Virus record (IMG/VR): IMGVR_UViG_3300032227_000318
Coordinates: 32,001 to 96,000 of that record
Direction: 5' to 3' (one strand)
DNA from: a virus
Lineage: Duplodnaviria > Caudoviricetes
DNA length: 64,000 nt
Shown here: piece by piece, positions 1 to 64,000 of the stretch
How the letters are laid out: each line of letters begins with the position of its first letter
Position numbering within the stretch: the first letter of the stretch is position 1
Program-made: the position numbers and the translations under genes
The notes under the pieces: model-generated
Databases searched by the model: none
Told to the model about the DNA's origin: nothing
Seen by the model: the letters and a program-made list of their open reading frames with translations, nothing else

Positions 1-27
1 CGTTGTATGTCAGCGTATAATTTCTAT

Positions 28-56
28 ATCTTAGTGTATTTTCGTTTGTTTGTCAA
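28..56 (-). promoter_or_regulatory. sigma70-type promoter for the gene left of the window
   Basis: TTGACA-17 nt-TAAGAT on minus strand. Confidence 0.55.
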
Positions 57-123
57 CTAAATAATAGTGTAGGTCACGGTGCTGTTACACCCACCTACTC
101 TAACGCTATTGAGGAGCGCCAGC

Positions 124-543
124 ATGACTATTTATCATAAACACCACATCATTCCTAAGCACATGGGCGGAACAAACGAACCGTCCAATATTATTGAGGT
201 TACCGTTGAAGAACACGCAAATCTTCACAAAAATCTATGGGAAACCCATAATCATTGGGAAGACTATGTAGCTTGGAAAGGACTCTCTGGTCAAATAACA
301 CAAGATGAGGCCAGACGGCTGCGTGTTAGTCTAATGAACAAGCAAAAGATTGAGGATGGAACTCATCATTTACTTGATGGCAACATTCAAAGAAACGCCG
401 CTTTGAATAGAATCAAAAACGGTACTCATAATGATAAAGACTTTCACATACAAGTTTCATGTCCACATTGTGGTAAAACTGGAAATAAGTTCATTATGAA
501 AAGATGGCACTTTGATAAGTGTCGTGATTTACTTTCTATATAG
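124..543 (+). CDS. HNH-type homing endonuclease (likely start ATG 124)
   Basis: HKHHIIPKHMGG..N..HH HNH motif, C-terminal CPHC..HFDKC zinc motif; late promoter CTAAATA at 57-63 and GAGGAG RBS. Confidence 0.75.
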   Translation: MTIYHKHHIIPKHMGGTNEPSNIIEVTVEEHANLHKNLWETHNHWEDYVAWKGLSGQITQDEARRLRVSLMNKQKIEDGTHHLLDGNIQRNAALNRIKNGTHNDKDFHIQVSCPHCGKTGNKFIMKRWHFDKCRDLLSI

Positions 544-1126
544 TTGCATTTAACTGCTTCTTTAGTATTTCCCTGAACTTTTTTTGATCAAGGTCTTGAA
601 GCAGGAACGGTGCAAACTTCCGTGTCTTGAAGCTGAACTTAGACCACAGATAGTCGTCCTTGAGTTTAGCATCAAACTTAGGAATGAAGTCAATGAAAGA
701 ATTGAGAATGATGAGAGTTTCCAGAGAGATATCACCACGCATGTATTCATTCAAAAACTTAGGATAACCATTGTCTTCTATCTTGAATAAAGACCTGATA
801 TCATCCACTTTTTCTAGTTCATTCTTAAAATCGTAGGACATGGATTGGACTTTTCGCATATGCCTTACAGTAGAACTGAAAGCATCATCATCTAACATAT
901 CTCCAATCCATGTCCTATCAGCCATGAAACATAATGCAATGTGCATCTTCACATCATTACACTTTCTGGCCAATTTCTCAAACTGAAACCTATCTCGCCT
1001 GTTCAGAAACGACTCTTTACTAGCGGTCACTTTACCATTGTACTTGAAGAAATCATAGTTGTCTTTGGTAAAATGATTCTTCAGCGCAAGATAGGTACAG
1101 TACGTTTCGTACCCAGATAGTTTCAC
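536..1126 (-). CDS. 59: Loader of DNA helicase, T4 gp59-like
   Basis: Y..YLALKNHFT...YDFFKYNGK, RRDRFQFEKL, ISLETLIIL. Confidence 0.9.
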   Translation of the reverse strand: MKLSGYETYCTYLALKNHFTKDNYDFFKYNGKVTASKESFLNRRDRFQFEKLARKCNDVKMHIALCFMADRTWIGDMLDDDAFSSTVRHMRKVQSMSYDFKNELEKVDDIRSLFKIEDNGYPKFLNEYMRGDISLETLIILNSFIDFIPKFDAKLKDDYLWSKFSFKTRKFAPFLLQDLDQKKFREILKKQLNATI

Positions 1127-1136
1127 TATTCATATC

Positions 1137-1364
1137 CTACAAAGGAAGTTTTGTGGTGTTTGACTTTGGTAGGAAGTTGAGTTCTTCTGCTTCAATCTTG
1201 ATCTTTGACTTGAGAGAACCGCTAATCAACTTTGAGGCCAATTCAATTTCAAGACCTGTTTCTTCACAATACAGAACAACTGCTTCCATATATGAAACAT
1301 TCTTCTTCTTGACGAAAGTTTCTATATTCAAAGAAAATGTGGTGATTTCTTCTTTTGTGGGCAT
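1137..1364 (-). CDS. 33: Late promoter transcription coactivator, T4 gp33-like
   Basis: YMEAVVLYCEE...LKSKIKIEAEELNFL; adjacent to gp59 as in T4. Confidence 0.88.
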   Translation of the reverse strand: MPTKEEITTFSLNIETFVKKKNVSYMEAVVLYCEETGLEIELASKLISGSLKSKIKIEAEELNFLPKSNTTKLPL

Positions 1365-1447
1365 TTCAATCTCTTTACCATTATCATAATATTATACATG
1401 ACTCACATAATAAAGTCAAGGAGAAGCTTTCGCCTCTCCTATCATTA

Positions 1448-1717
1448 TTAGTCATTCTTGGATACGAAACTGTTAAGCTTTTCAGCCAACCAGATGATAG
1501 AGTCTGCGTCCATATTAGGGATTGTTGGGAATGGAGGAAGATCAACATCCTTGCCTTGTGAAAGAGCAATAGATGCCTTTTCACGTTCAAGATTCCAATC
1601 ATTCTCAAGACGAATGCGTTCGTTCATGTTTTGCTCAATGATAAAGTCACGGGCAATATGAAGAAGTTCTAGACGGATTTCGTAAGGGTTCTTTGACATG
1701 ATATACTCCTGTGTCAT
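1448..1717 (-). CDS. Hypothetical protein
   Basis: KNPYEIRLELL..A..AEKLNSFVS pattern typical of T4-like phage ORFs. Confidence 0.65.
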   Translation of the reverse strand: MTQEYIMSKNPYEIRLELLHIARDFIIEQNMNERIRLENDWNLEREKASIALSQGKDVDLPPFPTIPNMDADSIIWLAEKLNSFVSKND

Positions 1718-1726
1718 GTGTGTTAA

Positions 1727-2032
1727 GGTGGCCCGTTCTGTTTCTAGGTGGAACCATACCCACAGGTATCACGCTGCTAGAGCGTAAGCCTTAGATGCAA
1801 TGAAGTTATCGTTTGCATTTAGAGTTTTGCGCTTGTACGTAGTCGCCTACGGTTATCTCCAGTCAACTATTCTACACTCAGTCGATCCTAGTTCGCCCCC
1901 ATCAGAGATACATCACAACAAACTCTTTCGTGTCTTGCAAGGTCTCATTACAAGAGACGGTGATGTATCTGTGGTGGAGGCGCCGGGTACTGCCCCCGGG
2001 TCCTCAGTGTTTTTTGTTTTCCTTCAACGATA
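1727..2032 (-). ncRNA. ssrA: Permuted (two-piece) tmRNA, tag ANDNFIASKAYALAA
   Basis: Acceptor piece ending CTCCACCA at 1972, hairpin spacer 1901-1971, coding piece starting GGGGGCGAACTAGGATCGAC at 1900, tag frame 1816-1769; outer ends approximate. Confidence 0.93.
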
Positions 2033-2048
2033 ACATAGTATATATGCT

Positions 2049-2678
2049 TTAAGCATACACACTATTCTTTGCTGGCACCTGAATGAAACCTTCAGGTTTA
2101 CCATCATCTCCTACAATAGCGGCTGTTAGATGCCCGCCGTATACACAAGCAGTGTCCACATTTGTGCGATCTGCTACTTGCTCAATCTTACCTAGTCTTG
2201 GTGTATGCCCGTGATAGAAGTGCTTGCCAAGTTGTGCATGTTGATGCTGTTCATATCGTAACCACAAGAGCATTGCATCTGTTTGTTCATTCATTGGAAA
2301 TGCAGGATTAGCACCAGCATGAGCAACGATGATCGTGTCATCCTCATAGTACTTTGGTAGTGCCTTCATCCAATCCATTGCCCAATCGGGTATATAATGG
2401 CCGCGAAAACCACCGAAGCTGACAATTGTTTCAGCAGCATACATGTATTCACCAGCGATAAGCATGTCTTCGTGATTGCCCATTAGAGCAACATGACCAC
2501 GCTGTTGCATCTTCATAATGAACTCTACAACTTCTTTGGACTTAGGACCACGATCAACATAGTCACCAACAAAGATCATTCTAAAATCACCATTCGCATG
2601 TTCGTCTATCTTATGATATAGTTCTAACAACTCATCATAGCAACCATGCACATCACCAATCACATAACGTTTCATCAC
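2049..2678 (-). CDS. Ser/Thr phosphatase-like metallophosphoesterase
   Basis: GDVHG, GDYVDRG, GNHE, HGHT motifs. Confidence 0.9.
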   Translation of the reverse strand: MMKRYVIGDVHGCYDELLELYHKIDEHANGDFRMIFVGDYVDRGPKSKEVVEFIMKMQQRGHVALMGNHEDMLIAGEYMYAAETIVSFGGFRGHYIPDWAMDWMKALPKYYEDDTIIVAHAGANPAFPMNEQTDAMLLWLRYEQHQHAQLGKHFYHGHTPRLGKIEQVADRTNVDTACVYGGHLTAAIVGDDGKPEGFIQVPAKNSVYA

Positions 2679-2887
2679 TTCTTCTTTCTTGTGGCCCTCT
2701 TTGGCTTATCATCATATGGAGTCCAACGAAGAATTTCACCTTCGTCTGTAATCTTGATCATTCTCTTTTCTACGAGCAACTGCAATGCGAACTCACCACC
2801 TTGGGCAAATCCTCTGCGGCCACTAATATAAGCACAAGCACCAAATGCAATGCAAAGTGTGGCGATCATCCAAGGTTCTAGGTACAT
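2675..2887 (-). CDS. Small membrane protein
   Basis: Hydrophobic N-terminus, coupled to neighbours. Confidence 0.6.
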   Translation of the reverse strand: MYLEPWMIATLCIAFGACAYISGRRGFAQGGEFALQLLVEKRMIKITDEGEILRWTPYDDKPKRATRKKK

Positions 2888-3558
2888 TATAGATTTTCCT
2901 GTTTGTATAGGTGTATTTTTTCTAACAAGCTTTGAACATATGAATTCTTATCACGAATGAAAACTTGTGGTTGTTCCATAAAATCAACCGATATGAGAAT
3001 TACGATTTGATTTATAGGTTCATTTACCAATTCTTCATACATCAGAGCATAAGCAGTTCCTTGCTCAAAATAATTTTCAATCCATTCTGCTTTCTTTTGA
3101 TTGCGTGAGGTCTTGAAGTCGATGATAGAAGGAATACCAGCAAACTCTGCTATGCAATCTGTCCTTCCCGCAACACCAAGCTTTTCGCTGTACAATGGAG
3201 ACTCAATATAACGTATGTTGTCGACCAAGTCAAGTGTTTCTTGCATATCACGAAAAGATTGTTTCATATCTGGCATAACACCATTTAGAAAGTCATCTTC
3301 ATTGCGGAGATAACTTTCCATCATGTTATGGAATTTTGTGCCTCTTGTGGCCGCACGGTTCATGATGAGATCGGCTTCTGCGTTGCCAACCCTATTGCGC
3401 CATTCAATCAGAGACTTCTTTTTGAAGTGACTGAGTACTGTAGTAACAGAAGGAAGTTTTACACCATTTGGTGTAATGTAAAACCTCTCTCCTGTGCTTT
3501 CATCAGTATCAAGCTGCTTCAGTTCTGGAAGCCCATCAACATAATTAAACTTCTTCAT
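2887..3558 (-). CDS. PD-(D/E)XK (Cas4/RecB-like) exonuclease
   Basis: PSVTTVL, RGTKFH, AGRTDC, IIDFKTS, Q..AY. Confidence 0.88.
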   Translation of the reverse strand: MKKFNYVDGLPELKQLDTDESTGERFYITPNGVKLPSVTTVLSHFKKKSLIEWRNRVGNAEADLIMNRAATRGTKFHNMMESYLRNEDDFLNGVMPDMKQSFRDMQETLDLVDNIRYIESPLYSEKLGVAGRTDCIAEFAGIPSIIDFKTSRNQKKAEWIENYFEQGTAYALMYEELVNEPINQIVILISVDFMEQPQVFIRDKNSYVQSLLEKIHLYKQENL

Positions 3559-3749
3559 TCGCCGCCGTCTGCGCCTCCGCCTGAAGAACTAGGCGACTTT
3601 CTCTTCAATACCAATTTCTTTGGACTACCATAATAATCATGAGCAGCATAAACTTGTTTGCCCTCTTCACTAACAGAGTTCATGGCCATTTCAATATTCT
3701 TTTCTTTCGTCGGATCTTTTTGGTCAATATATGTTTTAAATTTCTTCAT
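3555..3749 (-). CDS. Hypothetical small protein
   Basis: ORF coupled to neighbours; MKKFKTYI start. Confidence 0.55.
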   Translation of the reverse strand: MKKFKTYIDQKDPTKEKNIEMAMNSVSEEGKQVYAAHDYYGSPKKLVLKRKSPSSSGGGADGGE

Positions 3750-3926
3750 TTCTCATTCCATGCTTTTAGAATCCATGATGAACTAGTCTTGGCATTTGAT
3801 TCTTTCATACTCTTTTTTCTTTTGCTCATAATATGCCCAAGTGCCAAACATACCAACAGGCTTACGTTCTTCTTTGATCAGACACTCTTTAATATACTTT
3901 AGGCAATCTTCACTGTAACTCACAAT

Positions 3927-4772
3927 TTACTCCGTAGTGAAACGCGCAGGCGCTTTTTTCTTAGATGGTCTCAATTCAGTTTGAAATGGTGATTCTGGAT
4001 TATTATACTTGAGTTTACCACCAACTTTTTCTGATTTGTCGATGCCTGGAAAACCAGTTGTGTTTGTACCTATCAGTCTAGCAGTTTTGCCGTTATGATG
4101 CAAGACAGAATCTTGATCAAAGTGCTTTCCTGCTCTACGACCAAATGCTACAAGTTCCGCACCAGCAGCGCGTCCGGGTTCACGCGCGTGGATAACATGC
4201 GACGATTCTTTACCGCCTTCATATCGGCCTTCAGCTTTTCTTACACCAAAGCCGGCTTTTCTTGCCATAGACACAAGCTCTTTGTTTCTCTCAGATATCT
4301 GCTTCTTGGTCAGACCCGGCCTTTCAGTTGATATTGCAATAAAATGATGTCCTTCTTTTTCAAGAGTTCTCATACGCGAGAGTGGATTGCCTTCTTCAAG
4401 AGTACCATACTTTCTCATGCGTTGAACATCTGTCATCTTATCTGTAGACGAGAAACTTCCGCCAAAAGGATCATCATTGCCGAGTCTCTTGTCTCGGTCT
4501 TCACGCTCTTTTGGTGTGAGCATTCTTGTGCTGTCCATACCGCCCATTTCTGAACGAGTATAAAACTTTTTATCTTTTGGATCATAAAACCCAGCTTCAC
4601 CTGGCAAAGGCTTGCCTGGTTCTTTCATATGTCTTTCACGAATCTCGGCATGATCTTCACCACGCTTGCCACGCTTTATATGTAATTTACCTTCTTCGTC
4701 TGTATGACGAATTGCAGGCTGAACTCTCTCACGGAAAGATGTCTCTTCTCTTAATTGTTTTATTGTCTTCAT
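3927..4772 (-). CDS. Putative internal virion protein
   Basis: MKTIKQLREE capsid-targeting-like N-terminus; second module after TLEEG (FIAISTER..RNKEL..FDQDSVL). Confidence 0.6.
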   Translation of the reverse strand: MKTIKQLREETSFRERVQPAIRHTDEEGKLHIKRGKRGEDHAEIRERHMKEPGKPLPGEAGFYDPKDKKFYTRSEMGGMDSTRMLTPKEREDRDKRLGNDDPFGGSFSSTDKMTDVQRMRKYGTLEEGNPLSRMRTLEKEGHHFIAISTERPGLTKKQISERNKELVSMARKAGFGVRKAEGRYEGGKESSHVIHAREPGRAAGAELVAFGRRAGKHFDQDSVLHHNGKTARLIGTNTTGFPGIDKSEKVGGKLKYNNPESPFQTELRPSKKKAPARFTTE

Positions 4773-5488
4773 AGCCCCATTGCGTCCTTCTGAATGATGT
4801 ATGACTTAACAAGTCCAGAACGAACGATATCTTCCTTCTGAAACTCTACGTGTTCAAAAGTATTTATTTTCTTGGTGATGGCCATTAGCTGAGTAATGCC
4901 CTCTTGTTCATATCTCTTTACCAAGTCTGTCTGTCTGAAATCACCACATACAAGAATGCGGCTTTCATCACCCATACGAGTCATAACTGTATCAGCTTCT
5001 TGAAATGACAAGTTCTGACTTTCATCTAAAATAACAATTGCTTTGTTGAATGTAATACCACGCAAGAACGATGTTGTGGTAAACTGAACAACACCCCTCA
5101 TCTTTAGTATTTCGTATCCATCACCACGTCCAAAAAGACTATCACAGATTTCACGATATGGTTCTTCGTACACAGCGGCCTTCTCTTTCATAGAACCAGG
5201 AAGAAATCCCATGTCCCTAGAAGGTACAACTGAACGCACAATGATTATTTTATTGTAAATTGAGTTGCCTGTCAAGATTTCATTTAGAGCAAGATATAGA
5301 GCGCAGAATGTTTTGCCTGTACCAGCAAAACCATGAAGCATAAGATGATAGCCAAGTTTGTATGAATTGAAAGCTTTCTCCTGATTTGGTGTAAGCGGCT
5401 TGATGTGTCTTAACTCAAAATTAGCAGCCGGCTTTTGTGCTTCTGGTGGTTTTTGTCTGTTAGTCTTGTTCTTTGGTTTCTTAGACAT
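4769..5488 (-). CDS. phoH: PhoH family ATPase (likely start 5488)
   Basis: GFAGTGKT, RDMGFLPG, LRGITF, DESQN, GDFRQTDL, DIVRSGLV. Confidence 0.95.
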   Translation of the reverse strand: MSKKPKNKTNRQKPPEAQKPAANFELRHIKPLTPNQEKAFNSYKLGYHLMLHGFAGTGKTFCALYLALNEILTGNSIYNKIIIVRSVVPSRDMGFLPGSMKEKAAVYEEPYREICDSLFGRGDGYEILKMRGVVQFTTTSFLRGITFNKAIVILDESQNLSFQEADTVMTRMGDESRILVCGDFRQTDLVKRYEQEGITQLMAITKKINTFEHVEFQKEDIVRSGLVKSYIIQKDAMGL

Positions 5489-5568
5489 TTTAGCTCCCTT
5501 TAAAGCAAAAGAGAGCGAATCACCTGCGTGACCGCCCTCTTTTGAAAATCGTGATGTTTTTTTACGTT

Positions 5569-6099
5569 TCATATTGGTTTAACAAAATATCCTTTGTGAC
5601 TATTTCTTTCACCAGTAGACACTCTATATAAACAACTTGATGTAAGACCATGGTCTCTAGCGAAGTTTGCCAAATTCTTGATCTTCATTTCTTCACCAGA
5701 AGGAACAGTCACGATCCATTCTTGTGATATAGCATCAACCATATTCTTAACATGAGATGGTTTTTGCTTCTTGCCGAGTTTGGCTTGACGCATTCTGTTG
5801 CGATGTTCTTCAGAATAGATGATGCCAGAACCTCCGTCACCACCATCTGTTTTATTTCTTAATATACCGTCATTTTTATCCAAACGGCCATACCATGCAA
5901 TCATCCGTCTCTCTAGAGCGGCAGCGCCGATCTGTGTAAGTTCTGTTTCAAGTAATATGATATATGATTTATCCTTAGGTGTGCTGATACCATGTTTACG
6001 ATGCTCTACCGAATCCCACGCTCTATACTTTTTGCCTTTACCGATATAGTAAGGTGTTCCGTCAGACTGACGTAAATATGCGTAAACATAATACTCCAT
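5569..6099 (-). CDS. Seg-like GIY-YIG homing endonuclease with NUMOD-type tail
   Basis: YYVYAY..PYYIGKG..RA, LRNKTDGGDG. Confidence 0.8.
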   Translation of the reverse strand: MEYYVYAYLRQSDGTPYYIGKGKKYRAWDSVEHRKHGISTPKDKSYIILLETELTQIGAAALERRMIAWYGRLDKNDGILRNKTDGGDGGSGIIYSEEHRNRMRQAKLGKKQKPSHVKNMVDAISQEWIVTVPSGEEMKIKNLANFARDHGLTSSCLYRVSTGERNSHKGYFVKPI

Positions 6100-6359
6100 T
6101 AAATTTCCTTAGGTATATGCCATCTTTTTTCCAGTGCGGCCTTATTGGCGCCTGGTGCTTTTTCTTTAACACGACCTAGTACATATTTAGAAAAATCAGA
6201 TGGAGGCTTAGTGACACCGATACCCATTGGATCAACAATGTTCATTACAAATGTCTGGTTAACCTTAGGATTATCCACAAGGAATTGTTTTAGTTCTTCA
6301 TAGGACATTTGAAGTTCAAACTCTTCGCCTGTCTCTTGGTCTTCGAAACTGTAAATCAT
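6099..6359 (-). CDS. FmdB-like conserved small protein
   Basis: MIYSFED.ETGEEFE..MS..E; late promoter ACTAAATA just upstream. Confidence 0.6.
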   Translation of the reverse strand: MIYSFEDQETGEEFELQMSYEELKQFLVDNPKVNQTFVMNIVDPMGIGVTKPPSDFSKYVLGRVKEKAPGANKAALEKRWHIPKEI

Positions 6360-6379
6360 GCTACTATTTAGTATCCTTT

Positions 6380-6691
6380 CTAGCTGCCCATTCCACCAAT
6401 GGTACGGACAGTTCGTTCATAAATCTGCGACCAGTCTACACCATATGCAGGGCACACTTCTATATATTTCGGCAGATTGTTTTGATCCTTCTCACCAAGT
6501 TCACCACACACGAACCAAGTATCGGGTAGATGTTCTGCATAGATACGACGAATGATGACCTGCTGCCTCTCTAACAACATTTTCAGTTCATCAATCTCAT
6601 TCTGCTGTTCGCGGATGACTTCATTCAATGCAGCAATGATTTCGTCTTTATCAGGTGTCATATCCATGCGGGCTTTTCGCGCTTCGTCCAT
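6380..6691 (-). CDS. Hypothetical protein
   Basis: ORF in operon. Confidence 0.55.
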   Translation of the reverse strand: MDEARKARMDMTPDKDEIIAALNEVIREQQNEIDELKMLLERQQVIIRRIYAEHLPDTWFVCGELGEKDQNNLPKYIEVCPAYGVDWSQIYERTVRTIGGMGS

Positions 6692-7188
6692 TTGTGCATT
6701 CTTTCTTTTGAGATACGATAATAGTTACGATAGGATTCTACGTGATCGTTAGGCACTTTGTATTCATCAGGCATTGCAGGAGTTACCTGTGTCAAATAAC
6801 CAACAGGAATATTCAATGGCGGCTGCATAAGAGCAACTACCATATCTTCACACTTATGAATCTTACCATAGCGATAAGTATATTCGTGCAGTAATGAGAC
6901 GAAGTGGCAATAAAGCCAGTTGTAGTTGTTATTAGTCGCACGGCACCACACGGCTGACGGATGATTGATATGTGTGGCTGAATACAATACTTGCTCACGC
7001 TCGTCAGGCAAACGCCACCGCTTTACATTGCGACCAGTCTTGGTCTTGTCAATGTATTGTTCACCGTCAAGTAACCGATGAGCGGTGGACAGGAGTTGTG
7101 CTGTCTCCAAAATCATCTTCACTACATGCTTGTCCACCATCCACTCCGCTGCCTGAGCCGCATCGTTGCTGATTGCGAAAATATTCAT
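6658..7188 (-). CDS. Pyrimidine-dimer DNA glycosylase-like protein
   Basis: MNIF, DKHVVKMILETAQLLSTAH, HINHPSAVW, YRYGKIH, AMPDEYK. Confidence 0.8.
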   Translation of the reverse strand: MNIFAISNDAAQAAEWMVDKHVVKMILETAQLLSTAHRLLDGEQYIDKTKTGRNVKRWRLPDEREQVLYSATHINHPSAVWCRATNNNYNWLYCHFVSLLHEYTYRYGKIHKCEDMVVALMQPPLNIPVGYLTQVTPAMPDEYKVPNDHVESYRNYYRISKERMHKWTKREKPAWI

Positions 7189-7553
7189 TTATTTCTTCGC
7201 TCCACTTTTTATTACGTTTATCAAGTTCATCTGCAAGCTGGCGCAGTTGATATGAGGAAATTGCGCCATGCTGACTAGGCCAATAATAGCAGAAACCATC
7301 TTCTAATACAACAAATTCATTGCGGGCTTCTGCCATTTTAATAATGTCACTCATGTGCGTGGTTCCTGCGGCAGGGGAAGACTGATGTAAGGGGGATACC
7401 AAGCAGTATCGTGGGGCTTTTGAATGGAAGGTCTAACTTCACCATTCGGCCACGCAGACAGCGCGGCGGCCAGCGCCCACTTCGGGTCTTCGCCGCGCAA
7501 AATCATCCACTTCAAAGAAGCCGCTACACCATCCGGTATCTGTTCAGGCTTGA

Positions 7554-7916
7554 TCACAGTCCTTCTCCCTCTTCACAATCAATAACCAACTTTACACAAG
7601 CAATGCGGTGCGGTGCATAAACTGAGTTCGCCTCATTTTTGCTTCCGTGAAGAATGGCGCACTGAGGATAAACATTAACCCACACCTCACGCTGGATGCG
7701 GGGCTTCACCTCAATGAGGTCAAGGTGATGCGCTATGGTATGGCCGTGGCTGCTCTCGCCGTTATATGATCCTGTCAGGGTCCACTCTTCCTGACGCCAT
7801 GTCCCATCATCCAGCTTTACTGCCCCGTGAACTGGAAAGCGTCCACCACCATCCACCGCATAGATGCGAACCTCGCAGCCATCGCGCGTCTTGTACTTCT
7901 TACCAAGCTCAATCAT
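7554..7916 (-). CDS. Hypothetical protein
   Basis: GKKYKTRDG..RIYAVDG..HGAV..DLIEVKPRI pattern; GC-richer block. Confidence 0.6.
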   Translation of the reverse strand: MIELGKKYKTRDGCEVRIYAVDGGGRFPVHGAVKLDDGTWRQEEWTLTGSYNGESSHGHTIAHHLDLIEVKPRIQREVWVNVYPQCAILHGSKNEANSVYAPHRIACVKLVIDCEEGEGL

Positions 7917-8326
7917 TGCTTGTCTCCTGAGAGTGCGGCGCGGGCGGCGCGAATATATTTCCGACGAATAAACAACTCTTCCGCAGCTACATCATTCTCT
8001 TCCTCACACCAATCAGCATCAGCCATTATTTCCTCAGCAAGATAATCGTCAAAAGGCCACAAGTATAAATGAGCAAACGGCTCCAGCGCCGCCCGCAGCT
8101 TCTCGTTCTCTGAGGTGAGGCTGGTGATTTCCGCCTCTAGCTTAAGCGTGTATTGAGCTTCAGCGCGAGTGAGCGCAAGAAGGCGATCCACCTCTGCGGT
8201 GAGGCGGGTGATGGTGTCGGCTGCTTCCCATTCAAGCGTTTTGGTATGAACCGCTTCCATTGTGGGACCGCGAAACACCTTACGCTGCAACCTCTCTACA
8301 ATGTCACTCATCCTCCAACCTTTCAT
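7913..8326 (-). CDS. Hypothetical coiled-coil protein
   Basis: MSDIVERL..EAADTITRL..LRAALEPFA. Confidence 0.55.
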   Translation of the reverse strand: MKGWRMSDIVERLQRKVFRGPTMEAVHTKTLEWEAADTITRLTAEVDRLLALTRAEAQYTLKLEAEITSLTSENEKLRAALEPFAHLYLWPFDDYLAEEIMADADWCEEENDVAAEELFIRRKYIRAARAALSGDKQ

Positions 8327-8530
8327 TATTCCTCAATTGCATCAATACGAAAAAAGTCACCAGGCTCTACACTCAGAGTCCTGTCTAGATCCTTGCTGCC
8401 GTCTGCATTCCAAGACCGAACACGGATCTTTTTAACACCAGCAGGAACACGCCACGAAGCAGAGTTCTTGCCAGATGCATTAGCAACACCGATAAAAGGC
8501 AGAGCAGCAAGCCCTGCAAGTAACCAACGC

Positions 8531-8923
8531 TTATTCATCATCTTCAACCTTTCCAAAATCAACACGCTCAGAGTAGTAGCCGTTGGACTCACCCAACCAA
8601 CGCAGGGTTACGGAACCTTTGATGGTCGCAAACTTGTAGAATGTCCAAGTGTAGGAATCATTCTGATATTCTTCTTCCCAGCCATCTCGGGTTTCACCAG
8701 AAACGACTTCCGCTTGCAGCACGGGTGAGCCAACAAGATCATTGAGGTTGCCATCAATGTCCTCGATTCGCACATGCTCACAACAATTCTGTGAATGATA
8801 CATGATGTAGCGGTCACCATTGTCCATGGTGAAAAGCAATTCGTCATCACCGTTCTGTTGTAGATTGGTAATGGTGCGATGCATCAAAACAGAAACGTCA
8901 ACTTCAGGATAATAGCGATACAT
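8531..8923 (-). CDS. Conserved phage protein
   Basis: MYHSQNCCE.V.IEDI.G, TWTFYKFATIKG.V..RWLGESNGYYSE. Confidence 0.7.
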   Translation of the reverse strand: MYRYYPEVDVSVLMHRTITNLQQNGDDELLFTMDNGDRYIMYHSQNCCEHVRIEDIDGNLNDLVGSPVLQAEVVSGETRDGWEEEYQNDSYTWTFYKFATIKGSVTLRWLGESNGYYSERVDFGKVEDDE

Positions 8924-8932
8924 TTTTATTCC

Positions 8933-9469
8933 TTACTTGAGGAAGTTAGCAACATCAATACCGTCCATGCTGTCCCAGTCGGGATCAACAGAGTAGGTAC
9001 CACCAGCGTATTCACCAGCGTCTCGCATACCGAGTTCAGCCAGCAAGCGGTCGGCCTCAGCGTCAGCACGATCCTTGAGGACATTGCGAGCCGCCTTCTG
9101 GACAGGCGCGCCCGGCGTCTGCTTAGACTGCCGCACCTTGACAGGCTTAGATGCCTTCGGCTTTGCAACCTTAGCTGCCTTGACCACCTTGGGAGCTTTA
9201 GCCGCCTTTGGTGAAGCGGACGCCATTGCACGAACGTCAGCAGCATTGGCGGGTTCATCAGTCAAGGTGTAAGACACGACCGCACGGCCGTCCTTCTGAA
9301 CACTGAACTCAAAACCATGACGGTTCTTGAGGAACGAAATATACTTTGCAGCATAGTCGCCATAACCGACATGTGCATTAATCTCAGAAGGCGTGACCGC
9401 CTTACCAATCTCAAACAATTGGAGAGCAAGAAACTCACCACGAACTTCACGACCGGCAACCTTAGCCAT
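8933..9469 (-). CDS. Putative DNA-binding protein (winged-helix-like N-terminus, Lys/Ala-rich linker)
   Basis: AAKYISFLKNRHGFEF; PKAAKAPKVVKAAKVAKPK; AGGAG RBS. Confidence 0.55.
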   Translation of the reverse strand: MAKVAGREVRGEFLALQLFEIGKAVTPSEINAHVGYGDYAAKYISFLKNRHGFEFSVQKDGRAVVSYTLTDEPANAADVRAMASASPKAAKAPKVVKAAKVAKPKASKPVKVRQSKQTPGAPVQKAARNVLKDRADAEADRLLAELGMRDAGEYAGGTYSVDPDWDSMDGIDVANFLK

Positions 9470-9721
9470 ATAAACTCCTATGTGTGTATTTGTTTAATGA
9501 TAGACAGGATAACAGGAACGATATCCTATGTCAAGCAACAAAAAGTTGCATCTCATCCATGCGGTGCAACTCATCCAGAATTGCTTCGACCGTTTCGCGG
9601 TCAGCAAGCGGTTCGTACATGTAGACATAAGCATAAATGCCGTCCACATCAGTGATGCCTTTTTCCATCGCGGTGTAGACCAGTTCCTCAACACCGATCA
9701 GAAAGTCCTTCATCTTAGCCA

Positions 9722-10015
9722 TTATGCATACCTCCGTCGAGTTACGTCAGTTTCGTGAAACGAGTGATTGGGTGCTTGCCCCTCAACCCAGCGAATGCCA
9801 GGCTTGCAGTGAACAAAGCCGCGCTGGTCGAGGTAAGAGTACCCGCGATATCGCTGGGCTGTAGTCAAAGCCTGTTCAAGCATGTCAATCAAACCCGTGC
9901 GCCGCGCGATGGCCTGAGGCGAATCGCCGTTCGGGAAGTCGGCTGCAAGATAGCCGTTGGCATACTCAATAAGCGCGTCAATCGGAACGGTCTTCTTTTC
10001 TTTTGCTTTAGCCAT
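9722..10015 (-). CDS. Hypothetical early protein
   Basis: Start MAKAKEKK after GAGGAG RBS. Confidence 0.6.
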   Translation of the reverse strand: MAKAKEKKTVPIDALIEYANGYLAADFPNGDSPQAIARRTGLIDMLEQALTTAQRYRGYSYLDQRGFVHCKPGIRWVEGQAPNHSFHETDVTRRRYA

Positions 10016-10232
10016 TAGCGCGGAGCTCCTCTTTAGTGGACGAAGGAATAGCGGCTTCATACATTGCAGCCAGACGGATGCAGGAAGCCATGCGGATGAG
10101 ATTGCCAGACTTGGCGTGCTTTACTGCGGTAAGCAGGAAGTCGGCTGCGAGACGGACTTCCACATCTTTGTGCTTTTCAATCGACTCAGCAATCTTAACC
10201 TTGCGGGACATTGGAACCTTTCTTGTCACTGT

Positions 10233-10308
10233 CATATACTGGATATAGTGATTGCAAGTTGGTATTTCAAGCTTTATGGTACGCATATCTCGTATGCATC
10301 GGACGCAT
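10233..10308 (-). promoter_or_regulatory. Repeated early promoter with upstream GCAT-N7-ATGC-N7-GCAT box
   Basis: TTGAAA-N17-TATATCCAGTATATG; one of 8 copies. Confidence 0.8.
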
Positions 10309-10374
10309 GGGTCCAATAAAGAAACGATACAACTTGCGGTAGACATTGCTGAACAGGGGGAGCGTCATCATCAT
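10267..10374 (-). CDS. Putative leaderless micropeptide (35 aa)
   Basis: ATG at predicted +1; shares LYRFFIGP with 20051-20134. Confidence 0.55.
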   Translation of the reverse strand: MMMTLPLFSNVYRKLYRFFIGPMRPMHTRYAYHKA

Positions 10375-10435
10375 ACTATGGATATAGTGATGCGACCCTC
10401 GTTTTTCAAGAAAGGGTCGCGCATACCAGCTATGC
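10372..10435 (-). promoter_or_regulatory. Repeated early promoter
   Basis: TTGAAA-N17-TATATCCA with GCAT-N7-ATGC box. Confidence 0.8.
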
Positions 10436-10621
10436 TCTAGGATCAGGTCCGATACGCGATTCCCTTAGATTGTAATGTCGCCGCTTTTCGGCCTATATTG
10501 TAGGTTGAACCTTTGTCATTTCTGAAGGTCAACTCTTCCTTGCGAGGTTTGCGATATTCGGCAACAGTGATGCAACCACCACTTTCAAGATATGCCAGAA
10601 TCAGTAGATCCGTGTCCATGC

Positions 10622-10634
10622 TAAGCCTTTGATT
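10622..10634 (-). promoter_or_regulatory. IHF consensus site
   Basis: AATCAAAGGCTTA matches WATCAANNNNTTR. Confidence 0.55.
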
Positions 10635-10689
10635 TTATTAAGAATTTTAAAGAAGCGCCTGGAGAAAGCCAGGCGCGCGACCTCATCCG

Positions 10690-11319
10690 TTAGGCAGCCC
10701 TAGCTATCATCTCGCGGGCCTGCTCCAGGAGAGCGTCCTTGTTGACGGGCGCGATATCGACCCGCTGGCAGTTGCGCTGCCAGACCCACACCACGTCCTG
10801 ATAGACCTCAGCAACCTTACCAGAACGTAAGGGCTTCTTGACCTTAACGTCAGAGGTGGCGATAGCCACCTTGTATTCCTGAGAAGAGCGATAACCCATA
10901 CCGTAGGTTGCAAGCATCTGAACTACAACCGGACCGATAGTGCCCTTGCCGTTCTTGCCCTTGACAACCTTAGCGATACAACCCTTCTGGATTGCCCGCG
11001 CCTCGGATTCAGCATTGCCTACAAGGGTTTGGAAAGCATTCTCGACCTTCCAGTCATGATAGGCCTTCTTGACCTCATCGGTCGCGTCCACCGTGATCTG
11101 GACGGGTTTCCAGTCGGGTCCGTTCATATCGTATACGTTGACCAGCACCAGCTTGGCCCGCTTTTCCTGAGCGTCCCAAACGAGGGCGAAGTCCGCAGAT
11201 CCCCATACGTCGGACATGATCCGATAAGAGCGGTCATGTTCAACCTTGAGTACAGCACCCTCCCAGTTGTGGGCGGTGTCGTTAAAGCCGTTGTGCTGGG
11301 CAGACCAAGCGATAGCCAT
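10690..11319 (-). CDS. Hypothetical early protein
   Basis: 209-aa ORF, AGGAG RBS, downstream of early promoter. Confidence 0.7.
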   Translation of the reverse strand: MAIAWSAQHNGFNDTAHNWEGAVLKVEHDRSYRIMSDVWGSADFALVWDAQEKRAKLVLVNVYDMNGPDWKPVQITVDATDEVKKAYHDWKVENAFQTLVGNAESEARAIQKGCIAKVVKGKNGKGTIGPVVVQMLATYGMGYRSSQEYKVAIATSDVKVKKPLRSGKVAEVYQDVVWVWQRNCQRVDIAPVNKDALLEQAREMIARAA

Positions 11320-11349
11320 TAGGTATTCTCCTGTTGTTGTCTCTTGACT

Positions 11350-11417
11350 AGGAGATAGTGATGGGTGATCTGAAATTCAATGTTTTCAAACGCATAGCAG
11401 GTATGCTCATGGAACAT
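11350..11417 (-). promoter_or_regulatory. Repeated early promoter
   Basis: TTGAAT-N17-TATCTC with GCAT-N7-ATGC-N7-ACAT box. Confidence 0.7.
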
Positions 11418-11614
11418 ACCTGCTTACGCTACGTTATTTATAACTTCGGCTGTTACCGTAAAAGTCGTCTATCTCATCCGCTTCATCTAAATGTTCCACA
11501 TAAACTTTTGTCCAATTTCGAATTGGTCGGCGCTTAGTGCCGCTTCTCATGTCCACATATTCTTCATCATCAACATTCTCTTGAGTACCATAATGATTCT
11601 TTTTATACTTCATG

Positions 11615-12007
11615 TCAATAAACCTTTGCGAGATTTAGGCCTTTCTTGTTAAATGTGTCACGCCATTTTAGAAACGAGGAGCCGTGACCAACTTCTTCGT
11701 TATAGATATATTGATAGTGATGCACCATTTCATGTGCTAGGATTTCAACAAAGAATTGTTTGGATTTGTATCGCTTGTTCATGAGCAATCTGGACGTACC
11801 AGTTTTGGGATCAGTCTGGTCATAATCGTACCACGCATAAGCGCCTCGGCGCCAGCGTATATCAATGTCATTAATTTTAGGAAGAGCATTGTCAAAGAGT
11901 TCACGATTGAGGATATTGAACCATTTCTGGCAATCCTCAATCGTTGTTTCATATTCATGTGGGTCATGCGTTTCTAATAGCTTTGCTAATTTTGACTTCC
12001 TTGCCAT
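11615..12007 (-). CDS. SprT-like zinc metalloprotease
   Basis: LNRELFDNALP, ILAHEMVHHYQ, HGSSF. Confidence 0.85.
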   Translation of the reverse strand: MARKSKLAKLLETHDPHEYETTIEDCQKWFNILNRELFDNALPKINDIDIRWRRGAYAWYDYDQTDPKTGTSRLLMNKRYKSKQFFVEILAHEMVHHYQYIYNEEVGHGSSFLKWRDTFNKKGLNLAKVY

Positions 12008-12050
12008 TTTTGTTCCCGAGAAAAAATGACATAGTATAGATCAATCAATA

Positions 12051-12476
12051 TTAAGGCAATAATCCAGGAAAAGCTTCTTGCACCAACTTGTAAGTCAGGC
12101 CCTTAACCTTTAGGTCTTTGAGTATCATATTCATGAACACATCAGCTTCAGCCGATTCAAGAGCTTCTAGAATCTGAATTAGAATTTCTTGACGCCTAAC
12201 ATCTGTTAGGTTCGGCGGCGCCTTTGTGCTGCCCTCAACGAATAGATATGCTCGACGCATTTCAACATCAATTGAAGAGTAGCCTAGGCCAGGTGGTGCA
12301 TCTGATCGACGGTATGATGGCTTAGACTTAACGGTAAATTTTACATCAGGATGTAATGCACCCTGTAATAAATCTAGAAGAGCAGGCCTATTGTTCTTGT
12401 GTAAGACAGCTATCTTAGCCGCTCTATCTGGTGCTCGTTCAAAGTCTCTAAAAATCTCGTACATATTCTGGTTCAT
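12051..12476 (-). CDS. Conserved T4-like phage protein
   Basis: RRQEILIQILEAL..EA, LVQEAFPGLL; downstream of rnh. Confidence 0.7.
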   Translation of the reverse strand: MNQNMYEIFRDFERAPDRAAKIAVLHKNNRPALLDLLQGALHPDVKFTVKSKPSYRRSDAPPGLGYSSIDVEMRRAYLFVEGSTKAPPNLTDVRRQEILIQILEALESAEADVFMNMILKDLKVKGLTYKLVQEAFPGLLP

Positions 12477-13330
12477 TAAAATTCATCCAAACATTCAATT
12501 AGGTTTCTAAGTTTCTTGTCAATGAAGTAGTTCAACATCTTCTGCTTGTTACCAGCCTTTGTAGTCTCATATGATAATACAATAGCAGACTGGATGGTTT
12601 CAGGAATGAAGTCAAGATCGACCAGCATTTGGTTGCGCTTGTATCCACGAAGCATCACCTCAGTGATACAGAACTCTTCTGGAGACTTGTTGATCCATTC
12701 TTCAAGCTTCTTCTTATTTATTGTCTTTTGTCTTTCACCGAGAGCAAATGTATTATCGGGCGAAAGAAAATTAGGAATGCCGTCACCACGGTCGCCCTTG
12801 AGGATATGCTCTTTGACATACTGAGCAGGGTTATCCACTTCCACAAACTTCTTTAGGATTGGACTATACTGAATGACATTATCATATTTCTGAAGCTGCA
12901 CAAAGTCCTTATCAGAGGACAGAATTAGTACTTCACCACTAGATGCCAAACGAGGTGCCAATACGCCAATAACATCATCGGCCTCTGCGCCTTCAACGTC
13001 AATCACCTTGTATGGGAAGTTTTCTTTCAGTTCATCCCTGATCTTGTTCAGGGTTTCAAAAATGAGATGCCAGTCAAAATCGGACTTCTCACGATCCTTC
13101 TTACGATTGGACTTGTAGAATGCAAATACATCTCTACGCCAATACTTCTTAGAATCACAAGCAATGATGATTTCGCCGTACTTCGACTTGAATTGCCTAA
13201 TGTAGGAACGCAGACTGTTGAGAACCATATGACGAATAAGACTTTCGTCCAGCTTCTCTTTTGGATTCGAATTGATCTGCTGCATTAAGTTAGAGATTAG
13301 AACCTGATTAAGGTCTATCAAGATAGCCAT
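12476..13330 (-). CDS. rnh: RNase H / 5'-3' exonuclease (T4 rnh)
   Basis: IRHMVLNSLR, YWRRDVFAFYK, EADDVI, SSDKDFVQL, GDRGDGIPN. Confidence 0.95.
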   Translation of the reverse strand: MAILIDLNQVLISNLMQQINSNPKEKLDESLIRHMVLNSLRSYIRQFKSKYGEIIIACDSKKYWRRDVFAFYKSNRKKDREKSDFDWHLIFETLNKIRDELKENFPYKVIDVEGAEADDVIGVLAPRLASSGEVLILSSDKDFVQLQKYDNVIQYSPILKKFVEVDNPAQYVKEHILKGDRGDGIPNFLSPDNTFALGERQKTINKKKLEEWINKSPEEFCITEVMLRGYKRNQMLVDLDFIPETIQSAIVLSYETTKAGNKQKMLNYFIDKKLRNLIECLDEF

Positions 13331-13367
13331 TATATACTCTTTCTGTTACTACATCAGTATATAGTAT

Positions 13368-13769
13368 TTATTTTTCGGTGTCAACTTCTGAGTCACTTTC
13401 TGTAACGTCATTGATGATAATGTCTTCTGAAGCATCATCAACATCAAACGTCATATCACCAGTTTCACCCTTTTTGATTACTGTTACATTGCTATCAATG
13501 AAGTCATGTAGATGATGATTAATCGTTAGTGATCTGTAGATGGTCCCGCGAAGAGCTTCTATTGCAAACGAGAAGTCTTTCTCAAAATTTTTGCCTTCGT
13601 TGTCAACACCATAGTTATCTAGAGTGTTCATTATACCCTCAATCAGATCATCAATGATATCATCTGCATAATTTTGACGGCCCTTTTCTTTGGCCTTTTC
13701 CAATTCTTCAATCTGTGGAGGAATTTCTCTTATAATTTTATGTTCTGGAAACTTGAATACATTGGTCAT
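13368..13769 (-). CDS. Hypothetical protein
   Basis: MTNVFKFP start, HHLHDF. Confidence 0.65.
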   Translation of the reverse strand: MTNVFKFPEHKIIREIPPQIEELEKAKEKGRQNYADDIIDDLIEGIMNTLDNYGVDNEGKNFEKDFSFAIEALRGTIYRSLTINHHLHDFIDSNVTVIKKGETGDMTFDVDDASEDIIINDVTESDSEVDTEK

Positions 13770-14902
13770 TTGATAATCCTTACAAGCACTGTCTCATTAT
13801 TTATGCGGCCAGTGGCTTCTTTGGACTTACACTTGATTTCATCCATGAACTTTCGAAGAACAATCTTACCGCCGTCAAGCAACTTGTTCACTTGTTCAGT
13901 CGGCTTTCGCAGTTTCTTCACAATGGAGGTCTTTTCATCAAAGCCAATTACTGTGCTACCCTTGACGTTAAGCCCAGCAGGGCCCATAGCATTGTAAACA
14001 GCCAGAGTTCGATATTTGGAATTGAACACCCAAAGCTGATTGCATCCAATAATCTGCTTCGGATCAACTGAAGTGACATTGTACGTTTCATCCTTTTCTT
14101 TGAACTTGAGTTTGCCGACAACAACAGAGGCAGGCTTTTCCTTCTTCTTGCGAGGCTTTCGTGCAGCCTTGACGACCACAGCACGGGTCTCGGCCGCAGA
14201 AACAATAGACTTCACAAACTCTACATAAGCCTTCAGCTTCGGCTTTGAGTAACGAGAATATGCTTCACGCAACTCAGGCACTTTACCAGAGAGAGCATCA
14301 AAGAGTTCGGAGTAAAGCGGCTTGTAATAGTCTGCAATGCGCTGTGCAATAGCAGGCTTCACATCATGCTGCGAAAGCCAATCGCTAGCCTTGAACTGAG
14401 TTCCATCACGATAGTAGTTGTCAAGCTGGACTTCAAGGTCAGCAATCAGGTCATTAGCCCGATTGGCTACGCGCTCTTGAATGGAGATTACTTGCTTGAC
14501 TTCTTCTTTCTTGGTGCTGACTTCTTCTTCGGTGCTGGCGACACTGGCGACACTGGCGCTGGATCCAGCGGCAAGGGCGCGGATACGTTCGAGGTTTCGC
14601 TGTTCGATTTTGCTTGGGAGATTACCGCCCAGAAGTAGTATACGGCAATTCCAACCGCTAGTGCGGCAAGAATGAGGATTAATTCGATTGGCATTCTTGA
14701 TTAGTTCCTTTTCTGTCTTGTGAAATTCCTTCAAGTATTCAATGATCCAGTCCTTAGCCTGATCCGAATCATAGAAATAGTTATACCAGTTGTAGGCCTG
14801 AATGACCTGAGCATCTGTAACGTCACCGCGAAGGTCGGGTTCAGCGCCAAGATATTTCTCATCCGCAAACTTACCGCGAATTGCCTTTTGCTTCTTTGCC
14901 AT
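13766..14902 (-). CDS. Conserved T4-like phage protein
   Basis: AYNWYNY, LWVFNSKYR.L, KKLRKP, GRINNETVL. Confidence 0.75.
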   Translation of the reverse strand: MAKKQKAIRGKFADEKYLGAEPDLRGDVTDAQVIQAYNWYNYFYDSDQAKDWIIEYLKEFHKTEKELIKNANRINPHSCRTSGWNCRILLLGGNLPSKIEQRNLERIRALAAGSSASVASVASTEEEVSTKKEEVKQVISIQERVANRANDLIADLEVQLDNYYRDGTQFKASDWLSQHDVKPAIAQRIADYYKPLYSELFDALSGKVPELREAYSRYSKPKLKAYVEFVKSIVSAAETRAVVVKAARKPRKKKEKPASVVVGKLKFKEKDETYNVTSVDPKQIIGCNQLWVFNSKYRTLAVYNAMGPAGLNVKGSTVIGFDEKTSIVKKLRKPTEQVNKLLDGGKIVLRKFMDEIKCKSKEATGRINNETVLVRIIK

Positions 14903-15514
14903 AATGTTCCTATAGCGAGTTAAAATTCCAATCTTTGAAGTTCGTAATCACACAGATACCGTCTTCAAGATAGTCATAAGTATAGCTGAGTTCTTCGGCA
15001 TAGTCAAGGGCCTCTTCCAGAGTGGAAAACATCTTATCTGCATGGAAATAACTCGAAATCATTTCAGGGTCACCTTGCCACTGAAATGATTCGTCGGAAA
15101 AGTTTCCATAAATGTTGTCAATAGCCTGATGATATCCTACACGAAATTCTGGACCTTCGGTCTGTAGAATATAAATTCCATTATCGGCTGACATTATTCA
15201 ATCTCATACTCATCAAATCTCTTTTCTTGCATAGTCTTTTGTTTCCAATGTTTGCGAGGATTACCACACGCATAGCAAGAGCAGGGCTTTCGCGTTTCGG
15301 CCATTCTCTTTTGATGCTGTTCCTTGTGTTCTTCACCTGAGAACCAATTCTTGTACCAAAAAAACTTCTTGACCTTGTTCAGCATCCTATCATGATGATG
15401 ACGGCGTTCAGCCCTGCTCTTAGCCATGTTACTTTCTCCTGTTGCGCGCCTTTCGCTTCTTTGAGCCAATCTTACGGCGGCCCTTTCGCGGGCGATTCTT
15501 ATGTGAATGTGGCA

Positions 15515-15790
15515 TTATACTCTATCTACTCCTATATATTGAACTTCGATCACTGAATTGACATTGAAAGACCGCCAACCCTTGTTGTCTAAATCCCAGA
15601 CAGCAAGAACTTCATTATTCTGCTTTCTAGGAACATGAGCAACCTGTTCTTCACTTATGACCATAGGCAGATAATCGGCCATTAGAGTGCAGTTCATCAT
15701 TCGAACTGTACCATCACTCTTGTTGAAGACAACCTTAGCAACACACTTTGAAAGGTTCTCTTTCAGTTCAATCTTACTCAACATTGCCAT
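15515..15790 (-). CDS. WYL/SH3-fold-like protein
   Basis: VVFNKSDGTVRMMNCTL, VWDLDNKGWRSF. Confidence 0.7.
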   Translation of the reverse strand: MAMLSKIELKENLSKCVAKVVFNKSDGTVRMMNCTLMADYLPMVISEEQVAHVPRKQNNEVLAVWDLDNKGWRSFNVNSVIEVQYIGVDRV

Positions 15791-16053
15791 ATACCCTCTG
15801 AAGTTCCATGAATTCGTCATAGTCATTCTTGGTCATGTAGTAGCCAAGAAGAACCTTCATAGCATCATGAACCTCAGCATTACGCTTGAAGTCTTCAATC
15901 TCAAAGTCCTTCATATTGCCCATCTTGTGCTTCAACTCATGAAGTTCCTGACAGACAAATTCAAAGTCTTCCTTGAGAACCTGAGCAACAATATTGCCAG
16001 CATCTTCAAGATCAATTTCCATATTCCGCTTCACACTCACGTTATACATTACT

Positions 16054-16314
16054 TTACCTTTCTGTTAGATTATGATTATCACAATATTCAACAAAGTCTT
16101 CGTAACCACCAATGCGCTTATTATACACGAAAATCTGCGGCACTGTCAAGGGCAGATTTTCAGGCACAAGTTGTTTTAACTCGTCTCGCGTGTAGTCTAC
16201 ATCAAGTACCTTTTCATCATAATTGAGATGCAGCTTATTCATCAGTTCTTTAGCTTTGACACACCAAGGGCAGTTAGGCTTAGAATAGATTACGATGTTC
16301 ATCGCCTTCTCCAA
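16054..16314 (-). CDS. nrdC: Glutaredoxin
   Basis: CPWC, TVPQIF, IGGY. Confidence 0.9.
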   Translation of the reverse strand: MEKAMNIVIYSKPNCPWCVKAKELMNKLHLNYDEKVLDVDYTRDELKQLVPENLPLTVPQIFVYNKRIGGYEDFVEYCDNHNLTER

Positions 16315-16495
16315 GTTTTGGTATCTTCAATCGCGTAGAAGAACATATAGATTACTCCAATAAAAACACTTGCAATAAAAGCAATTGCAACATATCCAAG
16401 AATTGAAGGCCACACTGTGGCTATCGCAAACAGAATGGCAATAATGCCAATCGTTATTGCGGTCTTAAACAAGGCTCTCTTAGTCACTTCGGTCA

Positions 16496-17200
16496 TTAGT
16501 CAATCTCCACAATTAAAGGGATATAGTTTTGATACCACGGCTGTTCATTTGGATAGCCGCGAGGATTACACACAACTCTCGTATTGCCAATCATATAGTC
16601 ACATCGTTCATGCGTGTGCCCATGCACGATAAGCTTCGGTGGCTTCTTCATTTCAAGAATCTGGTGCGACAGTTCAGTTGCAAAAAAGTCGTTACCACCA
16701 GATTCACGATACTTATCATGCACCGACTGAAAAGACGGCAGATGATGCACAACCCAGATATCAGCACCAGAATTAAATAGAAAATGCTTATGTGTTTCAT
16801 GAGCATTCATGTATCTATCATAGTTCATACCCTTGATGTTGCGATAGTCCATCATATACTCTTTGAAGTCCCACCAACGAGTAGGTAAGATATCAGTCCA
16901 AAGAGTAGCACCAGCGATAGTGATTGTGCCACCATCAGGCTTTTCTAGAAAGAGTAGATCAGGAAAGTCCATATCAGCATTAAGAAATGTGCCGCCATAG
17001 TAGTCGTGATTACCTGGCACTGAAAAGAGTTTATCCTTGAACAGCGAATAGAAATAGTCGCGCGTCAACTTCTGCGGATGCGTATCACCTGCATTCAGAT
17101 AGAATACATCAGGATCAGGCTGAAAGAACCACGGTTGAAATTCCATATGCAGGTCTGAAAAGATTCCAAACTTCACGGATCTAGTTCTTTCTCTTTCCAT
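16496..17200 (-). CDS. Metallophosphoesterase
   Basis: SDLH, AGD, GNHDYY, GATLWTD, HGHTH, NPRGY. Confidence 0.85.
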   Translation of the reverse strand: MERERTRSVKFGIFSDLHMEFQPWFFQPDPDVFYLNAGDTHPQKLTRDYFYSLFKDKLFSVPGNHDYYGGTFLNADMDFPDLLFLEKPDGGTITIAGATLWTDILPTRWWDFKEYMMDYRNIKGMNYDRYMNAHETHKHFLFNSGADIWVVHHLPSFQSVHDKYRESGGNDFFATELSHQILEMKKPPKLIVHGHTHERCDYMIGNTRVVCNPRGYPNEQPWYQNYIPLIVEID

Positions 17201-17351
17201 ACAATGGCTTCACTTATGACCGAGACATTATATCCACCGATCTTCTCAGCCCAAAGTATAGCAGCATTTGAGCTATCTGTAAAGACTTCGGATTGATACC
17301 AATAAACACCGATAGCATACCGAACAGTAAACTTTTTCATTTTATTCTCCA

Positions 17352-17831
17352 TTAGACATAAGCGGCACGAACCTCATCAAAACCTTCTTCAATCGTCGGC
17401 TGTTGCAGAGAGGTTATCATCTGCTGAACAGCAAACTCAGGAATGGTCTTGCCAGGCCGAGAACCAAGCCGACGATATAGCTCTCCAGTTTCAGGAGTAG
17501 GAAAGAAGATTGCAATCTTGCGGTAAGTATTAGGCACCGCAGCAAGCTTCTGTGCGCGCGACTTCTTGTTAAGATTGGTCTGATCCCAAATGATGTTATA
17601 ACCATACATGATAACATCCTTGATATGCGTCATCATGGCCTTATTAGCATAGTCAATGTTATCTTGGAACATATCATCATAAGTTGCTTGACGCATGGAC
17701 GCATAGATTTCAATCAAGCGATCCGTAGATGCAACATAATGACCAGTCAGATCAGGAAAGTTTTGAGCGATCCAAGTAGACTTGCCGGAGCCAGGGACTC
17801 CGACAAGCATATATAGCATAGGATTAGACAT
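17352..17831 (-). CDS. Polynucleotide kinase-like P-loop kinase
   Basis: LVGVPGSGKSTW, STD, WDQTNL..KSR, EEGFDE. Confidence 0.85.
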   Translation of the reverse strand: MSNPMLYMLVGVPGSGKSTWIAQNFPDLTGHYVASTDRLIEIYASMRQATYDDMFQDNIDYANKAMMTHIKDVIMYGYNIIWDQTNLNKKSRAQKLAAVPNTYRKIAIFFPTPETGELYRRLGSRPGKTIPEFAVQQMITSLQQPTIEEGFDEVRAAYV

Positions 17832-17935
17832 AATTAGCATCCTTCAGAAAAGCTTCCTTGATCTTTGTATAAGAAGCATTAGATCCACAGTTCTTGAGTA
17901 TCATAGCAACAACCGCTTAATAAGTCAAGCGTTCA

Positions 17936-18298
17936 TCACACTTTTCTCCCTAGTGTTTCAACATCAGCACCATCAGTGATGTACTGATAGCCGGTTTTAT
18001 TGGCCACAGGTGCTAGACGGTTCTTCTTCTTCTCAATCTCTCTAATGGTAGCAACAGATTCCTCGCGGTCGCGCTTCCATTTGTAGTCCTCAACAGACCG
18101 CTTGAAGCCATTGCCGACCGAGTTAGACAGTGGCGCCAACTCCCTCTTCGGCAATGGCTCAGGCATATTGATAGGCCGTTCTTTAGACGAATCTTTAAGA
18201 ATGGACTTGAAATACGTTTTACGTTCCTCACGAAGACGCAGTGTCTTAGCTGATGGCTTTTTACGGTCAGAAGATGTTTTAGTGTATACAAGTGCCAT
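17936..18298 (-). CDS. Hypothetical basic protein
   Basis: APVANKTGYQYIT C-terminal motif. Confidence 0.6.
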   Translation of the reverse strand: MALVYTKTSSDRKKPSAKTLRLREERKTYFKSILKDSSKERPINMPEPLPKRELAPLSNSVGNGFKRSVEDYKWKRDREESVATIREIEKKKNRLAPVANKTGYQYITDGADVETLGRKV

Positions 18299-19038
18299 CA
18301 GTCAACCCAACCTTCCGAATATTCTTCGCGCTTATTACTATGATACTCATGGAGCCCGTCAAGGAACGAGTTGATATCGTCCAACGGAATGCTCATTATA
18401 TGCTTTTTCTCAGCCACAGTCAAGATGTAATCAGCAACGAGTTGAGGAATCTCAGCATAGGTCTGGTAGTGCTTACGCATAATCAATCTTCTTGTGCTTA
18501 ATCTTACGGGTGTAGGCCTTCTTGCTCTTGACGGTTTGTTGTCGGTACTTGGGAGACCACAGAACCTTTGCTATGTGATTACGCATCTTCCAGTTCCTCT
18601 AGTAGCTGCTTTGCAGCAGGAGCCAATACATGTTCAAGATGATAGGGCAGGCCGTTGATGTAGCACAGATACCCAACATCACGCAAGTCATACGCTTCAG
18701 GTTTGAGCGATACGACATAGTGATAGATTGCACGATCCTCATCACAATCCATGAGGTTCTGAATCAGAGCGATCTTCTCTTCAAAGACCTTGATCTTGCG
18801 TTCCTCTTCATCACGTTCATGCTTAAGAGTCTCTTCAGCCCACTTAGAGTATGATTCGGCAATAGACTGCGCCTCAGCATCGGAACAATCCGCATCATAG
18901 AAGCGATGGGCGCGCGGGCGCATACCAGTGACAGTCTTGTAGTCTTCCCAGAACACTTCACCAGCAACCTTACGATCAAACTTCAGCATGATTTCCTCAT
19001 TGATTGTTAGAGTATTGTAGCAGATAGTCGCGGCCGCG

Positions 19039-19305
19039 TCAAGCCGCTTCAACCTCTTCTTCCACGCGATGGTGTTCAGCCAGCTCTTCCCAGTCAACCT
19101 CGCGCAGGGCCGCGTTCATAATATCAGCGGCAAAGCCATACTGCGGCAGGGCGCCGTCAGATTCTAGCATCTCTTCAACGAAGGACTGGATATATTCAGC
19201 ATCAATTACATTGCCGTCATTCTGCATGTCGGTAAAAACATCACCATACCAGAGATTGACGAGCCAGGTTTCGTAGTTAGACCAGCCGTTATAACCGTTA
19301 GACAT
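19039..19305 (-). CDS. Hypothetical early protein
   Basis: YNGWSNYETWLVNLW..VDWEELAEH. Confidence 0.7.
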   Translation of the reverse strand: MSNGYNGWSNYETWLVNLWYGDVFTDMQNDGNVIDAEYIQSFVEEMLESDGALPQYGFAADIMNAALREVDWEELAEHHRVEEEVEAA

Positions 19306-19426
19306 TATTGCTTCTCCATGAGAATTTTGACAATTTGATGGGACGGCTTACCTGCAATTCGTGCAAGTTGAGCCACAGTCATGTTCGGCTTAGAGTCGAA
19401 CAAGTCTCGGATTTCTTGTTTTGTCA

Positions 19427-19717
19427 TTACATGCTCCAGTAAGATTCAGACGAGGGCGAACAGTAGTTCGGCGTATTGATACGCTCAAAGAACGGCTTCC
19501 CGCTCATGAGGTTGGTACGCTGGACAATCTGTTCAATGTTATCGTGGAAGTTTTGTTCGTCAGTCACAGCCAGCTGGTCGGCGGTGTACTTCCCAGACTT
19601 GATCAGGCGCGACATGTGAGACTTGGCCGCAGCGATGGAGTCAAAGATGGGTGCGTCATACTTGGCCTTTTTTCCAGCATAGCGGGTGGTGGCAATCTCA
19701 AAAACGACGAAGGTCAT
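19427..19717 (-). CDS. Hypothetical early protein
   Basis: NLMSGKPF.E..NTP.YCSPSSESYWSM. Confidence 0.7.
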   Translation of the reverse strand: MTFVVFEIATTRYAGKKAKYDAPIFDSIAAAKSHMSRLIKSGKYTADQLAVTDEQNFHDNIEQIVQRTNLMSGKPFFERINTPNYCSPSSESYWSM

Positions 19718-19732
19718 GGTGTCTCTCTTTCT

Positions 19733-19807
19733 CATATACTGGATATAGTGATTGCAAGTCTGATTTTCAATGTCTAAGGACGCTGGACTGCTATGCGTCC
19801 ATCGCAT
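19733..19807 (-). promoter_or_regulatory. Repeated early promoter
   Basis: TTGAAA-N17-TATATCCAGTATATG with ATGC-N7-GCAT box. Confidence 0.8.
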
Positions 19808-20051
19808 TGCTACCGTACTTGCGTTCAATATACTTTCTCATTATCTGCAAACCTTTCTCAACGTAAGTATATGCAACCTGTCTACTGACGTTAAGTTCCT
19901 TGGCAATCTCAATATATGTTAACCCATTGAAATGTCTCATATAAACCGCGCGGGCAAGGGGATGGCCACTAAGTCTTTGATTTCCTCTGTTCTTTTTGTT
20001 CCAAAGAACGGCCAGAGCATCAAGCATCAGGTCACGGTTGTTCATAATCAT
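19791..20051 (-). CDS. Sigma region-4-like HTH protein
   Basis: GLTYIEIAKELNVSRQVAYTYVEKGL. Confidence 0.7.
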   Translation of the reverse strand: MIMNNRDLMLDALAVLWNKKNRGNQRLSGHPLARAVYMRHFNGLTYIEIAKELNVSRQVAYTYVEKGLQIMRKYIERKYGSNAMDA

Positions 20052-20134
20052 TAAGACACCTTATAGTTGTAACGGGGAAGGGGGCCGATGAAGAATCGGT
20101 AGAGGGCGCGGAGGAAGGGGATCTTGGTCATCAT
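20051..20134 (-). CDS. Putative leaderless micropeptide (27 aa)
   Basis: MMTKIPFLRALYRFFIGPLPRYNYKVS; TAATG coupling to next gene. Confidence 0.6.
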   Translation of the reverse strand: MMTKIPFLRALYRFFIGPLPRYNYKVS

Positions 20135-20254
20135 ATACTGGATATAGTGATGCAACCCTCTGGTTTCAACTGAGGAAATAGAATACCAGCCATACGCAAG
20201 GCGCATAGCTGGCTAAATTGTTGATTTTATTGAGATTTTGCTAAGTGCTTGATT
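20132..20254 (-). promoter_or_regulatory. Repeated early promoter plus two IHF consensus sites
   Basis: TTGAAA-N17-TATATCCAG; WATCAANNNNTTR at 20214-20226 and 20242-20254. Confidence 0.75.
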
Positions 20255-20522
20255 TTGTTAGCTTTTCAGTGCAATGATATATTGACGAACAAATGCATCG
20301 TCCAGTTGCACTCCCATTCTCTTCAACTGGAGGTATTCTTTTGCATATTCTACACGGAACATGCGAACCAATCCAGTTTCAGTTTCATTAGAAAAACCAC
20401 GTATAACATTATGCAATATTCTTTCCCATGCAGTCATGGTAGGTAACTCCTCTTAATCGTCTTGTGATACACTGGTATATATGTATTTCGCAATTGCGAG
20501 ATAAGATGACGGAGTGTCGCAG

Positions 20523-20930
20523 TTATTCTTTTATGTGCGAACGGTGAACTTTCACCATTATCCAGTCATTGTAGAACCCATCAGATTCCAAAACGTTCTC
20601 GTTCATCTGATGCCAAGCTTCCCAGTAGTTCGCTGTACCTTTAGACTTGCAGAGTTTCAATATTTCTCTCTTGAATCTATCTCGTCCCAGTTTCTCAACG
20701 TCTCCAAGAAGTGTGAGGTTCGAACCAAAGTATTCGCGCCAGTCACTTTCACTTTTGACTTTTTTCTTTCGCGTTTGGCCTTTAACTTTTTTGCTTCGGA
20801 CTTTCGTGAAGTTTTTTTTACCAATATATTGTTTTCCATTTTCTAGATTGGTGATGCGATACACAAAAGACACATAGCCCTCAATATCGTCATCACCAAT
20901 TTCTTTGTCGTTATATAGCCACATGAACAT
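20523..20930 (-). CDS. GIY-YIG family endonuclease
   Basis: FVYRITN..GKQYIGKK, ESDWREYFGS, FKREIL. Confidence 0.8.
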   Translation of the reverse strand: MFMWLYNDKEIGDDDIEGYVSFVYRITNLENGKQYIGKKNFTKVRSKKVKGQTRKKKVKSESDWREYFGSNLTLLGDVEKLGRDRFKREILKLCKSKGTANYWEAWHQMNENVLESDGFYNDWIMVKVHRSHIKE

Positions 20931-20990
20931 ACCCTTTTAGAGTATGTATGTTACTTTCCGCGATTAGGATATCATTGTCCTGCTACATAG

Positions 20991-21152
20991 TCATTCATTT
21001 TCTTCTTCCACTTCTACTTCATCTTCATCAAAACATTCCTCACCGCAGAAGGAGCAAAAACGAACTTTACCTTGAGTCGCCTCATAATCATACAAAACTT
21101 TATATTGTGATTCACAATAGTTACAAATTACTTTTTCTACTTCTTTGGTCAT
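20991..21152 (-). CDS. Small zinc-ribbon protein (53 aa, not in ORF track)
   Basis: CNYC...CSFCG, acidic tail, AAGGA RBS. Confidence 0.65.
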   Translation of the reverse strand: MTKEVEKVICNYCESQYKVLYDYEATQGKVRFCSFCGEECFDEDEVEVEEENE

Positions 21153-21165
21153 ATTTTATCCTTTA

Positions 21166-21197
21166 GAAAAACTGACAGGGCATTACCCCTGTCAGTA
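21166..21197 (-). terminator. Intrinsic terminator after nrdJ
   Basis: ACTGACAGGG/CCCTGTCAGT stem followed by T run. Confidence 0.75.
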
Positions 21198-21207
21198 TAT
21201 AGCGCAA

Positions 21208-23130
21208 TCATATCTCGCATCCTCCAACGACACACGCGAGTTCTTGAGAACCAGTGGTGTTATCACGCTTCTCATACTTAGCTAACATTGTCCAGTCAAT
21301 GTTCTTCGGCATCTTAGCTGCAAGTGCTTCATATTCTTCCTTCGTGCAGTCTTGATAAGGAGCCTGCTGATAAACGTGATCGGAAAACGGCAAGAATGAA
21401 ACGCCAGACATTTCATCAAAGTGATTGTAGACCCATGCACCAACTTCTGGCCACTCATCTTCCTTCACTGAGATAGTAACAGAAGGCTTATGCTCACAGA
21501 AATGACGCTGATACATCAACCACAATTCAAGCTGTTCAATAGCGGTCATATCAGTGCGGAACACAGCATTGTCAGGAGACTTCTGCGGGAATGAGAACAC
21601 ATAGGTATGCTCTGGCTTCATCACATCGTCTTCACATGGGAAACCCATCTCCTTCATCATTACTGCAAGGGGGTCTTTCTTGTCAGCACGAACAGTTCTA
21701 ATATAATAAGGGCTATGGCGGGCATGAATGCCAGAAGCAGAGTCGACCAACTGAGAGACGGTCCCAGAAGGCTTGACACAAGTAATAGCAGCAGAAACAG
21801 GAATACCAAGTTTTGCAGCCCAAGTCTTATTAGTTCTAACGGCTTCATTGCGAAGTTCCTCCAATAGATCAGGTAATTCAATCTCAATAGTCTTACCATT
21901 AGTATATTCATTGTCCATAATACCAGTCAGAGATACACCAAGCAAACGCTCTTCGGCACAGTTTTCTTTCCACTTCTTACTCAGGTATTTGAAGTTGGTA
22001 AGTGTGGATTGGAATGTACCAAGTATAGTTGCGAGTTTGACCTTGCGCTTGAGTGATTCCGGTGTATCATCTCCTCTGACGACCACCTCTGTAAGATTAC
22101 AGAACTCGCGTGAACGGAGAATGATTTCAGAACATGGGTTGGTGCCGAAATCGTGTTCAGGATCACGGCGTCCGAACTTCTCAGCCTGCTTCTTAGACGC
22201 AGTTCTACTAAAAATGCCGCGTTCGCCAGAGCGTGACTCATAGAGGGAAAGCCACTCACGCATGAAAAGGCCCACATCAGGCTTCTCTTTAGCAACGAAA
22301 GAGTTGTTAGCAAGAGCGCGTTGGACATTTTCTTTCCACCAGTCACCAGACTTTGCAACGCGCATTCTATCATCACTAAGGTCAGAAAGAGAAATAAGCG
22401 CGGATCTACGAACGCCGCCGACAACCACAATCTCAGCGATCTTACAAACGATGTCATGTGCCTCCAATGTAGTTAAACGACGACCAGCAGCCTTCTTGAA
22501 TGTTGCAACCACGAACTTGAATAGATCAGTTAGAGGTTGCGGCCCAGAAGCACGGCCACCAAATGTCTTGAGTGGTGCGCCAGCAGGACGAACCTTTGAA
22601 ACGTCCCACTTAGGAATTTGACCAGCATACAGAAGATGCACTAGTTCTTTAAAGGCCTTTGCCCAACCAAGCTTTGAGTCTGCAACCTGAATAGTTGTTT
22701 CTGTTGTGAACATTTCATCAGGAACAATAGGCAATTGCTCTACATATTTTGATTCAACAGAGAAACCAACACCAGTACCATTCATAAGAATGTAAAGAAT
22801 TTCATCAAATGAACGTGGGCTGTCAACAGCAACATACGAACAGTTATAGCCAGCAACGTTCTCACGCTTGAGTGCTTCACCAGCAGTCATCAAGCAACGC
22901 ATTGACGGCATGATTTCAAGATTAAGAACAGCATCTTCTAGCTGCTTACGCTCTTCAGTGGTGATAGTATATCCAGTAATTTCTTTGACATGCTCATCAA
23001 AGAAATTGAAATAACGGGCGACTGTTTCGTCCCAGTTCTCTCTACGATTTTCATCCCACAGCCAACGGGCATAACGAGACTTATGAATGAACTCTTGATA
23101 CAGAGACGGTAACATATTACTGCCTGACAT
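21208..23130 (-). CDS. nrdJ: Class II (B12-dependent) ribonucleotide reductase
   Basis: YNCS, GTGVGFS, GGRASGP, TNPCSEI, TCVKPSGTVSQL, C-terminal C....C. Confidence 0.92.
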   Translation of the reverse strand: MSGSNMLPSLYQEFIHKSRYARWLWDENRRENWDETVARYFNFFDEHVKEITGYTITTEERKQLEDAVLNLEIMPSMRCLMTAGEALKRENVAGYNCSYVAVDSPRSFDEILYILMNGTGVGFSVESKYVEQLPIVPDEMFTTETTIQVADSKLGWAKAFKELVHLLYAGQIPKWDVSKVRPAGAPLKTFGGRASGPQPLTDLFKFVVATFKKAAGRRLTTLEAHDIVCKIAEIVVVGGVRRSALISLSDLSDDRMRVAKSGDWWKENVQRALANNSFVAKEKPDVGLFMREWLSLYESRSGERGIFSRTASKKQAEKFGRRDPEHDFGTNPCSEIILRSREFCNLTEVVVRGDDTPESLKRKVKLATILGTFQSTLTNFKYLSKKWKENCAEERLLGVSLTGIMDNEYTNGKTIEIELPDLLEELRNEAVRTNKTWAAKLGIPVSAAITCVKPSGTVSQLVDSASGIHARHSPYYIRTVRADKKDPLAVMMKEMGFPCEDDVMKPEHTYVFSFPQKSPDNAVFRTDMTAIEQLELWLMYQRHFCEHKPSVTISVKEDEWPEVGAWVYNHFDEMSGVSFLPFSDHVYQQAPYQDCTKEEYEALAAKMPKNIDWTMLAKYEKRDNTTGSQELACVVGGCEI

Positions 23131-23151
23131 ACGAATACTCCTAAATTGTTT

Positions 23152-23727
23152 TTATTGATTGTGATTGTAGATTTTCTTCACATGCTCTATGAACACGGAT
23201 TCTTCTGTGCTGCTTTTCATATTGTTACATAGCCAACAACAGGAAACACAGTTATCTCTTGTGTAGCCTTTTGACGAATCAACTCTATCAATACCTGTGT
23301 ATCTAAAATCACCGCTAGTCTTACCTTGACCCTTTTTAGTCTGTGTAAGGCTATCTCCACAGTATTGACAGTTTCCGGTTACCAGTTGTGTGAACTCTTC
23401 GGTTGTGAGTTGATAGTCCAAGTTTCTTCTCTTTGCACTTGTTTTGTAAGTGTGTTCTAGATTGTTTCTGGCCGCTTTGCCGCTTGCGAGTTGCCAAGGT
23501 TTAGTCTTAGGACCTGATGACTTCCAAGTTTCAGGTTTTCTCTGTTGACAACCACAACTATTCATCTTCCTTATGAGATTGCCGTTCATCATTACAGTTT
23601 CATTGTTGCAGTAGTGGCAGAGGCATCTAAGACTTACATGTTGACCCGGTTTGTTGTTTGAAATGATTTCCAGAACCTCAAGTTTGCCATGGAAGTCACC
23701 AACGTTATGTGAACTCTTTCTACCCAT
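23152..23727 (-). CDS. HNH homing endonuclease (likely start 23727)
   Basis: CQYCG, GIDRVDSSKGY..NCVSCC..CN.MK; late promoter 23759-23766. Confidence 0.85.
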   Translation of the reverse strand: MGRKSSHNVGDFHGKLEVLEIISNNKPGQHVSLRCLCHYCNNETVMMNGNLIRKMNSCGCQQRKPETWKSSGPKTKPWQLASGKAARNNLEHTYKTSAKRRNLDYQLTTEEFTQLVTGNCQYCGDSLTQTKKGQGKTSGDFRYTGIDRVDSSKGYTRDNCVSCCWLCNNMKSSTEESVFIEHVKKIYNHNQ

Positions 23728-23761
23728 TCTAGAACTCCTTATAGTGTATCCTAGAATGTAT

Positions 23762-24448
23762 TTATATAATCCACTCTTCTGAGGTACCACCTAAGGCCGC
23801 TGCAACAGAGGGAAACTGCTCACAAATGATTTTCTTACATTCAATAGCGATAAGTTTGTGTTCCTTCTGGGTACCATTTTTCTCACGGAGAGCAATGTAG
23901 GTAATCCAGCTGCGGAGACTTCCTGACATATACATGCGTGACATAGTAAGTCCTTCAGGAAGAACAGAACGAGCAACTTCCTTGGCGATGCCATTTGCAA
24001 TAGCCCATTCATAGTTTTCTTGTGCATGTTCGATCAGTGCTTTTTGCATATCATGCCATGTGTCAGTTATACCCGTTTCATCATTGAAAATCTCAATGCT
24101 GTTCTGACGATTCTTATCGTCTTGCCAACGTGCTTCGCGCGGCACAGACATCTCCTGTACAGCAGCATATCTTTGACTAAACTCTTGAAACGAGAACGAG
24201 CGATGGCGCAGGATCTGCCTTGCAATATCTCGGGTCGTTTCAATCTCCATAACGACATGCACCATCTCAAACGGCGACCAGTGCTTGTTCTTCACAAGAT
24301 ACTTGAGAAGACGTTCGCTGTCTGGATTGTCCTGATTAGCAGGGTTTGACACTCGCGCACAGTATGCGATCAACTGCTCTGCACTGCACGGAGTAAACGC
24401 TTCAATACTTATCGGCTGTGTAATCCCAACTAACTTCACATTGCTCAT
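23762..24448 (-). CDS. thyX: Flavin-dependent thymidylate synthase
   Basis: ARVSNP, HWSPFE, QILRHRSFSFQEFSQRY, KEVAR. Confidence 0.95.
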   Translation of the reverse strand: MSNVKLVGITQPISIEAFTPCSAEQLIAYCARVSNPANQDNPDSERLLKYLVKNKHWSPFEMVHVVMEIETTRDIARQILRHRSFSFQEFSQRYAAVQEMSVPREARWQDDKNRQNSIEIFNDETGITDTWHDMQKALIEHAQENYEWAIANGIAKEVARSVLPEGLTMSRMYMSGSLRSWITYIALREKNGTQKEHKLIAIECKKIICEQFPSVAAALGGTSEEWII

Positions 24449-24449
24449 A

Positions 24450-24716
24450 TTATACTTCCTGATATGTCTTGATAAAGATTTCATTCTTGCAAGGATAGAA
24501 CTCACCGTTCACACCCTTGATGATCCAGTCGTTCTGCCCACCTTCCATGCGGCCTTCTAGTGTATCTATCCAAAGTGTAGGTGGGCTAGTGCTGAAACCA
24601 ACAGTCGGACTGTTAATCCATTCTTCTATATCTAACACGGACTTTGCATCTGTCAATTGCATCGCCTCAATCGTTACTGGCCTCTTTCTAAACTTTCTCA
24701 CTAAATTTTCTTCCAT
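24450..24716 (-). CDS. Conserved phage protein
   Basis: FRKRPVTIEAMQ, IDTLEG.M, DWIIKGVNGEFYPCK. Confidence 0.75.
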   Translation of the reverse strand: MEENLVRKFRKRPVTIEAMQLTDAKSVLDIEEWINSPTVGFSTSPPTLWIDTLEGRMEGGQNDWIIKGVNGEFYPCKNEIFIKTYQEV

Positions 24717-25705
24717 CTCTCAAACTCCAGCTTGGCTCTCAAATCATTGAACGTGTTATTATCTATAATACTGCGAATCTCAGCAGGAGTCGTTCCTGTC
24801 ATAATAATGTCGTTTATATCTTTTCCTGAAAGATTATTTGGCAATAAACAAACATTATATTTCATATCAATCATCTTTGCAACGTTTTTCATTACTTCTT
24901 TATTTCTTATGTCTCTATCAGGAATAAGTATGTAGTCGTGATTACCTAAGATACTACAAACTTTATGTAAAGATGCATCCATAAGTGCTACTGCGTTATC
25001 AAGAAACATAGAGTCTATGATTCCTTCTACCACATATACTCTTTTACTGAAATCTACTCGATCAAGCCCGAAAACTTTTCGGTTATCATCATCAAGCTTG
25101 ATTGTTATGTATTTGACTTTGGATTCACCTAATGCACGGCCTTGAAAGCCGAGCATGTTCTTTGCTTCATCATAGAATGGAAACACAATGCGTGGTTCAT
25201 CATACAATGTCTTCTCATAGTCAGGAAGAAGTTCTAGAACGAATGACTTGAAGCTTGCAGCATAGTATATATCATCAAGCCTATCGCGCGAAATCTTGCG
25301 CTTCAGTAGATACTGCTTTGCTACGTGATCTTCTGGTAACGAATTGATTGTAGGTAGTTCAATACGCTTCTTGAACACAGGCTTTGTCTTGGCCATTGTA
25401 AAATCAGGCTTTGCAACATTACCAGTAGACTCATTCTTGTATCGTTCAAGCTGATACTCACGATACAGTGAAGGATCAATTGTCTTGAGGAAGTTACCGA
25501 CAGACAGACTTGTTCCACAGTTGTGACAGGTAAAGAACAAGTCTGACTTGCGACGATAGAAATAGCCGCGAGTCTTAGCCTTGTTTTTATGGGAATCTCC
25601 GCAGATTGGGCATCTGAAAGTCCAAAGGTATTCAGACTTCTGCTTAAAACGTTCCAACTTTGTGGAAACTAAGGAAACGAACTTCTTATCAATGTATAAG
25701 GACAT
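24701..25705 (-). CDS. 61: DNA primase, T4 gp61-like
   Basis: FRCPICGDS..CHNCG zinc finger, QGRAL, VEGIIDSMF, KDIND. Confidence 0.95.
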   Translation of the reverse strand: MSLYIDKKFVSLVSTKLERFKQKSEYLWTFRCPICGDSHKNKAKTRGYFYRRKSDLFFTCHNCGTSLSVGNFLKTIDPSLYREYQLERYKNESTGNVAKPDFTMAKTKPVFKKRIELPTINSLPEDHVAKQYLLKRKISRDRLDDIYYAASFKSFVLELLPDYEKTLYDEPRIVFPFYDEAKNMLGFQGRALGESKVKYITIKLDDDNRKVFGLDRVDFSKRVYVVEGIIDSMFLDNAVALMDASLHKVCSILGNHDYILIPDRDIRNKEVMKNVAKMIDMKYNVCLLPNNLSGKDINDIIMTGTTPAEIRSIIDNNTFNDLRAKLEFERWKKI

Positions 25706-25756
25706 AATGCCACCTAGTGTTACGTAAGTGGCATTATAACAGATGGTGCTAGAAAG

Positions 25757-26068
25757 TCAAAGGTTACTTACTGCCTTGAGTGGCTTAGGTTTCTTGGCTT
25801 CATTAACAAATGAATTCGCGCCACCATCTACACCTAATCTGCTTTTATCAATAGCATCGAGTCCGCCAGGGCTTTTCATTTTTGCTTTTACTCTATCAGC
25901 AACTTCTTTACCACTTTGAGCGCCATAGATGTTAGTAGATGTTGGTTGTGGTCGTGGTGCCGGTCTTGCAGAACCCATACCTGTTGCTGTTGGTCGCACA
26001 GGCGTTCCTATAGCAGACATTTCACGAAGCTGTTCTAGATTGGCATAAAAATTTTCTTTGATATCCAT
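25757..26068 (-). CDS. Hypothetical (possible internal virion protein)
   Basis: LEQLREM and FVNEA processing-like motifs. Confidence 0.5.
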   Translation of the reverse strand: MDIKENFYANLEQLREMSAIGTPVRPTATGMGSARPAPRPQPTSTNIYGAQSGKEVADRVKAKMKSPGGLDAIDKSRLGVDGGANSFVNEAKKPKPLKAVSNL

Positions 26069-26080
26069 GTTAGTTTGTCC

Positions 26081-26563
26081 TTAATTAAATATCTTGGTAA
26101 TGTTGATTGCGTTGTTGGCGATCAAGAAAAGAAGGAATGAAATAATAGCAGCTATGCCATATTTCCACATTTCAATTTGACCTAGACGATTTCCTAAACC
26201 CTTTTCACTTCCTTTTATCTCTTCACGCATCTTGTGAAGTTCGGTCAAGATTGTTTTTTCTGTGTCTTCAATTTTATCCGTAAGTTCTTTGTTTACGGTA
26301 TTAATACGATTATACACATCTTTTATGTTACTATTATGTTCTTGTCTACGCATTTCCATTATGCCTTGCACTTCTGAGGTTATTTTTTCATGATTTTCAA
26401 TCCTCTGTTCTTGTAAGGCAATCATCTTGGTCAGATTGGTCGCAATTTCTTGGATCTTATCCATAGTTGTGTCAAACTTTTCAAGCAAAGCTGACATCAT
26501 AGTTACATCTTTTTTCAAAAGCTCAATATCAACTTTAATTTCTTGTTCAGACACGGTCGTCAC
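26081..26563 (-). CDS. Coiled-coil protein with C-terminal TM helix
   Basis: Heptad pattern; WKYGIAAIISFLLFL. Confidence 0.65.
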   Translation of the reverse strand: MTTVSEQEIKVDIELLKKDVTMMSALLEKFDTTMDKIQEIATNLTKMIALQEQRIENHEKITSEVQGIMEMRRQEHNSNIKDVYNRINTVNKELTDKIEDTEKTILTELHKMREEIKGSEKGLGNRLGQIEMWKYGIAAIISFLLFLIANNAINITKIFN

Positions 26564-26578
26564 CTCTTGTTGTTTCGT

Positions 26579-27079
26579 TTATTTATTCTTCTTAGTTACT
26601 GTGATCTGTGCCTGAGGCAATGCATTTCTATCTTGCTTTTCAATTGTACGAGAACCAAACCAAAATGCAATGATAGTTGAGAAGAGTGCCATTGTCTCAA
26701 CGTCCCATACAGCATCAAGCATCGCAGGAACAGATTGACCTGTTGAGAGCATTACATACGCTGCGGAAACTTTTACTGCAAGAAATGTAATGAAGAATAC
26801 GTATGTGACTACTGGGCGAACAGAAGCGCGTAGTGCGTTAATAAAGATTCCGCCATCAAGAGACTTATCATGATCAAGAGCAGATTGTCGTGACTGAGCG
26901 TCACCCTTAACCATTTCAATGTTGTAAGTGAGATCGGCTTGTCGTTCGGCCGCATCAATCTTGATTTTTGAAAGTTCAAGTTCATACTTAATCTCCTGCT
27001 TACGCTCAAATATTCTCACAATAGAAGGTAACAAACTACCTACGATACCTAGAAATGGTGATAATAGTGCTGTTAACAT
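26579..27079 (-). CDS. Putative holin (3TM family)
   Basis: LRASVRPVVTY, IIAFWFGSR. Confidence 0.7.
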   Translation of the reverse strand: MLTALLSPFLGIVGSLLPSIVRIFERKQEIKYELELSKIKIDAAERQADLTYNIEMVKGDAQSRQSALDHDKSLDGGIFINALRASVRPVVTYVFFITFLAVKVSAAYVMLSTGQSVPAMLDAVWDVETMALFSTIIAFWFGSRTIEKQDRNALPQAQITVTKKNK

Positions 27080-27081
27080 GA

Positions 27082-27549
27082 TTAGTCCCCTTTCTTGTCT
27101 CTATTTATCGGAATGTAGTGTCTGTTAGAATATGCATTGATATCATCAGAATACCCACCTGCCTGTTTTGCTAAACGAGTATACAATCTGTTTCTTCCAC
27201 CTTCACCTGGTTTATCTGTATCTTTCTCACCAGTAAAAGTATAAGTTTTCAAGTCAGGATGTTTTTCAGCATGATCCTGCATAATCTTCTTGACGGTAGA
27301 GATATGTCTGATGCTTCCTCTGCCGGTGGCTTCAATATTGCCTTGTTCATCAGTGAAATCTACAGAAGCTTTACCTTTGCCAACTTTGCCTGCATGATGT
27401 GAAATGTAGACATGAGTAGGTATACCTTTATGATCTTTGAAACCATAATGATGTTCCATTTCTCCTGAACTGTTTTCAAGAGAACCTAAATGATCATATT
27501 CAAAAGGTTTATCAAGTGCTTCTTTAAGATACTGTTTGAACGTCTTCAT
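27082..27549 (-). CDS. Putative internal virion protein
   Basis: MKTFKQYLKEA N-terminus. Confidence 0.6.
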   Translation of the reverse strand: MKTFKQYLKEALDKPFEYDHLGSLENSSGEMEHHYGFKDHKGIPTHVYISHHAGKVGKGKASVDFTDEQGNIEATGRGSIRHISTVKKIMQDHAEKHPDLKTYTFTGEKDTDKPGEGGRNRLYTRLAKQAGGYSDDINAYSNRHYIPINRDKKGD

Positions 27550-28208
27550 TTTTTTGTTTTTCTTAAATATGTTTCGCCGTTCCATGTAAACTTAGAACCT
27601 TCAGGAGCAGCAGCAAAGGCCTGCTTGAATGTTTGTTTTTTTGGAGCAAGATTAGCTGGTCTTGCTTTTGGAATTGGCGGTTTTGCATTTACTTTAGATG
27701 TTGACTTTTGATTCTCTGCTGATGCTAATTGAGGTTTAGGAATAAATTTAGCTGTAGGTTTTTTTATTCCTGTATCATTAATAGAAGCTTTAGATTTCTG
27801 ATTGTTTGTTTTTTCAATGTTTGCATCTATGTTACGATTAATTTTAAGCAATCTCATCTTTGTATCTTGACCGAACTCTTTAGTTGGTGCAACATCTGGA
27901 AATGCTCTTGTTGCCTTTTGCATTTTTTTGCCTGTTTCATCATAACCTTTTGCTGCCAACGCCCTCTTCACAGCATCATCTTTACCTATCATAGGTTTAT
28001 CAGTAGTAACTTTGTATGATTTAACTTCAGGATCAGCGAATGGAGAATTTGCTCCAGTAGTATCTACTGGTCGATTAGGATTTTCTTCAGGAGGAATAAT
28101 TCCTTTACTTAAAAGCTTCATCTTGGTATCATCACCGAATTGTTTTTTTGGCGGCATATCAGGATAAATTCTTGCATTTTCTATCATAAACTCTAAGAAT
28201 GTTTTCAT
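27546..28208 (-). CDS. Putative internal virion protein
   Basis: MKTFLEFMIEN N-terminus; internal repeat PD..P.K.FG.DTKM.LL. Confidence 0.6.
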   Translation of the reverse strand: MKTFLEFMIENARIYPDMPPKKQFGDDTKMKLLSKGIIPPEENPNRPVDTTGANSPFADPEVKSYKVTTDKPMIGKDDAVKRALAAKGYDETGKKMQKATRAFPDVAPTKEFGQDTKMRLLKINRNIDANIEKTNNQKSKASINDTGIKKPTAKFIPKPQLASAENQKSTSKVNAKPPIPKARPANLAPKKQTFKQAFAAAPEGSKFTWNGETYLRKTKK

Positions 28209-28495
28209 TATTTTTTACCTACGGGAGTTTGAGTTGTTGATGTTTTTTCTATTTCTTCACCATTCATTATTCTTGTAATCTTCTCTTGCCCGCGCGTCCA
28301 TGCTGCAACACCAATGATAGCTGCCATAGCAAGATGATAGAAGCCGCCTTCTTTCAGCGTGATAGGATTCCATTGCTGTTGTGAAAAATACATGTATGCT
28401 GCTGGGAAAATGATGAAGTCAAAAATACATACTGCAAAATACTGCCATGCAATTGCAGGTCTCCAGTATTGTTTGATCCAAGATTCTTCGTTCAT
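28208..28495 (-). CDS. Putative holin
   Basis: WRPAIAWQY..C.FDFIIFP, FYHLAMAAIIGVAAWTRGQEK; next to endolysin. Confidence 0.7.
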   Translation of the reverse strand: MNEESWIKQYWRPAIAWQYFAVCIFDFIIFPAAYMYFSQQQWNPITLKEGGFYHLAMAAIIGVAAWTRGQEKITRIMNGEEIEKTSTTQTPVGKK

Positions 28496-28496
28496 A

Positions 28497-29279
28497 TTAC
28501 ACCATCAGCTTGTTTAGAGTGTCTGTATCAATCGTACCTGTTACAGTCAGGCCATTATTCTTCTGAAAGTCTTTTACAGCCTGTTCGGATTTTGGACCAA
28601 AATCTCCATCAGCAGTAATATTAGCACCTTTCCTAATCAACATGTTTTGTAGATCGGCGATGTAAGGTGATTTATCACCCTTCTTTGCAACTACGATAGG
28701 CGGTATAATCGGGTTTACAGAAGGTTTAGAAGGAGCTTCAAATGTAATATTTTTAGGAATAGCTAATCTACATTTTGCAAGATATCTTCTACGATCATCA
28801 AAACCGTTTGTACCACCATTAATCTTTCTTGTTACGCCCATTATATCATCAGCATCAGCTAAAGCGTTTAGATTGCGTGAACGCCAATACTCAAGTGCTG
28901 TTAGAACAGAAATTTTAGGCGTTTCGGCTAGCTCTGGATTATTTTCTAGATCCGCACCTATTAGATTACCGATCTGGCGATAATTTGCACGGCCTGTCAA
29001 CTGAAAGATGCCACGACCCTTATATCGTACACCGTCACCCTTTTGTGTATTACCTAAGTCTTTACGACCCTCATATGCTGAACCTGAAGCATATTCTTCA
29101 AGTGTTCTGAAAGAGGCGGATTCATGTGCAGCTTGGGCTAAGAAATGGCATACACGAAGCCATGTATTGACTTGATACTTTGGATCAGGCATATATTCAT
29201 TTAAGTAACCAACTAAAGGAGATATAATTTCTTCTTTTGAATTTGGCGCAATCTCTCTAATCATTTCTTTGGTAATCAT
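28497..29279 (-). CDS. GH19 endolysin with C-terminal peptidoglycan-binding domain
   Basis: FLAQAAHES, YKGRGIFQLTGRANY, INGGTNG; DGDFGP..AVKDFQ. Confidence 0.9.
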   Translation of the reverse strand: MITKEMIREIAPNSKEEIISPLVGYLNEYMPDPKYQVNTWLRVCHFLAQAAHESASFRTLEEYASGSAYEGRKDLGNTQKGDGVRYKGRGIFQLTGRANYRQIGNLIGADLENNPELAETPKISVLTALEYWRSRNLNALADADDIMGVTRKINGGTNGFDDRRRYLAKCRLAIPKNITFEAPSKPSVNPIIPPIVVAKKGDKSPYIADLQNMLIRKGANITADGDFGPKSEQAVKDFQKNNGLTVTGTIDTDTLNKLMV

Positions 29280-29293
29280 GTTATTTCTTTCTT

Positions 29294-30016
29294 TTATCTG
29301 CTTTTGCCGTATCGCACGTACATACACGCGCCTGTGCGCTCGTCTTCTATGATAATAGGATCTTTACACTTCTTTGCATACTCTCTTAGGTCATGATACG
29401 CACTATCTTCATCAAGATATTTACGCCAATGCTTTCTACTCTTCTTTGCTTCTCTTAATGCATTGAATGTGGCCGATGAAACAATGAATGTTGGTTTTCC
29501 TGCAAATTTACCTCTACGCGCCATCGGCATCATTTGTGCTGATCTGCCAGGTTCTCCGTTTGGCCCTACGCCAAGAGCAGCTATATTGCCTCCGCCTGCG
29601 GCATTCGCAGGAGCTTCTTCTTCCATTCCTACTGCTTTTCTGGCTAGTCCTAGATAGTATGGAACTTTAGATGCTTTTTCGCCAGCAGATAATGCTGCAC
29701 CTACAGCAGGTATACTAGACGCAGCACCATACGCGAGTACAGGACCAACCAACTCACCAGCAGCAGCAGCCTGCTGGTGTTCTTTCTCGTCATGGTCAAG
29801 CTTTTCTTTTTCTTGGTCAAGTTCTCTTTTGTATGTTGTGCCTTTGCCATATCCTAATGCACTTGCTGTATTCTTTGCTGCATAATCTATACCCGCTCTT
29901 GCGTACTTGTATCCGCCAAGTGTGGCAGTGTCAGCGGCTTTTCTACCAAATGCTGATATACTGTCTAACCAACCTTCGCCTTCCTGCATTTTTTTTCTTA
30001 CAATAATTTTCTTCAT
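29294..30016 (-). CDS. Hypothetical virion-associated protein
   Basis: MEEEAPANAAGGG module; in late operon. Confidence 0.55.
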   Translation of the reverse strand: MKKIIVRKKMQEGEGWLDSISAFGRKAADTATLGGYKYARAGIDYAAKNTASALGYGKGTTYKRELDQEKEKLDHDEKEHQQAAAAGELVGPVLAYGAASSIPAVGAALSAGEKASKVPYYLGLARKAVGMEEEAPANAAGGGNIAALGVGPNGEPGRSAQMMPMARRGKFAGKPTFIVSSATFNALREAKKSRKHWRKYLDEDSAYHDLREYAKKCKDPIIIEDERTGACMYVRYGKSR

Positions 30017-30081
30017 CTTTTCTCTTGACTTTCTATTGACACGGGTGTATAAAGGCTATGCCCTGTAGCAAATGAATACCT

Positions 30082-30468
30082 TTAAAGGTCCTTAAGTTTC
30101 TTACCAATGATAACATCAATACCGATATCTGAAGAGTTTATGTATTTTCCTCTAATACCATTGATATACTTAGGCATGAAGTTTAGAAACAGAAGAAACG
30201 TCTTCAATATCATATAATCACCAACATCCAGTTTATAGAATAGCATTCTAACCGCAGGTTCTACTCCAAAAACATTGGAGAGAATGATAATATGGTTTAG
30301 TATCAATCTCTCCTTTAGTTCTCCGGTATCTTTATATCGATTAATCAATCTTTTGACATATTTAATTCTCTTCAAGTCTTCTTCAAATTCGGATACGATA
30401 GCATTAGGTTTATCGTAGGCCTTCATTGCATAAAGCATAAAGTTATCATCATTTAAATTGTTGACCAT
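30082..30468 (-). CDS. Conserved T4-like phage protein
   Basis: EFEEDLKRIKYVKRL, LKERLILNHII. Confidence 0.75.
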   Translation of the reverse strand: MVNNLNDDNFMLYAMKAYDKPNAIVSEFEEDLKRIKYVKRLINRYKDTGELKERLILNHIIILSNVFGVEPAVRMLFYKLDVGDYMILKTFLLFLNFMPKYINGIRGKYINSSDIGIDVIIGKKLKDL

Positions 30469-31227
30469 TTACTTTTTTTTATCGTTATACTTTTGGAATT
30501 TAATGACGAGCTTTGCAGCTTTTAATCTTCTGGCTTTTGCATCTTCAGCTTCTTTTTTAGCTTCAGGTGTTTTGGTTCTAATAGCTTTCTTTCTAGCATC
30601 TGTCTCTGTATCGTAAGCGTCATAATACTTTTCTGCTGCTTTGCGTTCGGCTCTTTTAGCTACATTTTTAAGTTCATCAAGACGCTCTTCTTTCAAATTG
30701 CCGTCATGCTCATCTTTATTAAGAAGGTAATTATTTTGTTGATCTGCTGAAACTACAGTATCATCTTCATCTTCATCATCTTCTTCGCTGTCATCCATTT
30801 CTGATTCATAATCACCTAGAATTTCTTCTAGTTCATCATCATCTACAACTTCAGCAAATACATCAAACAATCCAAGATCATTCATTTGATATTCAAAATA
30901 TAGAAAATAAGGTGAGTCGCTTTTAGAAACAAACTCACCAGTATTTGTCTGACCATATTTCTCACCAAACTGGCTAATATTGAAAATTACATTACCTGAA
31001 TTGCCTTCCATAAACTGATGTGCAGGAAGAAAAATGTGGTAATAAGCTAGAGCTTTTCTAACTCTTTCAAGAGAAACATAAGGCGTAACAACAGATTTAG
31101 TAGTAACTCCACTCAGGAGGCTGTTGATATTATCTCTTACAGAAGAGTTTTCAACACCAACAAAGTTTTTATCAGTCAATGCTTGTGGTGTAATTTCTTC
31201 ATTAATATATTCTTTAAACTTCTTCAT
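30469..31227 (-). CDS. Putative internal virion protein
   Basis: MKKFKEYINEE N-terminus, acidic tract. Confidence 0.6.
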   Translation of the reverse strand: MKKFKEYINEEITPQALTDKNFVGVENSSVRDNINSLLSGVTTKSVVTPYVSLERVRKALAYYHIFLPAHQFMEGNSGNVIFNISQFGEKYGQTNTGEFVSKSDSPYFLYFEYQMNDLGLFDVFAEVVDDDELEEILGDYESEMDDSEEDDEDEDDTVVSADQQNNYLLNKDEHDGNLKEERLDELKNVAKRAERKAAEKYYDAYDTETDARKKAIRTKTPEAKKEAEDAKARRLKAAKLVIKFQKYNDKKK

Positions 31228-31247
31228 ATTGTTAGCCCTATCTTCTA

Positions 31248-31847
31248 TTAAACACCAGTGAAGTATACGTTATCTCTTGGATCGTCACCAGTTATTGAAC
31301 CCATAGCTACGAGTGTTTCGTAGTTTAGACGACCAGCACGACCGCCAAGAGTTATTGATAGACTTGGCCAAAGTGTATTTGAACCATTTGTTCTAACGTT
31401 AAGACTTGAGACGGCAGAGAATCCAGAACCACCATTGTTAATGGTAATGCTGTTGATAGTATTCAATGTTGAGTTGGATGAGAACGACTGTAGAGTGTTC
31501 TGTGAGTTGGCAATAGTGAACGAAGCATTAAAGCCTGCACCTTGTGCCAATACGCTTGAATCTGTAATAAGCAGAAAACCGGCGGCATTGATACCTGTAC
31601 CACCATTGACAATATCAATACGTGTTACTGGGCCTGTACCGACCTTCTGGCTCTGCCAGCCGCCGTGTGGTCCATGAACTGCATTGTTATTCATTTCGTT
31701 AGCTGACACACCAAATACGTTGCCATAATATGCATTGGTGTTAGCCGCTGAACCATTGATTGTTGAGCTAGACGAAACATTTGTAGTGTTAGCAAATAGT
31801 GGCTTTTGATAGCCGTTTGCTGTATCTTGATTTCCCCATAGAGGCAT
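31248..31847 (-). CDS. Putative virion structural protein
   Basis: MPLWG start, HGGW, GRAGR..YETLVAM; late promoter upstream. Confidence 0.7.
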   Translation of the reverse strand: MPLWGNQDTANGYQKPLFANTTNVSSSSTINGSAANTNAYYGNVFGVSANEMNNNAVHGPHGGWQSQKVGTGPVTRIDIVNGGTGINAAGFLLITDSSVLAQGAGFNASFTIANSQNTLQSFSSNSTLNTINSITINNGGSGFSAVSSLNVRTNGSNTLWPSLSITLGGRAGRLNYETLVAMGSITGDDPRDNVYFTGV

Positions 31848-31890
31848 TTTTATTACTCCTTTAAAGCTTTCTTTTATTTATCTATAATAA

Positions 31891-32328
31891 TTATTGTTTA
31901 CCAAACTGTTCAATCTCGGGTGTTATGGTAACTTTCTGACCTTTTTTCTTTGTGTCAGTAGCACCTAAATCATCTGTTTCTTCTTCAGCAACAGGTCTGG
32001 ATGTATTACCATAAGTAGACGGTCTTCTCTTTTGATTTCCGTGGGCTTCATAACCCATTCTATCAGATGGCAACTTAGATATATTGCCTACTGTTTGTTT
32101 TGGATTATGTCTAGCACCTACACCCTGCTGACGGAAAACAGATGCTTCTGCCATTCTATGAAGATAGTCATTTGGTGAAGCATCTTTCTTATCATAAGGA
32201 TCAGCAATATGTACAGGTTTGAATTGCTGCTTCTTCAAATATTTTGCATTAGCGGTTTTTGGATCCTGTTCTTGTAGCCTCTTTTTACGGAGAACTTTTA
32301 TCATTTCTGCGAGTTGTTTGTTATTCAT
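31891..32328 (-). CDS. Hypothetical protein
   Basis: ORF coupled to upstream gene. Confidence 0.55.
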   Translation of the reverse strand: MNNKQLAEMIKVLRKKRLQEQDPKTANAKYLKKQQFKPVHIADPYDKKDASPNDYLHRMAEASVFRQQGVGARHNPKQTVGNISKLPSDRMGYEAHGNQKRRPSTYGNTSRPVAEEETDDLGATDTKKKGQKVTITPEIEQFGKQ

Positions 32329-34208
32329 TATTTTGGTCCAAATGTTGCTGGTTTACGAACAGGTGCAGCAGCCGCCATTGCACTTGGTGCAGCCAATGTA
32401 CTATTTCTGGCAGGTTGTACACTAGGTGTAGCACTTGATGTTGGCTTAGCAGGAACAGAAGGACCACTTCTTTGTGCCATACCAGCTTTCATCTTCAACT
32501 CAGCAGATTGTGCCGCTGTTTGTGTTGGAGTAGCTGCTGTACCGCCAGCCTTCACATCGGTCTTCATTGTCTTGTTTTGAGCAGCATTAAGATAGTTTCT
32601 TAGAATTTCTTTGCTACTTGGATCGGCTTTGATGCCTCTGCTCTGTGCCCAAGCTTGAACATCTTTAATACCAGCTTTACCTTTCTTTGCAGCTTCTCTT
32701 TGCTTGTCGCTGAATTCAAAGCTTGGCTTAGCACTCATGACATTTGCTGGTTTCAAATTGGTTTGAACATTTGTTGCAGCCGATGCTGATGGTGGTTGAT
32801 TACCAACTGGTGTTGATGAAGTAGCTAATTCTAATCCTGCTCCTGCTGCTAAAGCAGAACCGCCTTTTGCAATTCTAGCCGCATTTGCTGCGGCAGCATT
32901 AGGTGTTTTTGGTCTATTTGCAATTCTGGCAATTCTGGCAGCATTTGCTGCGGCAGCATTAGGTGCGTTACCTTGTTGTACTGCTGGTCTTGCACCAGCA
33001 GAAGATTGCGCTCTATTTGTTACAGTAGCGTTTCTACGTATTTCTCTTTTGGCTTGATCAATACGTAGCTTTGATGCATCAGCAGCACTCATATTCGTTC
33101 TAACTGGTGCAACATTTCCACTCTGCTGTCTCATCTTTGCAACTTGACCTTGCATTGTTCCCTGCACTGCTGCTGATTGTTTTTTAGGAACTAGACGCTT
33201 TCTTGTTCTAGGTCCTGAACTAGTGTTTATTTTTTCGCCGGTTCTTGTATTTACATTTCTAAGACCAGGATCAATTCTAACCGGTCTACGAGCAAGTGTT
33301 CCTGTTTTTGCAGTACCACCACCAAATCTACCGCCACCGTAAGGTGTGTAGGGTTGACCTAAACCAGCAGTCATTCTATTTTCATAAGAATCAATATCAT
33401 CCTCGTTTAAAACCGCCACGGCCTGCTTTTCAGCAGAAGCAGTTACACTCAAACCGTGGCGGTTATTAAAACCCTCTTTTTCTTCTTTCATTGCCTGCTT
33501 TGTAGCAGTGGCATACATTACTTCTTTACCGCGTCCAGGATAACGCTTTTCCCAGTTAGAGACTGGCTTCATAGACTTGGCTATTTCTTCGCGCTTTGCC
33601 ATTTCAGCGTTAGTCATTTTCTTTTCTGCTAACTTCTTCATTATCTTATTCACAACAGCTTCTTTTATCGTACCTACAGGAAGAGAAGTCTTAGCAGCAC
33701 GATTGACTGTCTGTGTCTTTGGCTTTGCATAGTCAGGAGTTGTTCCTGCTGGTGCATAATCAGGCTTCTTGATGCCCATTGAAGATGGTGATGTTACATC
33801 GCTTTCTTCCATTGGCTTCTTCTTAGCACGAAGCATCTTGAAATCTTTTGCTGTTAGCTTGTCCTTTTCAGGCTCATGAACGTCAAGCTTCTGCTGATTT
33901 GGATGAAGTTCTTCTTTCATAACTTCCCAATCTTTACCAGGATTCTTCACAGAATTAATCTCTTTGCCGGAAGTCTTGTGCTTATACATCTTAGCACTTT
34001 CCTTCTTCTTCACTGGACCCATATCATCACTTTCATTTAGAACCTGCTTATAAGCAGCATCCCACTGACCCTGATGTTCATGTGGAAGAGCCTTGCGGTC
34101 TTCAATACCAAAATATTCGTTTACTACTCTTGCAGCGTCACGTTCAGCTTGATTTCTCTTCATTACTTCCTGAACTGCACCAATTAATGGATCGTTTTTG
34201 TTAAGCAT
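32328..34208 (-). CDS. Modular low-complexity protein, putative internal virion protein
   Basis: Repeated xxE boundaries; PNAAAANAARIA x2; AEMAKREEI module shared with 34251-37883. Confidence 0.6.
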   Translation of the reverse strand: MLNKNDPLIGAVQEVMKRNQAERDAARVVNEYFGIEDRKALPHEHQGQWDAAYKQVLNESDDMGPVKKKESAKMYKHKTSGKEINSVKNPGKDWEVMKEELHPNQQKLDVHEPEKDKLTAKDFKMLRAKKKPMEESDVTSPSSMGIKKPDYAPAGTTPDYAKPKTQTVNRAAKTSLPVGTIKEAVVNKIMKKLAEKKMTNAEMAKREEIAKSMKPVSNWEKRYPGRGKEVMYATATKQAMKEEKEGFNNRHGLSVTASAEKQAVAVLNEDDIDSYENRMTAGLGQPYTPYGGGRFGGGTAKTGTLARRPVRIDPGLRNVNTRTGEKINTSSGPRTRKRLVPKKQSAAVQGTMQGQVAKMRQQSGNVAPVRTNMSAADASKLRIDQAKREIRRNATVTNRAQSSAGARPAVQQGNAPNAAAANAARIARIANRPKTPNAAAANAARIAKGGSALAAGAGLELATSSTPVGNQPPSASAATNVQTNLKPANVMSAKPSFEFSDKQREAAKKGKAGIKDVQAWAQSRGIKADPSSKEILRNYLNAAQNKTMKTDVKAGGTAATPTQTAAQSAELKMKAGMAQRSGPSVPAKPTSSATPSVQPARNSTLAAPSAMAAAAPVRKPATFGPK

Positions 34209-34250
34209 TTTAGTGTTCCTCTATGGATTTTACTTATATTTATTGAATTT

Positions 34251-37200
34251 CTATTCTTCGCAGTTCCAGCGTCTAAGCGACATGGCTTTACGTGTTGGTC
34301 TGCCCTTTTTATCTTTCATTGGGCCTCTCATATTACCCATTCTAGCACAGAAACGCCGGCGGCGTTTCGCTGCTTCTCCTTTTGGATCTAGTTTAGATGG
34401 TGGTGTTGTAACCGCAGTCTTGATACCAAAGTGCTTTGCACCTTTTCTTGTTAATCCTGCACCACTCTCAGTTGATCTGTAAAGACCTTTTGAATCTGCA
34501 CCACGTTCATTAAGCTGCTCTTCTGCAACTTGCTTTGCTCTTGCTGTAGCAATTGCAAAAGCTTTATTTTTTGACATGCCTTTACGCTTCAGAGCCATAA
34601 CAATCTCTTCGCGCTTCTTCATTTCAGCGTCAGACAATTCTCTTTCAGTTATCTCATCTTTGTTCTGCACGCCTATTGGACTTCTAGTATCCATAGGATC
34701 TTTACCACTAGAAGCTGCCATTTCTTTTAGCTTCTTAACACTCTTTGCACCAGAATGATCACAACCACAACCAGATTCTTCTAACTTGATAGCGGCTTCA
34801 ATTAATTTTTCTTCGGCTAGATGACCATACTTTTCAATAAACTTATGTTGTGTCTTTGCACTATTCATCCAGTTTTCAATAGATTCAGATAGTGTATACC
34901 CAATTGAAGTCATTGGTCTGTACTGAGTTGTAGTTGGACCTATGCCATCACCAAATGGTAAACCGCCTCTTGGTATTACGTTGTCTTCTTGGGCCAGTTT
35001 CTTTTTCTTCTTCTGACCTGGTGTGTCTTTCTTATAACGATTTGTTAGCTTTGGTGTACCCCAATCACCTGCACCATGTTCTTCCATGAATGTTTCAAAT
35101 TTATTATCTAGATTTTCAGCAAGAGGTCGCTTGACTTTCTTCTTCAATCTGTTGTTCTTCTTATATTCTTTTTCCATGCTGATTGCTTCACGGCCTTCTT
35201 CAACAGGCATTCTATTTGATTCACTTACTGTTTTCCAACCGCCACCCTTAGACTTATACCACTTTGAAGCCCAACCGTTAGCATACGCTGATGGATATAC
35301 ATCAAACTTTGATCTAGCAAGTGACTTTGCTTTTGACCACAATGCAGGATTGGTTGGCTTGTTCTTTTCTGTAAGTAGAGTTTCGTCTAAACGTTTACCT
35401 TCTTTATCGTACTTTCCTGATTTCTTTTTTGCTATTGCGATTGCAGCTTGTTGTGCCCAATTCTTAGCTTCTGTCTGCACATTAATAGGCTTGTTACCTT
35501 TTCCTGGTCTATCTGCCACTGGATCCTCTCTTCTTTTTCTTCTTGCTGATTTGGCGCGCTCTTCTTTACTCATTGATCTTGCAGAAGCTAATGGACGACA
35601 CTTTGGTTTACCTTCTCCAGGCTCACGCGCGCACGGACCCTTAATATTGCCTTTAGTATCAAATCTTACCCATTTTTCACGGAACCATTTATCAAGGTCT
35701 TCGTTCAACTGAACTCTGACTAGTTTGCCACCTTTACTGTGGAACATAACTTTGTTTATGCCATTTACTCTACGGCCAAATCTACCAAAACCATAGTATG
35801 ATAAGCCAAGTCTTCTTGCTTGTGACATTAATTCATTGTCTGGTTTATGTACGACCTGAGGAATAGATTGTTGAGTCTGAGTGAGTGTCTTATATCTCTT
35901 TGGTTCTTGATACTGTGTGATACCGCGCTTCTGTGCTTCACCTTCAATCCATTTCTTTGCTGCTGGATTTTGATTCTCAGAACGAACAAACTGTTGTGCC
36001 ATACGGCGTACACGATCAAATGTTGTCTGTATTGACTGCTTCTCTTCCGGTGATACTTTACGTATATCGGCTGTGTTATCAATTACAGCAAAATTTTTAT
36101 TACCAAATATCTTTTGTAGTTCACCAATATTTTTCTGAGCTAGATCCCACTTCTCTTGACGAATATCTTCTGAACCATCAGGCACACCTTGCTTATCTGT
36201 ACCATCAGGAACTTTACGGTTACCCATCTTACCGCGTTCAACATTACGCTGTCTTGATACTTCATTTGATGTATTGACAAATACCATCATGGTTTCGTAA
36301 CCATCATCTTCCAGCTTTTGCTTGACTGTCTTGATCTTCTCTAGATCATCTGCTGTACCATTAATGATTAGGCCTAGACGACCTGCTAGTGCTAACCGTT
36401 CTTTTTCTTTAGTAATATTCTTTGCACGACCACGAACGATATCACGCTCAACTTTCTCTTCATCAGGCATTTCAAGATCAAGACCATTCTTTCTCATCAA
36501 GTATTCAAACGCAACATCTGAATTTACTTCTTTTAGACCTTCGCCCTGTAGTACTGAGTTCATTACAAAGTCTTTACCAGAACCTGGTCCGCCTGCTAAG
36601 AAGATTGCTTTTAGTTTACCAGGATCATTGATGCCTTCATTGAGTTGTGTTCTCACCGCTTTAAATCCTTTTACTGCTCTCTTTTGATATTCATTTGATC
36701 CTTTTTTATCCAACCAATAGCTTTCAACACCATTGTCTGTCCAAAGTCCTGATGTTCTATTTTGTATTTCATTGGTATATGCTTGATTGTCTAATACGTA
36801 TTGCGGCACATCTGTAGGTGAAACTTCACCAGTTACATTGCCTAATCCTCTAACACCACCCATTGCCGCTGTATTTGTTTCAATTACATAGCTCTTATCA
36901 AACATTTGTGGTTGCTCTTTCGCAAACCAACGCATGATCTTACCTGCTTCTGAATTAGCTTCATTCTCAATATCAGAACCAGTTGCGCCTTCTTTTTCTA
37001 TATCTTTACCTAAACGGCCGTCTTCGTTCTGCTTGTGATGTACAAGTTCATGAGCAATAGAACGAAATATGTCCATTGGATGACGATTAACTGTGCTGAT
37101 AGAAAGTTCATTTGATGAAGGATTATATGCAGCGAATGAATTGTAGTCATCATCATCTGACTTATATCTAACAGTAGGCATTGACTTTAGGCCTAGCTTG

Positions 37201-37883
37201 TCGGATGCAAAAGACACGAAAGAGTCCAGCATTGGTGCTAGTTCTTTACGTGTTACTTCTTCTCGTAGTTGTTTGATTGTTTTTTGCATGGCACCAATCT
37301 TAGTCTTCATTAGCTTGTGAACATCAGCATCATATTTGCCAAACAAATCTTTAATAAACTCTTTTTGAGTCTTATTATCAAGAGAAACAAATTGCTTACG
37401 GAGTTCAGATGCAGATGTAGCTGGTTTACCTAAAACGTCAAATGTAAATGTAGGTGTTACAATGACATAACCTTGCATCTTTTGAGCATCACCAAATGGT
37501 TTCAGATTCTTTTCATTGCCTGCATACGGCTGAAGATATCCTGGTTTACCTGATTTGGTCGGTTGGAATGAAAAGCGAGGGTCTTCATCCATGTCTTTTT
37601 GCGACACTGCAAAGATTAGCACTGTCGTTTTTGGATCAAAATCTTTGAGAATTTCCCTAGCCATGTAGGGATTGAGAACTTGCTTGATCTTACCAGCTGG
37701 AACACCAGCTAGTCTCATCATCTGCTTTTTTTCTTGGAAGTTAAACGGGCTTTTTGGAGCTTCGACTTTATCAGATGTGGCGATATAAGCATCACCAAAC
37801 TTGCTCTTTAACCACTGAAAGACCTGAGCGTGACCTTTGTGAAATGGCTGAAAACGCCCAGGATAAATTACTAATTTTTTCAT
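34251..37883 (-). CDS. Multidomain protein: HxGH nucleotidyltransferase + HExxH peptidase + P-loop kinase + small modules
   Basis: GRFQPFHKGH; AHELVHHKQ; FLAGGPGSGK; KFDVYPSAYANGW; late promoter 37917-37924. Confidence 0.8.
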   Translation of the reverse strand: MKKLVIYPGRFQPFHKGHAQVFQWLKSKFGDAYIATSDKVEAPKSPFNFQEKKQMMRLAGVPAGKIKQVLNPYMAREILKDFDPKTTVLIFAVSQKDMDEDPRFSFQPTKSGKPGYLQPYAGNEKNLKPFGDAQKMQGYVIVTPTFTFDVLGKPATSASELRKQFVSLDNKTQKEFIKDLFGKYDADVHKLMKTKIGAMQKTIKQLREEVTRKELAPMLDSFVSFASDKLGLKSMPTVRYKSDDDDYNSFAAYNPSSNELSISTVNRHPMDIFRSIAHELVHHKQNEDGRLGKDIEKEGATGSDIENEANSEAGKIMRWFAKEQPQMFDKSYVIETNTAAMGGVRGLGNVTGEVSPTDVPQYVLDNQAYTNEIQNRTSGLWTDNGVESYWLDKKGSNEYQKRAVKGFKAVRTQLNEGINDPGKLKAIFLAGGPGSGKDFVMNSVLQGEGLKEVNSDVAFEYLMRKNGLDLEMPDEEKVERDIVRGRAKNITKEKERLALAGRLGLIINGTADDLEKIKTVKQKLEDDGYETMMVFVNTSNEVSRQRNVERGKMGNRKVPDGTDKQGVPDGSEDIRQEKWDLAQKNIGELQKIFGNKNFAVIDNTADIRKVSPEEKQSIQTTFDRVRRMAQQFVRSENQNPAAKKWIEGEAQKRGITQYQEPKRYKTLTQTQQSIPQVVHKPDNELMSQARRLGLSYYGFGRFGRRVNGINKVMFHSKGGKLVRVQLNEDLDKWFREKWVRFDTKGNIKGPCAREPGEGKPKCRPLASARSMSKEERAKSARRKRREDPVADRPGKGNKPINVQTEAKNWAQQAAIAIAKKKSGKYDKEGKRLDETLLTEKNKPTNPALWSKAKSLARSKFDVYPSAYANGWASKWYKSKGGGWKTVSESNRMPVEEGREAISMEKEYKKNNRLKKKVKRPLAENLDNKFETFMEEHGAGDWGTPKLTNRYKKDTPGQKKKKKLAQEDNVIPRGGLPFGDGIGPTTTQYRPMTSIGYTLSESIENWMNSAKTQHKFIEKYGHLAEEKLIEAAIKLEESGCGCDHSGAKSVKKLKEMAASSGKDPMDTRSPIGVQNKDEITERELSDAEMKKREEIVMALKRKGMSKNKAFAIATARAKQVAEEQLNERGADSKGLYRSTESGAGLTRKGAKHFGIKTAVTTPPSKLDPKGEAAKRRRRFCARMGNMRGPMKDKKGRPTRKAMSLRRWNCEE

Positions 37884-37934
37884 ACTTCCCTCTATAGGAA
37901 CGTTAATTTATAGAGGTATTTAGTAAATTACGGT

Positions 37935-38996
37935 TTACAAGTATCTGGAATTTATAACTTTTTGTCTAGCTATTCTAGCTAAAGTTTCGGTCAACGATCT
38001 ATATTCTACACCAACAAACTCTTTTGCCACTCTCAATAGCTCTAGAATAGGCAGATCAACTACAATAGCATTGATTTTCGATTCTTTGTTTGTGTTATAA
38101 TCTGCTAGCCAGCGATGATGACCATCCATTATGTAACCGTCATTAGATACGATGATTTTATTGTCTGATCTTTGACCAATCAACTGATCAACCTTTGTCA
38201 TATCAAATTCAGATTGAGTGGCCTTCAAGTCTTTGACTGGCAATTTCTTTGTAGTGAATGTGACATCATTCTTGGTTAAATGTTTGAGAAAATTTGGTAC
38301 CTGTTCACTTTTGATCTGCGGCATAAGTGCGCGAGAGAATGTCATACCAATCTTTGGTATCTCAATCTCTTCAGAAAGATCACGATTATATTTTGATACT
38401 TTACCGTCTTTGACGATATATCCAATAGCTTCGACTTTCGGGAACATAGCTGCGACCTTGAATAGAATGTCAAGGTTCTTAGGATGATCATCCCACATAC
38501 GCACACGGTCATACTTGCCTGTAGCTAAGTATTTCTTTAAGATTACGCCCTTATTGATATGCGCTGGTGATTTAGGATTAAGTTTAGATAGGTTGCCTGA
38601 ACGCTCTACATATACATGATCGATAGGAAAACCATGATCACGAAATGCTTGCAGAAACTCTTTGTGATCATCAAAATCGGCCCGTGCCGTCAAAATAATT
38701 GAATGTGAATTCTCAGATTGATTCCATACAATTTCTTTAGCTCTATCTAAAACATTATTGATAGGTTTGAATGTGTCACGAAAGATTTTACCTGAGCGAA
38801 ATTGACTAAAATCAAAACTTTCACCATCTCGTAATTTGTAATGATTGTATGCACCTGTATCAAGCACTTTAACTTGTTTGCCGTCTTTCATCACAGCCAC
38901 GCGCGCGTCCGTCACGCCTAGGGTGTCATCAATGTCCCACACATTTAATGTACGGATTTCGTTCTTGTGCTTCTTCAAGTATGCTTTGAGTTTCAT
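37935..38996 (-). CDS. HAD phosphatase fused to ParB/Srx-like domain
   Basis: WDIDDTL, ILTAR, MWDD..N; LKATQ, IMDGHHRWLA. Confidence 0.75.
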   Translation of the reverse strand: MKLKAYLKKHKNEIRTLNVWDIDDTLGVTDARVAVMKDGKQVKVLDTGAYNHYKLRDGESFDFSQFRSGKIFRDTFKPINNVLDRAKEIVWNQSENSHSIILTARADFDDHKEFLQAFRDHGFPIDHVYVERSGNLSKLNPKSPAHINKGVILKKYLATGKYDRVRMWDDHPKNLDILFKVAAMFPKVEAIGYIVKDGKVSKYNRDLSEEIEIPKIGMTFSRALMPQIKSEQVPNFLKHLTKNDVTFTTKKLPVKDLKATQSEFDMTKVDQLIGQRSDNKIIVSNDGYIMDGHHRWLADYNTNKESKINAIVVDLPILELLRVAKEFVGVEYRSLTETLARIARQKVINSRYL

Positions 38997-39682
38997 TGAT
39001 TATCATCTACTCCGTCATGTACCAATTCAGCATCATGGTGTCTCACTCCTCGTTTTACAGTAGTACCTGTTATTCTAATTCGTGATTTGGGATGTAATAT
39101 CCAATTCTCTTCGCCGCCATGATTATACATAGATTCCATTCTTCTAGGTGGAAATTTGAAATGTCTTTGATGTGAAATATGTTCGATGTATGCTGCGCGA
39201 GTTCCTTCAGGCACTCTCAATTTTATAATATCTTTTGATTCAAATCTTTTGGCAAATGAAGGAGAACTGCCGTAAGAAGTAATACCGTGATGTGTCCTTT
39301 CTGTTCCAGGTTTGATATCACCTTCTCCATCAAAACCACGGTACATATACATGTTACGAGGAGTTTTTGTCTTCTTTATGACAGCTTCTATCTTTTTAGC
39401 ACCTTCAGCAACTTTAGGATCGTTGTTCTCGCCTTTGTAGTGATCGTCAAATGGTTTACTACTGGCTAGGTAACTTCTTATATGTGGCACAGTATCATCA
39501 GGAACATTTGCGTTGGTCTGTTGATGAAATTGCTTTCTTATCTTACCCTGCTTTAAGATACTAACATGTGGCATGTCCAGGTATTCTTCGTTCTTCTTTT
39601 TCTTGAAGAGTTTACCTAAGCCAAATATCTCTTGGATATTTTCTTGATTATTCTCTGCTCTAAATTGCTTTAATGTCTTCAT
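38993..39682 (-). CDS. ADP-ribosyltransferase (R-S-E clade)
   Basis: YMYRG, TSYGSS..FA, LRVPEGT, GEENWIL; MKTLKQFRAE N-terminus. Confidence 0.7.
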   Translation of the reverse strand: MKTLKQFRAENNQENIQEIFGLGKLFKKKKNEEYLDMPHVSILKQGKIRKQFHQQTNANVPDDTVPHIRSYLASSKPFDDHYKGENNDPKVAEGAKKIEAVIKKTKTPRNMYMYRGFDGEGDIKPGTERTHHGITSYGSSPSFAKRFESKDIIKLRVPEGTRAAYIEHISHQRHFKFPPRRMESMYNHGGEENWILHPKSRIRITGTTVKRGVRHHDAELVHDGVDDNQ

Positions 39683-40917
39683 TTCTTTGACCAATTCTTT
39701 GTTGCATTGAAGTTTGCTTGTGAAAATTCTAATCTGTCTACCAACTTGACTGCTTTTCCAATTTTATCTATGGCCACAAACCCTTCAGGAGCTGTTACTT
39801 TGAGTCCAGTTGCGTCTGTTCTTAGATAAGTTCCTACAGAATCTTGCACCTGTTGCAGCTTACGTACTATCATATTTTTAGCACGAACCAACAAGTTTTG
39901 CAAGTCGAAAATTTTCTTCAACTCATTCTTGTTGTCTTTATAGAAATCCATTACAATCTTTTTTTCCATTTGGCGTTTCTGTTTTGTATCAGCTTTTTTC
40001 GCCTCTAAAATGGACTTGTTTAGCTTCTCTTCAGTTGTGGTAATTAATCCTGCAACATGCTGTGCTGTATTTGTTATTTCTTTTCCTTCACGAACCTTCA
40101 AATTATTCCATGCTTTGATGGCTATTTTATATGTATCGTTAGTGGCTATCTGATTCAGTGTGCGCGGTGATATGGTTCTGAATAGTGAACCTGCTTGTGA
40201 AAGTATAGAGTTTAATTCGTCTGTTTCTTGTTTGGTAAATGTAGCTGTACCAGACGCATCAACAAACGAAGCATCACGATACCATACATTCTTTGAACTC
40301 TTGAAACCGCCAATGTCCGCACCAAATGATGCTTTCATATCGGCCATAGTATCACCATTGTATGTTGTATGCCAGACAATTCCCATCTTGGCTGTTTTGA
40401 TACTATTAGCTAGATTGCTATCGGCTGGTACTACATAGACGATTGTGTTTGGCTGAAATGTAATATACTTTTTATTGTCTATAGTTTCTACTTTTAGATC
40501 GGCTGTAGTGAACATCATATCGCCTTGCATTACACCAGTAATACCAAGCTCAGGAAGATACTGTAGAGCAATCTTTAATTTCTTGTTAAGGCCTTCACCA
40601 GGATGATTTGCATCTATATCTGCATTGGTATAATTAAGCTTTGCATTCTGAGCGAATACACCTTTAGTACCAACAAAGAACTTACCATTCTCTGGATTGA
40701 TACCGGCAAAGATAGCAGGCGCTCCATCCCACTTTGTCGTTAAGTTAACGGTTCTACCAGTAGCATGACCAGCAAGCATATCACGAAGAGACTGTAGAAA
40801 GGATATTGCACCTCTTGTGCCAGTAATTCCTCCATTTAATACTTCGTCCTCTAAGTGTTCTAAGTGAAGGTTCTTGCCTTCTTTTGATTCTTTAAGATAT
40901 TGACTGAACAGAATCAT
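39679..40917 (-). CDS. Conserved protein with ligase/nucleotidyltransferase-like motifs
   Basis: TKWDGAPA (KxDG), QGDMMF, PEGFV, KLVDR; MILFSQYLKES N-terminus. Confidence 0.7.
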   Translation of the reverse strand: MILFSQYLKESKEGKNLHLEHLEDEVLNGGITGTRGAISFLQSLRDMLAGHATGRTVNLTTKWDGAPAIFAGINPENGKFFVGTKGVFAQNAKLNYTNADIDANHPGEGLNKKLKIALQYLPELGITGVMQGDMMFTTADLKVETIDNKKYITFQPNTIVYVVPADSNLANSIKTAKMGIVWHTTYNGDTMADMKASFGADIGGFKSSKNVWYRDASFVDASGTATFTKQETDELNSILSQAGSLFRTISPRTLNQIATNDTYKIAIKAWNNLKVREGKEITNTAQHVAGLITTTEEKLNKSILEAKKADTKQKRQMEKKIVMDFYKDNKNELKKIFDLQNLLVRAKNMIVRKLQQVQDSVGTYLRTDATGLKVTAPEGFVAIDKIGKAVKLVDRLEFSQANFNATKNWSKK

Positions 40918-41720
40918 AAACTGCCTCGTGTTTCTATTCTAAATGCAATACTAGTAATGCCGCCTCTTGACTTAGCTCTAATATCCATTTTTATTTTCGA
41001 TTTAATTTTTCTAACATATGCATCATCTACGATATAGAAACCGCCAGGAGATATAACAGAGTTAGCTACCGCACCTTTATACTTATTTAATGTCTTTTGT
41101 CCTGTCAATGCTTCTTTGATTACTGCATCATAAAACTCTGGATTTTTCTCAACAAAGTCTACAAGATCGGCCATCAGTTCTGGTTTTTTATTTTGTAACC
41201 AGCTTTCATAGTCTTTATCTTTTCTTATTTTACCATTAATAAGAAACTCATCAATAATTTTTTTATTACCCTGTTCTAATATTCTTTCCATATTAGATTG
41301 TGACATTAATCGTGTCGGTAGAGACTCCATACTTCCAATTATCTGTTGAAGTATTTTTCTTTTGGATGAATTTTGTATTGAATCTGCCGCTGCACGAAAT
41401 AGTTCAGCGGTTGATGCGCCTTGGCCAGATGCCAACTGAATACCGCCTTCCATTTTTACAGATACGAAATACTTTTTTGATTTTGTTATAATGACAATAT
41501 CTGTTTTAGGTTCTGGATTTGCAAATATACCTTTATTACTAACGCCAGGGATAGCTTCATCTGAATGATATATATCAAATTCTTTAAATTTATTTTTAAT
41601 ATGTCTTACAGATTTTTCAGCCTGACTTTTAATCTTTGCAGAATAATTGCGACTAGGTTTATCGCCTCTAGCAAATTCAACTATAGCCCACTCTAAATCT
41701 ACGCCTTCTGATGCCGCCAT
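40914..41720 (-). CDS. Restriction-endonuclease-like PD-(D/E)XK protein
   Basis: PKTDI...VSVK..QL.S; late promoter CTAAATA upstream. Confidence 0.55.
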   Translation of the reverse strand: MAASEGVDLEWAIVEFARGDKPSRNYSAKIKSQAEKSVRHIKNKFKEFDIYHSDEAIPGVSNKGIFANPEPKTDIVIITKSKKYFVSVKMEGGIQLASGQGASTAELFRAAADSIQNSSKRKILQQIIGSMESLPTRLMSQSNMERILEQGNKKIIDEFLINGKIRKDKDYESWLQNKKPELMADLVDFVEKNPEFYDAVIKEALTGQKTLNKYKGAVANSVISPGGFYIVDDAYVRKIKSKIKMDIRAKSRGGITSIAFRIETRGSL

Positions 41721-41755
41721 ATTCAATACCTCTGTTTTAAGGTATTTAGCTGAAA

Positions 41756-41786
41756 TAAAAAAAGCGACCCGAAGGTCGCCTTTCTT
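41756..41786 (-). terminator. Intrinsic terminator
   Basis: GCGACC-TTCG-GGTCGC + T run. Confidence 0.85.
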
Positions 41787-42526
41787 TACTCTTCTTTGAG
41801 ATTGAGTTTGATCTTTGTTTGGTGATCTATTGGACACTTTCGTCCGTCTGGATACACACCTTGAAAGTAATGCTTTTCCCATGTCTTATCTATAGGTGTA
41901 TTTGGATTTTCTAACATGAGTCTATCAAAATCACCTCTACTCTTTGACCACTGCTCATAGTTCTTGGCCTCTTCTTCATGCAACTCTAGAGGTCTAACGA
42001 TAGAACGAAACTCTTCAGTATACTTTCTTTCCATTGGATAGAAAAACAAGAATGGTTCAAAAGGTTCAAATACAATCTCTCTGTCTGGCTCAGTCATTAT
42101 CCAGTTCATAGTGAATGTAGCTGGATTCCAATCAGTCTCAACAATACCTGTTAGTGGTGCAATGCCTCTCTTCGGATTGTTTGGTGTTCCTGATACATAC
42201 AGATTTACATTTTCTGGTGTACGAACAATAAAATCAGGATGAAAAGTAACTACACCACCGCCAAAGTGTGAGACACATATTCTATCACCGCCTTCGATAG
42301 TAATATCATCAACGTGGTTGCCGCCATTCCAATTTATCTTAATGCGCTGAGAAGTCGATACTTCAAAACCATTTAGATTTGCGATTGTAAGAGGAAGACA
42401 ACGGTACGCATATTTGTCTTGACTATTTTCCATCCATTCACGTTCACGAACACCCTTTCGGACATGAATAGTGCTTTGCCGATGTATACGATATAGAATA
42501 ATATCTTTCATAATATAACCTTTCAA
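41786..42526 (-). CDS. Conserved protein, dUTPase-like fold (DUF6065-like)
   Basis: AYRCLPLTIAN, SHFGGG, LTGIVETDW...FTMNW. Confidence 0.7.
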   Translation of the reverse strand: MKGYIMKDIILYRIHRQSTIHVRKGVREREWMENSQDKYAYRCLPLTIANLNGFEVSTSQRIKINWNGGNHVDDITIEGGDRICVSHFGGGVVTFHPDFIVRTPENVNLYVSGTPNNPKRGIAPLTGIVETDWNPATFTMNWIMTEPDREIVFEPFEPFLFFYPMERKYTEEFRSIVRPLELHEEEAKNYEQWSKSRGDFDRLMLENPNTPIDKTWEKHYFQGVYPDGRKCPIDHQTKIKLNLKEE

Positions 42527-42532
42527 ATCAAA

Positions 42533-42976
42533 TTATGACTTCTTCCCCATAGAGGCCTTGATCATCCAGTTCAGCTTTGAATGCGCTGTGATACGGTCTT
42601 GAAGGAAATTAGACAGTGCATAGACCTTTTGTTCTTCGGCCATCTCATAGGTCTCAACAACCACGTTCATTAAATTCTCATTGCAAGTAAATAGGTTACT
42701 CAACATGAAAGCTGCGGTTGGAATCTTTTCGTCTTCAGATATGATTGATAGCTCCTTCATACGTGTTAACGTCTGAGGCGCAAAAGCATCCAACTGACGG
42801 ATATGTTCCGCTAGTGGATCTACTGCTCCCTGATAGTCTTCATAGATAGTGGCAAAGAATTCATGGAGCTGAGGAAAATCAGAACCAATAACGTTCCAGT
42901 GGTATGCTTGTGCTTTTAGTCCTGCTGCAAAGGTTGATGCTAAAACAACCTTCAACTTTTCTACTAGTTCTTCCAT
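42533..42976 (-). CDS. dps: Dps / ferritin-like protein
   Basis: HWNV.G.DF.QLH..F..IYE..D.LAEHIR, H.K..WM. Confidence 0.9.
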   Translation of the reverse strand: MEELVEKLKVVLASTFAAGLKAQAYHWNVIGSDFPQLHEFFATIYEDYQGAVDPLAEHIRQLDAFAPQTLTRMKELSIISEDEKIPTAAFMLSNLFTCNENLMNVVVETYEMAEEQKVYALSNFLQDRITAHSKLNWMIKASMGKKS

Positions 42977-43007
42977 TATATTCTCCTAATATACATCTTT
43001 ATATTAA

Positions 43008-43099
43008 TGGCGGAAGGTAAGGGATTTGAACCCTTGGTACCTCTTGCGAAGTACGACGGTTTAGCAAACCGCTGCTTTCGACCGCTCAGCCAACCTTCC
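43008..43099 (-). tRNA. tRNA-Ser(GCT)
   Basis: Cloverleaf, long variable arm, CCA. Confidence 0.95.
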
Positions 43100-43100
43100 T

Positions 43101-43550
43101 TTATTCTGTAATCTCTATGTATGTATTATACTTGCCATACTCATTTACGATGTGATACAACCAACGTGCATTCTGAGGGCTAAGACGAACACAACCGTGT
43201 GATGCAGGCCGACCAAGCTTCTTTACTTCTGTTGTTGCGTGAATTGCATAACCGCCGTGAAAGAAGATAGAGTGCGGCATCGGTGCATTGTCATACTTAG
43301 ATGAATAGTGCATCTTCTTTACAAGATATGGTTGATACACACCAATCGGTGTACGATATCCCTTGCGTCCAGTAGAAACATCCCACTCATAATAATCTGT
43401 AGGAGTCTCTACATACATTTTCTGGTCGGACTTATCAACGCGAATGATCACTTCATGCTCACCAAGAGGTTCAACGCCAGCTTTAACACCTGTAGCCAGC
43501 ATAAAGATTGCCGCGGCCATCACAGCCAACATAACAAAAAACTTAGTCAT
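43101..43550 (-). CDS. L,D-transpeptidase (YkuD family)
   Basis: Signal peptide, VSTG..TP.G, AIH...ASHGCVRL. Confidence 0.9.
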   Translation of the reverse strand: MTKFFVMLAVMAAAIFMLATGVKAGVEPLGEHEVIIRVDKSDQKMYVETPTDYYEWDVSTGRKGYRTPIGVYQPYLVKKMHYSSKYDNAPMPHSIFFHGGYAIHATTEVKKLGRPASHGCVRLSPQNARWLYHIVNEYGKYNTYIEITE

Positions 43551-44048
43551 TTATTCTACCTTCGTTTGCGGTAAATGTTGAATAGCGTCTTTGTAACGGT
43601 CAGCACAGTAAGATGCTGCCCACGCATTTGGCTTCACTAGCGGCACAATGTTACACATACCACGAATGTAGCCAACAGCTTCATTTATAACACAGCTTGA
43701 ACCATGCTTCATGTCTGGATTAATGTCAAGATGGATTTCAGTTTCACGATCTTCTAGAACGTCATAAAGATCCATGTATAGTTGAGCCGTCTTCATCACT
43801 TCATTCATCAGACGCATACGAGGCTTATCTTTCTGCTGATCATAGTCACGTTCACGGACAATGCCACCAAATACCTTACAACCGTTCTTGCCGTTCTTAT
43901 GAACAACGACAACGTTGATGTAGTCGGCATGCCAAACACCATCAATCTGAAAACGTTCAGAGTCGCCACCTAGATATATCTTTGTTTCGGGAGTTTGTTC
44001 TTGAATGAACGCACGAACTTCGTCCAGGTTCATGTTCTTTCTGATCAT
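43551..44048 (-). CDS. RNase H-like YkuK family protein
   Basis: IYLGGDS, RLMNEV, EIHLDIN, KPNAWAASYCAD. Confidence 0.8.
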   Translation of the reverse strand: MIRKNMNLDEVRAFIQEQTPETKIYLGGDSERFQIDGVWHADYINVVVVHKNGKNGCKVFGGIVRERDYDQQKDKPRMRLMNEVMKTAQLYMDLYDVLEDRETEIHLDINPDMKHGSSCVINEAVGYIRGMCNIVPLVKPNAWAASYCADRYKDAIQHLPQTKVE

Positions 44049-44059
44049 TGTTAAGTTCC

Positions 44060-44443
44060 TTAAAAGACCTTCTTTGCTATCGATGAATAACTTTTTGGAT
44101 GAACTCCATCAGCACTAGCGAACGAAGATAAGTATACAACACCATCGCCATGTTGTCTAGCGATATTTAGAGCAATCTTTCTTGCTTTTGCGTTGTTATT
44201 GGAAAGAATCCAAATAACTTTACCAGATATTTTGTTTCTGAGGATATTAAGGTATTTGGAAAAATCTGCATTACCATCATTTGATCCGAGAGATATGACA
44301 GTAGTTTTTGAGGAAGGAATATATTTGTAAGAAACTACAAAGTTTTTGCTGTTTATGCCGACCTTTGCTATAGTCTTACACTGCGGAGTAACAGAACCAA
44401 CGCCAACAGCAATACTGTCGCCCAATATTAAACAATCAATCAT
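44060..44443 (-). CDS. SGNH/GDSL-like hydrolase
   Basis: GDSIA, SLGSND, DGVHP. Confidence 0.75.
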   Translation of the reverse strand: MIDCLILGDSIAVGVGSVTPQCKTIAKVGINSKNFVVSYKYIPSSKTTVISLGSNDGNADFSKYLNILRNKISGKVIWILSNNNAKARKIALNIARQHGDGVVYLSSFASADGVHPKSYSSIAKKVF

Positions 44444-44457
44444 TGTTAAGTTCCTAT
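44441..44457. repeat. 17-bp inverted-repeat partner of 49733-49749; 15-nt direct copy at 44046-44060
   Basis: CATTGTTAAGTTCCTAT vs ATAGGAACTTAACAATG. Confidence 0.9.
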
Positions 44458-44459
44458 AA

Positions 44460-44533
44460 TGGTGCCTCTATCCAGAATCGAACTGGAGCCAATCCCCTAC
44501 CAAAGGATTGTTCTACCACTATACTATAGAGGC
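44460..44533 (-). tRNA. tRNA-Thr(GGT)
   Basis: Cloverleaf, CCA. Confidence 0.93.
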
Positions 44534-44539
44534 AGTGAT

Positions 44540-44616
44540 TGGTGCGCCTGGAGAGACTCGAACTCCCAACATCCGGTTTCTAAGACCGGCGCCTCTACCA
44601 ATTGGACTACAAGCGC
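44540..44616 (-). tRNA. tRNA-Leu(TAG), short variable loop
   Basis: CCGGT-CTTAGAA-ACCGG, CCA. Confidence 0.9.
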
Positions 44617-44621
44617 GTTAA

Positions 44622-44697
44622 TGGTGCGAGATGAGAGGGTCGAACTCCCGACATCCTGCGTGTAAAACAGGCGCTACTACCACTGAGCTAATCTCGC
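44622..44697 (-). tRNA. tRNA-Val(TAC)
   Basis: Cloverleaf, CCA. Confidence 0.93.
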
Positions 44698-44704
44698 GTT
44701 AATT

Positions 44705-44778
44705 TGGAGCGGGTAGCGGGAATCGAACCCGCGCACTCTCCTTGGCAAGGAGAAAGGCTACCATTACATCATACCAGC
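44705..44778 (-). tRNA. tRNA-Gly(GCC)
   Basis: Cloverleaf, U73, CCA. Confidence 0.93.
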
Positions 44779-44796
44779 TTACTCTATATTTATAAT

Positions 44797-44872
44797 TGGT
44801 GCGTCATGGTAGAATCGAACTACCTTTTCCGGCTTATGAGACCAGCGGGATGTCCATCACCCCCCAAGACGC
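44797..44872 (-). tRNA. tRNA with CAT anticodon (Met or Ile2), atypical D arm
   Basis: CTGGT-CTCATAA-GCCGG, T arm, CCA. Confidence 0.8.
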
Positions 44873-44996
44873 ATTTACTTATGATTCTTGCCAAACCAAG
44901 ATATTTCTTTTATTCTTGGTCCCATTGCTATCGCAGAAGCAAGACATGCTTTATATATGGCGTCATATAGTTCTTTGCTCATGTTTATTTCCTAAA

Positions 44997-45074
44997 TGGT
45001 GCAAGGTCTTGGAATCGAACCAAGTTCTTCCGCTCTTCAGGCGGACGCTGAATTACCAAACTAGCTCACCTTGC
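44997..45074 (-). tRNA. tRNA-Phe(GAA), 5' end overlapped by endonuclease ORF
   Basis: TCCGC-CTGAAGA-GCGGA, CCA. Confidence 0.92.
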
Positions 45075-45688
45075 ATTATTCTATTATACTCGTTTTTCTC
45101 AATAATTACAATCTTTTTTTCTGGGTGCTGTTTCAGAACTGCTTCCATCTTTCTCTTATCATCGCCCCACCAGTAACCTTTTATCTCAAGGAATATATCT
45201 TGATCTATCAATTGTAGATCAGGCGTGTACGATTTTTTCTTGCCGTCCAATTCATATTCCCAAACATCTCTATGAACAGCAGGTTTATACCAATCAATTC
45301 CTAACTCATCAAGTTTCTTGGCTATGTTTAGTTCCCAAGTGCCTTGTAGTTTCTGTCCTTTATATTCAAACCATTTACATTTACCGCCACGATTCTTTAC
45401 ACTCTGTTCAACAGACAATCTTTTACGAGCTTCTTCCCCCATTCTTGTCGGAACAAATGAACCATTAGCTATCTTAGCCTGTATTGTCTGGCTGTTTTTC
45501 TCAGCAGTTCTTCGTATTTCTTCAGAAGTTTCTTTAGTCAGCCCTTTTCTGTGGCTAGGACGACCTTTAGATTTGCTTCCTGTTTTTTGTCCGTGAGCAA
45601 CGCCGTCTTTTGAATGCGATCTCCAAACATGAGCAACCTTAGCTTTATCGCTCTTTAGTTCTTTGTTACATATTGGGCAATAGATCAT
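45053..45688 (-). CDS. PD-(D/E)XK (TnsA-like) homing endonuclease with N-terminal zinc finger
   Basis: CPIC..H...H; QGTWE, YTPD...LEIKGYW; TATAAATA at 45705-45712. Confidence 0.8.
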   Translation of the reverse strand: MIYCPICNKELKSDKAKVAHVWRSHSKDGVAHGQKTGSKSKGRPSHRKGLTKETSEEIRRTAEKNSQTIQAKIANGSFVPTRMGEEARKRLSVEQSVKNRGGKCKWFEYKGQKLQGTWELNIAKKLDELGIDWYKPAVHRDVWEYELDGKKKSYTPDLQLIDQDIFLEIKGYWWGDDKRKMEAVLKQHPEKKIVIIEKNEYNRIMQGELVW

Positions 45689-45715
45689 AGTTCCTCCTAT
45701 GATCTATTTATATAA

Positions 45716-45750
45716 CAGGCGTATGTACGCACCAGCTATACCAAGGCAGC
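45716..45750 (-). pseudogene. 5'-half tRNA remnant truncated in the anticodon loop
   Basis: GCTGCCT-TG-GTAT-AGCTGGTGC-GTAC-A-TACGC-CTG then late promoter. Confidence 0.75.
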
Positions 45751-45756
45751 AGTTAT

Positions 45757-45903
45757 TCAATCACGAAGCAACTGAGGAGCTGATTCCGTCAAGTTCTTCT
45801 TTTCGTATTCTGCAAGTTTAATAGAGTATTGTTCGTTTGTCAACCCATGCCAACCGATACACTTACCAGTCGGACTTCTTCCACAACCACAATCTTTAGA
45901 CAT
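45757..45903 (-). CDS. CDGSH-like Fe-S microprotein (48 aa, not in ORF track)
   Basis: CGCGRSPTGKCIGWH 3Cys-1His pattern; GAGG RBS. Confidence 0.7.
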   Translation of the reverse strand: MSKDCGCGRSPTGKCIGWHGLTNEQYSIKLAEYEKKNLTESAPQLLRD

Positions 45904-45923
45904 TTATAACCTCATTCGTTAAA

Positions 45924-46011
45924 TGGCGGAAGGTGTAGGATTCGAACCCACGGAACCTTTCGGTTCTTCGCATTTCAAGTGCGATGCAATAGACCACTCT
46001 ACCAACCTTCC
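45924..46011 (-). tRNA. tRNA-Ser(TGA)
   Basis: Cloverleaf, long variable arm, CCA. Confidence 0.95.
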
Positions 46012-46019
46012 AATTTCGA

Positions 46020-46137
46020 TGCGATTTCTTAAAGTGGTTACGCCCTCCACTATTGTGATAAACGAGAGTTTCCAGTCAAGTACAGTCCACTCACAAACCT
46101 CTAGCTGCGGGATGACGGAACGCAGTACTTGCCGCCA
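46020..46137 (-). ncRNA. Candidate structured ncRNA
   Basis: After TTGACA-17-TAATAT promoter; stems CAAGTAC/GTACTTG, CTGCG/CGCAG, AGTGG/CCACT. Confidence 0.45.
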
Positions 46138-46176
46138 TGATGTATATATTACACTAAATCCCGCATATTGTCAAGT

Positions 46177-46536
46177 CTACCTTTTCTTCTTCCCTAAGAT
46201 TTCAACCTTGACTGTGCAAATTCCACCGCAACCAATCTTTCTAGCTGCTGCTCTTGATAGGTCTAAATGTCTGCCTCTAATGAATGGGCCCCTATCATTT
46301 ATTACTACTATTACTGATCTTCCTTTGTGTGTAACCCTAAGTCTTGTGCCAAAGGGTAGTGTCTTATGTGCTGCTGTTAAAGCATTTGGATTGAATCTTT
46401 GCCCGCTTGCAGTGATTTTATTTCTACTACATTCACCAGGCTTAGCGCAATCGTACCATGATGCTTTCATAGTAGACGCATAACTGGGCGCTGCAATTAA
46501 AAATAATGCAGCTAAGGTTGTTACTAATAGTTTCAT
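46177..46536 (-). CDS. RlpA-like double-psi beta-barrel protein
   Basis: ASWY, TASG, TAAHKTLPFGT, INDRGPF, DLSRAAA. Confidence 0.9.
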   Translation of the reverse strand: MKLLVTTLAALFLIAAPSYASTMKASWYDCAKPGECSRNKITASGQRFNPNALTAAHKTLPFGTRLRVTHKGRSVIVVINDRGPFIRGRHLDLSRAAARKIGCGGICTVKVEILGKKKR

Positions 46537-46552
46537 TATAGTTTTCCTTTAG

Positions 46553-46646
46553 TGGAGCATCTGACAGGATTCGAACCTGCATCGGATATTTCTATCCACG
46601 TCCAGTTACCTTACTCTCCGTTCGTAGCGGAGGGGGCTACAGATGC
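46553..46646 (-). tRNA. Rearranged tRNA-Arg(ACG)-like RNA
   Basis: Acceptor GCATCTG/CAGATGC, CTCCG-CTACGAA-CGGAG, T arm, CCA; no canonical D arm. Confidence 0.75.
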
Positions 46647-46652
46647 ATAGTT

Positions 46653-46727
46653 TGGAGGGGCTAACCAGATTTGAACTGATACCTCAAGGATTTGCAATCC
46701 CGTGCATTACCGTTTTGCTATAGCCCC
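46653..46727 (-). tRNA. tRNA-Cys(GCA)
   Basis: Cloverleaf, CCA. Confidence 0.93.
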
Positions 46728-46731
46728 GTAT

Positions 46732-46805
46732 TGGCTGCTCATCATGGATTCGAACCACAATACCCTGAGTCAGAGTCAGGAGTCCTACCGTTAGACGAAT
46801 GAGCA
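46732..46805 (-). tRNA. tRNA-Gln(CTG)
   Basis: Cloverleaf, CCA. Confidence 0.93.
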
Positions 46806-46810
46806 ACAAA

Positions 46811-46884
46811 TGGTACTGCCTAGTGGAATCGAACCACCGTATTGCGTTCCACAGACGCACGTTCTACCATTGAACTAAGACAGC
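46811..46884 (-). tRNA. tRNA-His(GTG), no G-1
   Basis: Cloverleaf, G1.U72, A73, CCA. Confidence 0.93.
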
Positions 46885-46889
46885 ATGAT

Positions 46890-46966
46890 TGGTTGCGGGT
46901 GTGAGTGCTGCCCTCACTATCTCCGGCTTATGAGACCGGCGGCTTATCTACCTTGCCCTACCCACT
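46890..46966 (-). tRNA. Initiator-like tRNA-Met(CAT), atypical T loop
   Basis: 1:72 mismatch, CCCGCAACCA end, T loop GGCAGCA. Confidence 0.75.
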
Positions 46967-47009
46967 TTATTTCTTATAGATTCTGAAATCTTTTTCTTTG
47001 TTAATGAAT

Positions 47010-47084
47010 TGGTAGAGCATACGGGAGTCGAACCCGTCTCTCATCCTTGAAAGGGATGTGACCTAACCGATAGTCGAATGCTCC
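47010..47084 (-). tRNA. tRNA-Glu(TTC)
   Basis: Cloverleaf, CCA. Confidence 0.93.
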
Positions 47085-47085
47085 A

Positions 47086-47160
47086 TGGAGAACCCTCTGG
47101 GATTCGAACCCAGGACAGACGGATTAAAAGCCCGCTACTCTACCACTGAGTTAAGGGTTC
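47086..47160 (-). tRNA. tRNA-Lys(TTT)
   Basis: Cloverleaf, CCA. Confidence 0.93.
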
Positions 47161-47165
47161 ATTGT

Positions 47166-47239
47166 TGGCTGGGAGACTAGGATTCGAACCTAGATAGCAG
47201 GAATCAAAATCCTGCGTCCTACCTTTAGACGATCTCCCA
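47166..47239 (-). tRNA. tRNA-Gln(TTG)
   Basis: Cloverleaf, CCA. Confidence 0.93.
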
Positions 47240-47245
47240 ATGAAA

Positions 47246-47319
47246 TGGTAGTTCCTACTGGTTTCGATCCAGTGATGCGCGGTTATCGGCCGCGAGTTTT
47301 ACCATTAAACTAAGGAACC
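47246..47319 (-). tRNA. tRNA-Ile(GAT), 5' end overlapped by HNH ORF
   Basis: CGCGG-CCGATAA-CCGCG, CCA. Confidence 0.9.
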
Positions 47320-47787
47320 ATATTTCTTTTTTCTATCTCTGCCTCGCCATGTGGTAGTTTGACTGTGGCAGTTTGGACAAAGACATTCTAAATTTTCTCT
47401 ATTGTTATTAGTTCTAATGCCGTCTTTGTGTTCAAGTTCAAGTGTTAATGGCTGATCTAACCATCGGTCATTACCACATCTATTACACTTGAAATTCTGT
47501 TCTTCTAAGACTTTTAGACGAATGGCCGCTCTGCTTTTGAAATCCGTGGTATCTCTATTCTTTCTTAGAATAGCATAATGCTCACTGAAAGCTACATTCG
47601 GCCCTATTTTCACACCTTTGTTCCAAGCAGTTCTCTCGCCTGTCTTAAAGGCGTGATTAGGATCAAAGTCAATACCCCTAATCTTTTTCTTTATAGGTCC
47701 GATACAAGCATCCACATGTCTATCAAAGTTATTTACGGTGATGTTTCTATCACATTTATCACAGTGTTTAGTTGGCTTTTTACTCAT
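47305..47787 (-). CDS. HNH homing endonuclease
   Basis: CNRCG, LELEHKDG...NN..ENLECLCPNCHSQT; ACTAAATA at 47811-47818. Confidence 0.88.
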   Translation of the reverse strand: MSKKPTKHCDKCDRNITVNNFDRHVDACIGPIKKKIRGIDFDPNHAFKTGERTAWNKGVKIGPNVAFSEHYAILRKNRDTTDFKSRAAIRLKVLEEQNFKCNRCGNDRWLDQPLTLELEHKDGIRTNNNRENLECLCPNCHSQTTTWRGRDRKKKYGSLV

Positions 47788-47820
47788 AGTTGTCTCCATA
47801 GTAGCACATCTATTTAGTAA

Positions 47821-47852
47821 AAGCGCCTACTCTACCATTGAGCTACAAGCCA
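47821..47852 (-). pseudogene. 5'-half tRNA remnant (Ile-like) truncated at the anticodon
   Basis: TGGCTTG-TA-GCTC-AATGGTA-GAGT-A-GGCGC-TT then late promoter. Confidence 0.8.
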
Positions 47853-47859
47853 ATATATT

Positions 47860-47975
47860 CCGTACACCTTGCAGGTTTAGCCCTTTCGCGAACTGAGTCA
47901 GCAATCCTGCATTCGTAAGCTTTCCCTCATGTTGGGCTTACTAGGTCTCCCCTGTCTTATCTAGAAAGACGGGTA
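47860..47975 (-). ncRNA. Candidate structured ncRNA
   Basis: Stems GTCTT/AAGAC, GTAAGC/GCTTAC, TGCAGG/CCTGCA, ACCT/AGGT. Confidence 0.45.
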
Positions 47976-47978
47976 ATT

Positions 47979-48064
47979 TGGTGGGTGAGAAAGGATTCGA
48001 ACCTTCTAAGTCATAGACAACGGATTTACAGTCCGCCACAACACGCCGTCGTTGCCGCTCACCC
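47979..48064 (-). tRNA. tRNA-Tyr(GTA)
   Basis: Cloverleaf, long variable arm, CCA. Confidence 0.93.
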
Positions 48065-48073
48065 GAACAAGTA

Positions 48074-48250
48074 TTATTCTTTTTCTGGCCACTGAACTAT
48101 TAAGTTTGGGTCAGTAACCTTTACATCATTAATACGAATGCCACCCTGTTCAATCAATCGTCTAGCTGCACTCTTGCTTTTTGCAAATCCAGCAGCAATA
48201 ACTATGTCGACTAACGAAACAGTTCTTGGTACAGTTATTTCAGGTAACAT
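48074..48250 (-). CDS. Stand-alone S4 RNA-binding domain resembling the TyrRS C-terminus (58 aa, not in ORF track)
   Basis: SLVDIVIAAGFAKSKSAARRLIEQGGIRINDVKVTD; AGGAG RBS. Confidence 0.8.
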   Translation of the reverse strand: MLPEITVPRTVSLVDIVIAAGFAKSKSAARRLIEQGGIRINDVKVTDPNLIVQWPEKE

Positions 48251-48341
48251 TGTATTCTCCTAAAAAGCGCCAACCTCACAGTTATTCGGCTGGCTGTTTG
48301 ACATTCATGACGCGCATCACTGCTACGTAGTCAGATCAAAT

Positions 48342-48424
48342 TGGTGCCAAGGGAGGGAATCGAACCCCCGATGTTTGTATGCCTCCTTACAAGAGAGGTG
48401 CTGTCGCCGCTGAGCCACCTTGGC
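48342..48424 (-). tRNA. tRNA-Thr(TGT), extended variable loop
   Basis: CCTCT-CTTGTAA-GGAGG, CCA; G1 is the last base of the HNH stop codon. Confidence 0.88.
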
Positions 48425-48840
48425 TAATAACTTTTACCTTCAGCATATCGCTGTCTTCTATAGTGTCTGCCATTACCTTTATTTGCGCCTTTGTAAGTTG
48501 GCGTTTGTGAATGGCAGTTTGGACAAATCAAACATAGATTTTCTATGTTGTTATTCTCACTGTTGCCGTCTTTATGTTCTAAATCAAATACGATTGATTT
48601 ATTGTTCCATTCAGTTATACCACAAGTATAGCATTTGTTGCCGTATGTGTCAATGATATATTTTTTTATCTGTCTTTTACCAGGAACAACACCCTCTTCA
48701 AGCCAATTTTTTATCTTGTCTTTACGAGTATATTCATGTTGACACTTTTGTGAACAATATTTACCAGTAGATGAATATACATTTCTTACTGTGTGTTCTT
48801 TATTACAATTTTGACAGACTATGATTCCTGATTTACCCAT
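48424..48840 (-). CDS. HNH homing endonuclease
   Basis: KYCSQKCQ, CYTCG, DLEHKDGN..NN..NLCLICPNCHSQT; TATAAATA at 48867-48874. Confidence 0.88.
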   Translation of the reverse strand: MGKSGIIVCQNCNKEHTVRNVYSSTGKYCSQKCQHEYTRKDKIKNWLEEGVVPGKRQIKKYIIDTYGNKCYTCGITEWNNKSIVFDLEHKDGNSENNNIENLCLICPNCHSQTPTYKGANKGNGRHYRRQRYAEGKSY

Positions 48841-48900
48841 GTTATACCTCTATGTTTTGGTATAACTATTTATAATACACAAATGTTCTACCATTTGGAT

Positions 48901-48975
48901 TGGTGGAGGATAACGGAATCGAACCGTTTTCTCTGCCGTGCAAAGGCAGCGTTTCCCCAATAGCACTGATCCCCC
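48901..48975 (-). tRNA. tRNA-Ala(TGC)
   Basis: Cloverleaf, G3.U70, CCA. Confidence 0.9.
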
Positions 48976-48980
48976 GTTAT

Positions 48981-49094
48981 TTACATGCACAAATCTTCAT
49001 AAAGGACAGTATGTTTCCTGTGTGTGGCAAGATCACCATCACGATCATCATTGTACCACAGCGTGGTAAAAAAGTCAACTATAATATCAAACAT
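48981..49094 (-). CDS. Micropeptide (37 aa)
   Basis: MFDIIVDFFTTLWYNDDRDGDLATHRKHTVLYEDLCM; AAGGA RBS; internal TTGACT-17-TACAAT promoter. Confidence 0.5.
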   Translation of the reverse strand: MFDIIVDFFTTLWYNDDRDGDLATHRKHTVLYEDLCM

Positions 49095-49111
49095 TCTATT
49101 TCCTTTTGTAT

Positions 49112-49185
49112 TGGCACCAGTGCAAGGATTCGAACCCTGACAAGCAGTTTTGGAGGCTGCCGTGCTACCGTTACACTACACTGAT
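49112..49185 (-). tRNA. tRNA-Trp(CCA)
   Basis: Cloverleaf, CCA. Confidence 0.92.
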
Positions 49186-49191
49186 ATGAAT

Positions 49192-49268
49192 TGGTCGGAG
49201 TGGTAGGATTCGAACCCACGACCCTTCGCTCCCAAAGCGAATGCTCTACCAGACTGAGCCACACTCCG
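49192..49268 (-). tRNA. tRNA-Pro(TGG)
   Basis: Cloverleaf, CCA. Confidence 0.95.
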
Positions 49269-49274
49269 TTATAC

Positions 49275-49348
49275 TGGCGACCTATGCGAGACTCAAACTC
49301 GCTACACCTCTTAGACAGAGAGGTGTGATATCCATTCACTAATAGGCC
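49275..49348 (-). tRNA. tRNA-Asp(GTC)
   Basis: Cloverleaf, CCA. Confidence 0.92.
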
Positions 49349-49354
49349 TTGAAT

Positions 49355-49429
49355 TGGAGAACCAGGTGAGAATTGAACTCACGACACGCGGGTTAAGAGG
49401 TCGCTACTCTACCACTGAGTTACTGGTCC
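49355..49429 (-). tRNA. tRNA-Lys(CTT)
   Basis: Cloverleaf with two anticodon-stem mismatches, CCA. Confidence 0.88.
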
Positions 49430-49435
49430 TTGAAT

Positions 49436-49511
49436 TGGCTGGATAGCTTGGATTCGAACCAAGGACATCCTCGTTAACAGCGAGGCGCTCTACCGCTGGA
49501 GCTACTATCCA
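49436..49511 (-). tRNA. tRNA-Asn(GTT)
   Basis: Cloverleaf, CCA. Confidence 0.93.
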
Positions 49512-49513
49512 AT

Positions 49514-49655
49514 ATTCTACTTTCGTCAGTAGTCACATCATCATATGAGATTCGAACTCATGCCTGCGCCGCTTCTGCGGCACCGTGCTTCCCCTACACC
49601 AATGAATGACTTGTCGCGGTGGCCACCTGCTAGTGACTACTGACGAAAGTAGAAT
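49514..49655 (-). ncRNA. Anticodon-less tRNA-like domain inside a 23-bp perfect stem
   Basis: IR 49514-49536/49633-49655; D arm, 7-bp arm with AGAA loop, T arm ATGAG-TTCGAAT-CTCAT. Confidence 0.7.
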
Positions 49656-49801
49656 GTGAGGCTGTGCTGAGTCACAGACACTCACTGGATATTTCGCTAC
49701 TCAGTGCGCCTTTGAGAAGAGCAAAGGTACTCATAGGAACTTAACAATGTCAATCAGCGACCGCGTCTATCTTGCCCGCGCGGCTGGGAAACTCTCTCTT
49801 A

Positions 49802-49837
49802 CATACTGGATATAGTGTCTCAAGGTGCTGGTTTCAA
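49802..49837 (-). promoter_or_regulatory. Repeated early promoter driving the tRNA array
   Basis: TTGAAA-N17-TATATCCAGTATG. Confidence 0.75.
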
Positions 49838-49889
49838 GTCTTTTCTTATTCTTTTTTCGTATATCTGCTATGCACTAGACACAACCCTG

Positions 49890-49928
49890 AAAATGAAAGA
49901 ACCCCGAAACTTTCGCTCCGGGGTTCTA
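49890..49928 (-). terminator. Intrinsic terminator (attenuator)
   Basis: AGAACCCCG/CGGGGTTCT stem then TTCATTTT. Confidence 0.85.
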
Positions 49929-49950
49929 AGAAACTAAGTCTATCTAAGAC

Positions 49951-50031
49951 TTAATACATAGAACCCCCTACACCTGCCCATGATGGCTGGCGTGTCTCTT
50001 GATTAATCGTGAAGGGGCAATAACGTTTCAT
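49951..50031 (-). CDS. Putative attenuator leader peptide MKRYCPFTINQETRQPSWAGVGGSMY
   Basis: 22 distinct codons in a row; contains antiterminator GGGGGTTCTA (49959-49968). Confidence 0.75.
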   Translation of the reverse strand: MKRYCPFTINQETRQPSWAGVGGSMY

Positions 50032-50055
50032 TTCCGTCTTTCTTAAACTGTACTC

Positions 50056-50096
50056 TATTTAGTATACATCCTAGCAGGATTTTATTAGGTTGTCAA
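50056..50096 (-). promoter_or_regulatory. Tandem sigma70-type and late promoters of the leader
   Basis: TTGACA-17-TAGGAT and ACTAAATA. Confidence 0.7.
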
Positions 50097-50105
50097 CTTT
50101 TTTTT

Positions 50106-50182
50106 TGGTGCGAAAGGTGGGACTTGAACCCACAGAACTCGGTTTTTGAGACCGATACGTATACCTATTCCGTCACTCTCGC
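50106..50182 (-). tRNA. tRNA-Leu(CAA), short variable loop
   Basis: TCGGT-CTCAAAA-ACCGA, CCA. Confidence 0.9.
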
Positions 50183-50186
50183 TTAT

Positions 50187-50278
50187 TGGTCGGCGTGCTT
50201 GGATTCGAACCAAGTCAAGAACACTCATCTAGTGCTAAAGGGATTATAAGGCCCTCCCGTGTACCAACACCCACGCCG
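50187..50278 (-). tRNA. Atypical tRNA with TAT anticodon (Ile-AUA reader?)
   Basis: CGGCGTG/CACGCCG acceptor, CTTATAA loop, minimal D loop, long variable arm, CCA. Confidence 0.75.
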
Positions 50279-50282
50279 TTAT

Positions 50283-50732
50283 TTACATTACAGAAAAGAA
50301 TCCAAGTGTGGCATCATTATATTTCTTGTCTCTTTTTCTATCCCAACCACGCTTTGCTCTTTCACTTCTGTCTTGTGATGTAAGTTTTGCTGCTGACGCT
50401 TTACCACCAATTGAGCCAAACTTATCTTTCACTTTATCATAACCTTTTCTGGCATTCTCTTTGGTAAAGCCACCAATGCCACCTTTTCTCATATTATATG
50501 TCTTATTAGTGTTAAAGTCAACAGTTAGTTCGGCTTCTAGCTTGTATGCTTCATCTTTCGATTCAGTGATGAATAAGACTTCTTTTTTGAAGTTGTCTTT
50601 TCCATATTTTCTTAATGCTTCTTCAATAGCACGACCTGAACCAAAATATACATCACTTGGATTGTTTGTTTTATGAACACCAATATAGTGTTTATTGTTG
50701 ATTAGATTTATTGTTTTATATACAGTATACAT
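50283..50732 (-). CDS. GIY-YIG (Seg-like) homing endonuclease
   Basis: YTVYKTIN...YIGVH, YFGSG, YGKDNFKKEVL, YN...GG; TATAAATA at 50754-50761. Confidence 0.85.
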   Translation of the reverse strand: MYTVYKTINLINNKHYIGVHKTNNPSDVYFGSGRAIEEALRKYGKDNFKKEVLFITESKDEAYKLEAELTVDFNTNKTYNMRKGGIGGFTKENARKGYDKVKDKFGSIGGKASAAKLTSQDRSERAKRGWDRKRDKKYNDATLGFFSVM

Positions 50733-50767
50733 CCATTATCTCCTCAGTGGATGTATTTATAGTAAAA

Positions 50768-50843
50768 TGGTGCGACCACCAGGACTCGAACCCGGAACCA
50801 GACAGGTATGAACTGTCAGCTCTAACCGTTGAGCTATAGTCGC
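50768..50843 (-). tRNA. tRNA with CAT anticodon (Met or Ile2)
   Basis: GACAG-TTCATAC-CTGTC, CCA. Confidence 0.88.
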
Positions 50844-50847
50844 TTAT

Positions 50848-50934
50848 TGGTGCGGGCGGTGGGACTCGAACCCACAACGTTTCTATTGTAGCAAATTTTA
50901 AGTCTGCCGCGGCTCACCATTACGCCACGCCCGC
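50848..50934 (-). tRNA. tRNA-Leu(TAA)
   Basis: Cloverleaf, long variable arm, CCA. Confidence 0.93.
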
Positions 50935-50942
50935 TTTATTGT

Positions 50943-51209
50943 TTAGTCCTTCATTGCGCCGGACATGAAGCCCTTGCGAGGATCACCCCACTCAGTCTCA
51001 GCACGAACACGAACATATCGCGCGCGAGTGTCGGCCGTATTAGGATTAGGCACAGTGACCCACGGGTTCTTACCCTTCAACCAGGCTTTCTGCAAGAGTG
51101 TCCACTTATCAATAGCGGAACGTTCACGCTTGATAGCCTTTGACAGGCTGCGATTTGCTTCACGCTCACCCTTAGAGGTGTAAGCAGACTTAGACTTCGG
51201 TGCAGACAT
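50943..51209 (-). CDS. Hypothetical basic protein
   Basis: TSKGER, AWLKGKNPWVTVPNPN. Confidence 0.65.
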   Translation of the reverse strand: MSAPKSKSAYTSKGEREANRSLSKAIKRERSAIDKWTLLQKAWLKGKNPWVTVPNPNTADTRARYVRVRAETEWGDPRKGFMSGAMKD

Positions 51210-51233
51210 TCACTTTCTCCATTATACTATAAT

Positions 51234-51309
51234 TGGCGACCCCTGCACGACTCGAACGTGCGACACCCTGTTTAGAAGACAGGTACTCTATCCACTGAGC
51301 TAAGGGGCC
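51234..51309 (-). tRNA. tRNA-Arg(TCT)
   Basis: Cloverleaf, CCA. Confidence 0.93.
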
Positions 51310-51744
51310 ATTGAAACTTATTTATGCTACTTCGTAGGCAAATCCCTTGACATAGCAACCATCTAGAAACCGATGGCCAGTCTTATGGGCATCATCACTA
51401 TCTACGAAGAACTGTTCCCAGATACAATCATCATTCTCAAAACAGTATAGCATGAATCCTACACGGTTGTCAAGAATATAAAAATCTACATCATAAGACC
51501 TAACCATTATGCGACCTCACGAAGCTTAATGCCAGTGATTCGTTCATCCGCAATGAGAGAAACGGGATACTGAGGATTACCTGTGTGCAAACGAAAAGTA
51601 CCAACGGGATCATGTCGCTCACTTGCTACTACCTTTCCAGATTTGATAGACACATTATTCATCACACCATACTTATAATGTGTGCGAACATGGATCATAT
51701 CGCCAACTTTGATTTTCCACTTAGTCTTGATCATCTTGTATATC

Positions 51745-52263
51745 TTACTTGGTATTGATCGCCTTGTCAAGCTTGAAAAGCTTACCGTTCATGTACATCT
51801 TACCATTCTTGAACTTGATCTTTTCTGACTGGAGCATCACCTGATAGAACAGGTAGAGCGAACGGTCACGACCATAAGCCTCAATTTCCCAAGGCCAGTT
51901 GAAGTAGTCTTCCATAGAGTTAGTCAGTTTGAAAGTCTTACCCTGCCACTTTGCAGTGATCAACTCATTAGACAACTCACCCCTTGCGTACTGCTTCACA
52001 TGCACCATTTCATGCGCGAGGCACTGGAGCATTTTGTACCGCTGCATTCCAGGTCTGATACCAATCTCAAAGGACTTAGGGCGCCGTTCAGAATCGACAG
52101 GGTAACAGCCACCCTCATTGCGCCCCTGATCCTCAAGCCGAATTTCAATATCAAGCTTTTCTGTAAGTCTGGTGCCCATGATATAGTGGGCAAAGAAAGC
52201 AGCAGCGAACTTGAGTTCAGCCTTGCACATAGCCTTGGTTCTGCCGACGATATTAATATCCAT
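51745..52263 (-). CDS. Zinc metallopeptidase-like protein
   Basis: LAHEMVHVKQY, PWEIEAY. Confidence 0.8.
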   Translation of the reverse strand: MDINIVGRTKAMCKAELKFAAAFFAHYIMGTRLTEKLDIEIRLEDQGRNEGGCYPVDSERRPKSFEIGIRPGMQRYKMLQCLAHEMVHVKQYARGELSNELITAKWQGKTFKLTNSMEDYFNWPWEIEAYGRDRSLYLFYQVMLQSEKIKFKNGKMYMNGKLFKLDKAINTK

Positions 52264-52868
52264 TGAGTTCACCATTCATATACATTGCATAGAAGCCCCA
52301 AATCGTGAAGCCGAGGCCGATTGTGCCCATCACAATCTGAAGTCCGAGACCAGAAGTGGCTGAGGCGCCGATAACCATGCCGAGCAGAAACCTGAGCATT
52401 AGAATATCACCGAGAAAACATTGTACCAGAACCAAATCAGAAACGCGAACGAGAGTCCGCAGAAAGTGACACGGAACAGAATATCGAAAGAACGATTAAG
52501 CATTAACGAAGTTCCCTAAGACGCAACTTAACCCACAGTTCAATTTCATCAGAATGATGGTGATATTCCTCGACGGTCATTTCAGAACCTTCGGCCAGAA
52601 AAGCAGCATCAAGCTGAGTCATCATCCATTCAGCTTCACCTTCAATCTGATCTTCCGAAGTGTAGTGCTTAGACATGTTTATTCTCCTTACCATTCAATA
52701 CGATACTTGGGCATCGGGTAGTCCCGACGAAAGAACTTATTTTCATCCATCATAGCAGTACCAGACATATTCTCATACCGCTTAGAGAAGACAACCTTAC
52801 CACTTTCATTTTCAGTAACAACAAGAAGGTATTCACCCCAACGATATGTCATATTAATCTCCGTTGTT

Positions 52869-53061
52869 ATATACTATAGATAAGATCGGCAAGTCGGTTT
52901 TTCAAGAGCAGCAAACGCAACTCTGATATGCGCGGAACGCATGTCTTGTCTGAACGTATCACCGTGTCTCATATACTGGATATAGTGATGCGACCCTCTC
53001 TTTTCAATGTCGAATAATGCATAGCCCTTATGCGCCATGTGCATATCGTAAGCCTTTGATT
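52869..53061 (-). promoter_or_regulatory. Two tandem repeated early promoters with GCAT/ATGC boxes and IHF site
   Basis: TTGAAA at 52895 and 53007; GCAT-N7-ATGC-N7-GCAT 53019-53044; IHF consensus 53049-53061. Confidence 0.75.
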
Positions 53062-53201
53062 TCATTATTGATTTTCCACACTCGCCTGGACGCGCGTGGA
53101 GCGTCTCCGTCTGGCGAGAGGCAGACATAGCGGCCCAGACCAGAAAAGCGCCTCCAGAGCTTTGGAAACGCTTTTTCGTCTGGATTGCTATGTGGAAGAT
53201 G

Positions 53202-53450
53202 CTACGTACCGAACATGATACCAAACTTCTGGTTGATATTATCGTCAATTATGGTGGTCTCTATTGGCGTCAGTATGAAGCTCGGTGTCCATCCTGCAAA
53301 AGCGCCGCCTTGGTCCATAAATTTAGCCCTCTCTATTGCTTCTTCTTCAAAAACAAAAGCTTCAATCAATTGATCTGAATCATTCTCCATCACACACCAG
53401 ATAAAATCATGGTCGTCTGTTTCAAGTGGAATAACATTATACTTATTCAT
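53202..53450 (-). CDS. Conserved hypothetical protein
   Basis: GGAFAGWTPSFIL motif downstream of helicase. Confidence 0.65.
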   Translation of the reverse strand: MNKYNVIPLETDDHDFIWCVMENDSDQLIEAFVFEEEAIERAKFMDQGGAFAGWTPSFILTPIETTIIDDNINQKFGIMFGT

Positions 53451-53452
53451 CT

Positions 53453-54850
53453 TTACACCTTCAATGATTTGAACTTGTTTAGCTTTTTTACCATCTTATC
53501 ATCTGCTCCTTGTTTTTGCCCACTATCGACAATATCCACTTGAGCAGAATTCTCTACATCATACAACTTCATTTTTGATCTGTCAATACCTATCACAAAC
53601 TTTTTGTTTGTTGATGGATCATTGTATCGGTTCTTCAACTGCTTTACCATGATCTGACCCAGTTCTTCCAATGTCTCAGAAGTAATGAGTGCAAACATGA
53701 AGTCTGCTGTTGCAGGTAGACCAAATGATTCGGATGTATCCTCAAGGCCAATGTCTGTAGACACAAAGCCGCTTCTCGTTGTCTGAGTGGCCGAAACAAT
53801 CGGCACTTCAAACTCAACCGCTAGACCACGTAACTCTTCAGCGATAGACTTGATATACGTGTATGAGTTGACACCATTACCAGGCTTTATACGCGAAGAG
53901 GTGCAGATGTTCAGATAGTCAATGAAGATAATATCTGGCTTGAATGACTTCTTTAGGTTCAACTCATTGAGTAGAGCCTTGAAATGCATAGAGCCGGCAC
54001 CAGCCGTCGGATACTCTTTGACAATCAACCGACCATTCGTCTTTGACTTAAGAGCATTTGCTTTCTTCATGTACAAATCTTTTGGCAAAGCCATCAGATC
54101 ATCAAACGTAATGTTCATAAGATTGGCATCAATACGCTTAGACACTTCTTCTTCAGCCAACTCTAGAGTGATATACAAAACATTCTTACCCATGTTCAAA
54201 GAAGATGCAGCAACATGACACATGAACAAAGACTTACCAACACCAGTACCAGCAAGTGCGATATTCAGTGTCTTCTTTGGTAGGCCATTCTTTGTGATCT
54301 TATTGAAGAACTCTAGATCAAACGGAATCTTCTCTAGTACCTGATGGTAATATTCATATCGTGCTTCAAAGTCGTTCAGATAATCATGACCGACATTTGG
54401 ATCAAACGATACAGACAATGCATCAGATAGAATAGATGGGATAGAACCAGTAGTCAGTGTACCATGCTTTTTATCCATAATCTCAATTGACTTCATGATA
54501 GCATGATACAAAGCCTTTTCTTGACAGAACTTTTCAGTGCTATCAATCAACCACTGTTCATTTGGTTCACCTGTCTCTTGTGGCAAATATACATCAAGGA
54601 AGTCGATTACGCTTTTGACCTGGTCTTCTTTAATATTCTTCAGACTTTCAATTTCAATCTTTAGAGATGTTCGGTCAGGCCGAGCATTATACTTGAGAAT
54701 AAAGTTTTGAATCTCGGTGTAGAGAATTCTTTCACTCTCTACACCGAAATACTCAGGCTTCAGAAACGGCAGTACCTTACGGACATAATTTTCATTCCTC
54801 AACAAATTCGTCAGAATCGTTTTCTCTAAGCTCTGATTTTGCAATGTCAC
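53453..54850 (-). CDS. 41: Replicative helicase, T4 gp41-like
   Basis: LAGTGVGKS, DYLNIC, AEELRGLAVE, SATQTTR, SESFGLPATAD, QLKNRY. Confidence 0.97.
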   Translation of the reverse strand: MTLQNQSLEKTILTNLLRNENYVRKVLPFLKPEYFGVESERILYTEIQNFILKYNARPDRTSLKIEIESLKNIKEDQVKSVIDFLDVYLPQETGEPNEQWLIDSTEKFCQEKALYHAIMKSIEIMDKKHGTLTTGSIPSILSDALSVSFDPNVGHDYLNDFEARYEYYHQVLEKIPFDLEFFNKITKNGLPKKTLNIALAGTGVGKSLFMCHVAASSLNMGKNVLYITLELAEEEVSKRIDANLMNITFDDLMALPKDLYMKKANALKSKTNGRLIVKEYPTAGAGSMHFKALLNELNLKKSFKPDIIFIDYLNICTSSRIKPGNGVNSYTYIKSIAEELRGLAVEFEVPIVSATQTTRSGFVSTDIGLEDTSESFGLPATADFMFALITSETLEELGQIMVKQLKNRYNDPSTNKKFVIGIDRSKMKLYDVENSAQVDIVDSGQKQGADDKMVKKLNKFKSLKV

Positions 54851-55121
54851 TATCTACTACCTCCAGAATCATTTCATTAAGAATTATACCAATATGGTAT
54901 TCAAATTCTTTGCTTCTACGCAAATTGGTTTCAGTGTGCTTTCCCATTTCAATCAGATCATAACTGAAATTGAGTTTAGCGGAACCATTTTCCAATTCAC
55001 TGACACTAACATTTGTGTATCTCAGTATAACGCCTTGATACTTCTCTGTCAATAATTCTATAGGTACAGTGTCATATTTTTTAAGGTCATCACGAAACTT
55101 GTATATCTTACCAGGACTCAT
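54792..55121 (-). CDS. gp40-like head vertex assembly chaperone (positional)
   Basis: Between uvsX and 41; [20 protein letters not shown]. Confidence 0.6.
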
Positions 55122-56173
55122 TCGTTTTCCTCCACAGTTGTAACACTAGATTTGCCATAGAGGAATTCATCCTTACACTTTTCATCAATAAGGTCGAGAA
55201 TGGCCTTAGTGAAGAACTTTTCAGGATTCTTTTCTATAGCCGATTCAAACGCTTTAGTGCCGTCCGGTAATTCAAACTTGTTTGAGACCTTCTTGAAGAT
55301 ACCGAACTTCTCAGCGAGGTCAAGAAGTCCATAATAAGGATCAAGACCAGTTGCATAATCAAGTAGCGTTTCAACTTTCTTATTCTCGATTGTTAGTCGA
55401 GCCTTCTTAAGATTGGCCGTAATGATGGCACCTGTTACAGAATTATCGGACTTGTCCTTATCTTTCTTCTTAGATAAGAAAAGAATAGTTGAGGCGGCAT
55501 ACTCAAGGCCAGAGCCGCCACCCATCTTCTTGGTTGGCACATATGAACCAACAACATCGTAAACGTGATTGGTCACAATGAGCGGCACCTTAGCCTTGCC
55601 AAGCTTGAGAGTAAGAACACGGAATGCACCACGCACCAACTGAGCGCGGGTCATGTCGCGTGTGTCTTTACCATCTGCAATATCTTCCATCTCTTTAGTG
55701 GTTGATAGATTGCCAAGTGAGTCGAGAACAAACAACATCGGCGGCCGATTTTTATTTGTCTTATCTTCAATGTACTTGTCGAGGATCTTTACGGCTTGAG
55801 TTCTAAACTCTTGGATAGTTGCGACCGGCACAACAGCGACTCTCTTGGTGTCAATGTCTCTATCTGCCAGCATTTGCTTAGAGATTGCGGATTCAGATTC
55901 GAAGTAGAAGACGAATCCTGTTTCGTTGTCTCTGAGGAACTGTCTGACAATATTGATTGCGTAAAAGGTCTTGCCTGTTGAAGGTTCACCGGCGAGGGCA
56001 GTGACTTTATTAGCAGGGAGGCCGCCGTATATACTGCCAGATAACAGAGCATTGAGACTATAAGAACCAGTGCCGATGAAACCAGTAACATCACCAGCTT
56101 CAACACCATCATCAGCAATTCCTGCATATTCATTATCAATCTCCTTAAGTAGGGAGTTAAACATATTACTCAT
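55118..56173 (-). CDS. uvsX: RecA-like recombinase
   Basis: [44 protein letters not shown]. Confidence 0.95.
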
Positions 56174-56223
56174 ATTGATTCTCCAATATTATGTGAAAGT
56201 CACGATTCTCCGTGACAGAGTAT

Positions 56224-56682
56224 TTAGCAACGAACGATATCATCTTCGCTGCATATCTCACCCATCTGAACCTCAATAGCAATGAGTGTTTCAGTTAAGT
56301 GAGTATTCGCAATCTTATGAAGAGAAAGCTTTGGCACATGAAACGATTCGCCCTTCTTCACAGTGAAGATGCTACCGTCAACAATGACTTTACCTTCACC
56401 CTGCACAATTGTCCAGTGTTCTGAGCGATGCTTATGATACTGAAGTGAAATTGCTTGATCAGGTAAAATCTCAAGACGCTTGACCTTGTAACCTTGATCT
56501 ACATCAAGGACATGCCATTCACCCCACGGGCGTTTTGCTGATTCAACATATGCTCTTCTACGTTCCGCTACAATCATTTCCATTATTTCATCAAAGTCTC
56601 TGTCTTTATACTCTCTACATCCTGGATCACACTCTTTGTATAATCCACACGGACATCCACCACCATGATCATATGCTGCCAT
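56224..56682 (-). CDS. Cupin, mannose-6-phosphate isomerase type II-like
   Basis: RPWG, SLQYHKHRSEHW, IEVQMG...EDDIVR. Confidence 0.85.
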   Translation of the reverse strand: MAAYDHGGGCPCGLYKECDPGCREYKDRDFDEIMEMIVAERRRAYVESAKRPWGEWHVLDVDQGYKVKRLEILPDQAISLQYHKHRSEHWTIVQGEGKVIVDGSIFTVKKGESFHVPKLSLHKIANTHLTETLIAIEVQMGEICSEDDIVRC

Positions 56683-56703
56683 TATAAAAAAACTCCTCTA
56701 AGT

Positions 56704-57207
56704 TCATCTCTTAGTCCTTGTCATGATTACAAACTTGCCTCTTTCACGTTCACTCTTGATAATTGGACCAATAGCTCTCATGAATTCAGGCAGATAATCC
56801 ATTTGATTGATAATCAAAATATCATAGTCGATATTCTTTATGTCATCTTGGTCACCCATTATCAATTGATAGTATATATTGTTTAAGTCCATAACATAGA
56901 TTGATCCATTCAAAGAATAGATGTTGTTATCTAAACCGATAACTTCGAAGCCTTCTTTTGTTAGTAGAATGTTATTAATACCAGCACAAGTACCAATATC
57001 TAAGATTTTTTTACCTTCATATTCTTCTTTTCTCTGAATTATATATTCAGAGACGGCTGTGTTATGATCTAAAGGATCAACTTGACCTTTATAGATATAC
57101 TGAGGTACACGAACATCTTTAATTGTCAAGACTTCGCGTTTTTCCCAAGTGGCTCTATCGGCCGCATTAAAGAATTGGTAATTATGAAACTTGATATTTT
57201 CAATCAT
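56704..57207 (-). CDS. SAM-dependent methyltransferase-like protein
   Basis: KKILDIGTCAG, VIGLD. Confidence 0.7.
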   Translation of the reverse strand: MIENIKFHNYQFFNAADRATWEKREVLTIKDVRVPQYIYKGQVDPLDHNTAVSEYIIQRKEEYEGKKILDIGTCAGINNILLTKEGFEVIGLDNNIYSLNGSIYVMDLNNIYYQLIMGDQDDIKNIDYDILIINQMDYLPEFMRAIGPIIKSERERGKFVIMTRTKR

Positions 57208-59762
57208 GAAAAGAAATCTTCCAATGAGCTAACATGTTCAGTCTTCCAGCCGATGCTATCAAGAATGATCTTCAAAGGTTCCACAAAAGACTTGTCGAAC
57301 TGCATATTATAGTCGATATACTTCTCTAATGCAAACTCTTTCGGCAAGGACTGCGGGAAAGCAATCACATTAGACTGCACATGATTTGGTTCTTTAAGGA
57401 AGATAAACTTGATCTTCTCACCTTCATTGATCGTGGGCAATACCTTGTCCAGCTTTTTTGTTCTGACAAAGTTATTGTAGATCAAAGAACCGCGAACATG
57501 TATCGGACATCCTTTGCCATAAATTGTGGTTTTATCGGAGAACTTCTTTAGTCCATTAACACCACGCGGGAATGCAATGTCAGCAATCGGCTGTTTCATA
57601 AATTCGCTGCGATGGTAATCAATGAACTCAAGCATCTCGGCCTGTGTTTTATTCAGGACAATATCAATTGATTCCCACAAAATCTTACGGCAATACGATG
57701 GCGTAGATGACTTGACCATTTCAAGGCCCATCACCTTTACCTTCGGCTTTGCATACTCGACACCTTCGTTATTATATACATTCAAAATGTAACGCTTCTT
57801 GGCTGTCCAGATACCCTTGTCAGCAAGAGCTTCACGCTTCATTTGCATTTTCTGTCCGTAGGCGTTAACATATTCAGCAAGTTCGCCGTAAGATTGGTCA
57901 ATAAACGGTTGAATTTTATTTTCACAGACCTTATCCATGAAGGCGATAATTTGTTTTGTTGTAGCATTAGGATTCTGCTCAACAATAGTCTTGCTGACCA
58001 ATCTATCAAGAGAGAGGTAAATAGAATCTGTGTCCGACGCAATAACATAATCTTCTTTCTCCGTTTTGAGTAGCTTGTTCATATACTCATTTAGTTTGTT
58101 CTCAATCCAGCGAATAGCCAACTGGCCGGCCGTAGTAATAGCCGAAGCCTGACGGACATCAAAGAAACGGAAGAACTCATTACCCAATGCACCGTAAGCG
58201 GAGTTCAGAGAGACTTTCTTTGCAAGCTGTAGATTGTTATACCTTGCAATTCGCTTCTCAATATCAAAACGCTTTTCGGAGTCGGCTTCTTTTTCAAGTT
58301 CTTTCTTAGCTTCGATAGCCTTCTTTTTGTATACGCTGCGGTCATTGTACATTGTCTCCATTAGTTCAGGCAGAAACCCATATTGTTCTTTGCTGAAGAA
58401 CTGGCCGTTGGGCGCAAGTGTTACATTAGCGACCTTTAAAATGTTAGTGTTAACTTCTTGGTTCAAGAGAGAATCAATACTCACATTGTTCTGCCCTTTG
58501 AACTCACTCAAAGTTACATCATAGTTGTCTGGTTCAATGATAGTATCAGGCGAGATATTCCACTGCATGATCAAATGTGGATACAGGCTGTTCAAGTCGA
58601 AACTTGCGACCCAATTGTGCTTGCCAAGAAGAGGATCTTTAACGAATGCACCAATATATGCTTCAGACTTGCTGTGCTTATCATTCTGAGGAATAATAAT
58701 GTTCTTCTCTCTTAGATGATTATAGATGATAACATCCCACATGCGTACCTGCGTGAACACATCATCATAGTTACACTTGTTATCATATGCAAGAGTTAGA
58801 ACAAGTTCAATCAATTTTAGCTTATCATCTAGCTTTTCTACTAGCTCAACGTCACGAATGTTGTACTCAATGAATAGCTGATAGTTCTCTTTGTGAAGAG
58901 TATGAAGAGAACCATATTCTTCATAAGAAAGCTTACGCTCACCAAGTTCAACATTACAGATAGCATCAAGCTTGTAAGATTCCTGAGATTGTCCGCCAGG
59001 TGCAAACTTGCGATACATCTCAATATAGTCAAGAATGGCAATACCAGCAGGCACATAAGCCTTCTGGTCACGGCCCATGAGTGTGACTGTACGTTCTGAT
59101 AGAGAATTCCAAGGAGAGATACGATTAGCCATGGCTTCGCCAAATAGATTGCGAATGCGGTTCACCAGATAGGGAATATCGAAGAACTTCACATTCCAGC
59201 CAGTGACGATATCAGGATAGTTGCCTGACCATTCATCAATATACCTCTTGATCAGATCAACTTCATCTCTACACTGAATGTATGAAACATCATCACGCTT
59301 GTTATTAAATGCACCGCAACCCAAAACAATAAACTTGCCTTGATTACTTTTTAGGGTAATGGCTGTGATGGGTTCAGATGCGGTTGCAGGCTCAGGAAAA
59401 CCATTCTCTGAGCCGACTTCGATATCAATATTGACAATGTTAATGTTAGCAATATCCCAATCAATATGGCCAGAATAAGTATCAGCAATGAACTGATATT
59501 CATATCTCTGCATTCCATAGATTTTGAAGTCTTGAACATCTTTGTATTGCTCAATAAAGTCACGCGCTTCACGCATGGTATCCGGCTTTACTTCAGACAG
59601 ATACTCATTATGAATTGTTCTGAATTCCGTTGGCTTCTGAGAAGGAACAAAAAGAGAAGGAAGATACGGGACCTTCCTTCTCTCTCTTCTTCCATTCTCT
59701 ACACTGCGAAGCAGGATCTTTGATCCGTGAACTTGTATATTTGTGTAGAATGATTTTGACAT
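57204..59762 (-). CDS. 43: Family B DNA polymerase, T4 gp43-like
   Basis: DIEV, TGWNV..FD, YNIRDV, SFDLNSLYP, KVSLNSAYG, SDTDS, KKRY. Confidence 0.98.
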   Translation of the reverse strand: MSKSFYTNIQVHGSKILLRSVENGRRERRKVPYLPSLFVPSQKPTEFRTIHNEYLSEVKPDTMREARDFIEQYKDVQDFKIYGMQRYEYQFIADTYSGHIDWDIANINIVNIDIEVGSENGFPEPATASEPITAITLKSNQGKFIVLGCGAFNNKRDDVSYIQCRDEVDLIKRYIDEWSGNYPDIVTGWNVKFFDIPYLVNRIRNLFGEAMANRISPWNSLSERTVTLMGRDQKAYVPAGIAILDYIEMYRKFAPGGQSQESYKLDAICNVELGERKLSYEEYGSLHTLHKENYQLFIEYNIRDVELVEKLDDKLKLIELVLTLAYDNKCNYDDVFTQVRMWDVIIYNHLREKNIIIPQNDKHSKSEAYIGAFVKDPLLGKHNWVASFDLNSLYPHLIMQWNISPDTIIEPDNYDVTLSEFKGQNNVSIDSLLNQEVNTNILKVANVTLAPNGQFFSKEQYGFLPELMETMYNDRSVYKKKAIEAKKELEKEADSEKRFDIEKRIARYNNLQLAKKVSLNSAYGALGNEFFRFFDVRQASAITTAGQLAIRWIENKLNEYMNKLLKTEKEDYVIASDTDSIYLSLDRLVSKTIVEQNPNATTKQIIAFMDKVCENKIQPFIDQSYGELAEYVNAYGQKMQMKREALADKGIWTAKKRYILNVYNNEGVEYAKPKVKVMGLEMVKSSTPSYCRKILWESIDIVLNKTQAEMLEFIDYHRSEFMKQPIADIAFPRGVNGLKKFSDKTTIYGKGCPIHVRGSLIYNNFVRTKKLDKVLPTINEGEKIKFIFLKEPNHVQSNVIAFPQSLPKEFALEKYIDYNMQFDKSFVEPLKIILDSIGWKTEHVSSLEDFFS

Positions 59763-60070
59763 TATGCTCCTGGTATAATAAGACTTGAACTCGGCACTAC
59801 AATGCCACCAAACATGGAGTTATATTGATTAGTAAACTCCTTGATTGGCTCCATTATACACAATACGTGCCTCTTGTCAATCTCAAAAACCTTCTGCTCA
59901 CTAAACTCTGCCCATGGAGCAAAGCCAACATTTGGCGTCTTTGGGTCAAGCTTGTTCGGCATGACAACCACACGAACAGGATTTTGAATCTTGAGAATAT
60001 CAAATGAACTAGGCATTACTTGCCCAAGCAAATCTTCACCAGTTAGAAGCCTTACAATTTGTACTGACAT
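59762..60070 (-). CDS. Sm-like fold conserved protein
   Basis: IVRLLTGEDLLG, GFAPW, YNSMFGGIVVP. Confidence 0.7.
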   Translation of the reverse strand: MSVQIVRLLTGEDLLGQVMPSSFDILKIQNPVRVVVMPNKLDPKTPNVGFAPWAEFSEQKVFEIDKRHVLCIMEPIKEFTNQYNSMFGGIVVPSSSLIIPGA

Positions 60071-60716
60071 TATTCCAGTTCTCCTACATAATCAAATACG
60101 CCGACTGTTGTCCACTTAGTGGGCACATAAGTCATGCGTTGGCCTGTTTCAGACTTATAGACATACTTGTTATCGTAGTCCATAACCTTAGCAAGCTTTT
60201 CCCACTTGCCGTCATAGGCGCGCTGCGTGAACTGTGTTTCAAGAATATTCATTATATACTTCTCCAATTTAATTAAATTTTACGCCGTTCATCTTTTCTT
60301 CAGTAGTAACATATACCATTTTTTCGTCATCATTAGTATAGTATACAGGGTTCATGCCTGCTTGTCTATAGTCATCACCCCATTTTAGTGCTACATGGAA
60401 GTTGCTGTCTGGTCCCATAATTTCGGCAGCTTGTCTTATAATTTCTTCGGAAATAGTCTTGTATGCCATAGTTCTATTCCTTTTTAGATAGTTACCATAC
60501 TCCGTCTTCAATGAGATTCGCTTTACCTTCATTGATAAGGTTATTTATGCAGTTATCGCAGATGTCGCCTGTATCATAAAGTGGTCCGTGCTTAAGAGCG
60601 TACCGTTGCATATCATATTTTGAGCCGTATTGACCTAAAATGTAGTGTACACCGCCATACAAATATAGAGTTGCATAACACTCACGATCATTTTCACAGG
60701 TGTTACACTTCATTTA

Positions 60717-61457
60717 TCAATCCCATAAGTTCTGATAGTATTTACCGAAAAGAATAAATCCGTTCTGCTTGCGCTTGTGATAAGCATTAAACTTTTCTTT
60801 GTTGAACTTACCACGTTCACGCTCACGCTTTTCGGACCAATATGATTCTTCTTTTTCAATCACATTGCCATCATCTTTCAAAACGCTGTATTTTCTAGGT
60901 TCAATAACTTCATCAGGAGCATAAGGATCATAGAAGCTCTTAACACATCCATCATCATCATCAAGTTTCTGTTCAAAGCTCCAAATCATCTGGTCAATAA
61001 CCCAAAGCCACTGAGATTGAAACTTTTCATTCACTGCTTCAAGTTCTTCTTCAGTGGCATTCAGAGTTTTGTCGTAATGGCCGTGATCAAAAACTACACT
61101 CTCTCTTTCAGAGAAACGAAGATGTTCGGGCAAGTCTTCTTTGTCTACAAAGGGGCTGCCGTGCTTGGCATCTCTAAGCTGCTTCAACATAGGGAGAGTG
61201 ATATATGCCAGCGTGTGATCCATTGACCAAGTGTCATAGCTGTCAATACGAACATTGATCTTACGCTTTCGCTTACTGATAAGCTTGTTGACTGTTACAT
61301 CTAAAACAGTTTGACACCAGCTTTCAAGTTTTTCAAGAAGCTTCTCAAAACGAGTGGTGCTTTCTTCCCAATCATATCCGTACTTCTTGTTCATATACTT
61401 GTAATGAAAATCAGCAACGTAACGATTGCCTACATGTGGTCCGATATCTACTTTCAC
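60717..61457 (-). CDS. Conserved hypothetical protein
   Basis: IDSYDTWSMDHTLA...PMLKQL, LFGKYYQNLWD. Confidence 0.7.
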   Translation of the reverse strand: MKVDIGPHVGNRYVADFHYKYMNKKYGYDWEESTTRFEKLLEKLESWCQTVLDVTVNKLISKRKRKINVRIDSYDTWSMDHTLAYITLPMLKQLRDAKHGSPFVDKEDLPEHLRFSERESVVFDHGHYDKTLNATEEELEAVNEKFQSQWLWVIDQMIWSFEQKLDDDDGCVKSFYDPYAPDEVIEPRKYSVLKDDGNVIEKEESYWSEKRERERGKFNKEKFNAYHKRKQNGFILFGKYYQNLWD

Positions 61458-62458
61458 TTGTCTTTCTCCAAATTATTAACGAAGATATTCCAAACAACTT
61501 CCCACGACCAGCTGTCTCTTGCTATAATACTACACTTCTTTCGTGATAAAGTCAAACACTTTTCAATGGCTAATTCTATTTTTTCATCTAGTATTCCCGT
61601 GTACTTGTTATCCACAACATCAATTGGACCTTGGACGGGATATGCGGCAACAGGAGTTCCACAATACATTGCTTCAATCATTACTACGCCAAAGGTATCT
61701 GCCTTGCTAGTAAAAACAAAACAGTCAGCTTGTCTGTAATACTCTGCAAGTTCTGCACCAAACTTATAGCCGACAAAGATCACATCAGGATATTTCCTTT
61801 CTAGTTCTTCTTTGTATGGCCCATCACCAACAACAATCTTTTTATACTTGTCCGGTAGCTGGCAAAAAGCATCTAGATTTTTTTCTTTTGACAAGCGACC
61901 GACAGAGAGCAAAGTCTTTGTGCCTCTCAGGTTTGGTTTTATTCTTGCAGTGAAGATTTTAGGATCAACGCCTCTTGGCCATATGATCTGTCTACGGCCA
62001 ATCTCATTATCAATCATAAACTGCTTAACAGTTTCAGTTGGGCAGAACACTTTGCGCTTTCTATGAAACCATTTAAGATATGATCTAGTAATCCATTCAG
62101 GAACACCAGCCACATCTTTCATAAATTTTGACCAATCTGTATGATATGAGGTTGTGTATCTTCTGTTCTTAGCGGTTAGAATGAAAGCGGCAGCAAGACC
62201 TAGCGGTCCTTCAGTTGCGATATGATAGACGGTATCAGTTTTATATTTGAGATACTTTGAGATTCCAAAAGGGACTGCGAATGGTATCTCAGGATAAAGC
62301 TTAGAGTAAAATTTTCTCTTAAACAACCCAGGATGAACAATAACGATATCGTATCCATCTCTCTTAGCAAACTCTACCATTTTTTTGAGTGTGGTAACAA
62401 CACCACTGACTTGAGGTTCCCATGCGTCTGTTACAATGACTATTCTTTTGAAGTCCAA
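61454..62458 (-). CDS. GT4 glycosyltransferase (Agt-like)
   Basis: TDAWEPQVSGVVTTL, HIATEGPLG, VGRLSKEKNL, DTFGVVMIEA. Confidence 0.9.
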   Translation of the reverse strand: MDFKRIVIVTDAWEPQVSGVVTTLKKMVEFAKRDGYDIVIVHPGLFKRKFYSKLYPEIPFAVPFGISKYLKYKTDTVYHIATEGPLGLAAAFILTAKNRRYTTSYHTDWSKFMKDVAGVPEWITRSYLKWFHRKRKVFCPTETVKQFMIDNEIGRRQIIWPRGVDPKIFTARIKPNLRGTKTLLSVGRLSKEKNLDAFCQLPDKYKKIVVGDGPYKEELERKYPDVIFVGYKFGAELAEYYRQADCFVFTSKADTFGVVMIEAMYCGTPVAAYPVQGPIDVVDNKYTGILDEKIELAIEKCLTLSRKKCSIIARDSWSWEVVWNIFVNNLEKDK

Positions 62459-63195
62459 TGGATAATCTCCCAGGTACCGTCTGTGTGTTCTACAAGAGCG
62501 GTGCAACTTTCAACCCAGTCGCCACTGTTCATATATTCAACACCGTTAATTTCTTTGATTACAGCAGTATGTATATGACCACAAATCACACCATCATAAC
62601 CTTGAGACTTACAATAGTCTGATAGAGTATCTTCAAAATCAAATATGAAATTTACAGCACCTTTTACATTTGCTTTAAGATATGCTGACAAACTCCAATA
62701 ACCAAAACCAAAGAACTGACGAACTCTGTTATAGAACTTGTTCAGTTTGAGTAATATGGCATATGCGTTGTCGCCAAGGTAGCTTAACCATTTTGCGACC
62801 TTATGTACACCATCAAATAGATCACCATGTACTACCAAATATCTTTTGCCGTTTAGTGCCTGATAATCATGTGTGTCTTTGATTTCAATAGACTCAATGT
62901 CAATTGAAACGTCTAACCATTCACGAAGAAACTCATCATGGTTGCCTGTAAGATAGACAACTTTAGAACCATGACGCTGTTTGTTGATTATCTGGCGAAT
63001 GACAAGTGAATGTGATTGTGGCCAGAAGACACGCTTTCTTAGCTTCCATCCATCAATAATATCACCAACAAGAAATAGATTATCACAAGAATGATTTTTA
63101 AGGAAAGAGTTAACTCCATCTGCCTGTGATCCTTCGCTTCCTAAATGGATGTCCGATATAAAGATAGAGTTATAGTGCTTGATCTTCTTTTTCAT
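62440..63195 (-). CDS. PlcP/LpxH-like metallophosphoesterase
   Basis: ISDIHLG, GDIIDGW, GNHDE, HGDLFD, GHIH, NSGDWVESCTA. Confidence 0.88.
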   Translation of the reverse strand: MKKKIKHYNSIFISDIHLGSEGSQADGVNSFLKNHSCDNLFLVGDIIDGWKLRKRVFWPQSHSLVIRQIINKQRHGSKVVYLTGNHDEFLREWLDVSIDIESIEIKDTHDYQALNGKRYLVVHGDLFDGVHKVAKWLSYLGDNAYAILLKLNKFYNRVRQFFGFGYWSLSAYLKANVKGAVNFIFDFEDTLSDYCKSQGYDGVICGHIHTAVIKEINGVEYMNSGDWVESCTALVEHTDGTWEIIHWTSKE

Positions 63196-63868
63196 CTATG
63201 CTTCTTAAGGCTTCATATGTTTGTTGCCAGTTTTTTACCCAATGCGCGTGATCTGCAATTAGATAGATTGAATGATCGTTGCCGCCCACTTCACACTTAT
63301 CACCAAAAAATGCGAAGGGATATACATGCTTTGCAATCTGAGACTTGTCTTTACCTTTTAGAAAGATATCAATACCAGTCTCACCACCAACTACACAATC
63401 AAGTCGTGAGAACATACTGTTCAATCTCTGGCAAATCTTTTTACGTTCGTCCGTAGCATTATCCCATTCTATGTATTGCTGCCTTTGCACTTTGTTTGCA
63501 TTACGGCCTACTATAGAAAAGTTGACAGTGCCAATACGCTCTTCAATGTGATTGCCAGTACGAACAGAGAAGCCTGAAATCATTGCTTCATTTTCAAGTG
63601 CTTCTCTTTCTTGTTCAGTAAGCTTGAAATCATTCTGATATATTTTAATACCTTTCTTTGTCAAGACATTACCAGAGCAATTGAAAATTCCTTCTACTGC
63701 ATAGCAGATATCAAAACCTAATTGATTTTCGGTTTTCTTATAGTCTGAGCCAGTAACAATATAGACGGGGTGTGTCTTACAAAAGTTTAGAAAGAATGAT
63801 CCAAACTCAGGATCAATCAACTCTCTAGACGGAGTAAGAGTGCCGTCTACATCAAAAACATAGTTCAT
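63170..63868 (-). CDS. HAD-IIB phosphomannomutase-like protein
   Basis: FDVDGTL, VTGSD, NFSIVGR, GGETGIDI, FGD..GGND. Confidence 0.85.
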   Translation of the reverse strand: MNYVFDVDGTLTPSRELIDPEFGSFFLNFCKTHPVYIVTGSDYKKTENQLGFDICYAVEGIFNCSGNVLTKKGIKIYQNDFKLTEQEREALENEAMISGFSVRTGNHIEERIGTVNFSIVGRNANKVQRQQYIEWDNATDERKKICQRLNSMFSRLDCVVGGETGIDIFLKGKDKSQIAKHVYPFAFFGDKCEVGGNDHSIYLIADHAHWVKNWQQTYEALRSIDEKEDQAL

Positions 63869-64000
63869 CAGATATTTTGTCCAGGCTTCTGAGTTGCGGC
63901 CTTAATGTCATCTGCTGTAATTGACTTGCAAATGAAAAAAGTCGTACCAGCATTTGTGCCAATTTCAATCTGCTTCTTATCAACTAACTCTTGACCAGCA

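Follow-up and report, generated by a model that had tools for sequence, protein, structure and literature searches.

Organization of the tRNA array and its flanking repeats

The locus lies in the genome of an uncultured freshwater T4-like phage, represented by a 67%-complete contig of 110,481 bp from which a 64,000-nt stretch (the window) was analyzed. Its tRNA array is rich in ORFs for homing endonucleases, of which two are HNH, one GIY-YIG, and one endonuclease-I-like. Twenty-two tRNAs are found between two complementary sequence arms, with five more upstream (50106-51309) and one downstream (43008-43099), so that the enclosure of the array by a long-range stem proposed in the initial annotation holds for the 22 tRNAs between the arms but not for the six outside them. 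The remaining features are collected in Table 1.

Table 1. Features of the tRNA leader and of the start sites behind the tRNA block
Feature	Position	Strand	Remarks
Intrinsic-terminator-like hairpin	49898..49927	-	13 pairs, T tail; closes upstream unit
Sigma70-like promoter of leader (predicted)	49808..49836	-	TTGAAA, 17 nt, TATATC
Hairpin P0 (CAGC/CGCG ... CGCG/GCUG)	49755..49786	-	Centroid fold; 3' strand is first 4 nt of core
Conserved 24-nt core GCTGATTGACATTGTTAAGTTCCT	49735..49758	-	Near-identical in ~15 distinct leaders, flanks unrelated
Invariant 16-mer ACATTGTTAAGTTCCT	49750-49735	-	Overlaps leader arm
Leader arm CATTGTTAAGTTCCTAT	49749-49733	-	17 nt
Hairpin P1	49709..49727	-	Centroid fold; directly 3' of core
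Structured leader domain	49654..49711	-	Two covarying helices; pseudoknot (or switch) topology (alignment A2)
Perfect 23-bp stem	49514..49655	-	Encloses tRNA-like insert (49538-49608); possible processing hairpin immediately ahead of tRNA-Asn
tRNA-Asn(GTT)	49436..49511	-	First tRNA past leader
tRNA-Thr(GGT)	44460..44533	-	Last of block; 2 nt before trailer arm 1
Trailer arm 1 ATAGGAACTTAACAATG	44441..44457	-	SD and AUG of 127-aa ORF (44443-44060)
Trailer arm 2 AGGAACTTAACAATG	44046..44060	-	15 nt; SD and AUG of RNaseH_like ORF (44048-43551)

Direct reading of the sequence agrees with the perfect complementarity reported for the leader arm and trailer arm 1: they are exact reverse complements over 17 nt, and 19 pairs form if one G-U is counted. 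All three copies of the shorter 15-mer were located where they had been annotated, and there are no others; exactly three copies are present in the window, where shuffled sequences predict 0.23 matches at up to 2 mismatches, and, at a tolerance of 1 mismatch, exactly three across all 110,481 bp of the contig. A lone 17-nt long-range inverted pair could arise by chance in this genome, which also contains an 18-nt pair 25.9 kb apart and a 17-nt pair 35.6 kb apart. The significance of the match therefore derives from the third copy and from conservation in relatives, not from the single 17-nt pair. Although such repeats elsewhere in the genome would suit a chance inverted repeat of no significance, this explanation is extremely improbable given three copies against 0.23 expected, and it is already contradicted by the conservation data, since both arms occur together in 11 distinct relatives whose flanks have diverged.

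The upstream arm had been placed in a leader, and its surroundings bear this out. The strong terminator-like hairpin of the preceding unit, which the alignment shows to be kept in relatives of types A, B, and C, precedes a predicted sigma70-like promoter, with the arm ~50 nt past the likely transcription start. The position of this presumptive promoter is kept in relatives with variant hexamers (TTGACT-17-TATATT and TTGACT-17-TATTAT); our promoter scan missed it on account of the C at the end of its -10 hexamer. That scan returned 12 promoter-like sites scoring at least 10/12 between 42500 and 52000, all on the sense strand, and the seven of these between the arms score 10 to 11 of 12. No strong terminator-like site was found on the sense strand between the arms. 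Given the internal promoter-like sites, many transcripts carrying the trailer would be without the leader.

A conserved core in a structured leader

The core, GCTGATTKACATTGTTAAGTTCCT, was found in ~15 distinct leaders of uncultured T4-like phages, with unrelated flanks on both sides, and no cultured phage or bacterial genome matches the element. Two positions (W and K) vary in its 5' part, while the invariant block ACATTGTTAAGTTCCT coincides with the stretch complementary to the start site. The CAT within the core is also invariant; many relatives read ATG TAA on the plus strand, and there is no conserved plus-strand ORF there. In the centroid fold the core is single-stranded between hairpins P0 and P1, with a predicted mean unpaired probability of only 0.45 to 0.5 for the arm. 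P0 persists across the alignment of types A, B, and C, type B having GCUGC/GCAGC instead. P1 stems differ by leader type with pairing kept (CCUUUG/CAAAGG, CCCUUG/CAAGGG, CCUAGU/ACUAGG, and GAGAUAAC/GUUAUCUC), and P1 loops vary among relatives. In the domain that follows, helix 8-13/40-45 is 100% paired with two pairs changed on both sides, and helix 35-39/46-50 is 96.9% paired with three pairs changed on both sides; covariation of both helices is far above every slid control. From these features we tentatively take the upstream arm to be the exposed, invariant center of a 24-nt element in a structured leader of ~290 nt that opens the main tRNA transcription unit.

Just ahead of tRNA-Asn is a perfect stem whose 23-nt inverted repeat is the longest in the genome and whose insert matches the Rfam tRNA family at threshold (29.7 bits). 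Nearly all relatives have uninterrupted stems of 10 to 25 bp at the same place, with different sequences, and tRNA-Asn is the first called tRNA after the leader in most of them. This local hairpin is a better candidate for RNase III cleavage than the long-range stem. A search over 49654-49802 gave no Rfam match at E values up to 10, so that the tRNA match inside the 23-bp stem is the only hit. For the adjacent stem element, no match to Y RNA/YrlA was obtained, and the 67%-complete contig has no TROVE (Ro) domain.

The initial annotation also described the leader arm as overlapping a boxA-like sequence. Compared with the gamma-proteobacterial boxA consensus, GYTCTTTAANA (PMC5725501), which may not be that of the host, GCTGATTGACA matches 8 of 11 positions, the mismatches being C to G at position 4, T to A at position 5, and A to G/T/A at position 8; the mutations that abolished function were made at positions 4 and 6 (PMC5725501). 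The boxA-like stretch is, moreover, the more variable 5' part of the element, and the designation is not upheld.

Start sites behind the tRNA block

Each downstream copy ends in an ATG that opens an ORF, of 127 aa and 165 aa, respectively, and the AGGA, spacer, and ATG of both ORFs all fall within the complementary stretch. The second copy was correctly read as the ribosome-binding site (RBS) and ATG of an RNase H gene, the 165-aa product matching PF04308 (RNaseH_like; E = 9.5e-17). The first likewise supplies the RBS and ATG of its gene, but the label SGNH could not be confirmed: only an N-terminal GDS motif is visible, and the 127-aa ORF has no significant Pfam family. RNAduplex gave -36.4 kcal/mol for the leader seed with the first start site (mean, -13.2; standard deviation, 3.4), making this site the best sense-strand partner of the seed in the whole contig. 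With the arms in isolation, the duplex of trailer arm 1 reaches -26.5 kcal/mol (19 pairs); trailer arm 2 and the leader give -23.5 kcal/mol. The two sites are outliers among 71 crudely called start sites: they differ from the 17-mer at 0 and 2 positions, whereas the mode is 8 to 10 mismatches.

One relative (L016) lacks the 127-aa ORF, and its RNaseH-like start site comes immediately after tRNA-Thr. The direct 15-nt repeat here is a cassette-insertion duplication around that ORF. Repeats flanking a gene missing in L016 are also what short-homology recombination would leave, and the three copies could be a DNA site of this kind, or one bound by a protein or nuclease, with no role in RNA. Orientation is immaterial for a DNA site, and the array is rich in homing-endonuclease ORFs. 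We consider this explanation very unlikely, however, because the site lacks symmetry, three intact copies would expose the genome to cleavage by its own nuclease, the relative orientation of the copies is constant in relatives (no inversion was seen), the leader copy is embedded in a covarying structured RNA context, and the downstream copies are not near promoters.

Occurrence of the leader and its partner in relatives

A partner start site was present in 11 of 15 distinct leader-bearing loci, with 0 to 2 changes and 4.0 to 9.4 kb downstream of the leader. It always adjoins the 3' end of a tRNA, usually tRNA-Thr(GGT) (tRNA-Leu in L006), while the gene behind it varies (RNaseH-like, the 127-aa ORF, a 113-aa YspA/SLOG protein, or a 218-aa ORF). 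Other tRNA-to-ORF junctions in these loci have best reverse-complement matches of only 8 to 10 nt. A 100%-complete relative of 167 kb has exactly two occurrences of the motif, one of them in the leader and the other at the start site. Joint conservation of the arms thus holds in most relatives but not in four lineages (L020-22, L025, L028, and L047), which have the invariant core and in which no complementary start site was found; for one of them, no partner was present in 136.5 kb of an 81%-complete genome. The core must then owe its conservation to some other primary role. The one recurrent leader variant, the T-to-A change CATTGTAAAGTTCCT (types C and E-like), had no partner in the 8.5 kb available from one contig, and a second contig with this variant ends 400 nt past the leader. 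A distant relative has a related start site, AGGAAACTAACAATG, behind a tRNA and no core in about 60 kb.

Covariation of the arms did not materialize: no compensatory change on both sides was found, and the leader arm hardly varies. Partner variants (AATA, AGCA, AATG, AACG, and GATA for AACA) are all transitions that keep G-U pairs. This pattern (P roughly 0.06 to 0.2 by our own estimate) is weak evidence for pairing, since the A and C bases of the spacer can undergo only G-U-compatible transitions. The GGAACTT of the partner never varies, though a Shine-Dalgarno (SD) sequence does not need it.

Possible leader pairing in cis or in trans

A 17-bp complementarity between a leader and a trailer that flank mature RNAs was at first interpreted as an rRNA operon-like stalk, formed in cis within one precursor and cut by RNase III. 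In many relatives the arms do border the block, one immediately ahead of the first tRNA region and the other 2 nt past the last tRNA, they form 17 Watson-Crick pairs (17 to 19 in all) with no strong terminator-like site on the sense strand between them, and rRNA leader-trailer helices are a known precedent (PMC10250234). Such a stalk is nonetheless improbable here: arm spacing varies with the cargo, promoter-like sites occur inside the block, six tRNAs lie beyond the arms, the arms lack covariation, and a helix of 17 to 19 bp is among the shorter substrates of RNase III. In addition, cotranscriptional 5' processing of tRNAs, together with the long hairpin, should sever the leader from the array well before transcription reaches the trailer, which makes a stalk less likely than pairing in trans. 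Overall, the initial interpretation is borne out in part.

The Escherichia coli rrn operons illustrate both the resemblance and its limits. There, too, a leader past the promoter complements sequence just behind a mature stable RNA, in a long untranslated operon with a conserved single-stranded leader element beside hairpins. In the phage, by contrast, the arms are 4 to 9 kb apart and span ~22 tRNAs along with promoter-like sites and genes for proteins; the trailer arm serves as a ribosome-binding site, the leader does not match the boxA consensus, covariation of the arms was not seen, and a separate local long hairpin is a candidate for processing.

A leader signal or a pairing seed

The core might instead act as a signal in the leader that a protein or the transcription machinery recognizes, such as a processive antitermination/anti-Rho element, a nut- or boxA-like site, or a RegA-type repressor site. 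Its complementarity to the start sites would then have no pairing function and would reflect common descent, for example, if a portable junction sequence was long ago copied in inverted orientation. We regard this alternative as somewhat unlikely. The core is invariant even in partnerless lineages, and the start-site motif resembles a portable linker, in that it accompanies four different genes, follows tRNAs of two or more types (Thr, and Leu in L006), and is present as a duplicate on either side of the 127-aa ORF. Descent alone, however, would need both exact-complement 15- to 17-mers to have stayed unchanged for unrelated reasons, and invariance tracks the complementary stretch, not the boxA-like one, which misses the consensus at 3 of 11 positions, C4 included.

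Long untranslated transcripts of rrn operons need protection from Rho, and a sparsely translated array of 4 to 9 kb would probably need similar shielding. As in lambda nut sites, a long transcript has near its beginning (~50 nt from the promoter) a conserved single-stranded box, with a hairpin a few nucleotides beyond it. The box sequence differs from that of nut, though, the P1 loops vary, unlike a boxB, and, unlike in lambda, no N-like protein was identified in the phage. A RegA homologue is encoded in the genome (PF01818; E = 3.9e-46). The targets of T4 RegA are unstructured start regions, and the core is not a start site. The T4 RegA SELEX consensus, aaAAUUGUUAUGUAA (PMC3014915), has AUUGUUA.GU in common with the core, a partial similarity of 10 of 15 positions to a consensus that is T4's and may not be that of this phage's RegA. 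One RegA-type protein could not read both the core and the start sites, since the two are complementary in sequence.

We lean, with reservations, toward pairing, for the most part in trans, between an exposed seed in a structured leader RNA and the start site behind the tRNAs. Two features of a riboregulator are present: complementarity covers the SD and start codon, and a conserved, accessible seed sits in a structured RNA, with an unpaired probability of only ~0.5. The predicted order of the leader is promoter, P0, single-stranded core, P1, pseudoknotted domain, long hairpin, and tRNA-Asn. The leader would probably be cut loose from the tRNAs at the long hairpin or by RNase P. Once freed, it would anneal, mainly in trans, to 15 to 19 nt that include the SD and AUG of the conserved translation initiation region directly behind the last tRNA of the block, a region doubled here when the 127-aa ORF was inserted. 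Annealing would stop ribosome entry and could yield an RNase III-cleavable duplex. If so, expression of the cargo genes behind the tRNAs would be kept low for as long as the array promoter fires. Since the core persists in partnerless lineages, start-site pairing is probably an added use of the seed, whose primary partner would be some other RNA or a protein.

Elements of this proposal have parallels elsewhere. At the MS2/Qbeta replicase start and in the hok fold-back, a distant upstream sequence likewise complements a downstream SD and AUG; these interactions span hundreds to about 1,400 nt in one mRNA, and translation depends on RNA refolding or processing. In the phage, kilobases of tRNA genes separate the arms, and pairing in trans is more plausible. 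The 3'ETS of glyW-cysT-leuZ is a 3' spacer that sponges small RNAs in E. coli. As with such tRNA operon spacer RNAs and with small RNAs from processed leaders, a by-product of a tRNA precursor would pair through a conserved, exposed seed, but in the phage it would be a 5' leader aimed at the phage's own downstream start sites.

Complementary copies around the tRNA block

The leader of the tRNA array carries a 17-nt arm whose reverse complement recurs, in full and then as a 15-nt copy, at two downstream start sites, each a Shine-Dalgarno (SD) sequence with its ATG. The exact leader-trailer complementarity and the second downstream copy, both reported in the initial annotation, were confirmed by reading the sequence, and the observation itself is solid. 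By itself, an inverted pair of 17 nt is within chance for this genome, which has other inverted pairs of 18 nt (25.9 kb apart) and 17 nt (35.6 kb apart). What speaks for a nonrandom origin is the third copy, together with the comparison of relatives. The 15-mer has three copies in the window, where 0.23 matches at ≤2 mismatches are expected, and three copies at ≤1 mismatch in the whole record, a 110,481-bp IMG/VR virus contig rated 67% complete.

Features of the leader, its complementary start sites, and related near-copies
Feature	Sequence	Position	Strand	Remark
Terminator-like hairpin	13 pairs	49927-49898	minus	upstream of leader arm
Promoter-like site	TTGAAA-17-TATATC	49836-49808	minus	after terminator-like hairpin; position kept in relatives, hexamers vary
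Leader arm	CATTGTTAAGTTCCTAT	49749-49733	minus	sequence read
Perfect 23-bp stem with tRNA-like insert		49514-49655	minus	longest inverted repeat of the genome
Trailer arm 1	ATAGGAACTTAACAATG	44457-44441	minus	exact reverse complement of leader arm; sequence read
Trailer arm 2	AGGAACTTAACAATG	44060-44046	minus	sequence read
Near-copy of motif in 229-aa ORF		L028:14750-14764		relative
Near-copy of motif in 229-aa ORF		L025:14110-14124		relative
Near-copy of motif in 229-aa ORF		L018:10019-10033		relative

The two start sites differ from the 17-mer at 0 and 2 positions, against a mode of 8 to 10 mismatches among 71 crudely called start sites of this genome. At tRNA-to-ORF junctions, the best reverse-complement match to the upstream region spans 11 to 17 nt where the motif is present and 8 to 10 nt elsewhere. 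When both strands were searched with RNAduplex, the best sense-strand target of the seed (the invariant 16-mer of the leader) was the first start site, at −36.4 kcal/mol (mean, −13.2; standard deviation, 3.4). The arms alone form 19 pairs at −26.5 kcal/mol with the first site and reach −23.5 kcal/mol with the second. The next-closest start site, GGAGGAACTTCGCAATG (21846-21860, minus strand; 4 mismatches to the 17-mer), lies before a 62-aa ORF and may be a weaker target.

Other readings of the leader copy fared poorly. On the plus strand it resembles a ribosome-binding site and ATG, with an ORF of 22 aa in the window; a gene there was rejected, as the ORF is not conserved and the ATG is followed at once by TAA in many relatives. 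A promoter within the core (TTGACA) was likewise rejected, as a conserved −10 hexamer is absent downstream in every leader type. Inspection by eye showed no match of the element to IHF or invertase-type DNA sites.

Start sites and the genes behind them

ORFs of 127 aa (44443-44060) and 165 aa (44048-43551) start at the ATGs of the downstream copies. The 165-aa product matches the Pfam family RNaseH_like (PF04308; E = 9.5e-17). The 127-aa product, initially annotated as SGNH, has no significant Pfam family, and the sole basis for that name is an N-terminal GDS motif. In relatives, the complementary start site always directly follows a tRNA CCA end, mostly that of tRNA-Thr(GGT), and the genes after it vary: the RNaseH-like gene, the 127-aa ORF, a 113-aa YspA/SLOG protein (PF10686), or a 218-aa ORF. 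On each side of the 127-aa ORF stands one of two 15-nt direct repeats of the start site (44046-44457, minus strand). The related locus L016 (4141-4660) lacks the 127-aa ORF, and its RNaseH-like gene comes immediately after the same tRNA-Thr and start site; the direct repeat in the window is therefore best read, from sequence comparison, as a start-site duplication upon insertion of the 127-aa ORF. This ORF looks like a cassette gained or lost through recombination at the start-site sequence.

Conservation of the leader core in relatives

Relatives comprised 80 loci returned by a search of viral contigs with the RNaseH-like protein, plus additions from DNA-pattern scans. The core GCTGATTKACATTGTTAAGTTCCT is present in ~15 distinct leaders, almost all of which share its 16-mer ACATTGTTAAGTTCCT without change; the sequences flanking it, 5′ as well as 3′, belong to at least five unrelated types (A to E). 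Core copies occur once per contig. Type C and one E-like leader share a recurrent T-to-A variant (CATTGTAAAGTTCCT); further variants are two single changes at the last CCT. No leader match was found among 50,697 cultured phage records, and megablast of the region returned tRNA fragments as its only matches. An exact 19-mer of the core had 11 matches in 185,579 bacterial species genomes, compared with 10 to 15 estimated by chance; all were in unrelated and apparently coding contexts, and a bacterial counterpart such as a host rRNA or tRNA leader was rejected. More distant relatives, with RNaseH-like proteins 54 to 78% identical, have neither the core nor an alternative leader-trailer pair. One such relative, lacking the core in ~60 kb, has a similar start site (AGGAAACTAACAATG) after a tRNA.

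Among the 15 distinct leader-bearing loci with downstream DNA covered, 11 have a partner with 0 to 2 changes 4.0 to 9.4 kb downstream of the core. A 167-kb relative rated 100% complete has the motif at two places and no others, the leader and the start site. Partner variants are limited to the four bases before the ATG and are only A-to-G or C-to-T changes; GGAACTT is unchanged in every one, which is notable. All of these changes retain G-U pairs, which is weak evidence because the variable bases are A and C, where any transition keeps G-U. Four lineages (L020-22, L025, L028, and L047) carry the invariant core without a complementary site; in one of them, such a site is absent from 136.5 kb of a genome rated 81% complete. 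A true compensatory change for the CATTGTAAAGTTCCT seed would be a post-tRNA start site AGGAACTTTACAATG. No compensatory change of any kind turned up: scans that took as anchor the flanking domain, or the core with free central bases, yielded the T-to-A variant alone, and the contigs with that seed show no partner within 8.5 kb or stop 400 nt past the leader. That two independently conserved 15- to 17-mers are exactly complementary, with the invariant block being the complementary stretch, makes coincidence a poor explanation and points to a real relationship.

A 229-aa ORF of type B phages, placed after tRNA-Thr in some relatives, carries an in-frame near-copy of the motif with 1 to 3 mismatches; in L028, L025, and L018 it is AGGAACTTAACAATA, with 1 to 2 mismatches. 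The residues it encodes, Q/E-E-L-S/N-N-R, are conserved, and the resemblance is probably a coincidence of coding. The phages with this near-copy are those in which the usual start-site partner is missing or altered.

Predicted structure of the leader RNA

The predicted fold of 49802-49512 (z = −3.2) consists, in order, of a hairpin 5′ of the core (P0), the unpaired core, a hairpin 3′ of it (P1), a compact domain, and the perfect 23-bp stem. P1 pairing is kept across leader types despite different sequences. The compact domain (49711-49654, minus strand) is common to types A, B, and C. Its two helices show changes on both sides at 2 and 3 pairs in a 13-sequence alignment, to which just three phylogenetic types contribute, implying few independent events; 100% and 96.9% of alignment cells are paired, versus 28 to 40% in slid controls. 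Because the helices are ordered a, b, a′, b′ without linkers, the modeled domain would form a tight pseudoknot or else alternate between two states, as a switch. With five covarying pairs and no Rfam match for the leader at E values up to 10, the domain is a candidate new RNA motif.

The insert in the 23-bp stem (49538-49608) scores 29.7 bits against the Rfam tRNA model and is not called by ARAGORN. A Y RNA/Ro system for this stem-enclosed, tRNA-like element was not supported, and the contig has no TROVE gene. Uninterrupted stems of 10 to 25 bp stand just before tRNA-Asn in nearly all relatives, with differing sequences and inserts. On the folding model, RNase III or another processing activity would more naturally act at this local hairpin. 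Two RNA runs contain only short contigs of relatives, which cannot show RNA ends; 49588-49808 is uncovered in one run and has little cover in the other.

Possible roles of the leader

Phage tRNA arrays are usually viewed as passive gene clusters, and regulators known to derive from tRNA-operon spacers form a small set. The arrangement described here is like that of rRNA leader-trailer helices, of spacer-derived regulators of tRNA operons, and of long-range start-site masking in RNA phages, and it shows the full set of defining features of none of them. Rfam, cultured phages, and the literature searched yielded no comparable arrangement.

Our tentative preference is that the leader-borne seed pairs, RNA to RNA, with the post-tRNA start site, mostly in trans. 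Cleavage of the local hairpin would detach the leader from the tRNAs, and pairing would then occlude the SD sequence and AUG, perhaps with RNase III cleavage of the duplex as well. We hold this function, which we infer from sequence, at something short of even confidence because some phages retain the core but have no partner for it and because no compensatory change was found. For the same reason of retention without a start-site partner, the core must have another partner, which is probably the primary one.

The initial annotation had offered an rRNA-operon-like processing stem, antisense repression, or both. A cis leader-trailer stalk spanning 4 to 9 kb is unlikely. By the time the trailer is made, the leader should long since have been released by tRNA processing and the long hairpin, and internal promoters would yield trailers without a leader. 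A scan of 42500-52000 found 12 promoter-like sites scoring ≥10/12, all on the sense strand and 7 of them between the arms. Pairing over the start site is favored instead. The array is also not enclosed by the arms as had been proposed, since tRNA genes lie on both outer sides. ARAGORN called 28 tRNA genes and 1 tmRNA gene, all on the minus strand; 22 of the tRNA genes are between the arms, 5 are upstream (50106-51309), and 1 is downstream (43008-43099).

The main rival reading, somewhat less likely in our estimate, is that the core is instead a protein or transcription-machinery signal; its complementarity would then be left over from a portable junction that was once copied in inverted orientation. 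A boxA form of this idea, and with it the boxA-like overlap originally noted for the leader arm, is weakened: the core agrees with GYTCTTTAANA at 8 of 11 positions, failing at positions 4, 5, and 8 (PMC5725501), and the boxA-like stretch is the variable rather than the invariant part of the core. A lead for a protein ligand, and a lead only, is AUUGUUA.GU, common to the core and the T4 RegA SELEX consensus (PMC3014915). The record encodes a homologue of the translational repressor RegA outside the window (G000:C1:109313-109678, minus strand; PF01818, E = 3.9e-46), on which basis the phage is placed as T4-like; this homologue is a possible binder of unstructured start regions.

Returning to seed pairing, a more specific and rather doubtful form of it is that the leader, once processed, acts in trans as a phage riboregulator, in effect an sRNA made from the “5′ external spacer” of a tRNA operon, with its invariant 16-nt seed silencing AGGAACUUAACAAUG start sites. 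Its targets would include the cargo genes that come first after the tRNA block and possibly an mRNA of the host, the latter of which would account for seeds kept in phages without a phage-borne target. The pseudoknotted domain, with two mutually exclusive covarying helices that are both conserved, could switch seed exposure. If so, the array transcript would carry regulatory information besides tRNAs, tRNA supply would be linked to expression of neighboring cargo genes or to host targets, and a phage example would join the regulators derived from tRNA-operon spacers. Although the phages are uncultured, the element is short and sharply bounded and lends itself to reporter assays in a heterologous host.

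Array neighborhood and provenance

ORFs interrupting the tRNA block include two HNH matches and one GIY-YIG match in Pfam, all weak and below threshold, together with a Phage_endo_I match above threshold and a DPBB ORF. Among cultured phages, the RNaseH-like protein has its nearest relatives, at ≤55% identity, in large phages of 146 to 253 kb with Stenotrophomonas, Synechococcus, Xanthomonas, and Rhizobium hosts. DNA runs containing parts of the region are labeled as freshwater or lake metagenomes. Cargo ORFs adjoining or inside the tRNA block (42533-43550 and 46177-46536, minus strand) encode a YkuD L,D-transpeptidase (PF03734), a ferritin-like protein (PF00210), and a DPBB lytic-transglycosylase-like protein (PF03330). 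The tmRNA gene (1678-2064, minus strand; ARAGORN) has the tag peptide ANDNFIASKAYALAA.

Follow-up and report, generated by a model that had tools for sequence, protein, structure and literature searches.

We propose that a short segment in the tRNA array of a T4-like phage is a free-standing homing endonuclease cassette that cleaves the resident form of a tRNA-Phe gene in an allele-specific manner and carries a tRNA-Phe gene of its own. Comparison with relatives that lack the cassette gives good support to its insertion at a tRNA-Phe site and to the replacement of the tRNA found there. Cleavage, its target, the immunity of the carried tRNA and the timing of expression are inferred, and we consider the proposal likely. 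The mobile unit would consist of a tRNA stub, a late promoter, a regulatory hairpin, an endonuclease ORF and the cassette's own tRNA-Phe.

Layout of the cassette

The genome that hosts the cassette is that of a freshwater T4-like phage. The stretch of DNA analysed here, called the window (64,000 nucleotides), corresponds to bases 32001-96000 of a 110-kb IMG/VR virus record that is about 67% complete. Its DNA polymerase is of the T4-type family B and is about 50% identical to the cyanomyovirus enzymes, its tRNA array comprises 28 tRNA genes, all on the minus strand, and freshwater metagenomes are the main source of contigs that contain parts of the stretch.

Reading along the minus strand, the end of a 48-codon ORF is followed by the stub, the box TATAAATA, a Shine-Dalgarno sequence with an ATG, a 211-codon ORF and a tRNA-Phe(GAA). 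The stub (45716..45750, -) was identified by its identity to intact relatives as positions 1-34 (35 nt) of a resident tRNA-Phe(GAA), and from 45750 to 45716 it can be folded into the acceptor 5' strand, the D-arm, the 5' strand of the anticodon stem and C32-U33-G34. Directly after the break there is a sequence match to the T4-type late-promoter box, TATAAATA (45712-45705, -), and a predicted 12-bp hairpin (45679..45708, -) lies over the Shine-Dalgarno sequence and the ATG. The endonuclease ORF (45688-45053, -), recognized as an open reading frame and by Pfam, encodes 211 aa and ends in ..QGELVW*. The complete tRNA-Phe(GAA) carried by the cassette, referred to here as type C, has an encoded CCA and was called by ARAGORN at 45074-44997 (-), with an Rfam tRNA score of 35.5 bits against a gathering score of 29. 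It overlaps the ORF by 22 nt (45074-45053), such that tRNA positions 2-22 encode QGELVW and the stop codon.

The components that an earlier note on this DNA had listed, namely a tRNA 5' half broken in the anticodon loop, a late promoter after it, a PD-(D/E)XK endonuclease and a complete tRNA-Phe with a different acceptor stem whose first 22 nt form the end of the ORF, were all recovered, although for the promoter this applies to the box and its activity is inferred. The difference in acceptor stems is evident from pairing, since the 3' acceptor strand of the downstream tRNA forms 7/7 pairs with the tRNA's own 5' strand and only 4/7 with that of the stub.

The stub and the uninvaded site

All 35 nt of the stub recur without a mismatch at the start of intact tRNA-Phe genes on at least 14 contigs among the IMG/VR matches listed (L025, L027, L028, L033, L074, L080, L092, L093, L097, L116, L122, L127, L132 and L134), a match that is far beyond chance. 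Past these 35 nt the intact genes have the remainder of the anticodon loop and a 3' half that pairs with the stub-type acceptor strand. When IMG/VR was searched for the resident type with the 19-nt D-arm core of the stub as query, 112 contigs were found, 111 of which carry an intact tRNA-Phe(GAA); the exception is itself a cassette locus (L060). Compared with the phage's own record, the intact tRNA of L027, located at 3006-3081, gives a 100% match over positions 1-35 only.

The uninvaded site could be identified in syntenic relatives, which was the check suggested in the earlier note. In three contigs (L063, L072 and L073) the upstream 1178 nt align collinearly with the window (87% identity), the similarity ending exactly at 45716, and an intact tRNA-Phe follows, with tRNA-Met 4 nt further on. 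The same arrangement of intact tRNA-Phe and then tRNA-Met is found in L027, at 91% identity to the window, and the upstream gene and the downstream tRNA-Met are common to the window and all four relatives. A stretch of 43 nt in these relatives corresponds to 840 nt (45715-44876) in the window. Furthermore, an independent freshwater run (X6) yielded a contig that passes from the upstream flank through 45716 into the resident 3' half without the cassette, together with a separate contig of the cassette. Since the syntenic relatives have the intact gene, the stub is the front of the resident tRNA-Phe, cut after G34. The earlier note had allowed that it might belong to a tRNA-Asn, which was not borne out: the letters that follow C-T-G belong to the promoter and vary with it in relatives, and 111 of the 112 contigs with the D-arm motif specify a GAA tRNA-Phe.

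Within the 840-nt stretch, a 35-codon ORF (44982-44875, -) separates the cassette tRNA-Phe from tRNA-Met. Neither L063, which has a 4-nt gap there, nor the other cassette loci have it, and since it is not common to these loci it probably does not belong to the mobile unit.

The encoded nuclease

The 211-residue protein contains, in order, an N-terminal C2H2-like zinc finger, a helical linker with NUMOD3-like repeats and a C-terminal PD-(D/E)XK domain resembling T7 endonuclease I. Pfam Phage_endo_I (PF05367) matches residues 119-204 with 31.9 bits against a cut-off of 29.1, and it also matches all 23 members of the family. The match of the N terminus to the C2H2 finger in Pfam is weak. No GIY-YIG domain was found in the Pfam scan, which returned Phage_endo_I and the zinc finger only, and in the same scan NUMOD3 was not significant in the window's own protein. 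Among the 23 family members NUMOD3 is matched in eight, and in two a helix-turn-helix (HTH) replaces the finger. Such swapping of DNA-binding modules is typical of homing endonucleases.

The catalytic residues are E119, P156-D157 and E168-x-K170, and in an alignment of the 23 relatives E119, D157, E168 and K170 are invariant. When the profile of these relatives was compared with the PDB it matched T7 endonuclease I (1m0d) with an E value of 6e-11, the alignment running through the catalytic Glu, Pro-Asp and Glu-x-Lys. An AlphaFold (AF2) model with a pLDDT of 85 comprises an alpha/beta nuclease core, the finger and a pair of long helices; the six C-terminal residues, which are dictated by the tRNA, are modelled with low confidence and lie beyond the endonuclease I core. 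Foldseek gave no match for this model at an E value of 0.001 or better. Its best rows, weaker than that threshold, were T7 endonuclease I (2pfj) and the catalytic domain of I-Bth0305I (3r3p), which is merely consistent with the result of the sequence profile. At the level of profile and motif, the T7 endonuclease I-type fold of the nuclease can be taken as confirmed, its cleavage activity being an inference.

Occurrence at other loci

Relatives of the ORF were found at 21 IMG/VR loci with identities of 35-94%. A tRNA-Phe overlaps the 3' end of the ORF in 12 of them, and the preceding tRNA and the upstream neighbours all differ. When IMG/VR was searched with a motif for the cassette tRNA's unusual 5' part, 60 non-redundant tRNA-Phe genes of type C were found, of which 27 are joined to a full ORF ending in GELVW. 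A further 5-7 retain only the last 12-30 codons (such stumps are attached to the type C tRNA in L149, L157, L160, L179 and L217) and about 25 have no trace of an ORF. Stages of invasion, degeneration and loss are thus visible side by side. The comparison of these loci supports the recurrence of the cassette and its tRNA as one unit in many tRNA-array contexts.

At every ORF-bearing locus inspected there is a tRNA 5' half that is broken after position 33/34, before a NATAAATA box. The D-arms of these stubs are of three types, the window's type, a second type and a canonical bacterial-like type, and each stub keeps its own acceptor and anticodon-stem letters up to position 33/34. The second resident type is represented in IMG/VR by 117 non-redundant genes; about 110 of these are intact, and the seven that are broken are all cassette loci. 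In L005 the downstream tRNA is chimeric: its 3' acceptor strand pairs at 3/7 positions with the 5' strand of the cassette and at 6/7 with the local stub, the switch falls in the universally conserved T-loop, and ARAGORN calls no tRNA there. Since the 3' strand pairs with the local stub, the junction in L005 is placed in the T-loop, which is what a short conversion tract is expected to produce. When cassettes of different contigs are compared, the similarity starts inside the stub and ends at the CCA of the tRNA, and Logan contigs from three other samples end at the same stub and CCA boundaries. We infer from these alignments that the junctions bear the marks of double-strand-break repair from a cassette-bearing donor. 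Between the window and L002 the cassettes are 92% identical and the flanks 80-89%; since the cassette is only modestly above its flanks, a very recent transfer is not demonstrated.

Two further arrangements were seen. In L209 an intact canonical tRNA-Phe (1870-1945) is kept beside a cassette with a second-type stub, which counts against the proposal. In L011 (2689-3342) a distant lineage of the ORF (38% identity) is fused to a second-type tRNA-Phe, with a canonical-type stub upstream, and because of this arrangement the tRNA-Phe types seem to displace one another in layers.

It may be asked whether the cassette is simply the remnant of a single event. A one-off illegitimate or old insertion, inherited vertically and with a nuclease that is inactive or has been domesticated as a junction resolvase or for the exclusion of competitors, would involve no homing into tRNA-Phe today. 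That T7 endonuclease I is a structure-specific resolvase and not a homing enzyme is in keeping with such a history, as are the absence of data on cleavage by the window protein and the modest difference between cassette and flank identities in the window and L002. However, it would have to accommodate stubs of three resident types, each matching the local functional allele up to the junction, and a window stub that is 35/35 identical to intact alleles while the flanks are only 87-91% identical. It is also difficult to reconcile with the variable presence of the cassette among close relatives, the decayed forms of the ORF and the exchange of zinc finger and HTH as sequence-specific DNA-binding modules. 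We consider it improbable.

The carried tRNA

Genes of type C are characterized by G8 and G14, an enlarged D-loop and A46. All of them lack the canonical U8-A14 tertiary pair, having G8 together with G14, and the letters at these two positions are at the same time part of the codons in the ORF tail. Despite variation at positions 1-5, the acceptor stem pairs 7/7 in 16 loci through compensatory changes. Given this paired stem and the consistent A46, type C appears to be a maintained and presumably functional tRNA despite G8 and G14, although its aminoacylation is inferred. No other tRNA-Phe accompanies the cassette tRNA in the 110-kb record, and it is likewise the only one in 24 of the 26 cassette loci that have any tRNA-Phe call.

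Strong differences between the resident and cassette alleles are found in the D-arm, in the acceptor stem and at position 46, where type C has A and the resident type G, and the 13-22 pair is also changed in type C. The anticodon loop is the same in both, and 3' of the anticodon the consistent differences are limited to position 46 and the acceptor strand. With so few consistent differences 3' of the anticodon, discrimination between the alleles would need the D-arm or position 46. The roughly 25 type C genes without an ORF trace often stand directly after another tRNA, and their existence suggests that type C may be an older natural tRNA lineage that was adopted by the nuclease and did not originate with the cassette.

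This raises the question of whether the tRNA is the selected cargo. Type C could be advantageous in itself, for example by resisting a host defence that targets tRNAs, and the nuclease could be a neighbour that aids its spread, as SegB of T6 amplifies tRNA-Tyr. A benefit driven by SegB through tRNA genes has been documented (PMC13096335), type C persists widely without the ORF (about 25 of 60 genes), and its unusual tertiary positions (G8/G14, A46 and the changed 13-22 pair) form a coherent set. On the other hand, the two types do not differ in the anticodon loop, where anticodon nucleases usually act, and the stub, the fixed breakpoint and the chimera are signs of nuclease-driven conversion whatever the value of the cargo. 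An account centred on the cargo has in our judgement only a small chance of being the right one, and it is compatible with homing and does not exclude it.

A split or interrupted gene was also considered, in which the stub is a 5' exon, the promoter, the ORF and the type C 5' half are a degenerate group I intron or other intervening sequence, and the mature tRNA joins the stub to the downstream 3' half. The break right after U33/G34 and the 6/7 pairing of the L005 stub with the downstream 3' acceptor strand would suit it, and group I introns in bacterial tRNA genes do sit in the anticodon loop, one of them encoding the PD-(D/E)XK enzyme I-Ssp6803I. Nevertheless, no group I intron or other ribozyme match was found by Rfam in 42.5-52 kb at E values up to 1, and in 16 of the 17 loci only 2-5 of 7 positions of the stub pair with the 3' acceptor strand, whereas the cassette's own 5' strand pairs 7/7 with compensatory changes. 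The cassette contains no complement of the stub's acceptor strand, and the empty-site relatives have a different 3' half. The lack of a ribozyme match and the acceptor-pairing test exclude an intron or split tRNA, leaving very little residual doubt. An assembly chimera is ruled out by the recurrence of the same junctions across numerous independent contigs as well as Logan contigs from other studies, and a tandem duplication of tRNA-Phe followed by insertion of the ORF is ruled out by empty-site relatives that have one resident-type gene and no type C copy.

Model for spread and expression

If the cassette spreads by homing, it would do so in mixed infections. The nuclease, aimed by its zinc-finger and NUMOD3 modules, would cut the tRNA-Phe gene of a competitor between position 33 and the T-loop, and the break would be repaired from the cassette-bearing genome. 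The 5' half of the recipient gene would pair with the donor stub, and the recipient 3' half or the DNA downstream would pair with the donor tRNA-Phe. Since this form of repair pairs the recipient 5' half with the donor stub, the stub would serve the element as its left homology arm. At the left end the recipient would keep its own letters until homology with the donor stub stops; DNA synthesis would then copy the promoter, the ORF and the type C tRNA, and the right end would rejoin within or beyond the 3' half of the tRNA. The expected product has the recipient 5' half as a dead stub ending at U33/G34, together with the promoter, the ORF and the cassette tRNA. The carried tRNA would keep the phage supplied with tRNA-Phe and presumably escapes the enzyme, its immunity being inferred. 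Because recipient letters survive in the stubs and in L005, the cut would lie between about position 33 and the T-loop, an interval that assumes that the stubs derive from the recipient. Since the last seven codons of the ORF lie inside the tRNA, the nuclease and its replacement tRNA cannot be separated by recombination.

Regarding expression, TATAAATA has six matches in the window, all on the coding strand. This count is not above chance in the window (6 observed, 3.5 expected), and the promoter reading therefore rests only on the strand bias and on conservation in relatives, every related cassette inspected having a NATAAATA box 20-30 nt before the ATG. The region 45760-45660 has a predicted folding energy of -28.5 kcal/mol (z -3.2), and none of 200 shuffled sequences folded as well. 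In the hairpin (45708-45679) the Shine-Dalgarno sequence is in the loop and the ATG in the stem, and the 5' arm extends over both the box TATAAATA and the probable late start. The same design, in different letters, is found in six relatives (L002, L004, L005, L009, L156 and L165). In T4, hairpins of this kind limit the translation of intron and seg ORFs to transcripts from late promoters. By analogy, read-through transcripts of the cassette would fold the hairpin over the start codon and transcripts from the TATAAATA box would lack its 5' arm, and expression of the nuclease is probably late only, the timing being inferred. Among the sequencing runs listed as containing parts of the stretch, the two from RNA cover only a small share of it.

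The overlap of ORF and tRNA allows a further possibility. Release of the tRNA by RNase P would remove the last codons of the ORF and its stop codon, and a given transcript may then yield either the tRNA or the nuclease. The window encodes a phage tmRNA (1678-2064, -) with the tag ANDNFIASKAYALAA. It is possible that such a tmRNA could clear a non-stop nuclease product and so provide a built-in control of dosage.

Comparison with known systems

Self-splicing introns or inteins are regarded as the main way by which homing endonucleases enter conserved genes. An example is I-Ssp6803I, the PD-(D/E)XK homing endonuclease of a cyanobacterial tRNA-fMet group I intron. The cassette resembles it in that an enzyme of the PD-(D/E)XK class is tied to an insertion in a tRNA anticodon loop, but I-Ssp6803I is intron-encoded and tRNA function is restored by splicing, whereas the cassette has no ribozyme match and a nuclease domain of the T7 endonuclease I type. 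T7 endonuclease I itself (PF05367; 1m0d, 2pfj) has a homologous catalytic domain with the same E, PD and ExK residues. With about 150 aa it has no DNA-binding modules beyond this domain and acts as a structure-specific Holliday-junction resolvase, whereas the cassette protein also has a zinc finger, replaced by an HTH in some relatives, and NUMOD3-like repeats and, in its genomic distribution, behaves like a mobile element.

SegB of T4 and T6 is a free-standing GIY-YIG homing endonuclease in a tRNA gene cluster, which recognizes a T-loop motif shared by many tRNAs and has no isotype preference (PMC2330249; PMC13096335). Like the segB gene, the cassette nuclease gene is free-standing in a T4-like tRNA array and is present or absent among close relatives. 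SegB also targets tRNA genes and drives the preferential inheritance of itself and of neighbouring tRNA genes, which for the cassette is inferred. Unlike SegB, which is a GIY-YIG enzyme encoded between tRNA genes, the cassette encodes a PD-(D/E)XK enzyme, sits inside one tRNA gene and leaves a 5' stub; it is also tied to a single isotype (Phe) and translationally fused to the replacement tRNA.

By analogy, the nearest conceptual precedent is provided by the mORFs of fungal mitochondria, which carry a replacement gene end and have been described in atp6 of Allomyces macrogynus and in atp6, atp9, cox2 and nad3 of Glomus (PMC3630166). There, as in the cassette, an endonuclease ORF without an intron lies in a gene and brings a diverged duplicate of the displaced part, by which function is kept, and the native part is left alongside as a dead copy that matches close relatives. 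The fungal elements occupy protein genes, carry the 3' end (the C-terminus) and encode LAGLIDADG or GIY-YIG enzymes. In contrast, the cassette targets an RNA gene, its native 5' part lies upstream, a whole tRNA is supplied and the ORF overlaps that tRNA, so that it may be viewed as a mirror image of the mORFs in an RNA gene.

In the literature that could be searched we found no description of cassettes composed of a stub, an ORF and a fused tRNA, only SegB and the mitochondrial mORFs; coverage was incomplete and most subscription journals were outside the search. Neither megablast nor blastn matched the cassette DNA to cultured or GenBank phages, in which only distant protein relatives were found. 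If the proposal is correct, the cassette represents a third, splice-free route into RNA genes, in which the resident copy is destroyed and a diverged working substitute is brought in, and would amount to a 'cleave-and-rescue' drive that arose in nature. Some of the mosaic turnover of phage tRNA arrays, and of the odd non-canonical tRNAs within them, would then be accounted for, and T7 endonuclease I-type nucleases would join the enzymes used for homing. The stubs and chimeras would constitute an unusually clear fossil record of conversion tracts.

A broader notion can be offered only tentatively, and we think it rather less likely to be right than wrong. This is that phage tRNA arrays harbour a general, undescribed class of 'cut-and-replace' drives, in which unrelated nucleases (endonuclease I-type and HNH) insert beside the anticodon of a specific tRNA without an intron, retain the 5' half of the victim for homology on the left side and bring along an immune tRNA, recoded but of unchanged identity, that is fused to their stop codon.

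Related elements

The window contains another cassette built in this way, at 47852-47246 (-), with a tRNA-Ile and an HNH nuclease unrelated to the first enzyme. Its stub (47852-47821) is broken after U33, and its 32 nt equal the first 32 nt of the intact, syntenic tRNA-Ile(GAT) of L027 (780-853). A ACTAAATA box, a 164-aa HNH ORF (47799-47305) and a very different tRNA-Ile (47319-47246) follow, the tRNA overlapping the end of the ORF by 15 nt.

A third ORF, also HNH (48840-48424; region 48874-48342, -), lies between tRNA-Ala and tRNA-Thr(TGT), two genes that are adjacent in L063 and L027, and with the tRNA-Thr it forms a further cassette on this plan. Its stop codon TAG supplies G1 of the tRNA-Thr, and it is preceded by TATAAATA and a start-codon hairpin; of a stub there is only a weak D-loop-like trace.

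Among cultured phages, the Dhakavirus IME341 of E. coli (L219; NC_055742) encodes an endonuclease I-type ORF, gp139 (1436-2200), that is 28% identical to the cassette protein. The 3' end of gp139 overlaps a tRNA-Arg(TCT) by about 38 nt, and before it are a partial tRNA-like stub ending in a C-T-T-C-T loop, a AATAAATA box and a start-codon hairpin. Its slot upstream of tRNA-Arg is the one that segB occupies in T4. This cultured coliphage relative makes the idea of homing testable. In Acinetobacter phage AM101 (L218) and the huge phage LR756501 (L344), distant relatives of the nuclease with 28-33% identity lie inside tRNA arrays beside other isotypes and without overlap; the wider nuclease family is associated with tRNA arrays and is not specific to Phe.

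Follow-up and report, generated by a model that had tools for sequence, protein, structure and literature searches.

On the usual view, a homing endonuclease spares its host gene by residing in an intron, an intein or an intergenic site. In phage T4, the GIY-YIG homing endonuclease SegB is encoded within a tRNA cluster, targets tRNA genes and has its message cut at the adjoining tRNA; tRNA 5' processing has been proposed to make this cut, next to tRNA-Arg (PMC2330249). T4 endonuclease genes typically have a late promoter and a hairpin at the start site (PMC2988022), and a review records no phage intron in a tRNA gene (PMC3984707). For the tRNA region of T5, the HNH enzymes F-TflI/II/IV are reported (Akulenko et al., 2004, cited in PMC2330249 and PMC10644984). 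The locus described here has elements in common with these systems. Its nuclease cassette, however, lands inside an RNA gene and appears to pay for the damage with a spare copy of that gene.

The stretch of DNA analysed here, referred to below as the window, is 64,000 nucleotides long and comprises bases 32001-96000 of a 110,481-base IMG/VR viral contig with an estimated completeness of about 67%. Judged by its sequence, the source is an uncultured freshwater T4-like phage. It is placed among T4-like phages because its DNA polymerase is closest to the polymerases of T4-like cyanophages and cyanomyophages (~50% identical) and because boxes of the NATAAATA/CTAAATA form lie 4-36 bases 5' of 24 ORF starts in the genome. 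An identification as a T5-like phage, drawn from a polymerase family match, proved wrong on the same polymerase comparison. The public runs that share parts of the window are mostly lake metagenomes, and near and distant DNA searches of cultured phages returned no relative of the locus except single tRNAs. The window carries 28 tRNA genes on the minus strand within 43008..51309; a separate GIY-YIG gene is also found in this array, at 50283..50732.

The locus of interest lies within the array and consists of the following features, listed in the direction of transcription:

47821..47852, minus strand: stub, bases 1-32 of the resident tRNA-Ile(GAT), matching the intact genes of six related contigs at 32/32 bases
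47250..47820, minus strand: inserted segment, made up of a leader, the HNH gene and bases 1-70 of the new tRNA, as delimited by the empty-site contig of run X5
47811..47818, minus strand: ACTAAATA box, a candidate T4-type late promoter, conserved in the related contig L007
47794..47797, minus strand: Shine-Dalgarno sequence GGAG, 6 bases before the conserved ATG, read from the sequence and kept in L007
47305..47787, minus strand: predicted HNH homing-endonuclease gene, 160 amino acids from the conserved ATG, assigned to phrog_10822, with an intact core
47305..47319, minus strand: overlap in which the final four HNH codons, together with the stop codon, double as the first 15 bases of the new tRNA
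47246..47319, minus strand: replacement tRNA-Ile(GAT), found by ARAGORN and scoring 56.6 bits with the Rfam tRNA model
47166..47239, minus strand: tRNA-Gln(ttg), the right flank common to the empty-site genomes

A sequence-only reading of this locus had described an Ile-like 5' half that ends just before the anticodon, followed by an HNH ORF running into a divergent tRNA-Ile(GAT), and would have been refuted had the remnant not aligned to the Ile tRNAs of relatives. The alignment is in fact perfect. The stub agrees at every base with the start of an intact 74-base tRNA-Ile(GAT) gene in six related contigs (L003, L004, L005, L006, L008 and L009; 32/32, E 3.7e-14), and the identity breaks off at the base immediately 5' of the anticodon. 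The HNH ORF with its 15-base overlap (phrog_10822, E 4.8e-27) and the divergent tRNA-Ile(GAT) are likewise present as described. The stub spans the 5' strand of the acceptor stem, the D arm, the 5' strand of the anticodon stem and loop positions 32-33. Its exact 32-mer occurs in seven other viral contigs, with the tRNA-Ile(GAT) intact in six, and in these six the intact gene is syntenic, following Tyr/Thr/Ala and preceding Gln(ttg). On these matches, a chance tRNA look-alike is excluded.

The resident 3' half has no match anywhere in the 110-kb contig, and no intron or ribozyme family matches at the cassette at E values up to 1. The leader that follows the stub bears no significant likeness to the resident 3' half either (local alignment p = 0.22), and a decayed old 3' half is rejected as its origin on this basis. 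Because the identity ends sharply, the contig holds no 3' half and no intron or ribozyme matches, the stub is, as far as sequence can tell, a recombination junction rather than the product of gene decay, part of a split gene or part of an intron. The position of the break coincides with the place where bacterial group I introns interrupt tRNA genes, which would suit a split tRNA joined at the RNA level or a nuclease carried in a self-splicing intron of the anticodon loop. Both forms of this explanation are extremely improbable: in addition to the missing 3' half and the lack of a match to any intron or ribozyme family at E up to 1, the 3' acceptor strand of the downstream tRNA is unable to pair with the stub, the gap between stub and start codon is only 33 bases, and the ORF enters the next tRNA. 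The sequence refutes them, barring a matching 3' half on the missing third of the genome.

We further aligned contigs of four public runs, all of them assembled, to 46600..48400, giving no weight to parts of the window without cover in runs X2, X4 and X5. One contig of run X5, a lake metagenome from another study, covers 47165..47249 and joins 47249 to 47821 through 38 letters that, once reverse-complemented, give bases 33-70 of the resident gene. It thus reads through an intact resident tRNA into the 7-base spacer of the window and tRNA-Gln. Because this contig shows the exact empty site, the filled allele can be described precisely: 571 bases (47250..47820) replace 38, and the right junction falls in the shared terminal ACCA, the only sequence that the resident and replacement tRNAs have in common. 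A contig of run X2 (another study, 2018) contains 47239..47852 with 3 differences in 614 bases (99.5% identical), and its flanks differ from the window on both sides, the upstream break lying at base 1 of the stub. The cassette is present in run X4 as well.

The related viral contigs show the same presence and absence at one locus, with an intact resident tRNA and no HNH gene in six contigs and the cassette in the window and L007. The upstream flank of the window matches L003 (114/119), and its tRNA-Gln(ttg) is identical to that of L005, L008 and L009 (74/74), which places the cassette at a mosaic boundary. L007 has the same stub and junction, but its upstream flank is L008-like (97/110), unlike that of the window, and its downstream tRNA-Gln differs from the window's as well. 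The spare tRNA in L007 is a different, 86-base tRNA-Ile(gat) that has the anticodon arm alone in common with the window spare. By these comparisons the cassette is a discrete module found in several flanking backgrounds.

Modular spread of this sort could also come about passively. A single illegitimate recombination might have joined a foreign block of HNH gene and tRNA-Ile to the middle of the resident tRNA, after which the block would have moved between phages by ordinary homologous recombination, with an HNH protein that cuts elsewhere or is inactive. T4-like phages recombine freely, the window is mosaic around the cassette, and ordinary recombination of co-infecting phages after one insertion could give the distribution seen here. 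The HNH genes of the window and L007 are only 82.5% identical in DNA (86-88% in protein), although both genomes keep the stub at 32/32. At 17.5% divergence, the probability that 32 neutral bases escape change is 0.825^32, or about 0.002. A perfect stub despite this divergence points either to selection on the stub or to cassettes that, on more than one occasion, entered pristine targets or were converted against them. The perfect stub fits repeated entry into, or conversion from, such targets.

Selection on the stub would mean that it is retained for the use of the cassette, as a strand that hides the start codon in read-through transcripts or as a half-site for autorepression by the nuclease in the manner of I-TevI. 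This would add to a homing model and not replace it. In the window, acceptor and D-arm bases of the stub pair with the start codon and codons 2-5 (z = -2.4; 3/200 shuffles fold as well), the stubs of two diverged cassettes carry zero substitutions, and I-TevI represses itself through a homing-site-like operator that lies over its late promoter (PMC2988022). The pairing is nevertheless weaker when longer flanks are included (z = -1.3), and in L007 it is absent from the fold of lowest energy (z = +0.27). The perfect conservation would follow equally well from repeated homing into intact targets, and a related cassette in L013 has no recognisable stub. We therefore regard a function for the stub as rather doubtful.

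The HNH gene itself is well preserved. The listed ORF start at 47799 is not conserved: L007 is without this first ATG and keeps the second (47787) together with the GGAG, and for this reason the second ATG is taken as the start codon. The predicted protein combines an N-terminal C2HC zinc finger of Sgf11-type resemblance with a C-terminal HNH core. Its match to the Pfam family HNH_3 is weak (E 2e-4) and falls below the family cut-off, and in a comparison by sequence with solved structures the small zinc finger alone resembles anything (E 0.17). In an alignment of 13 relatives, the core residues C101, C104, H120, D122, N127, N132, C137, C140 and H141 are invariant, and all nine are intact in the window protein. 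With every invariant HNH and zinc residue in place, the nuclease looks active.

A promoter had also been proposed ahead of the HNH gene, and here the evidence divides. The ACTAAATA box is conserved in L007 and resembles the NATAAATA boxes; the 8-mer taken by itself shows no enrichment (5 occurrences against 3.2 expected). Treating ACTAAATA or its 9-mer as an enriched word was accordingly given up, neither being enriched. A search for a sigma-70-type promoter before the HNH gene found none. As a promoter, ACTAAATA is plausible for a T4-like phage, by its likeness to the NATAAATA boxes. The box of the Ile cassette is a variant of TATAAATA. Perfect TATAAATA boxes number only seven in the genome, and four of the seven lie directly upstream of nuclease genes (at 23766, 45712, 48874 and 50761). 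At three of these four, a hairpin comes next and holds the ribosome site or the start codon. A tRNA-Thr stub was sought in the 60 bases before the second HNH gene (48841..48900), and BLAST returned no match.

The replacement tRNA-Ile(GAT) scores far above the Rfam model cut-off of 29 bits, has the cloverleaf as its minimum-energy fold and is the sole tRNA-Ile(GAT) that ARAGORN finds in the contig. It differs from the resident gene in the acceptor stem, D arm, anticodon stem and T arm, and thus on both sides of the junction, and the insertion has split the old site. At positions 33 and 54, where U and T are nearly universal among tRNAs, the replacement carries C and A, and its position 32 is C as well. 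A spare tRNA with C33 and A54 may work poorly, or these bases may reflect escape from nucleases. A further allele, with an odd T loop and no nuclease gene, occupies the locus in L026, L029, L030, L035 and L038, which brings the tRNA-Ile alleles found there to at least three.

Escape from nucleases could be taken further, to a reading in which the exchange of tRNAs serves defence evasion, the new tRNA escaping host anticodon nucleases or other tRNA nucleases and the HNH gene being its vehicle. The window and L007 cassette tRNAs share an odd anticodon arm and differ elsewhere, which together with the several alleles at the locus would suit such an exchange. According to work cited in PMC10644984, phage tRNAs with altered anticodon loops evade tRNA-targeting defences, and T4 SegB recognises a T-loop motif of tRNA genes (PMC2330249). 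Yet the loops are ordinary in the L013 and L015 spares, no tRNA-Ile-specific defence was identified here, and the stub and the position of the junction are left unexplained. Defence evasion as the primary cause of the swap is thus very unlikely.

The same reading had pointed to another cassette of the same architecture with an unrelated nuclease, and this cassette is indeed found elsewhere in the array:

45750..45716, minus strand: Phe stub, bases 1-35 of the tRNA-Phe of L003 and L009, identified by sequence match
45688..45053, minus strand: endonuclease-I-like ORF of 211 amino acids, a nuclease unrelated to the HNH protein

Here the stub is followed by TATAAATA, a 12-pair hairpin that includes the start codon, the ORF and a different tRNA-Phe, and the end of the ORF overlaps the replacement tRNA-Phe. 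The break falls at tRNA position 34/35.

Relatives of the HNH protein are encoded at 16 IMG/VR loci, nearly all of them within tRNA arrays. The HNH gene reaches its stop codon only within the following tRNA in L010 (an overlap of 22 bases), L013 (18), L015 (10), L016 (10) and L018 (18). A homing endonuclease of the same family is annotated in Kenya-K16, a T5-like Salmonella phage, and overlaps tRNA-Leu(TAG) by 7 bases. The next downstream tRNA is Ile(GAT) in four separate clades (window/L010, L013/L015, L014 and L023/L024). At ~25 tRNAs per array, this linkage to Ile(GAT) is, on the clades compared, far above what chance would give. No stub is recognisable upstream of the HNH relatives in L014, L023 and Kenya-K16.

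The suggestion that such events recur gains from L015, where a distant HNH relative, 39-40% identical to the window protein, lies behind a tRNA-like piece and interrupts a different tRNA-Ile(GAT), again within the anticodon loop. Of the 64 contigs that contain the first 23 bases of this piece, 63 have them at the start of an intact tRNA-Ile(GAT), and the match to the intact gene extends over the first 23-25 bases. The piece follows the intact genes to about position 31, in the anticodon loop, and then gives way to the cassette leader. The L015 spare is again a different tRNA-Ile(GAT), which overlaps the ORF end by 10 bases, and its anticodon arm is the same as in its intact targets. Because spare and targets share this arm, immunity in L015 would not come from the anticodon arm alone, and recognition would have to reach the D arm. 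The three junctions observed (Ile in the window, Phe in the window and Ile in L015) thus all fall at tRNA positions 31-35, which supports the proposed anticodon targeting.

These comparisons also bear on the passive scar introduced above. Relatives of the HNH gene that sit beside tRNAs with no stub (L013, L014, L023 and Kenya-K16) speak for it. Against this stand three independent junctions in the anticodon loop, of which the two in the window alone would arise by chance at ~(3/75)^2, a perfect stub beside a gene diverged by 17.5%, an intact catalytic core and the tie between HNH clades and tRNA-Ile(GAT) in four lineages. A scar spread only by ordinary recombination is distinctly unlikely as an account of the locus.

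We conclude that the cassette probably represents a free-standing HNH homing endonuclease that invades a tRNA-Ile gene and carries a cleavage-resistant spare. The presence and absence of the cassette at one site, the intact target elsewhere, the insertion inside that target, the co-transfer of flanks and the intact core, all of them comparative evidence, are what such an enzyme would be expected to show. The mobile unit would be the leader with its late-promoter-like box, the HNH gene and the tRNA-Ile(GAT) fused at the 3' end of the gene. On entry into a resident tRNA-Ile(GAT) at the anticodon loop, it would replace bases 33-70, so that the resident 5' half stays behind as a dead stub and isoleucine tRNA comes from the cassette copy. 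When a cassette-free phage infects the same cell, the nuclease would cut or nick its intact tRNA-Ile gene near the anticodon, and repair of the cut would copy the cassette from the donor, favouring its inheritance. The donor would itself be immune, its old site being split by the insertion and its spare tRNA differing across the site. Transcription would be late, following the T4 pattern. An RNase P cut at the tRNA 5' end would remove the stop codon of the nuclease message and thereby keep the enzyme low, and the fused stop codon would tie the nuclease to the spare tRNA.

A wider generalization can be offered only tentatively, and we lean somewhat against it in its full form. Phage tRNA arrays may host a class of 'cut and carry a spare' drives, built on unrelated nuclease folds that each read the anticodon-loop DNA of one isoacceptor, enter without an intron, bring a resistant spare and use the stub as an operator or translational lid. 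The resulting arms race would then be a main force behind odd phage tRNAs (C33, A54) and several alleles per locus.

If cleavage takes place as proposed, the cassette would be a natural and very compact cleave-and-rescue module of about 0.6 kb, and with it would come a set of nucleases able to read the sequences of tRNA genes. Mosaic phage tRNA clusters, with several alleles per locus and unusual bases at conserved positions, would also be accounted for. For annotation, tRNA stubs that adjoin nuclease genes would be footprints of such events and not sequencing errors or split genes. We found no description in the literature of the combination of stub, nuclease and spare tRNA, and the known systems each share a part of it.

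The closest of these is T4 SegB, likewise a selfish nuclease in a T4-type tRNA array, with the tRNA genes of relatives without SegB as targets (PMC2330249, PMC2988022, PMC13096335). Its frame also abuts a tRNA, it has a late promoter and start-site control, and neighbouring tRNAs are co-inherited with it. SegB is, however, a GIY-YIG enzyme, whereas the window protein is HNH; it sits between intact tRNAs, reads a T-loop motif and has no truncated tRNA beside it, and descriptions of it mention no isoacceptor spare that would replace a destroyed gene. T5-like Salmonella phages encode the same HNH family (tblastn, ~35% identity over 77% of the protein). The Kenya-K16 locus differs in that it has no stub, with 16 bases between the preceding tRNA and the gene, in that its tRNA is Leu, and in that it belongs to another phage family.

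Endonuclease ORFs of fungal mitochondria offer a comparison from outside phages (Allomyces macrogynus atp6; Glomus atp6, atp9, cox2 and nad3; PMC3630166). These ORFs, too, are inserted without an intron in an essential gene, bring a foreign and divergent replacement part and leave a native remnant unused, but they concern protein genes, replace only the 3' end, in frame, and have the native remnant downstream (PMC3630166). The window cassette, by contrast, supplies an entire RNA gene on the downstream side, and what is left of the native gene is its 5' half, upstream. We consider the likeness to the fungal ORFs to be one of analogy, not homology. Introns in the anticodon loops of tRNA genes have the same entry point, and rescue there is by RNA splicing; the cassette has no ribozyme match, and rescue would come from a spare gene.

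In synthetic 'cleave and rescue' gene drives, the drive eliminates the resident copy of an essential gene and brings along a recoded one that resists cleavage. Such drives are engineered, rely on a guided nuclease and operate in animals, whereas the window cassette would be a natural, protein-guided counterpart in a phage. Nucleases of the SegB type in tRNA clusters and replacement ORFs of the fungal type are thus known kinds, and what is new here is the joining of a tRNA stub, an HNH gene and a spare tRNA in one cassette.

The tRNA-Ile cassette, in which an HNH gene separates a stub of the resident tRNA-Ile(GAT) from a spare copy, has a tRNA-Phe-type sister in the window, and further nuclease genes with candidate late-promoter boxes are found both among the tRNAs and outside their array:

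44997-45750, minus strand: sister cassette of tRNA-Phe type (stub, box, hairpin, nuclease ORF, tRNA-Phe)
48342-48905, minus strand: second HNH gene, belonging to the family of the Ile-cassette HNH, with tRNA-Thr(tgt)
50187-50770, minus strand: region of a GIY-YIG homing-endonuclease gene (ORF 50732..50283)
23152-23790, minus strand: region of an HNH/endonuclease-VII-like ORF (23715..23152), outside the tRNA array

The tRNA-Phe stub (45750..45716) corresponds to bases 1-35 and is 100% identical to the related phage contigs L003 and L009. It is followed on its 3' side by TATAAATA and then by a 12-pair hairpin that covers the start codon of the nuclease ORF, which encodes a 211-aa endonuclease-I-like protein with a zinc finger at its N-terminal end and overlaps a divergent tRNA-Phe at its own end. 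The second HNH gene (48840..48424, 138 aa) overlaps an 83-base tRNA-Thr(tgt) by a single base, the gene's last and the tRNA's first. In front of the gene lie TATAAATA and an 8-pair hairpin enclosing the ribosome site; no recognisable tRNA-Thr stub was found in the 60 bases 5' of this gene. The GIY-YIG gene (149 aa) has tRNA-Met on one side and, on the other, a 92-base tRNA that ARAGORN assigns as Ile(tat) and whose best Rfam match is only tRNA-Sec (27.9 bits). Upstream, the gene has TATAAATA and a 9-pair hairpin covering the start codon.

Perfect TATAAATA boxes are rare, with only seven in the whole 110-kb contig, all seven on the coding strand. Four of the seven are directly upstream of nuclease genes, one of these being the HNH/endonuclease-VII-like ORF, and the remaining genes of this phage carry looser NATAAATA boxes instead.

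Related contigs hold another nuclease-tRNA overlap and a further allele at the tRNA-Ile locus:

L009 8511-8894, minus strand: endonuclease-VII-type ORF (106 aa) with tRNA-Pro(tgg); the same in L005, L026 and L029
L026 5045-5119: third tRNA-Ile(GAT) allele, at the same locus; also in L029, L030, L035 and L038

In all four contigs with the Pro-type cassette, ORF and tRNA overlap by 15 bases, and a second tRNA-Pro(tgg), different from the overlapped one, follows it immediately downstream. This cassette landed beside the resident tRNA-Pro gene, not inside it. A mirror image of the stub layout is seen at tRNA-Ser in L009 (5234-5291, minus strand, and neighbours), where an intact tRNA-Ser(tga) comes first, then a 186-aa ORF, by eye not a nuclease, and last a copy of tRNA-Ser bases 31-88 (95% identical).

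Both spare tRNA-Ile(GAT) genes, in the window (47246-47319, minus strand) and in L007 (4724-4809, minus strand), which has the same cassette layout, carry C at positions 32 and 33. The window's copy also has A at position 54, and that of L007 measures 86 bases and has a long extra arm, a form that no normal tRNA-Ile shows. The third allele shares its upstream flank with L005 and L009 and shows a non-standard T loop; 3' of it lies a 435-base spacer whose opposite strand encodes a small membrane-like protein.

We further note tRNA-like elements that escape annotation. At the site of the relatives' tRNA-Met(cat), window 46885-47009 (minus strand) has an anticodon arm reading CAT (match to bases 25-45 at 46922..46942) together with an aberrant T arm, and is called by neither ARAGORN nor Rfam. 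Other such elements occupy the 80 bases directly 3' of tRNA-Ile in L005, L008 and L009 (for example L009 7356-7436, minus strand) and occur after the L007 spare tRNA; these combine an acceptor stem, T arm and CCA end with an over-long anticodon loop, and receive no ARAGORN call. The window's cassette genome has no such post-tRNA-Ile element.

Among cultured phages, the T5-like Salmonella phage Kenya-K16 (OQ291030.1; L104 1426-1962) carries an annotated homing endonuclease of the Ile-cassette HNH family that overlaps tRNA-Leu(TAG) by 7 bases, and might be used to study the nuclease-tRNA fusion in the laboratory.

Follow-up and report, generated by a model that had tools for sequence, protein, structure and literature searches.

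A stand-alone tyrosyl-tRNA synthetase-type S4 domain encoded directly before tRNA-Tyr in a phage tRNA array

The S4 gene and its place in the tRNA array

The DNA analysed here (the window) is a stretch of 64,000 nucleotides that forms part of a 110-kb IMG/VR virus record with an estimated completeness of 67%. The source phage is T4-like: the contig of a close relative carries T4-type replication genes (the gp45 clamp, the gp44 and gp62 loader, and RegA), and the DNA polymerase of the window is ~50% identical to cyanomyovirus polymerases. Between 43 and 51 kb, the window holds a minus-strand array of 28 tRNA genes, among which homing-endonuclease genes are scattered. Within this array lies a short open reading frame (ORF), P0001, which encodes an S4 domain of the tyrosyl-tRNA synthetase (TyrRS) type. 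The ORF, its immediate surroundings and a distant tmRNA gene relevant to one of the proposed roles are as follows.

47979–48064, minus strand: tRNA-Tyr(GUA), 86 nt, with a long variable arm and an encoded CCA (ARAGORN; Rfam tRNA, 37.5 bits)
48074–48250, minus strand: S4-domain ORF P0001, 58 amino acids plus a TAA stop, from ORF call and translation; start ATG at 48250–48248, stop codon TAA at 48076–48074
48257–48261, minus strand: AGGAG ribosome-binding site of P0001, with a 6-nt spacer to the ATG, read from the sequence
48251–48341, minus strand: spacer of 91 nt from tRNA-Thr to the S4 start
48342–48424, minus strand: tRNA-Thr(UGU), the upstream neighbour of the S4 gene in the same array (ARAGORN; Rfam, 54.5 bits)
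1678–2064, minus strand: tmRNA, with the tag peptide ANDNFIASKAYALAA, 46 kb from the S4 gene

The original prediction had described a 58-residue ORF that is preceded by an AGGAG ribosome-binding site and ends 9 nt before tRNA-Tyr. Both parts of this description were borne out, as the start, the stop and the ribosome-binding site lie where expected and exactly 9 nt (48073–48065) separate the S4 stop codon from the tRNA gene called by ARAGORN. The tRNA-Tyr gene is also supported by an alignment with the tRNA-Tyr genes of relatives, in which the phage tRNA retains its long variable arm and the variable arm differs from one relative to another. Since ORFs that abut or overlap tRNA genes are common in the array, nothing unusual attaches to the short gap that separates the S4 gene from tRNA-Tyr. 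A promoter and terminator scan of the 91-nt spacer upstream of the S4 ORF found no promoter-like site, and the predicted RNA fold of the spacer was not better than that of shuffled sequences (z = −1.46). Because the spacer holds no promoter-like site, the S4 gene is probably transcribed as part of the tRNA-array transcript.

Several other genes of the array are closely packed against tRNA genes. The end of an HNH endonuclease ORF (47305–47799, minus strand) overlaps tRNA-Ile(GAU), and a tRNA 5′ half (47820–47852) lies just upstream of this ORF, while another HNH ORF (48424–48840) ends on the first base of tRNA-Thr. A gene with a PF04308 'RNaseH_like' domain (43554–44048, minus strand) adjoins tRNA genes in the window, and the same is seen in an unrelated contig that carries an S4 relative (L073:1243–1806), so that genes of this type may repeatedly accompany phage tRNA genes.

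The remainder of the 110-kb, ~67% complete record was searched for enzymes with which an S4 protein might be associated. No match to the TyrRS catalytic domain (PF00579) was obtained in it, with the control being found in 14 of 14 genomes. Likewise, Rnl1, HAD_PNKP and cREC gave no match in the record; the Rnl1 and HAD_PNKP searches found their targets in a control genome (G002), and the cREC search was run without a positive control.

A stand-alone TyrRS-type S4 domain

By every test run, P0001 is a stand-alone TyrRS-type S4 domain. The Pfam S4 family (PF01479) matches residues 15–53 of P0001 with 49.3 bits (cut-off 22.8), and the TyrRS-specific family PF22421 (SYY_C-terminal) matches the protein with 41.0 bits (cut-off 27) over profile positions 9–61 of 83 and is also matched by 20 of 20 stand-alone relatives. 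The best NCBIfam match is the C-terminus of tyrS (TIGR00234), which reaches 31 bits against a cut-off of 113.8 and leaves the catalytic part of the model uncovered. In a search of the PDB with a profile of the 20 stand-alone relatives, the top six matches were TyrRS (36.7–26.6 bits), and uS4 scored 24 bits at most. Further, a metagenome scan with the core motif of the family returned mostly full-length bacterial TyrRS, at up to 71% identity over 35 residues. Every residue of the TyrRS C-terminal pattern quoted in the original prediction was found in P0001 (L13, D15, G21, S25, S27, A29-R30-R31 and I33, followed by Q35-G36-G37, I40-N41, K44-V45 and D47), and the assignment to the TyrRS type stood when profiles of other S4 subfamilies were compared. 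An Hsp15-type S4 protein was rejected at 12.6 bits against a cut-off of 148 (NF007673), and ribosomal protein uS4 at 20–26 bits against cut-offs of 82–177 with the S4 core alone matched; the NCBIfam model of TlyA was also far below its cut-off.

The predicted structure agrees with this assignment. An AlphaFold model of P0001 (pLDDT 91.5) has the β-α-α-β-β-β layout of the alpha-L fold, with strands at residues 10–12, 38–40, 43–45 and 51–53 and helices at residues 13–20 and 26–34. S4 proteins fill the lists of structural matches obtained with Foldseek and VIA-align. The best Foldseek match is the T. thermophilus TyrRS–tRNA-Tyr complex, with a TM score of 0.75 over 59 columns, and VIA-align places all 58 residues on residues 347–406 of E. 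coli TyrRS with a Z score of 7.8. Other S4 proteins reach Z scores of at most 6.7 over 45–50 residues in VIA-align, so that the only full-length structural matches are TyrRS.

P0001 corresponds to a precisely delimited but incomplete part of the synthetase. It starts at the boundary between the TyrRS linker and the C-terminal domain (E. coli 347, T. thermophilus 353) and ends ~18 residues short of the domain end, being aligned to residues 347–406 of the 424-residue E. coli chain and to residues 353–414 of 432 in T. thermophilus TyrRS. Both the catalytic domain and the helical anticodon-binding domain are lacking. Also absent is the final β-hairpin with its basic cluster, whereas the full-length TyrRS from the metagenome scan continue with G-K-R/K-x-F; several members of the family have a tryptophan (W54) after the third strand in place of the hairpin. 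The basic residues K26, R30, R31 and R39 are conserved in the phage protein, the net charge of which is only about +1, and K26 and R30 align with K367 and R371 of B. stearothermophilus TyrRS. In mutagenesis of the latter enzyme by the Bedouelle laboratory, R371 and the cluster R407, R408, K410 and K411 reportedly proved to matter for tRNA binding. Half of the basic residues that bind tRNA (R407, R408, K410 and K411) thus presumably reside in the C-terminal hairpin that P0001 lacks.

The ORF is a real gene under purifying selection rather than debris. Homologues of 58–73 residues were found at 98, 78, 72, 69 and 68% identity, together with a wider set of short proteins at 42–56% identity that likewise lack the TyrRS tail. 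The dN/dS ratio is 0.08 (L006 vs L019), 0.11 (window vs L016) and at most 0.3 in the other estimable pairs, with dS being saturated in many of the pairs used, and the reading frame is intact across relatives down to 45% identity. The ESM Atlas contains clusters of 44–94-residue proteins of the same type, with few recorded taxa, mostly tailed phages. One relative of 63 residues, P0004, is labelled 'tyrosyl-tRNA synthetase' by its source database, an over-annotation from the domain match.

The stand-alone family was seen only in uncultured phage or metagenomic contigs. A megablast search of the region against GenBank phages gave no match, and tblastn searches with three family members against the same set returned only unverified faecal contigs, of which the one examined encodes a full-length TyrRS. 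Hence, no stand-alone homologue was found in the cultured phages of GenBank, many of which carry tRNA arrays. A maximum-likelihood tree built from 21 stand-alone and 24 full-length domains is poorly resolved; the stand-alone forms cluster in it, and a single origin is neither shown nor contradicted. Because the tree cannot show one origin of the stand-alone forms, the gene neighbourhoods seen in distant relatives may be no guide to P0001.

Genomic neighbours of the relatives

In the closest clade (69–98% identity; the window, L002/L003, L015 and L016), the S4 gene always directly precedes tRNA-Tyr, with a gap of 9 nt in the window and L002/L003, 1 nt in L016 and 0 nt in L015, and its upstream neighbour is tRNA-Thr or tRNA-Ala. 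More distant relatives lie before other tRNA genes. P0017 (53% identity; L017/L018) is encoded in a syntenic array 4 nt before tRNA-Gln(UUG), and a subfamily at 54% identity is found 0–1 nt before tRNA-Arg(ACG) in five contigs (L006, L019 and L080–82); in a near-complete 164-kb genome of this subfamily, tRNA-Tyr lies in the same array, 3.2 kb upstream of the S4 gene. Linkage to tRNA-Tyr in other phages thus held for the nearest clade and failed for the relatives at ~53% identity, which precede tRNA-Gln or tRNA-Arg. As the original prediction had named a lack of conserved linkage as an argument against itself, this argument applies in part, because the ~53% relatives adjoin other tRNAs. The adjacency to tRNA-Tyr is a single evolutionary event, and the chance of such an adjacency in an array of 28 tRNA genes is ~1 in 28, or ~1 in 14 if both sides are allowed.

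Two genes upstream of the S4 gene, one of the contigs with P0017 holds an element (L017:669–758) that resembles tRNA-Tyr in its GUA anticodon loop, long variable arm and CCA end but has an oversized D region. ARAGORN did not call it, and since its Rfam match has an E value of 0.7 and a poor alignment, it was not counted as linkage.

A link to tRNA arrays or tRNA repair, by contrast, recurs, in subfamilies of possibly shared origin. In a tRNA array of soil phages, a shortened S4 ORF with the same M-L-P-E start runs 38 nt into tRNA-Lys(CUU) (L057:2001–2156 and L058), and is either a copy in decay or a still smaller version of the protein. Two relatives, P0019 and P0023, are placed among RNA-repair genes (L068, L077). 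The gene order in L077 (1963–4380) is HAD_PNKP, the S4 relative (46% identity), a T4 Rnl1-type RNA ligase and a P-loop kinase; in L068, the S4 gene is followed by cREC and HAD_PNKP. One further relative, P0008 (L073), is encoded 1.6 kb from tRNA-Tyr, near a gene with an RF-1 domain. In the subfamily of L007–L012, L035 and L040, no tRNA or repair gene was found within 2–2.5 kb of the S4 gene.

The RF-1-domain protein of L073 (4303–4731) comprises 142 residues, and the contig also has scattered tRNA genes beside the S4 relative. Judged by its domain, it is possibly an ArfB-like peptidyl-tRNA hydrolase.

Possible roles of the phage protein

The C-terminal domain of TyrRS binds the variable arm and the anticodon stem of tRNA-Tyr (PMC1934993, PMC4275181). 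P0001 appears to derive from this S4-like domain of a bacterial TyrRS, which in the synthetase is lodged at the elbow where the anticodon stem of tRNA-Tyr meets the long variable arm, and it may bind the tRNA body at the same anticodon-stem/variable region. In the closest clade, tRNA-Tyr would be the most likely preferred ligand, and a specificity for tRNA-Tyr is a plausible prediction. The protein could then serve tRNA maintenance in infection, either by covering a nuclease-sensitive site or by retaining tRNA that is damaged or still a precursor so that it can be processed or repaired. We infer both the RNA binding and the role, and give about even chances to the reading that P0001 binds tRNA as an accessory protein in phage tRNA maintenance or counter-defence. 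The genomic context supports such a tRNA-binding helper.

Within this reading, shielding of tRNA-Tyr is a sub-case that we regard as rather improbable, although it has a clear biological setting. The PtuAB nucleases of Septu and retron-Eco7, which are countered by phage tRNA-Tyr genes, cleave the variable arm of tRNA-Tyr at positions 48/49 (PMC13096335, PMC11555353). Because PtuAB cuts tRNA-Tyr in the variable arm, a shield of this arm is mechanistically attractive; a cover placed there would, however, also compete with host TyrRS for charging, since the same site is involved. Against the accessory role, and a specificity for tRNA-Tyr in particular, it can be held that P0001 has lost the C-terminal hairpin and has little net positive charge, and that isolated C-terminal domains of fungal mitochondrial TyrRS bind RNA non-specifically, with similar affinity for unrelated RNAs (PMC4275181). 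For these isolated domains, K1/2 values lie at 50–80 nM whether the ligand is a group I intron, a group II intron or poly(U) (PMC4275181). The accessory role is also weakened by the negative searches for Rnl1, PNKP and cREC in the ~67% complete record, and by the subfamily that has neither tRNA nor repair genes within 2–2.5 kb.

P0001 can be compared with several known systems. It resembles the TyrRS C-terminal domain (PF22421; 1jh3, 1h3e and 6hb5) in sequence and fold over 58 residues, including the G-x-A-x-S-K-x-x-A-R-R-x-I motif, but it is unfused, lacks the last ~18 residues, and is encoded by a phage, within a tRNA array. With Trbp111, Arc1p and the LysRS KTSC-domain protein of jumbo phages, the last of which is phage-borne and has been proposed to support phage translation (PMC7824862), it shares the principle that an accessory RNA-binding module of a synthetase is encoded alone; their fold and origin are nevertheless unrelated (an OB fold or KTSC, against S4 here). 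Hsp15, RqcP/YabO, YbcJ and uS4 have the alpha-L S4 fold and a similar size, whereas their partners are ribosomes and not free tRNA, and their alignments cover just 45–50 residues with lower Z scores. Relatives of P0001 are encoded between genes for Pnkp and Rnl1, which recalls T4 Pnkp and Rnl1 repair, and P0001 itself is encoded beside a phage tRNA-Tyr, the tRNA that PtuAB cuts, as in the countering of retron-Eco7 and Septu by tRNA-Tyr of T5 and T6. However, no S4 protein is among the parts of the described Pnkp/Rnl1 and PtuAB-countering systems. No published description of a stand-alone TyrRS-derived S4 protein in phages was found, and the RNA-repair survey of Burroughs and Aravind (2016) may mention the domain.

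The strongest alternative is that P0001 acts as a general RNA chaperone or processing cofactor of the polycistronic tRNA-array transcript, which would bind non-specifically and aid folding or processing by RNase P and other RNases, neither favouring tRNA-Tyr nor taking part in defence. The identity of the downstream tRNA, which varies by subfamily (Tyr, Gln, Arg, Lys), is consistent with this, as are the indiscriminate binding of introns and poly(U) by isolated TyrRS domains (PMC4275181) and the position of the S4 gene within an array with which it is probably co-transcribed. Yet the subfamily in Pnkp/Rnl1/cREC operons, which has no tRNA genes nearby, would be left unexplained. Further, because array-bearing GenBank phages gave no stand-alone homologue, the processing of tRNA arrays does not in general require the S4 protein. 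We consider this alternative possible and only about half as probable as the accessory role in tRNA maintenance or counter-defence.

Two other roles appear quite unlikely, and to a similar degree. The first is competition with host TyrRS, in which the free domain would occupy the variable arm of host tRNA-Tyr and lower its charging, so that decoding shifts to a phage tRNA-Tyr that escapes the block or host translation stops. The domain is indeed a homologue of the TyrRS portion by which the variable arm is recognised, and it is encoded next to a phage tRNA-Tyr with a variable arm that differs among relatives. However, as the ~67% complete record gave no match to a TyrRS catalytic domain, the phage tRNA-Tyr still depends on host TyrRS, and as it keeps a long variable arm, it would be blocked too; moreover, relatives of P0001 adjoin other tRNAs or repair genes. 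The second is that of a ribosome-associated S4 protein of the Hsp15/RqcP/YbcJ kind, acting on stalled ribosomes or peptidyl-tRNA together with the phage tmRNA. Small stand-alone S4 proteins of such a kind exist, the phage has a tmRNA, and the relative P0008 is encoded 1.6 kb from the gene for the possibly ArfB-like RF-1-domain protein. This proposal is countered by the score of the Hsp15 model, by the closeness of both sequence and structure to TyrRS over the full length, by the lack of any link to RqcH and by the distance of 46 kb to the tmRNA.

That P0001 is a functionless, decaying remnant of the 3′ end of a captured tyrS is very improbable: although the protein is truncated relative to the full domain, a shorter copy is overlapped by tRNA-Lys in L057/L058 and a database calls one relative 'tyrosyl-tRNA synthetase', the dN/dS ratios of 0.08–0.3, the frame kept intact down to 45% identity, the gene's own ribosome-binding site and start exactly at the domain boundary, the confident predicted fold and the lack of any tyrS remnant upstream, where the 91-nt spacer is followed by tRNA-Thr, all argue for a maintained gene.

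The reading of P0001 as a tRNA-binding accessory protein can be extended to the whole family. Phages may repeatedly have kept a stripped-down TyrRS domain for counter-defence, which would serve as a PtuAB-blocking tRNA-Tyr clamp in the phage described here and as a presenter of broken tRNAs to Pnkp and Rnl1 elsewhere; this extension is speculative, and we think it rather improbable. If P0001 were merely a non-specific RNA chaperone, the finding would be a modest one. In any case, the database name 'tyrosyl-tRNA synthetase' on a 63-residue relative is misleading.

Phage tRNA genes are now seen partly as an answer to host nucleases that destroy tRNA, and tRNA-Tyr is a proven battleground in this respect (Septu, retron-Eco7). 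If P0001 is a shield or a repair aid, it adds a protein layer to the conflict over tRNA-Tyr, and the relatives in Pnkp/Rnl1 operons strengthen this link. The family would then, if the proposal is true, represent a novel class of proteins that shield tRNA or act as adaptors in its repair, and P0001, at 58 residues, would be a natural minimal tRNA-binding module.
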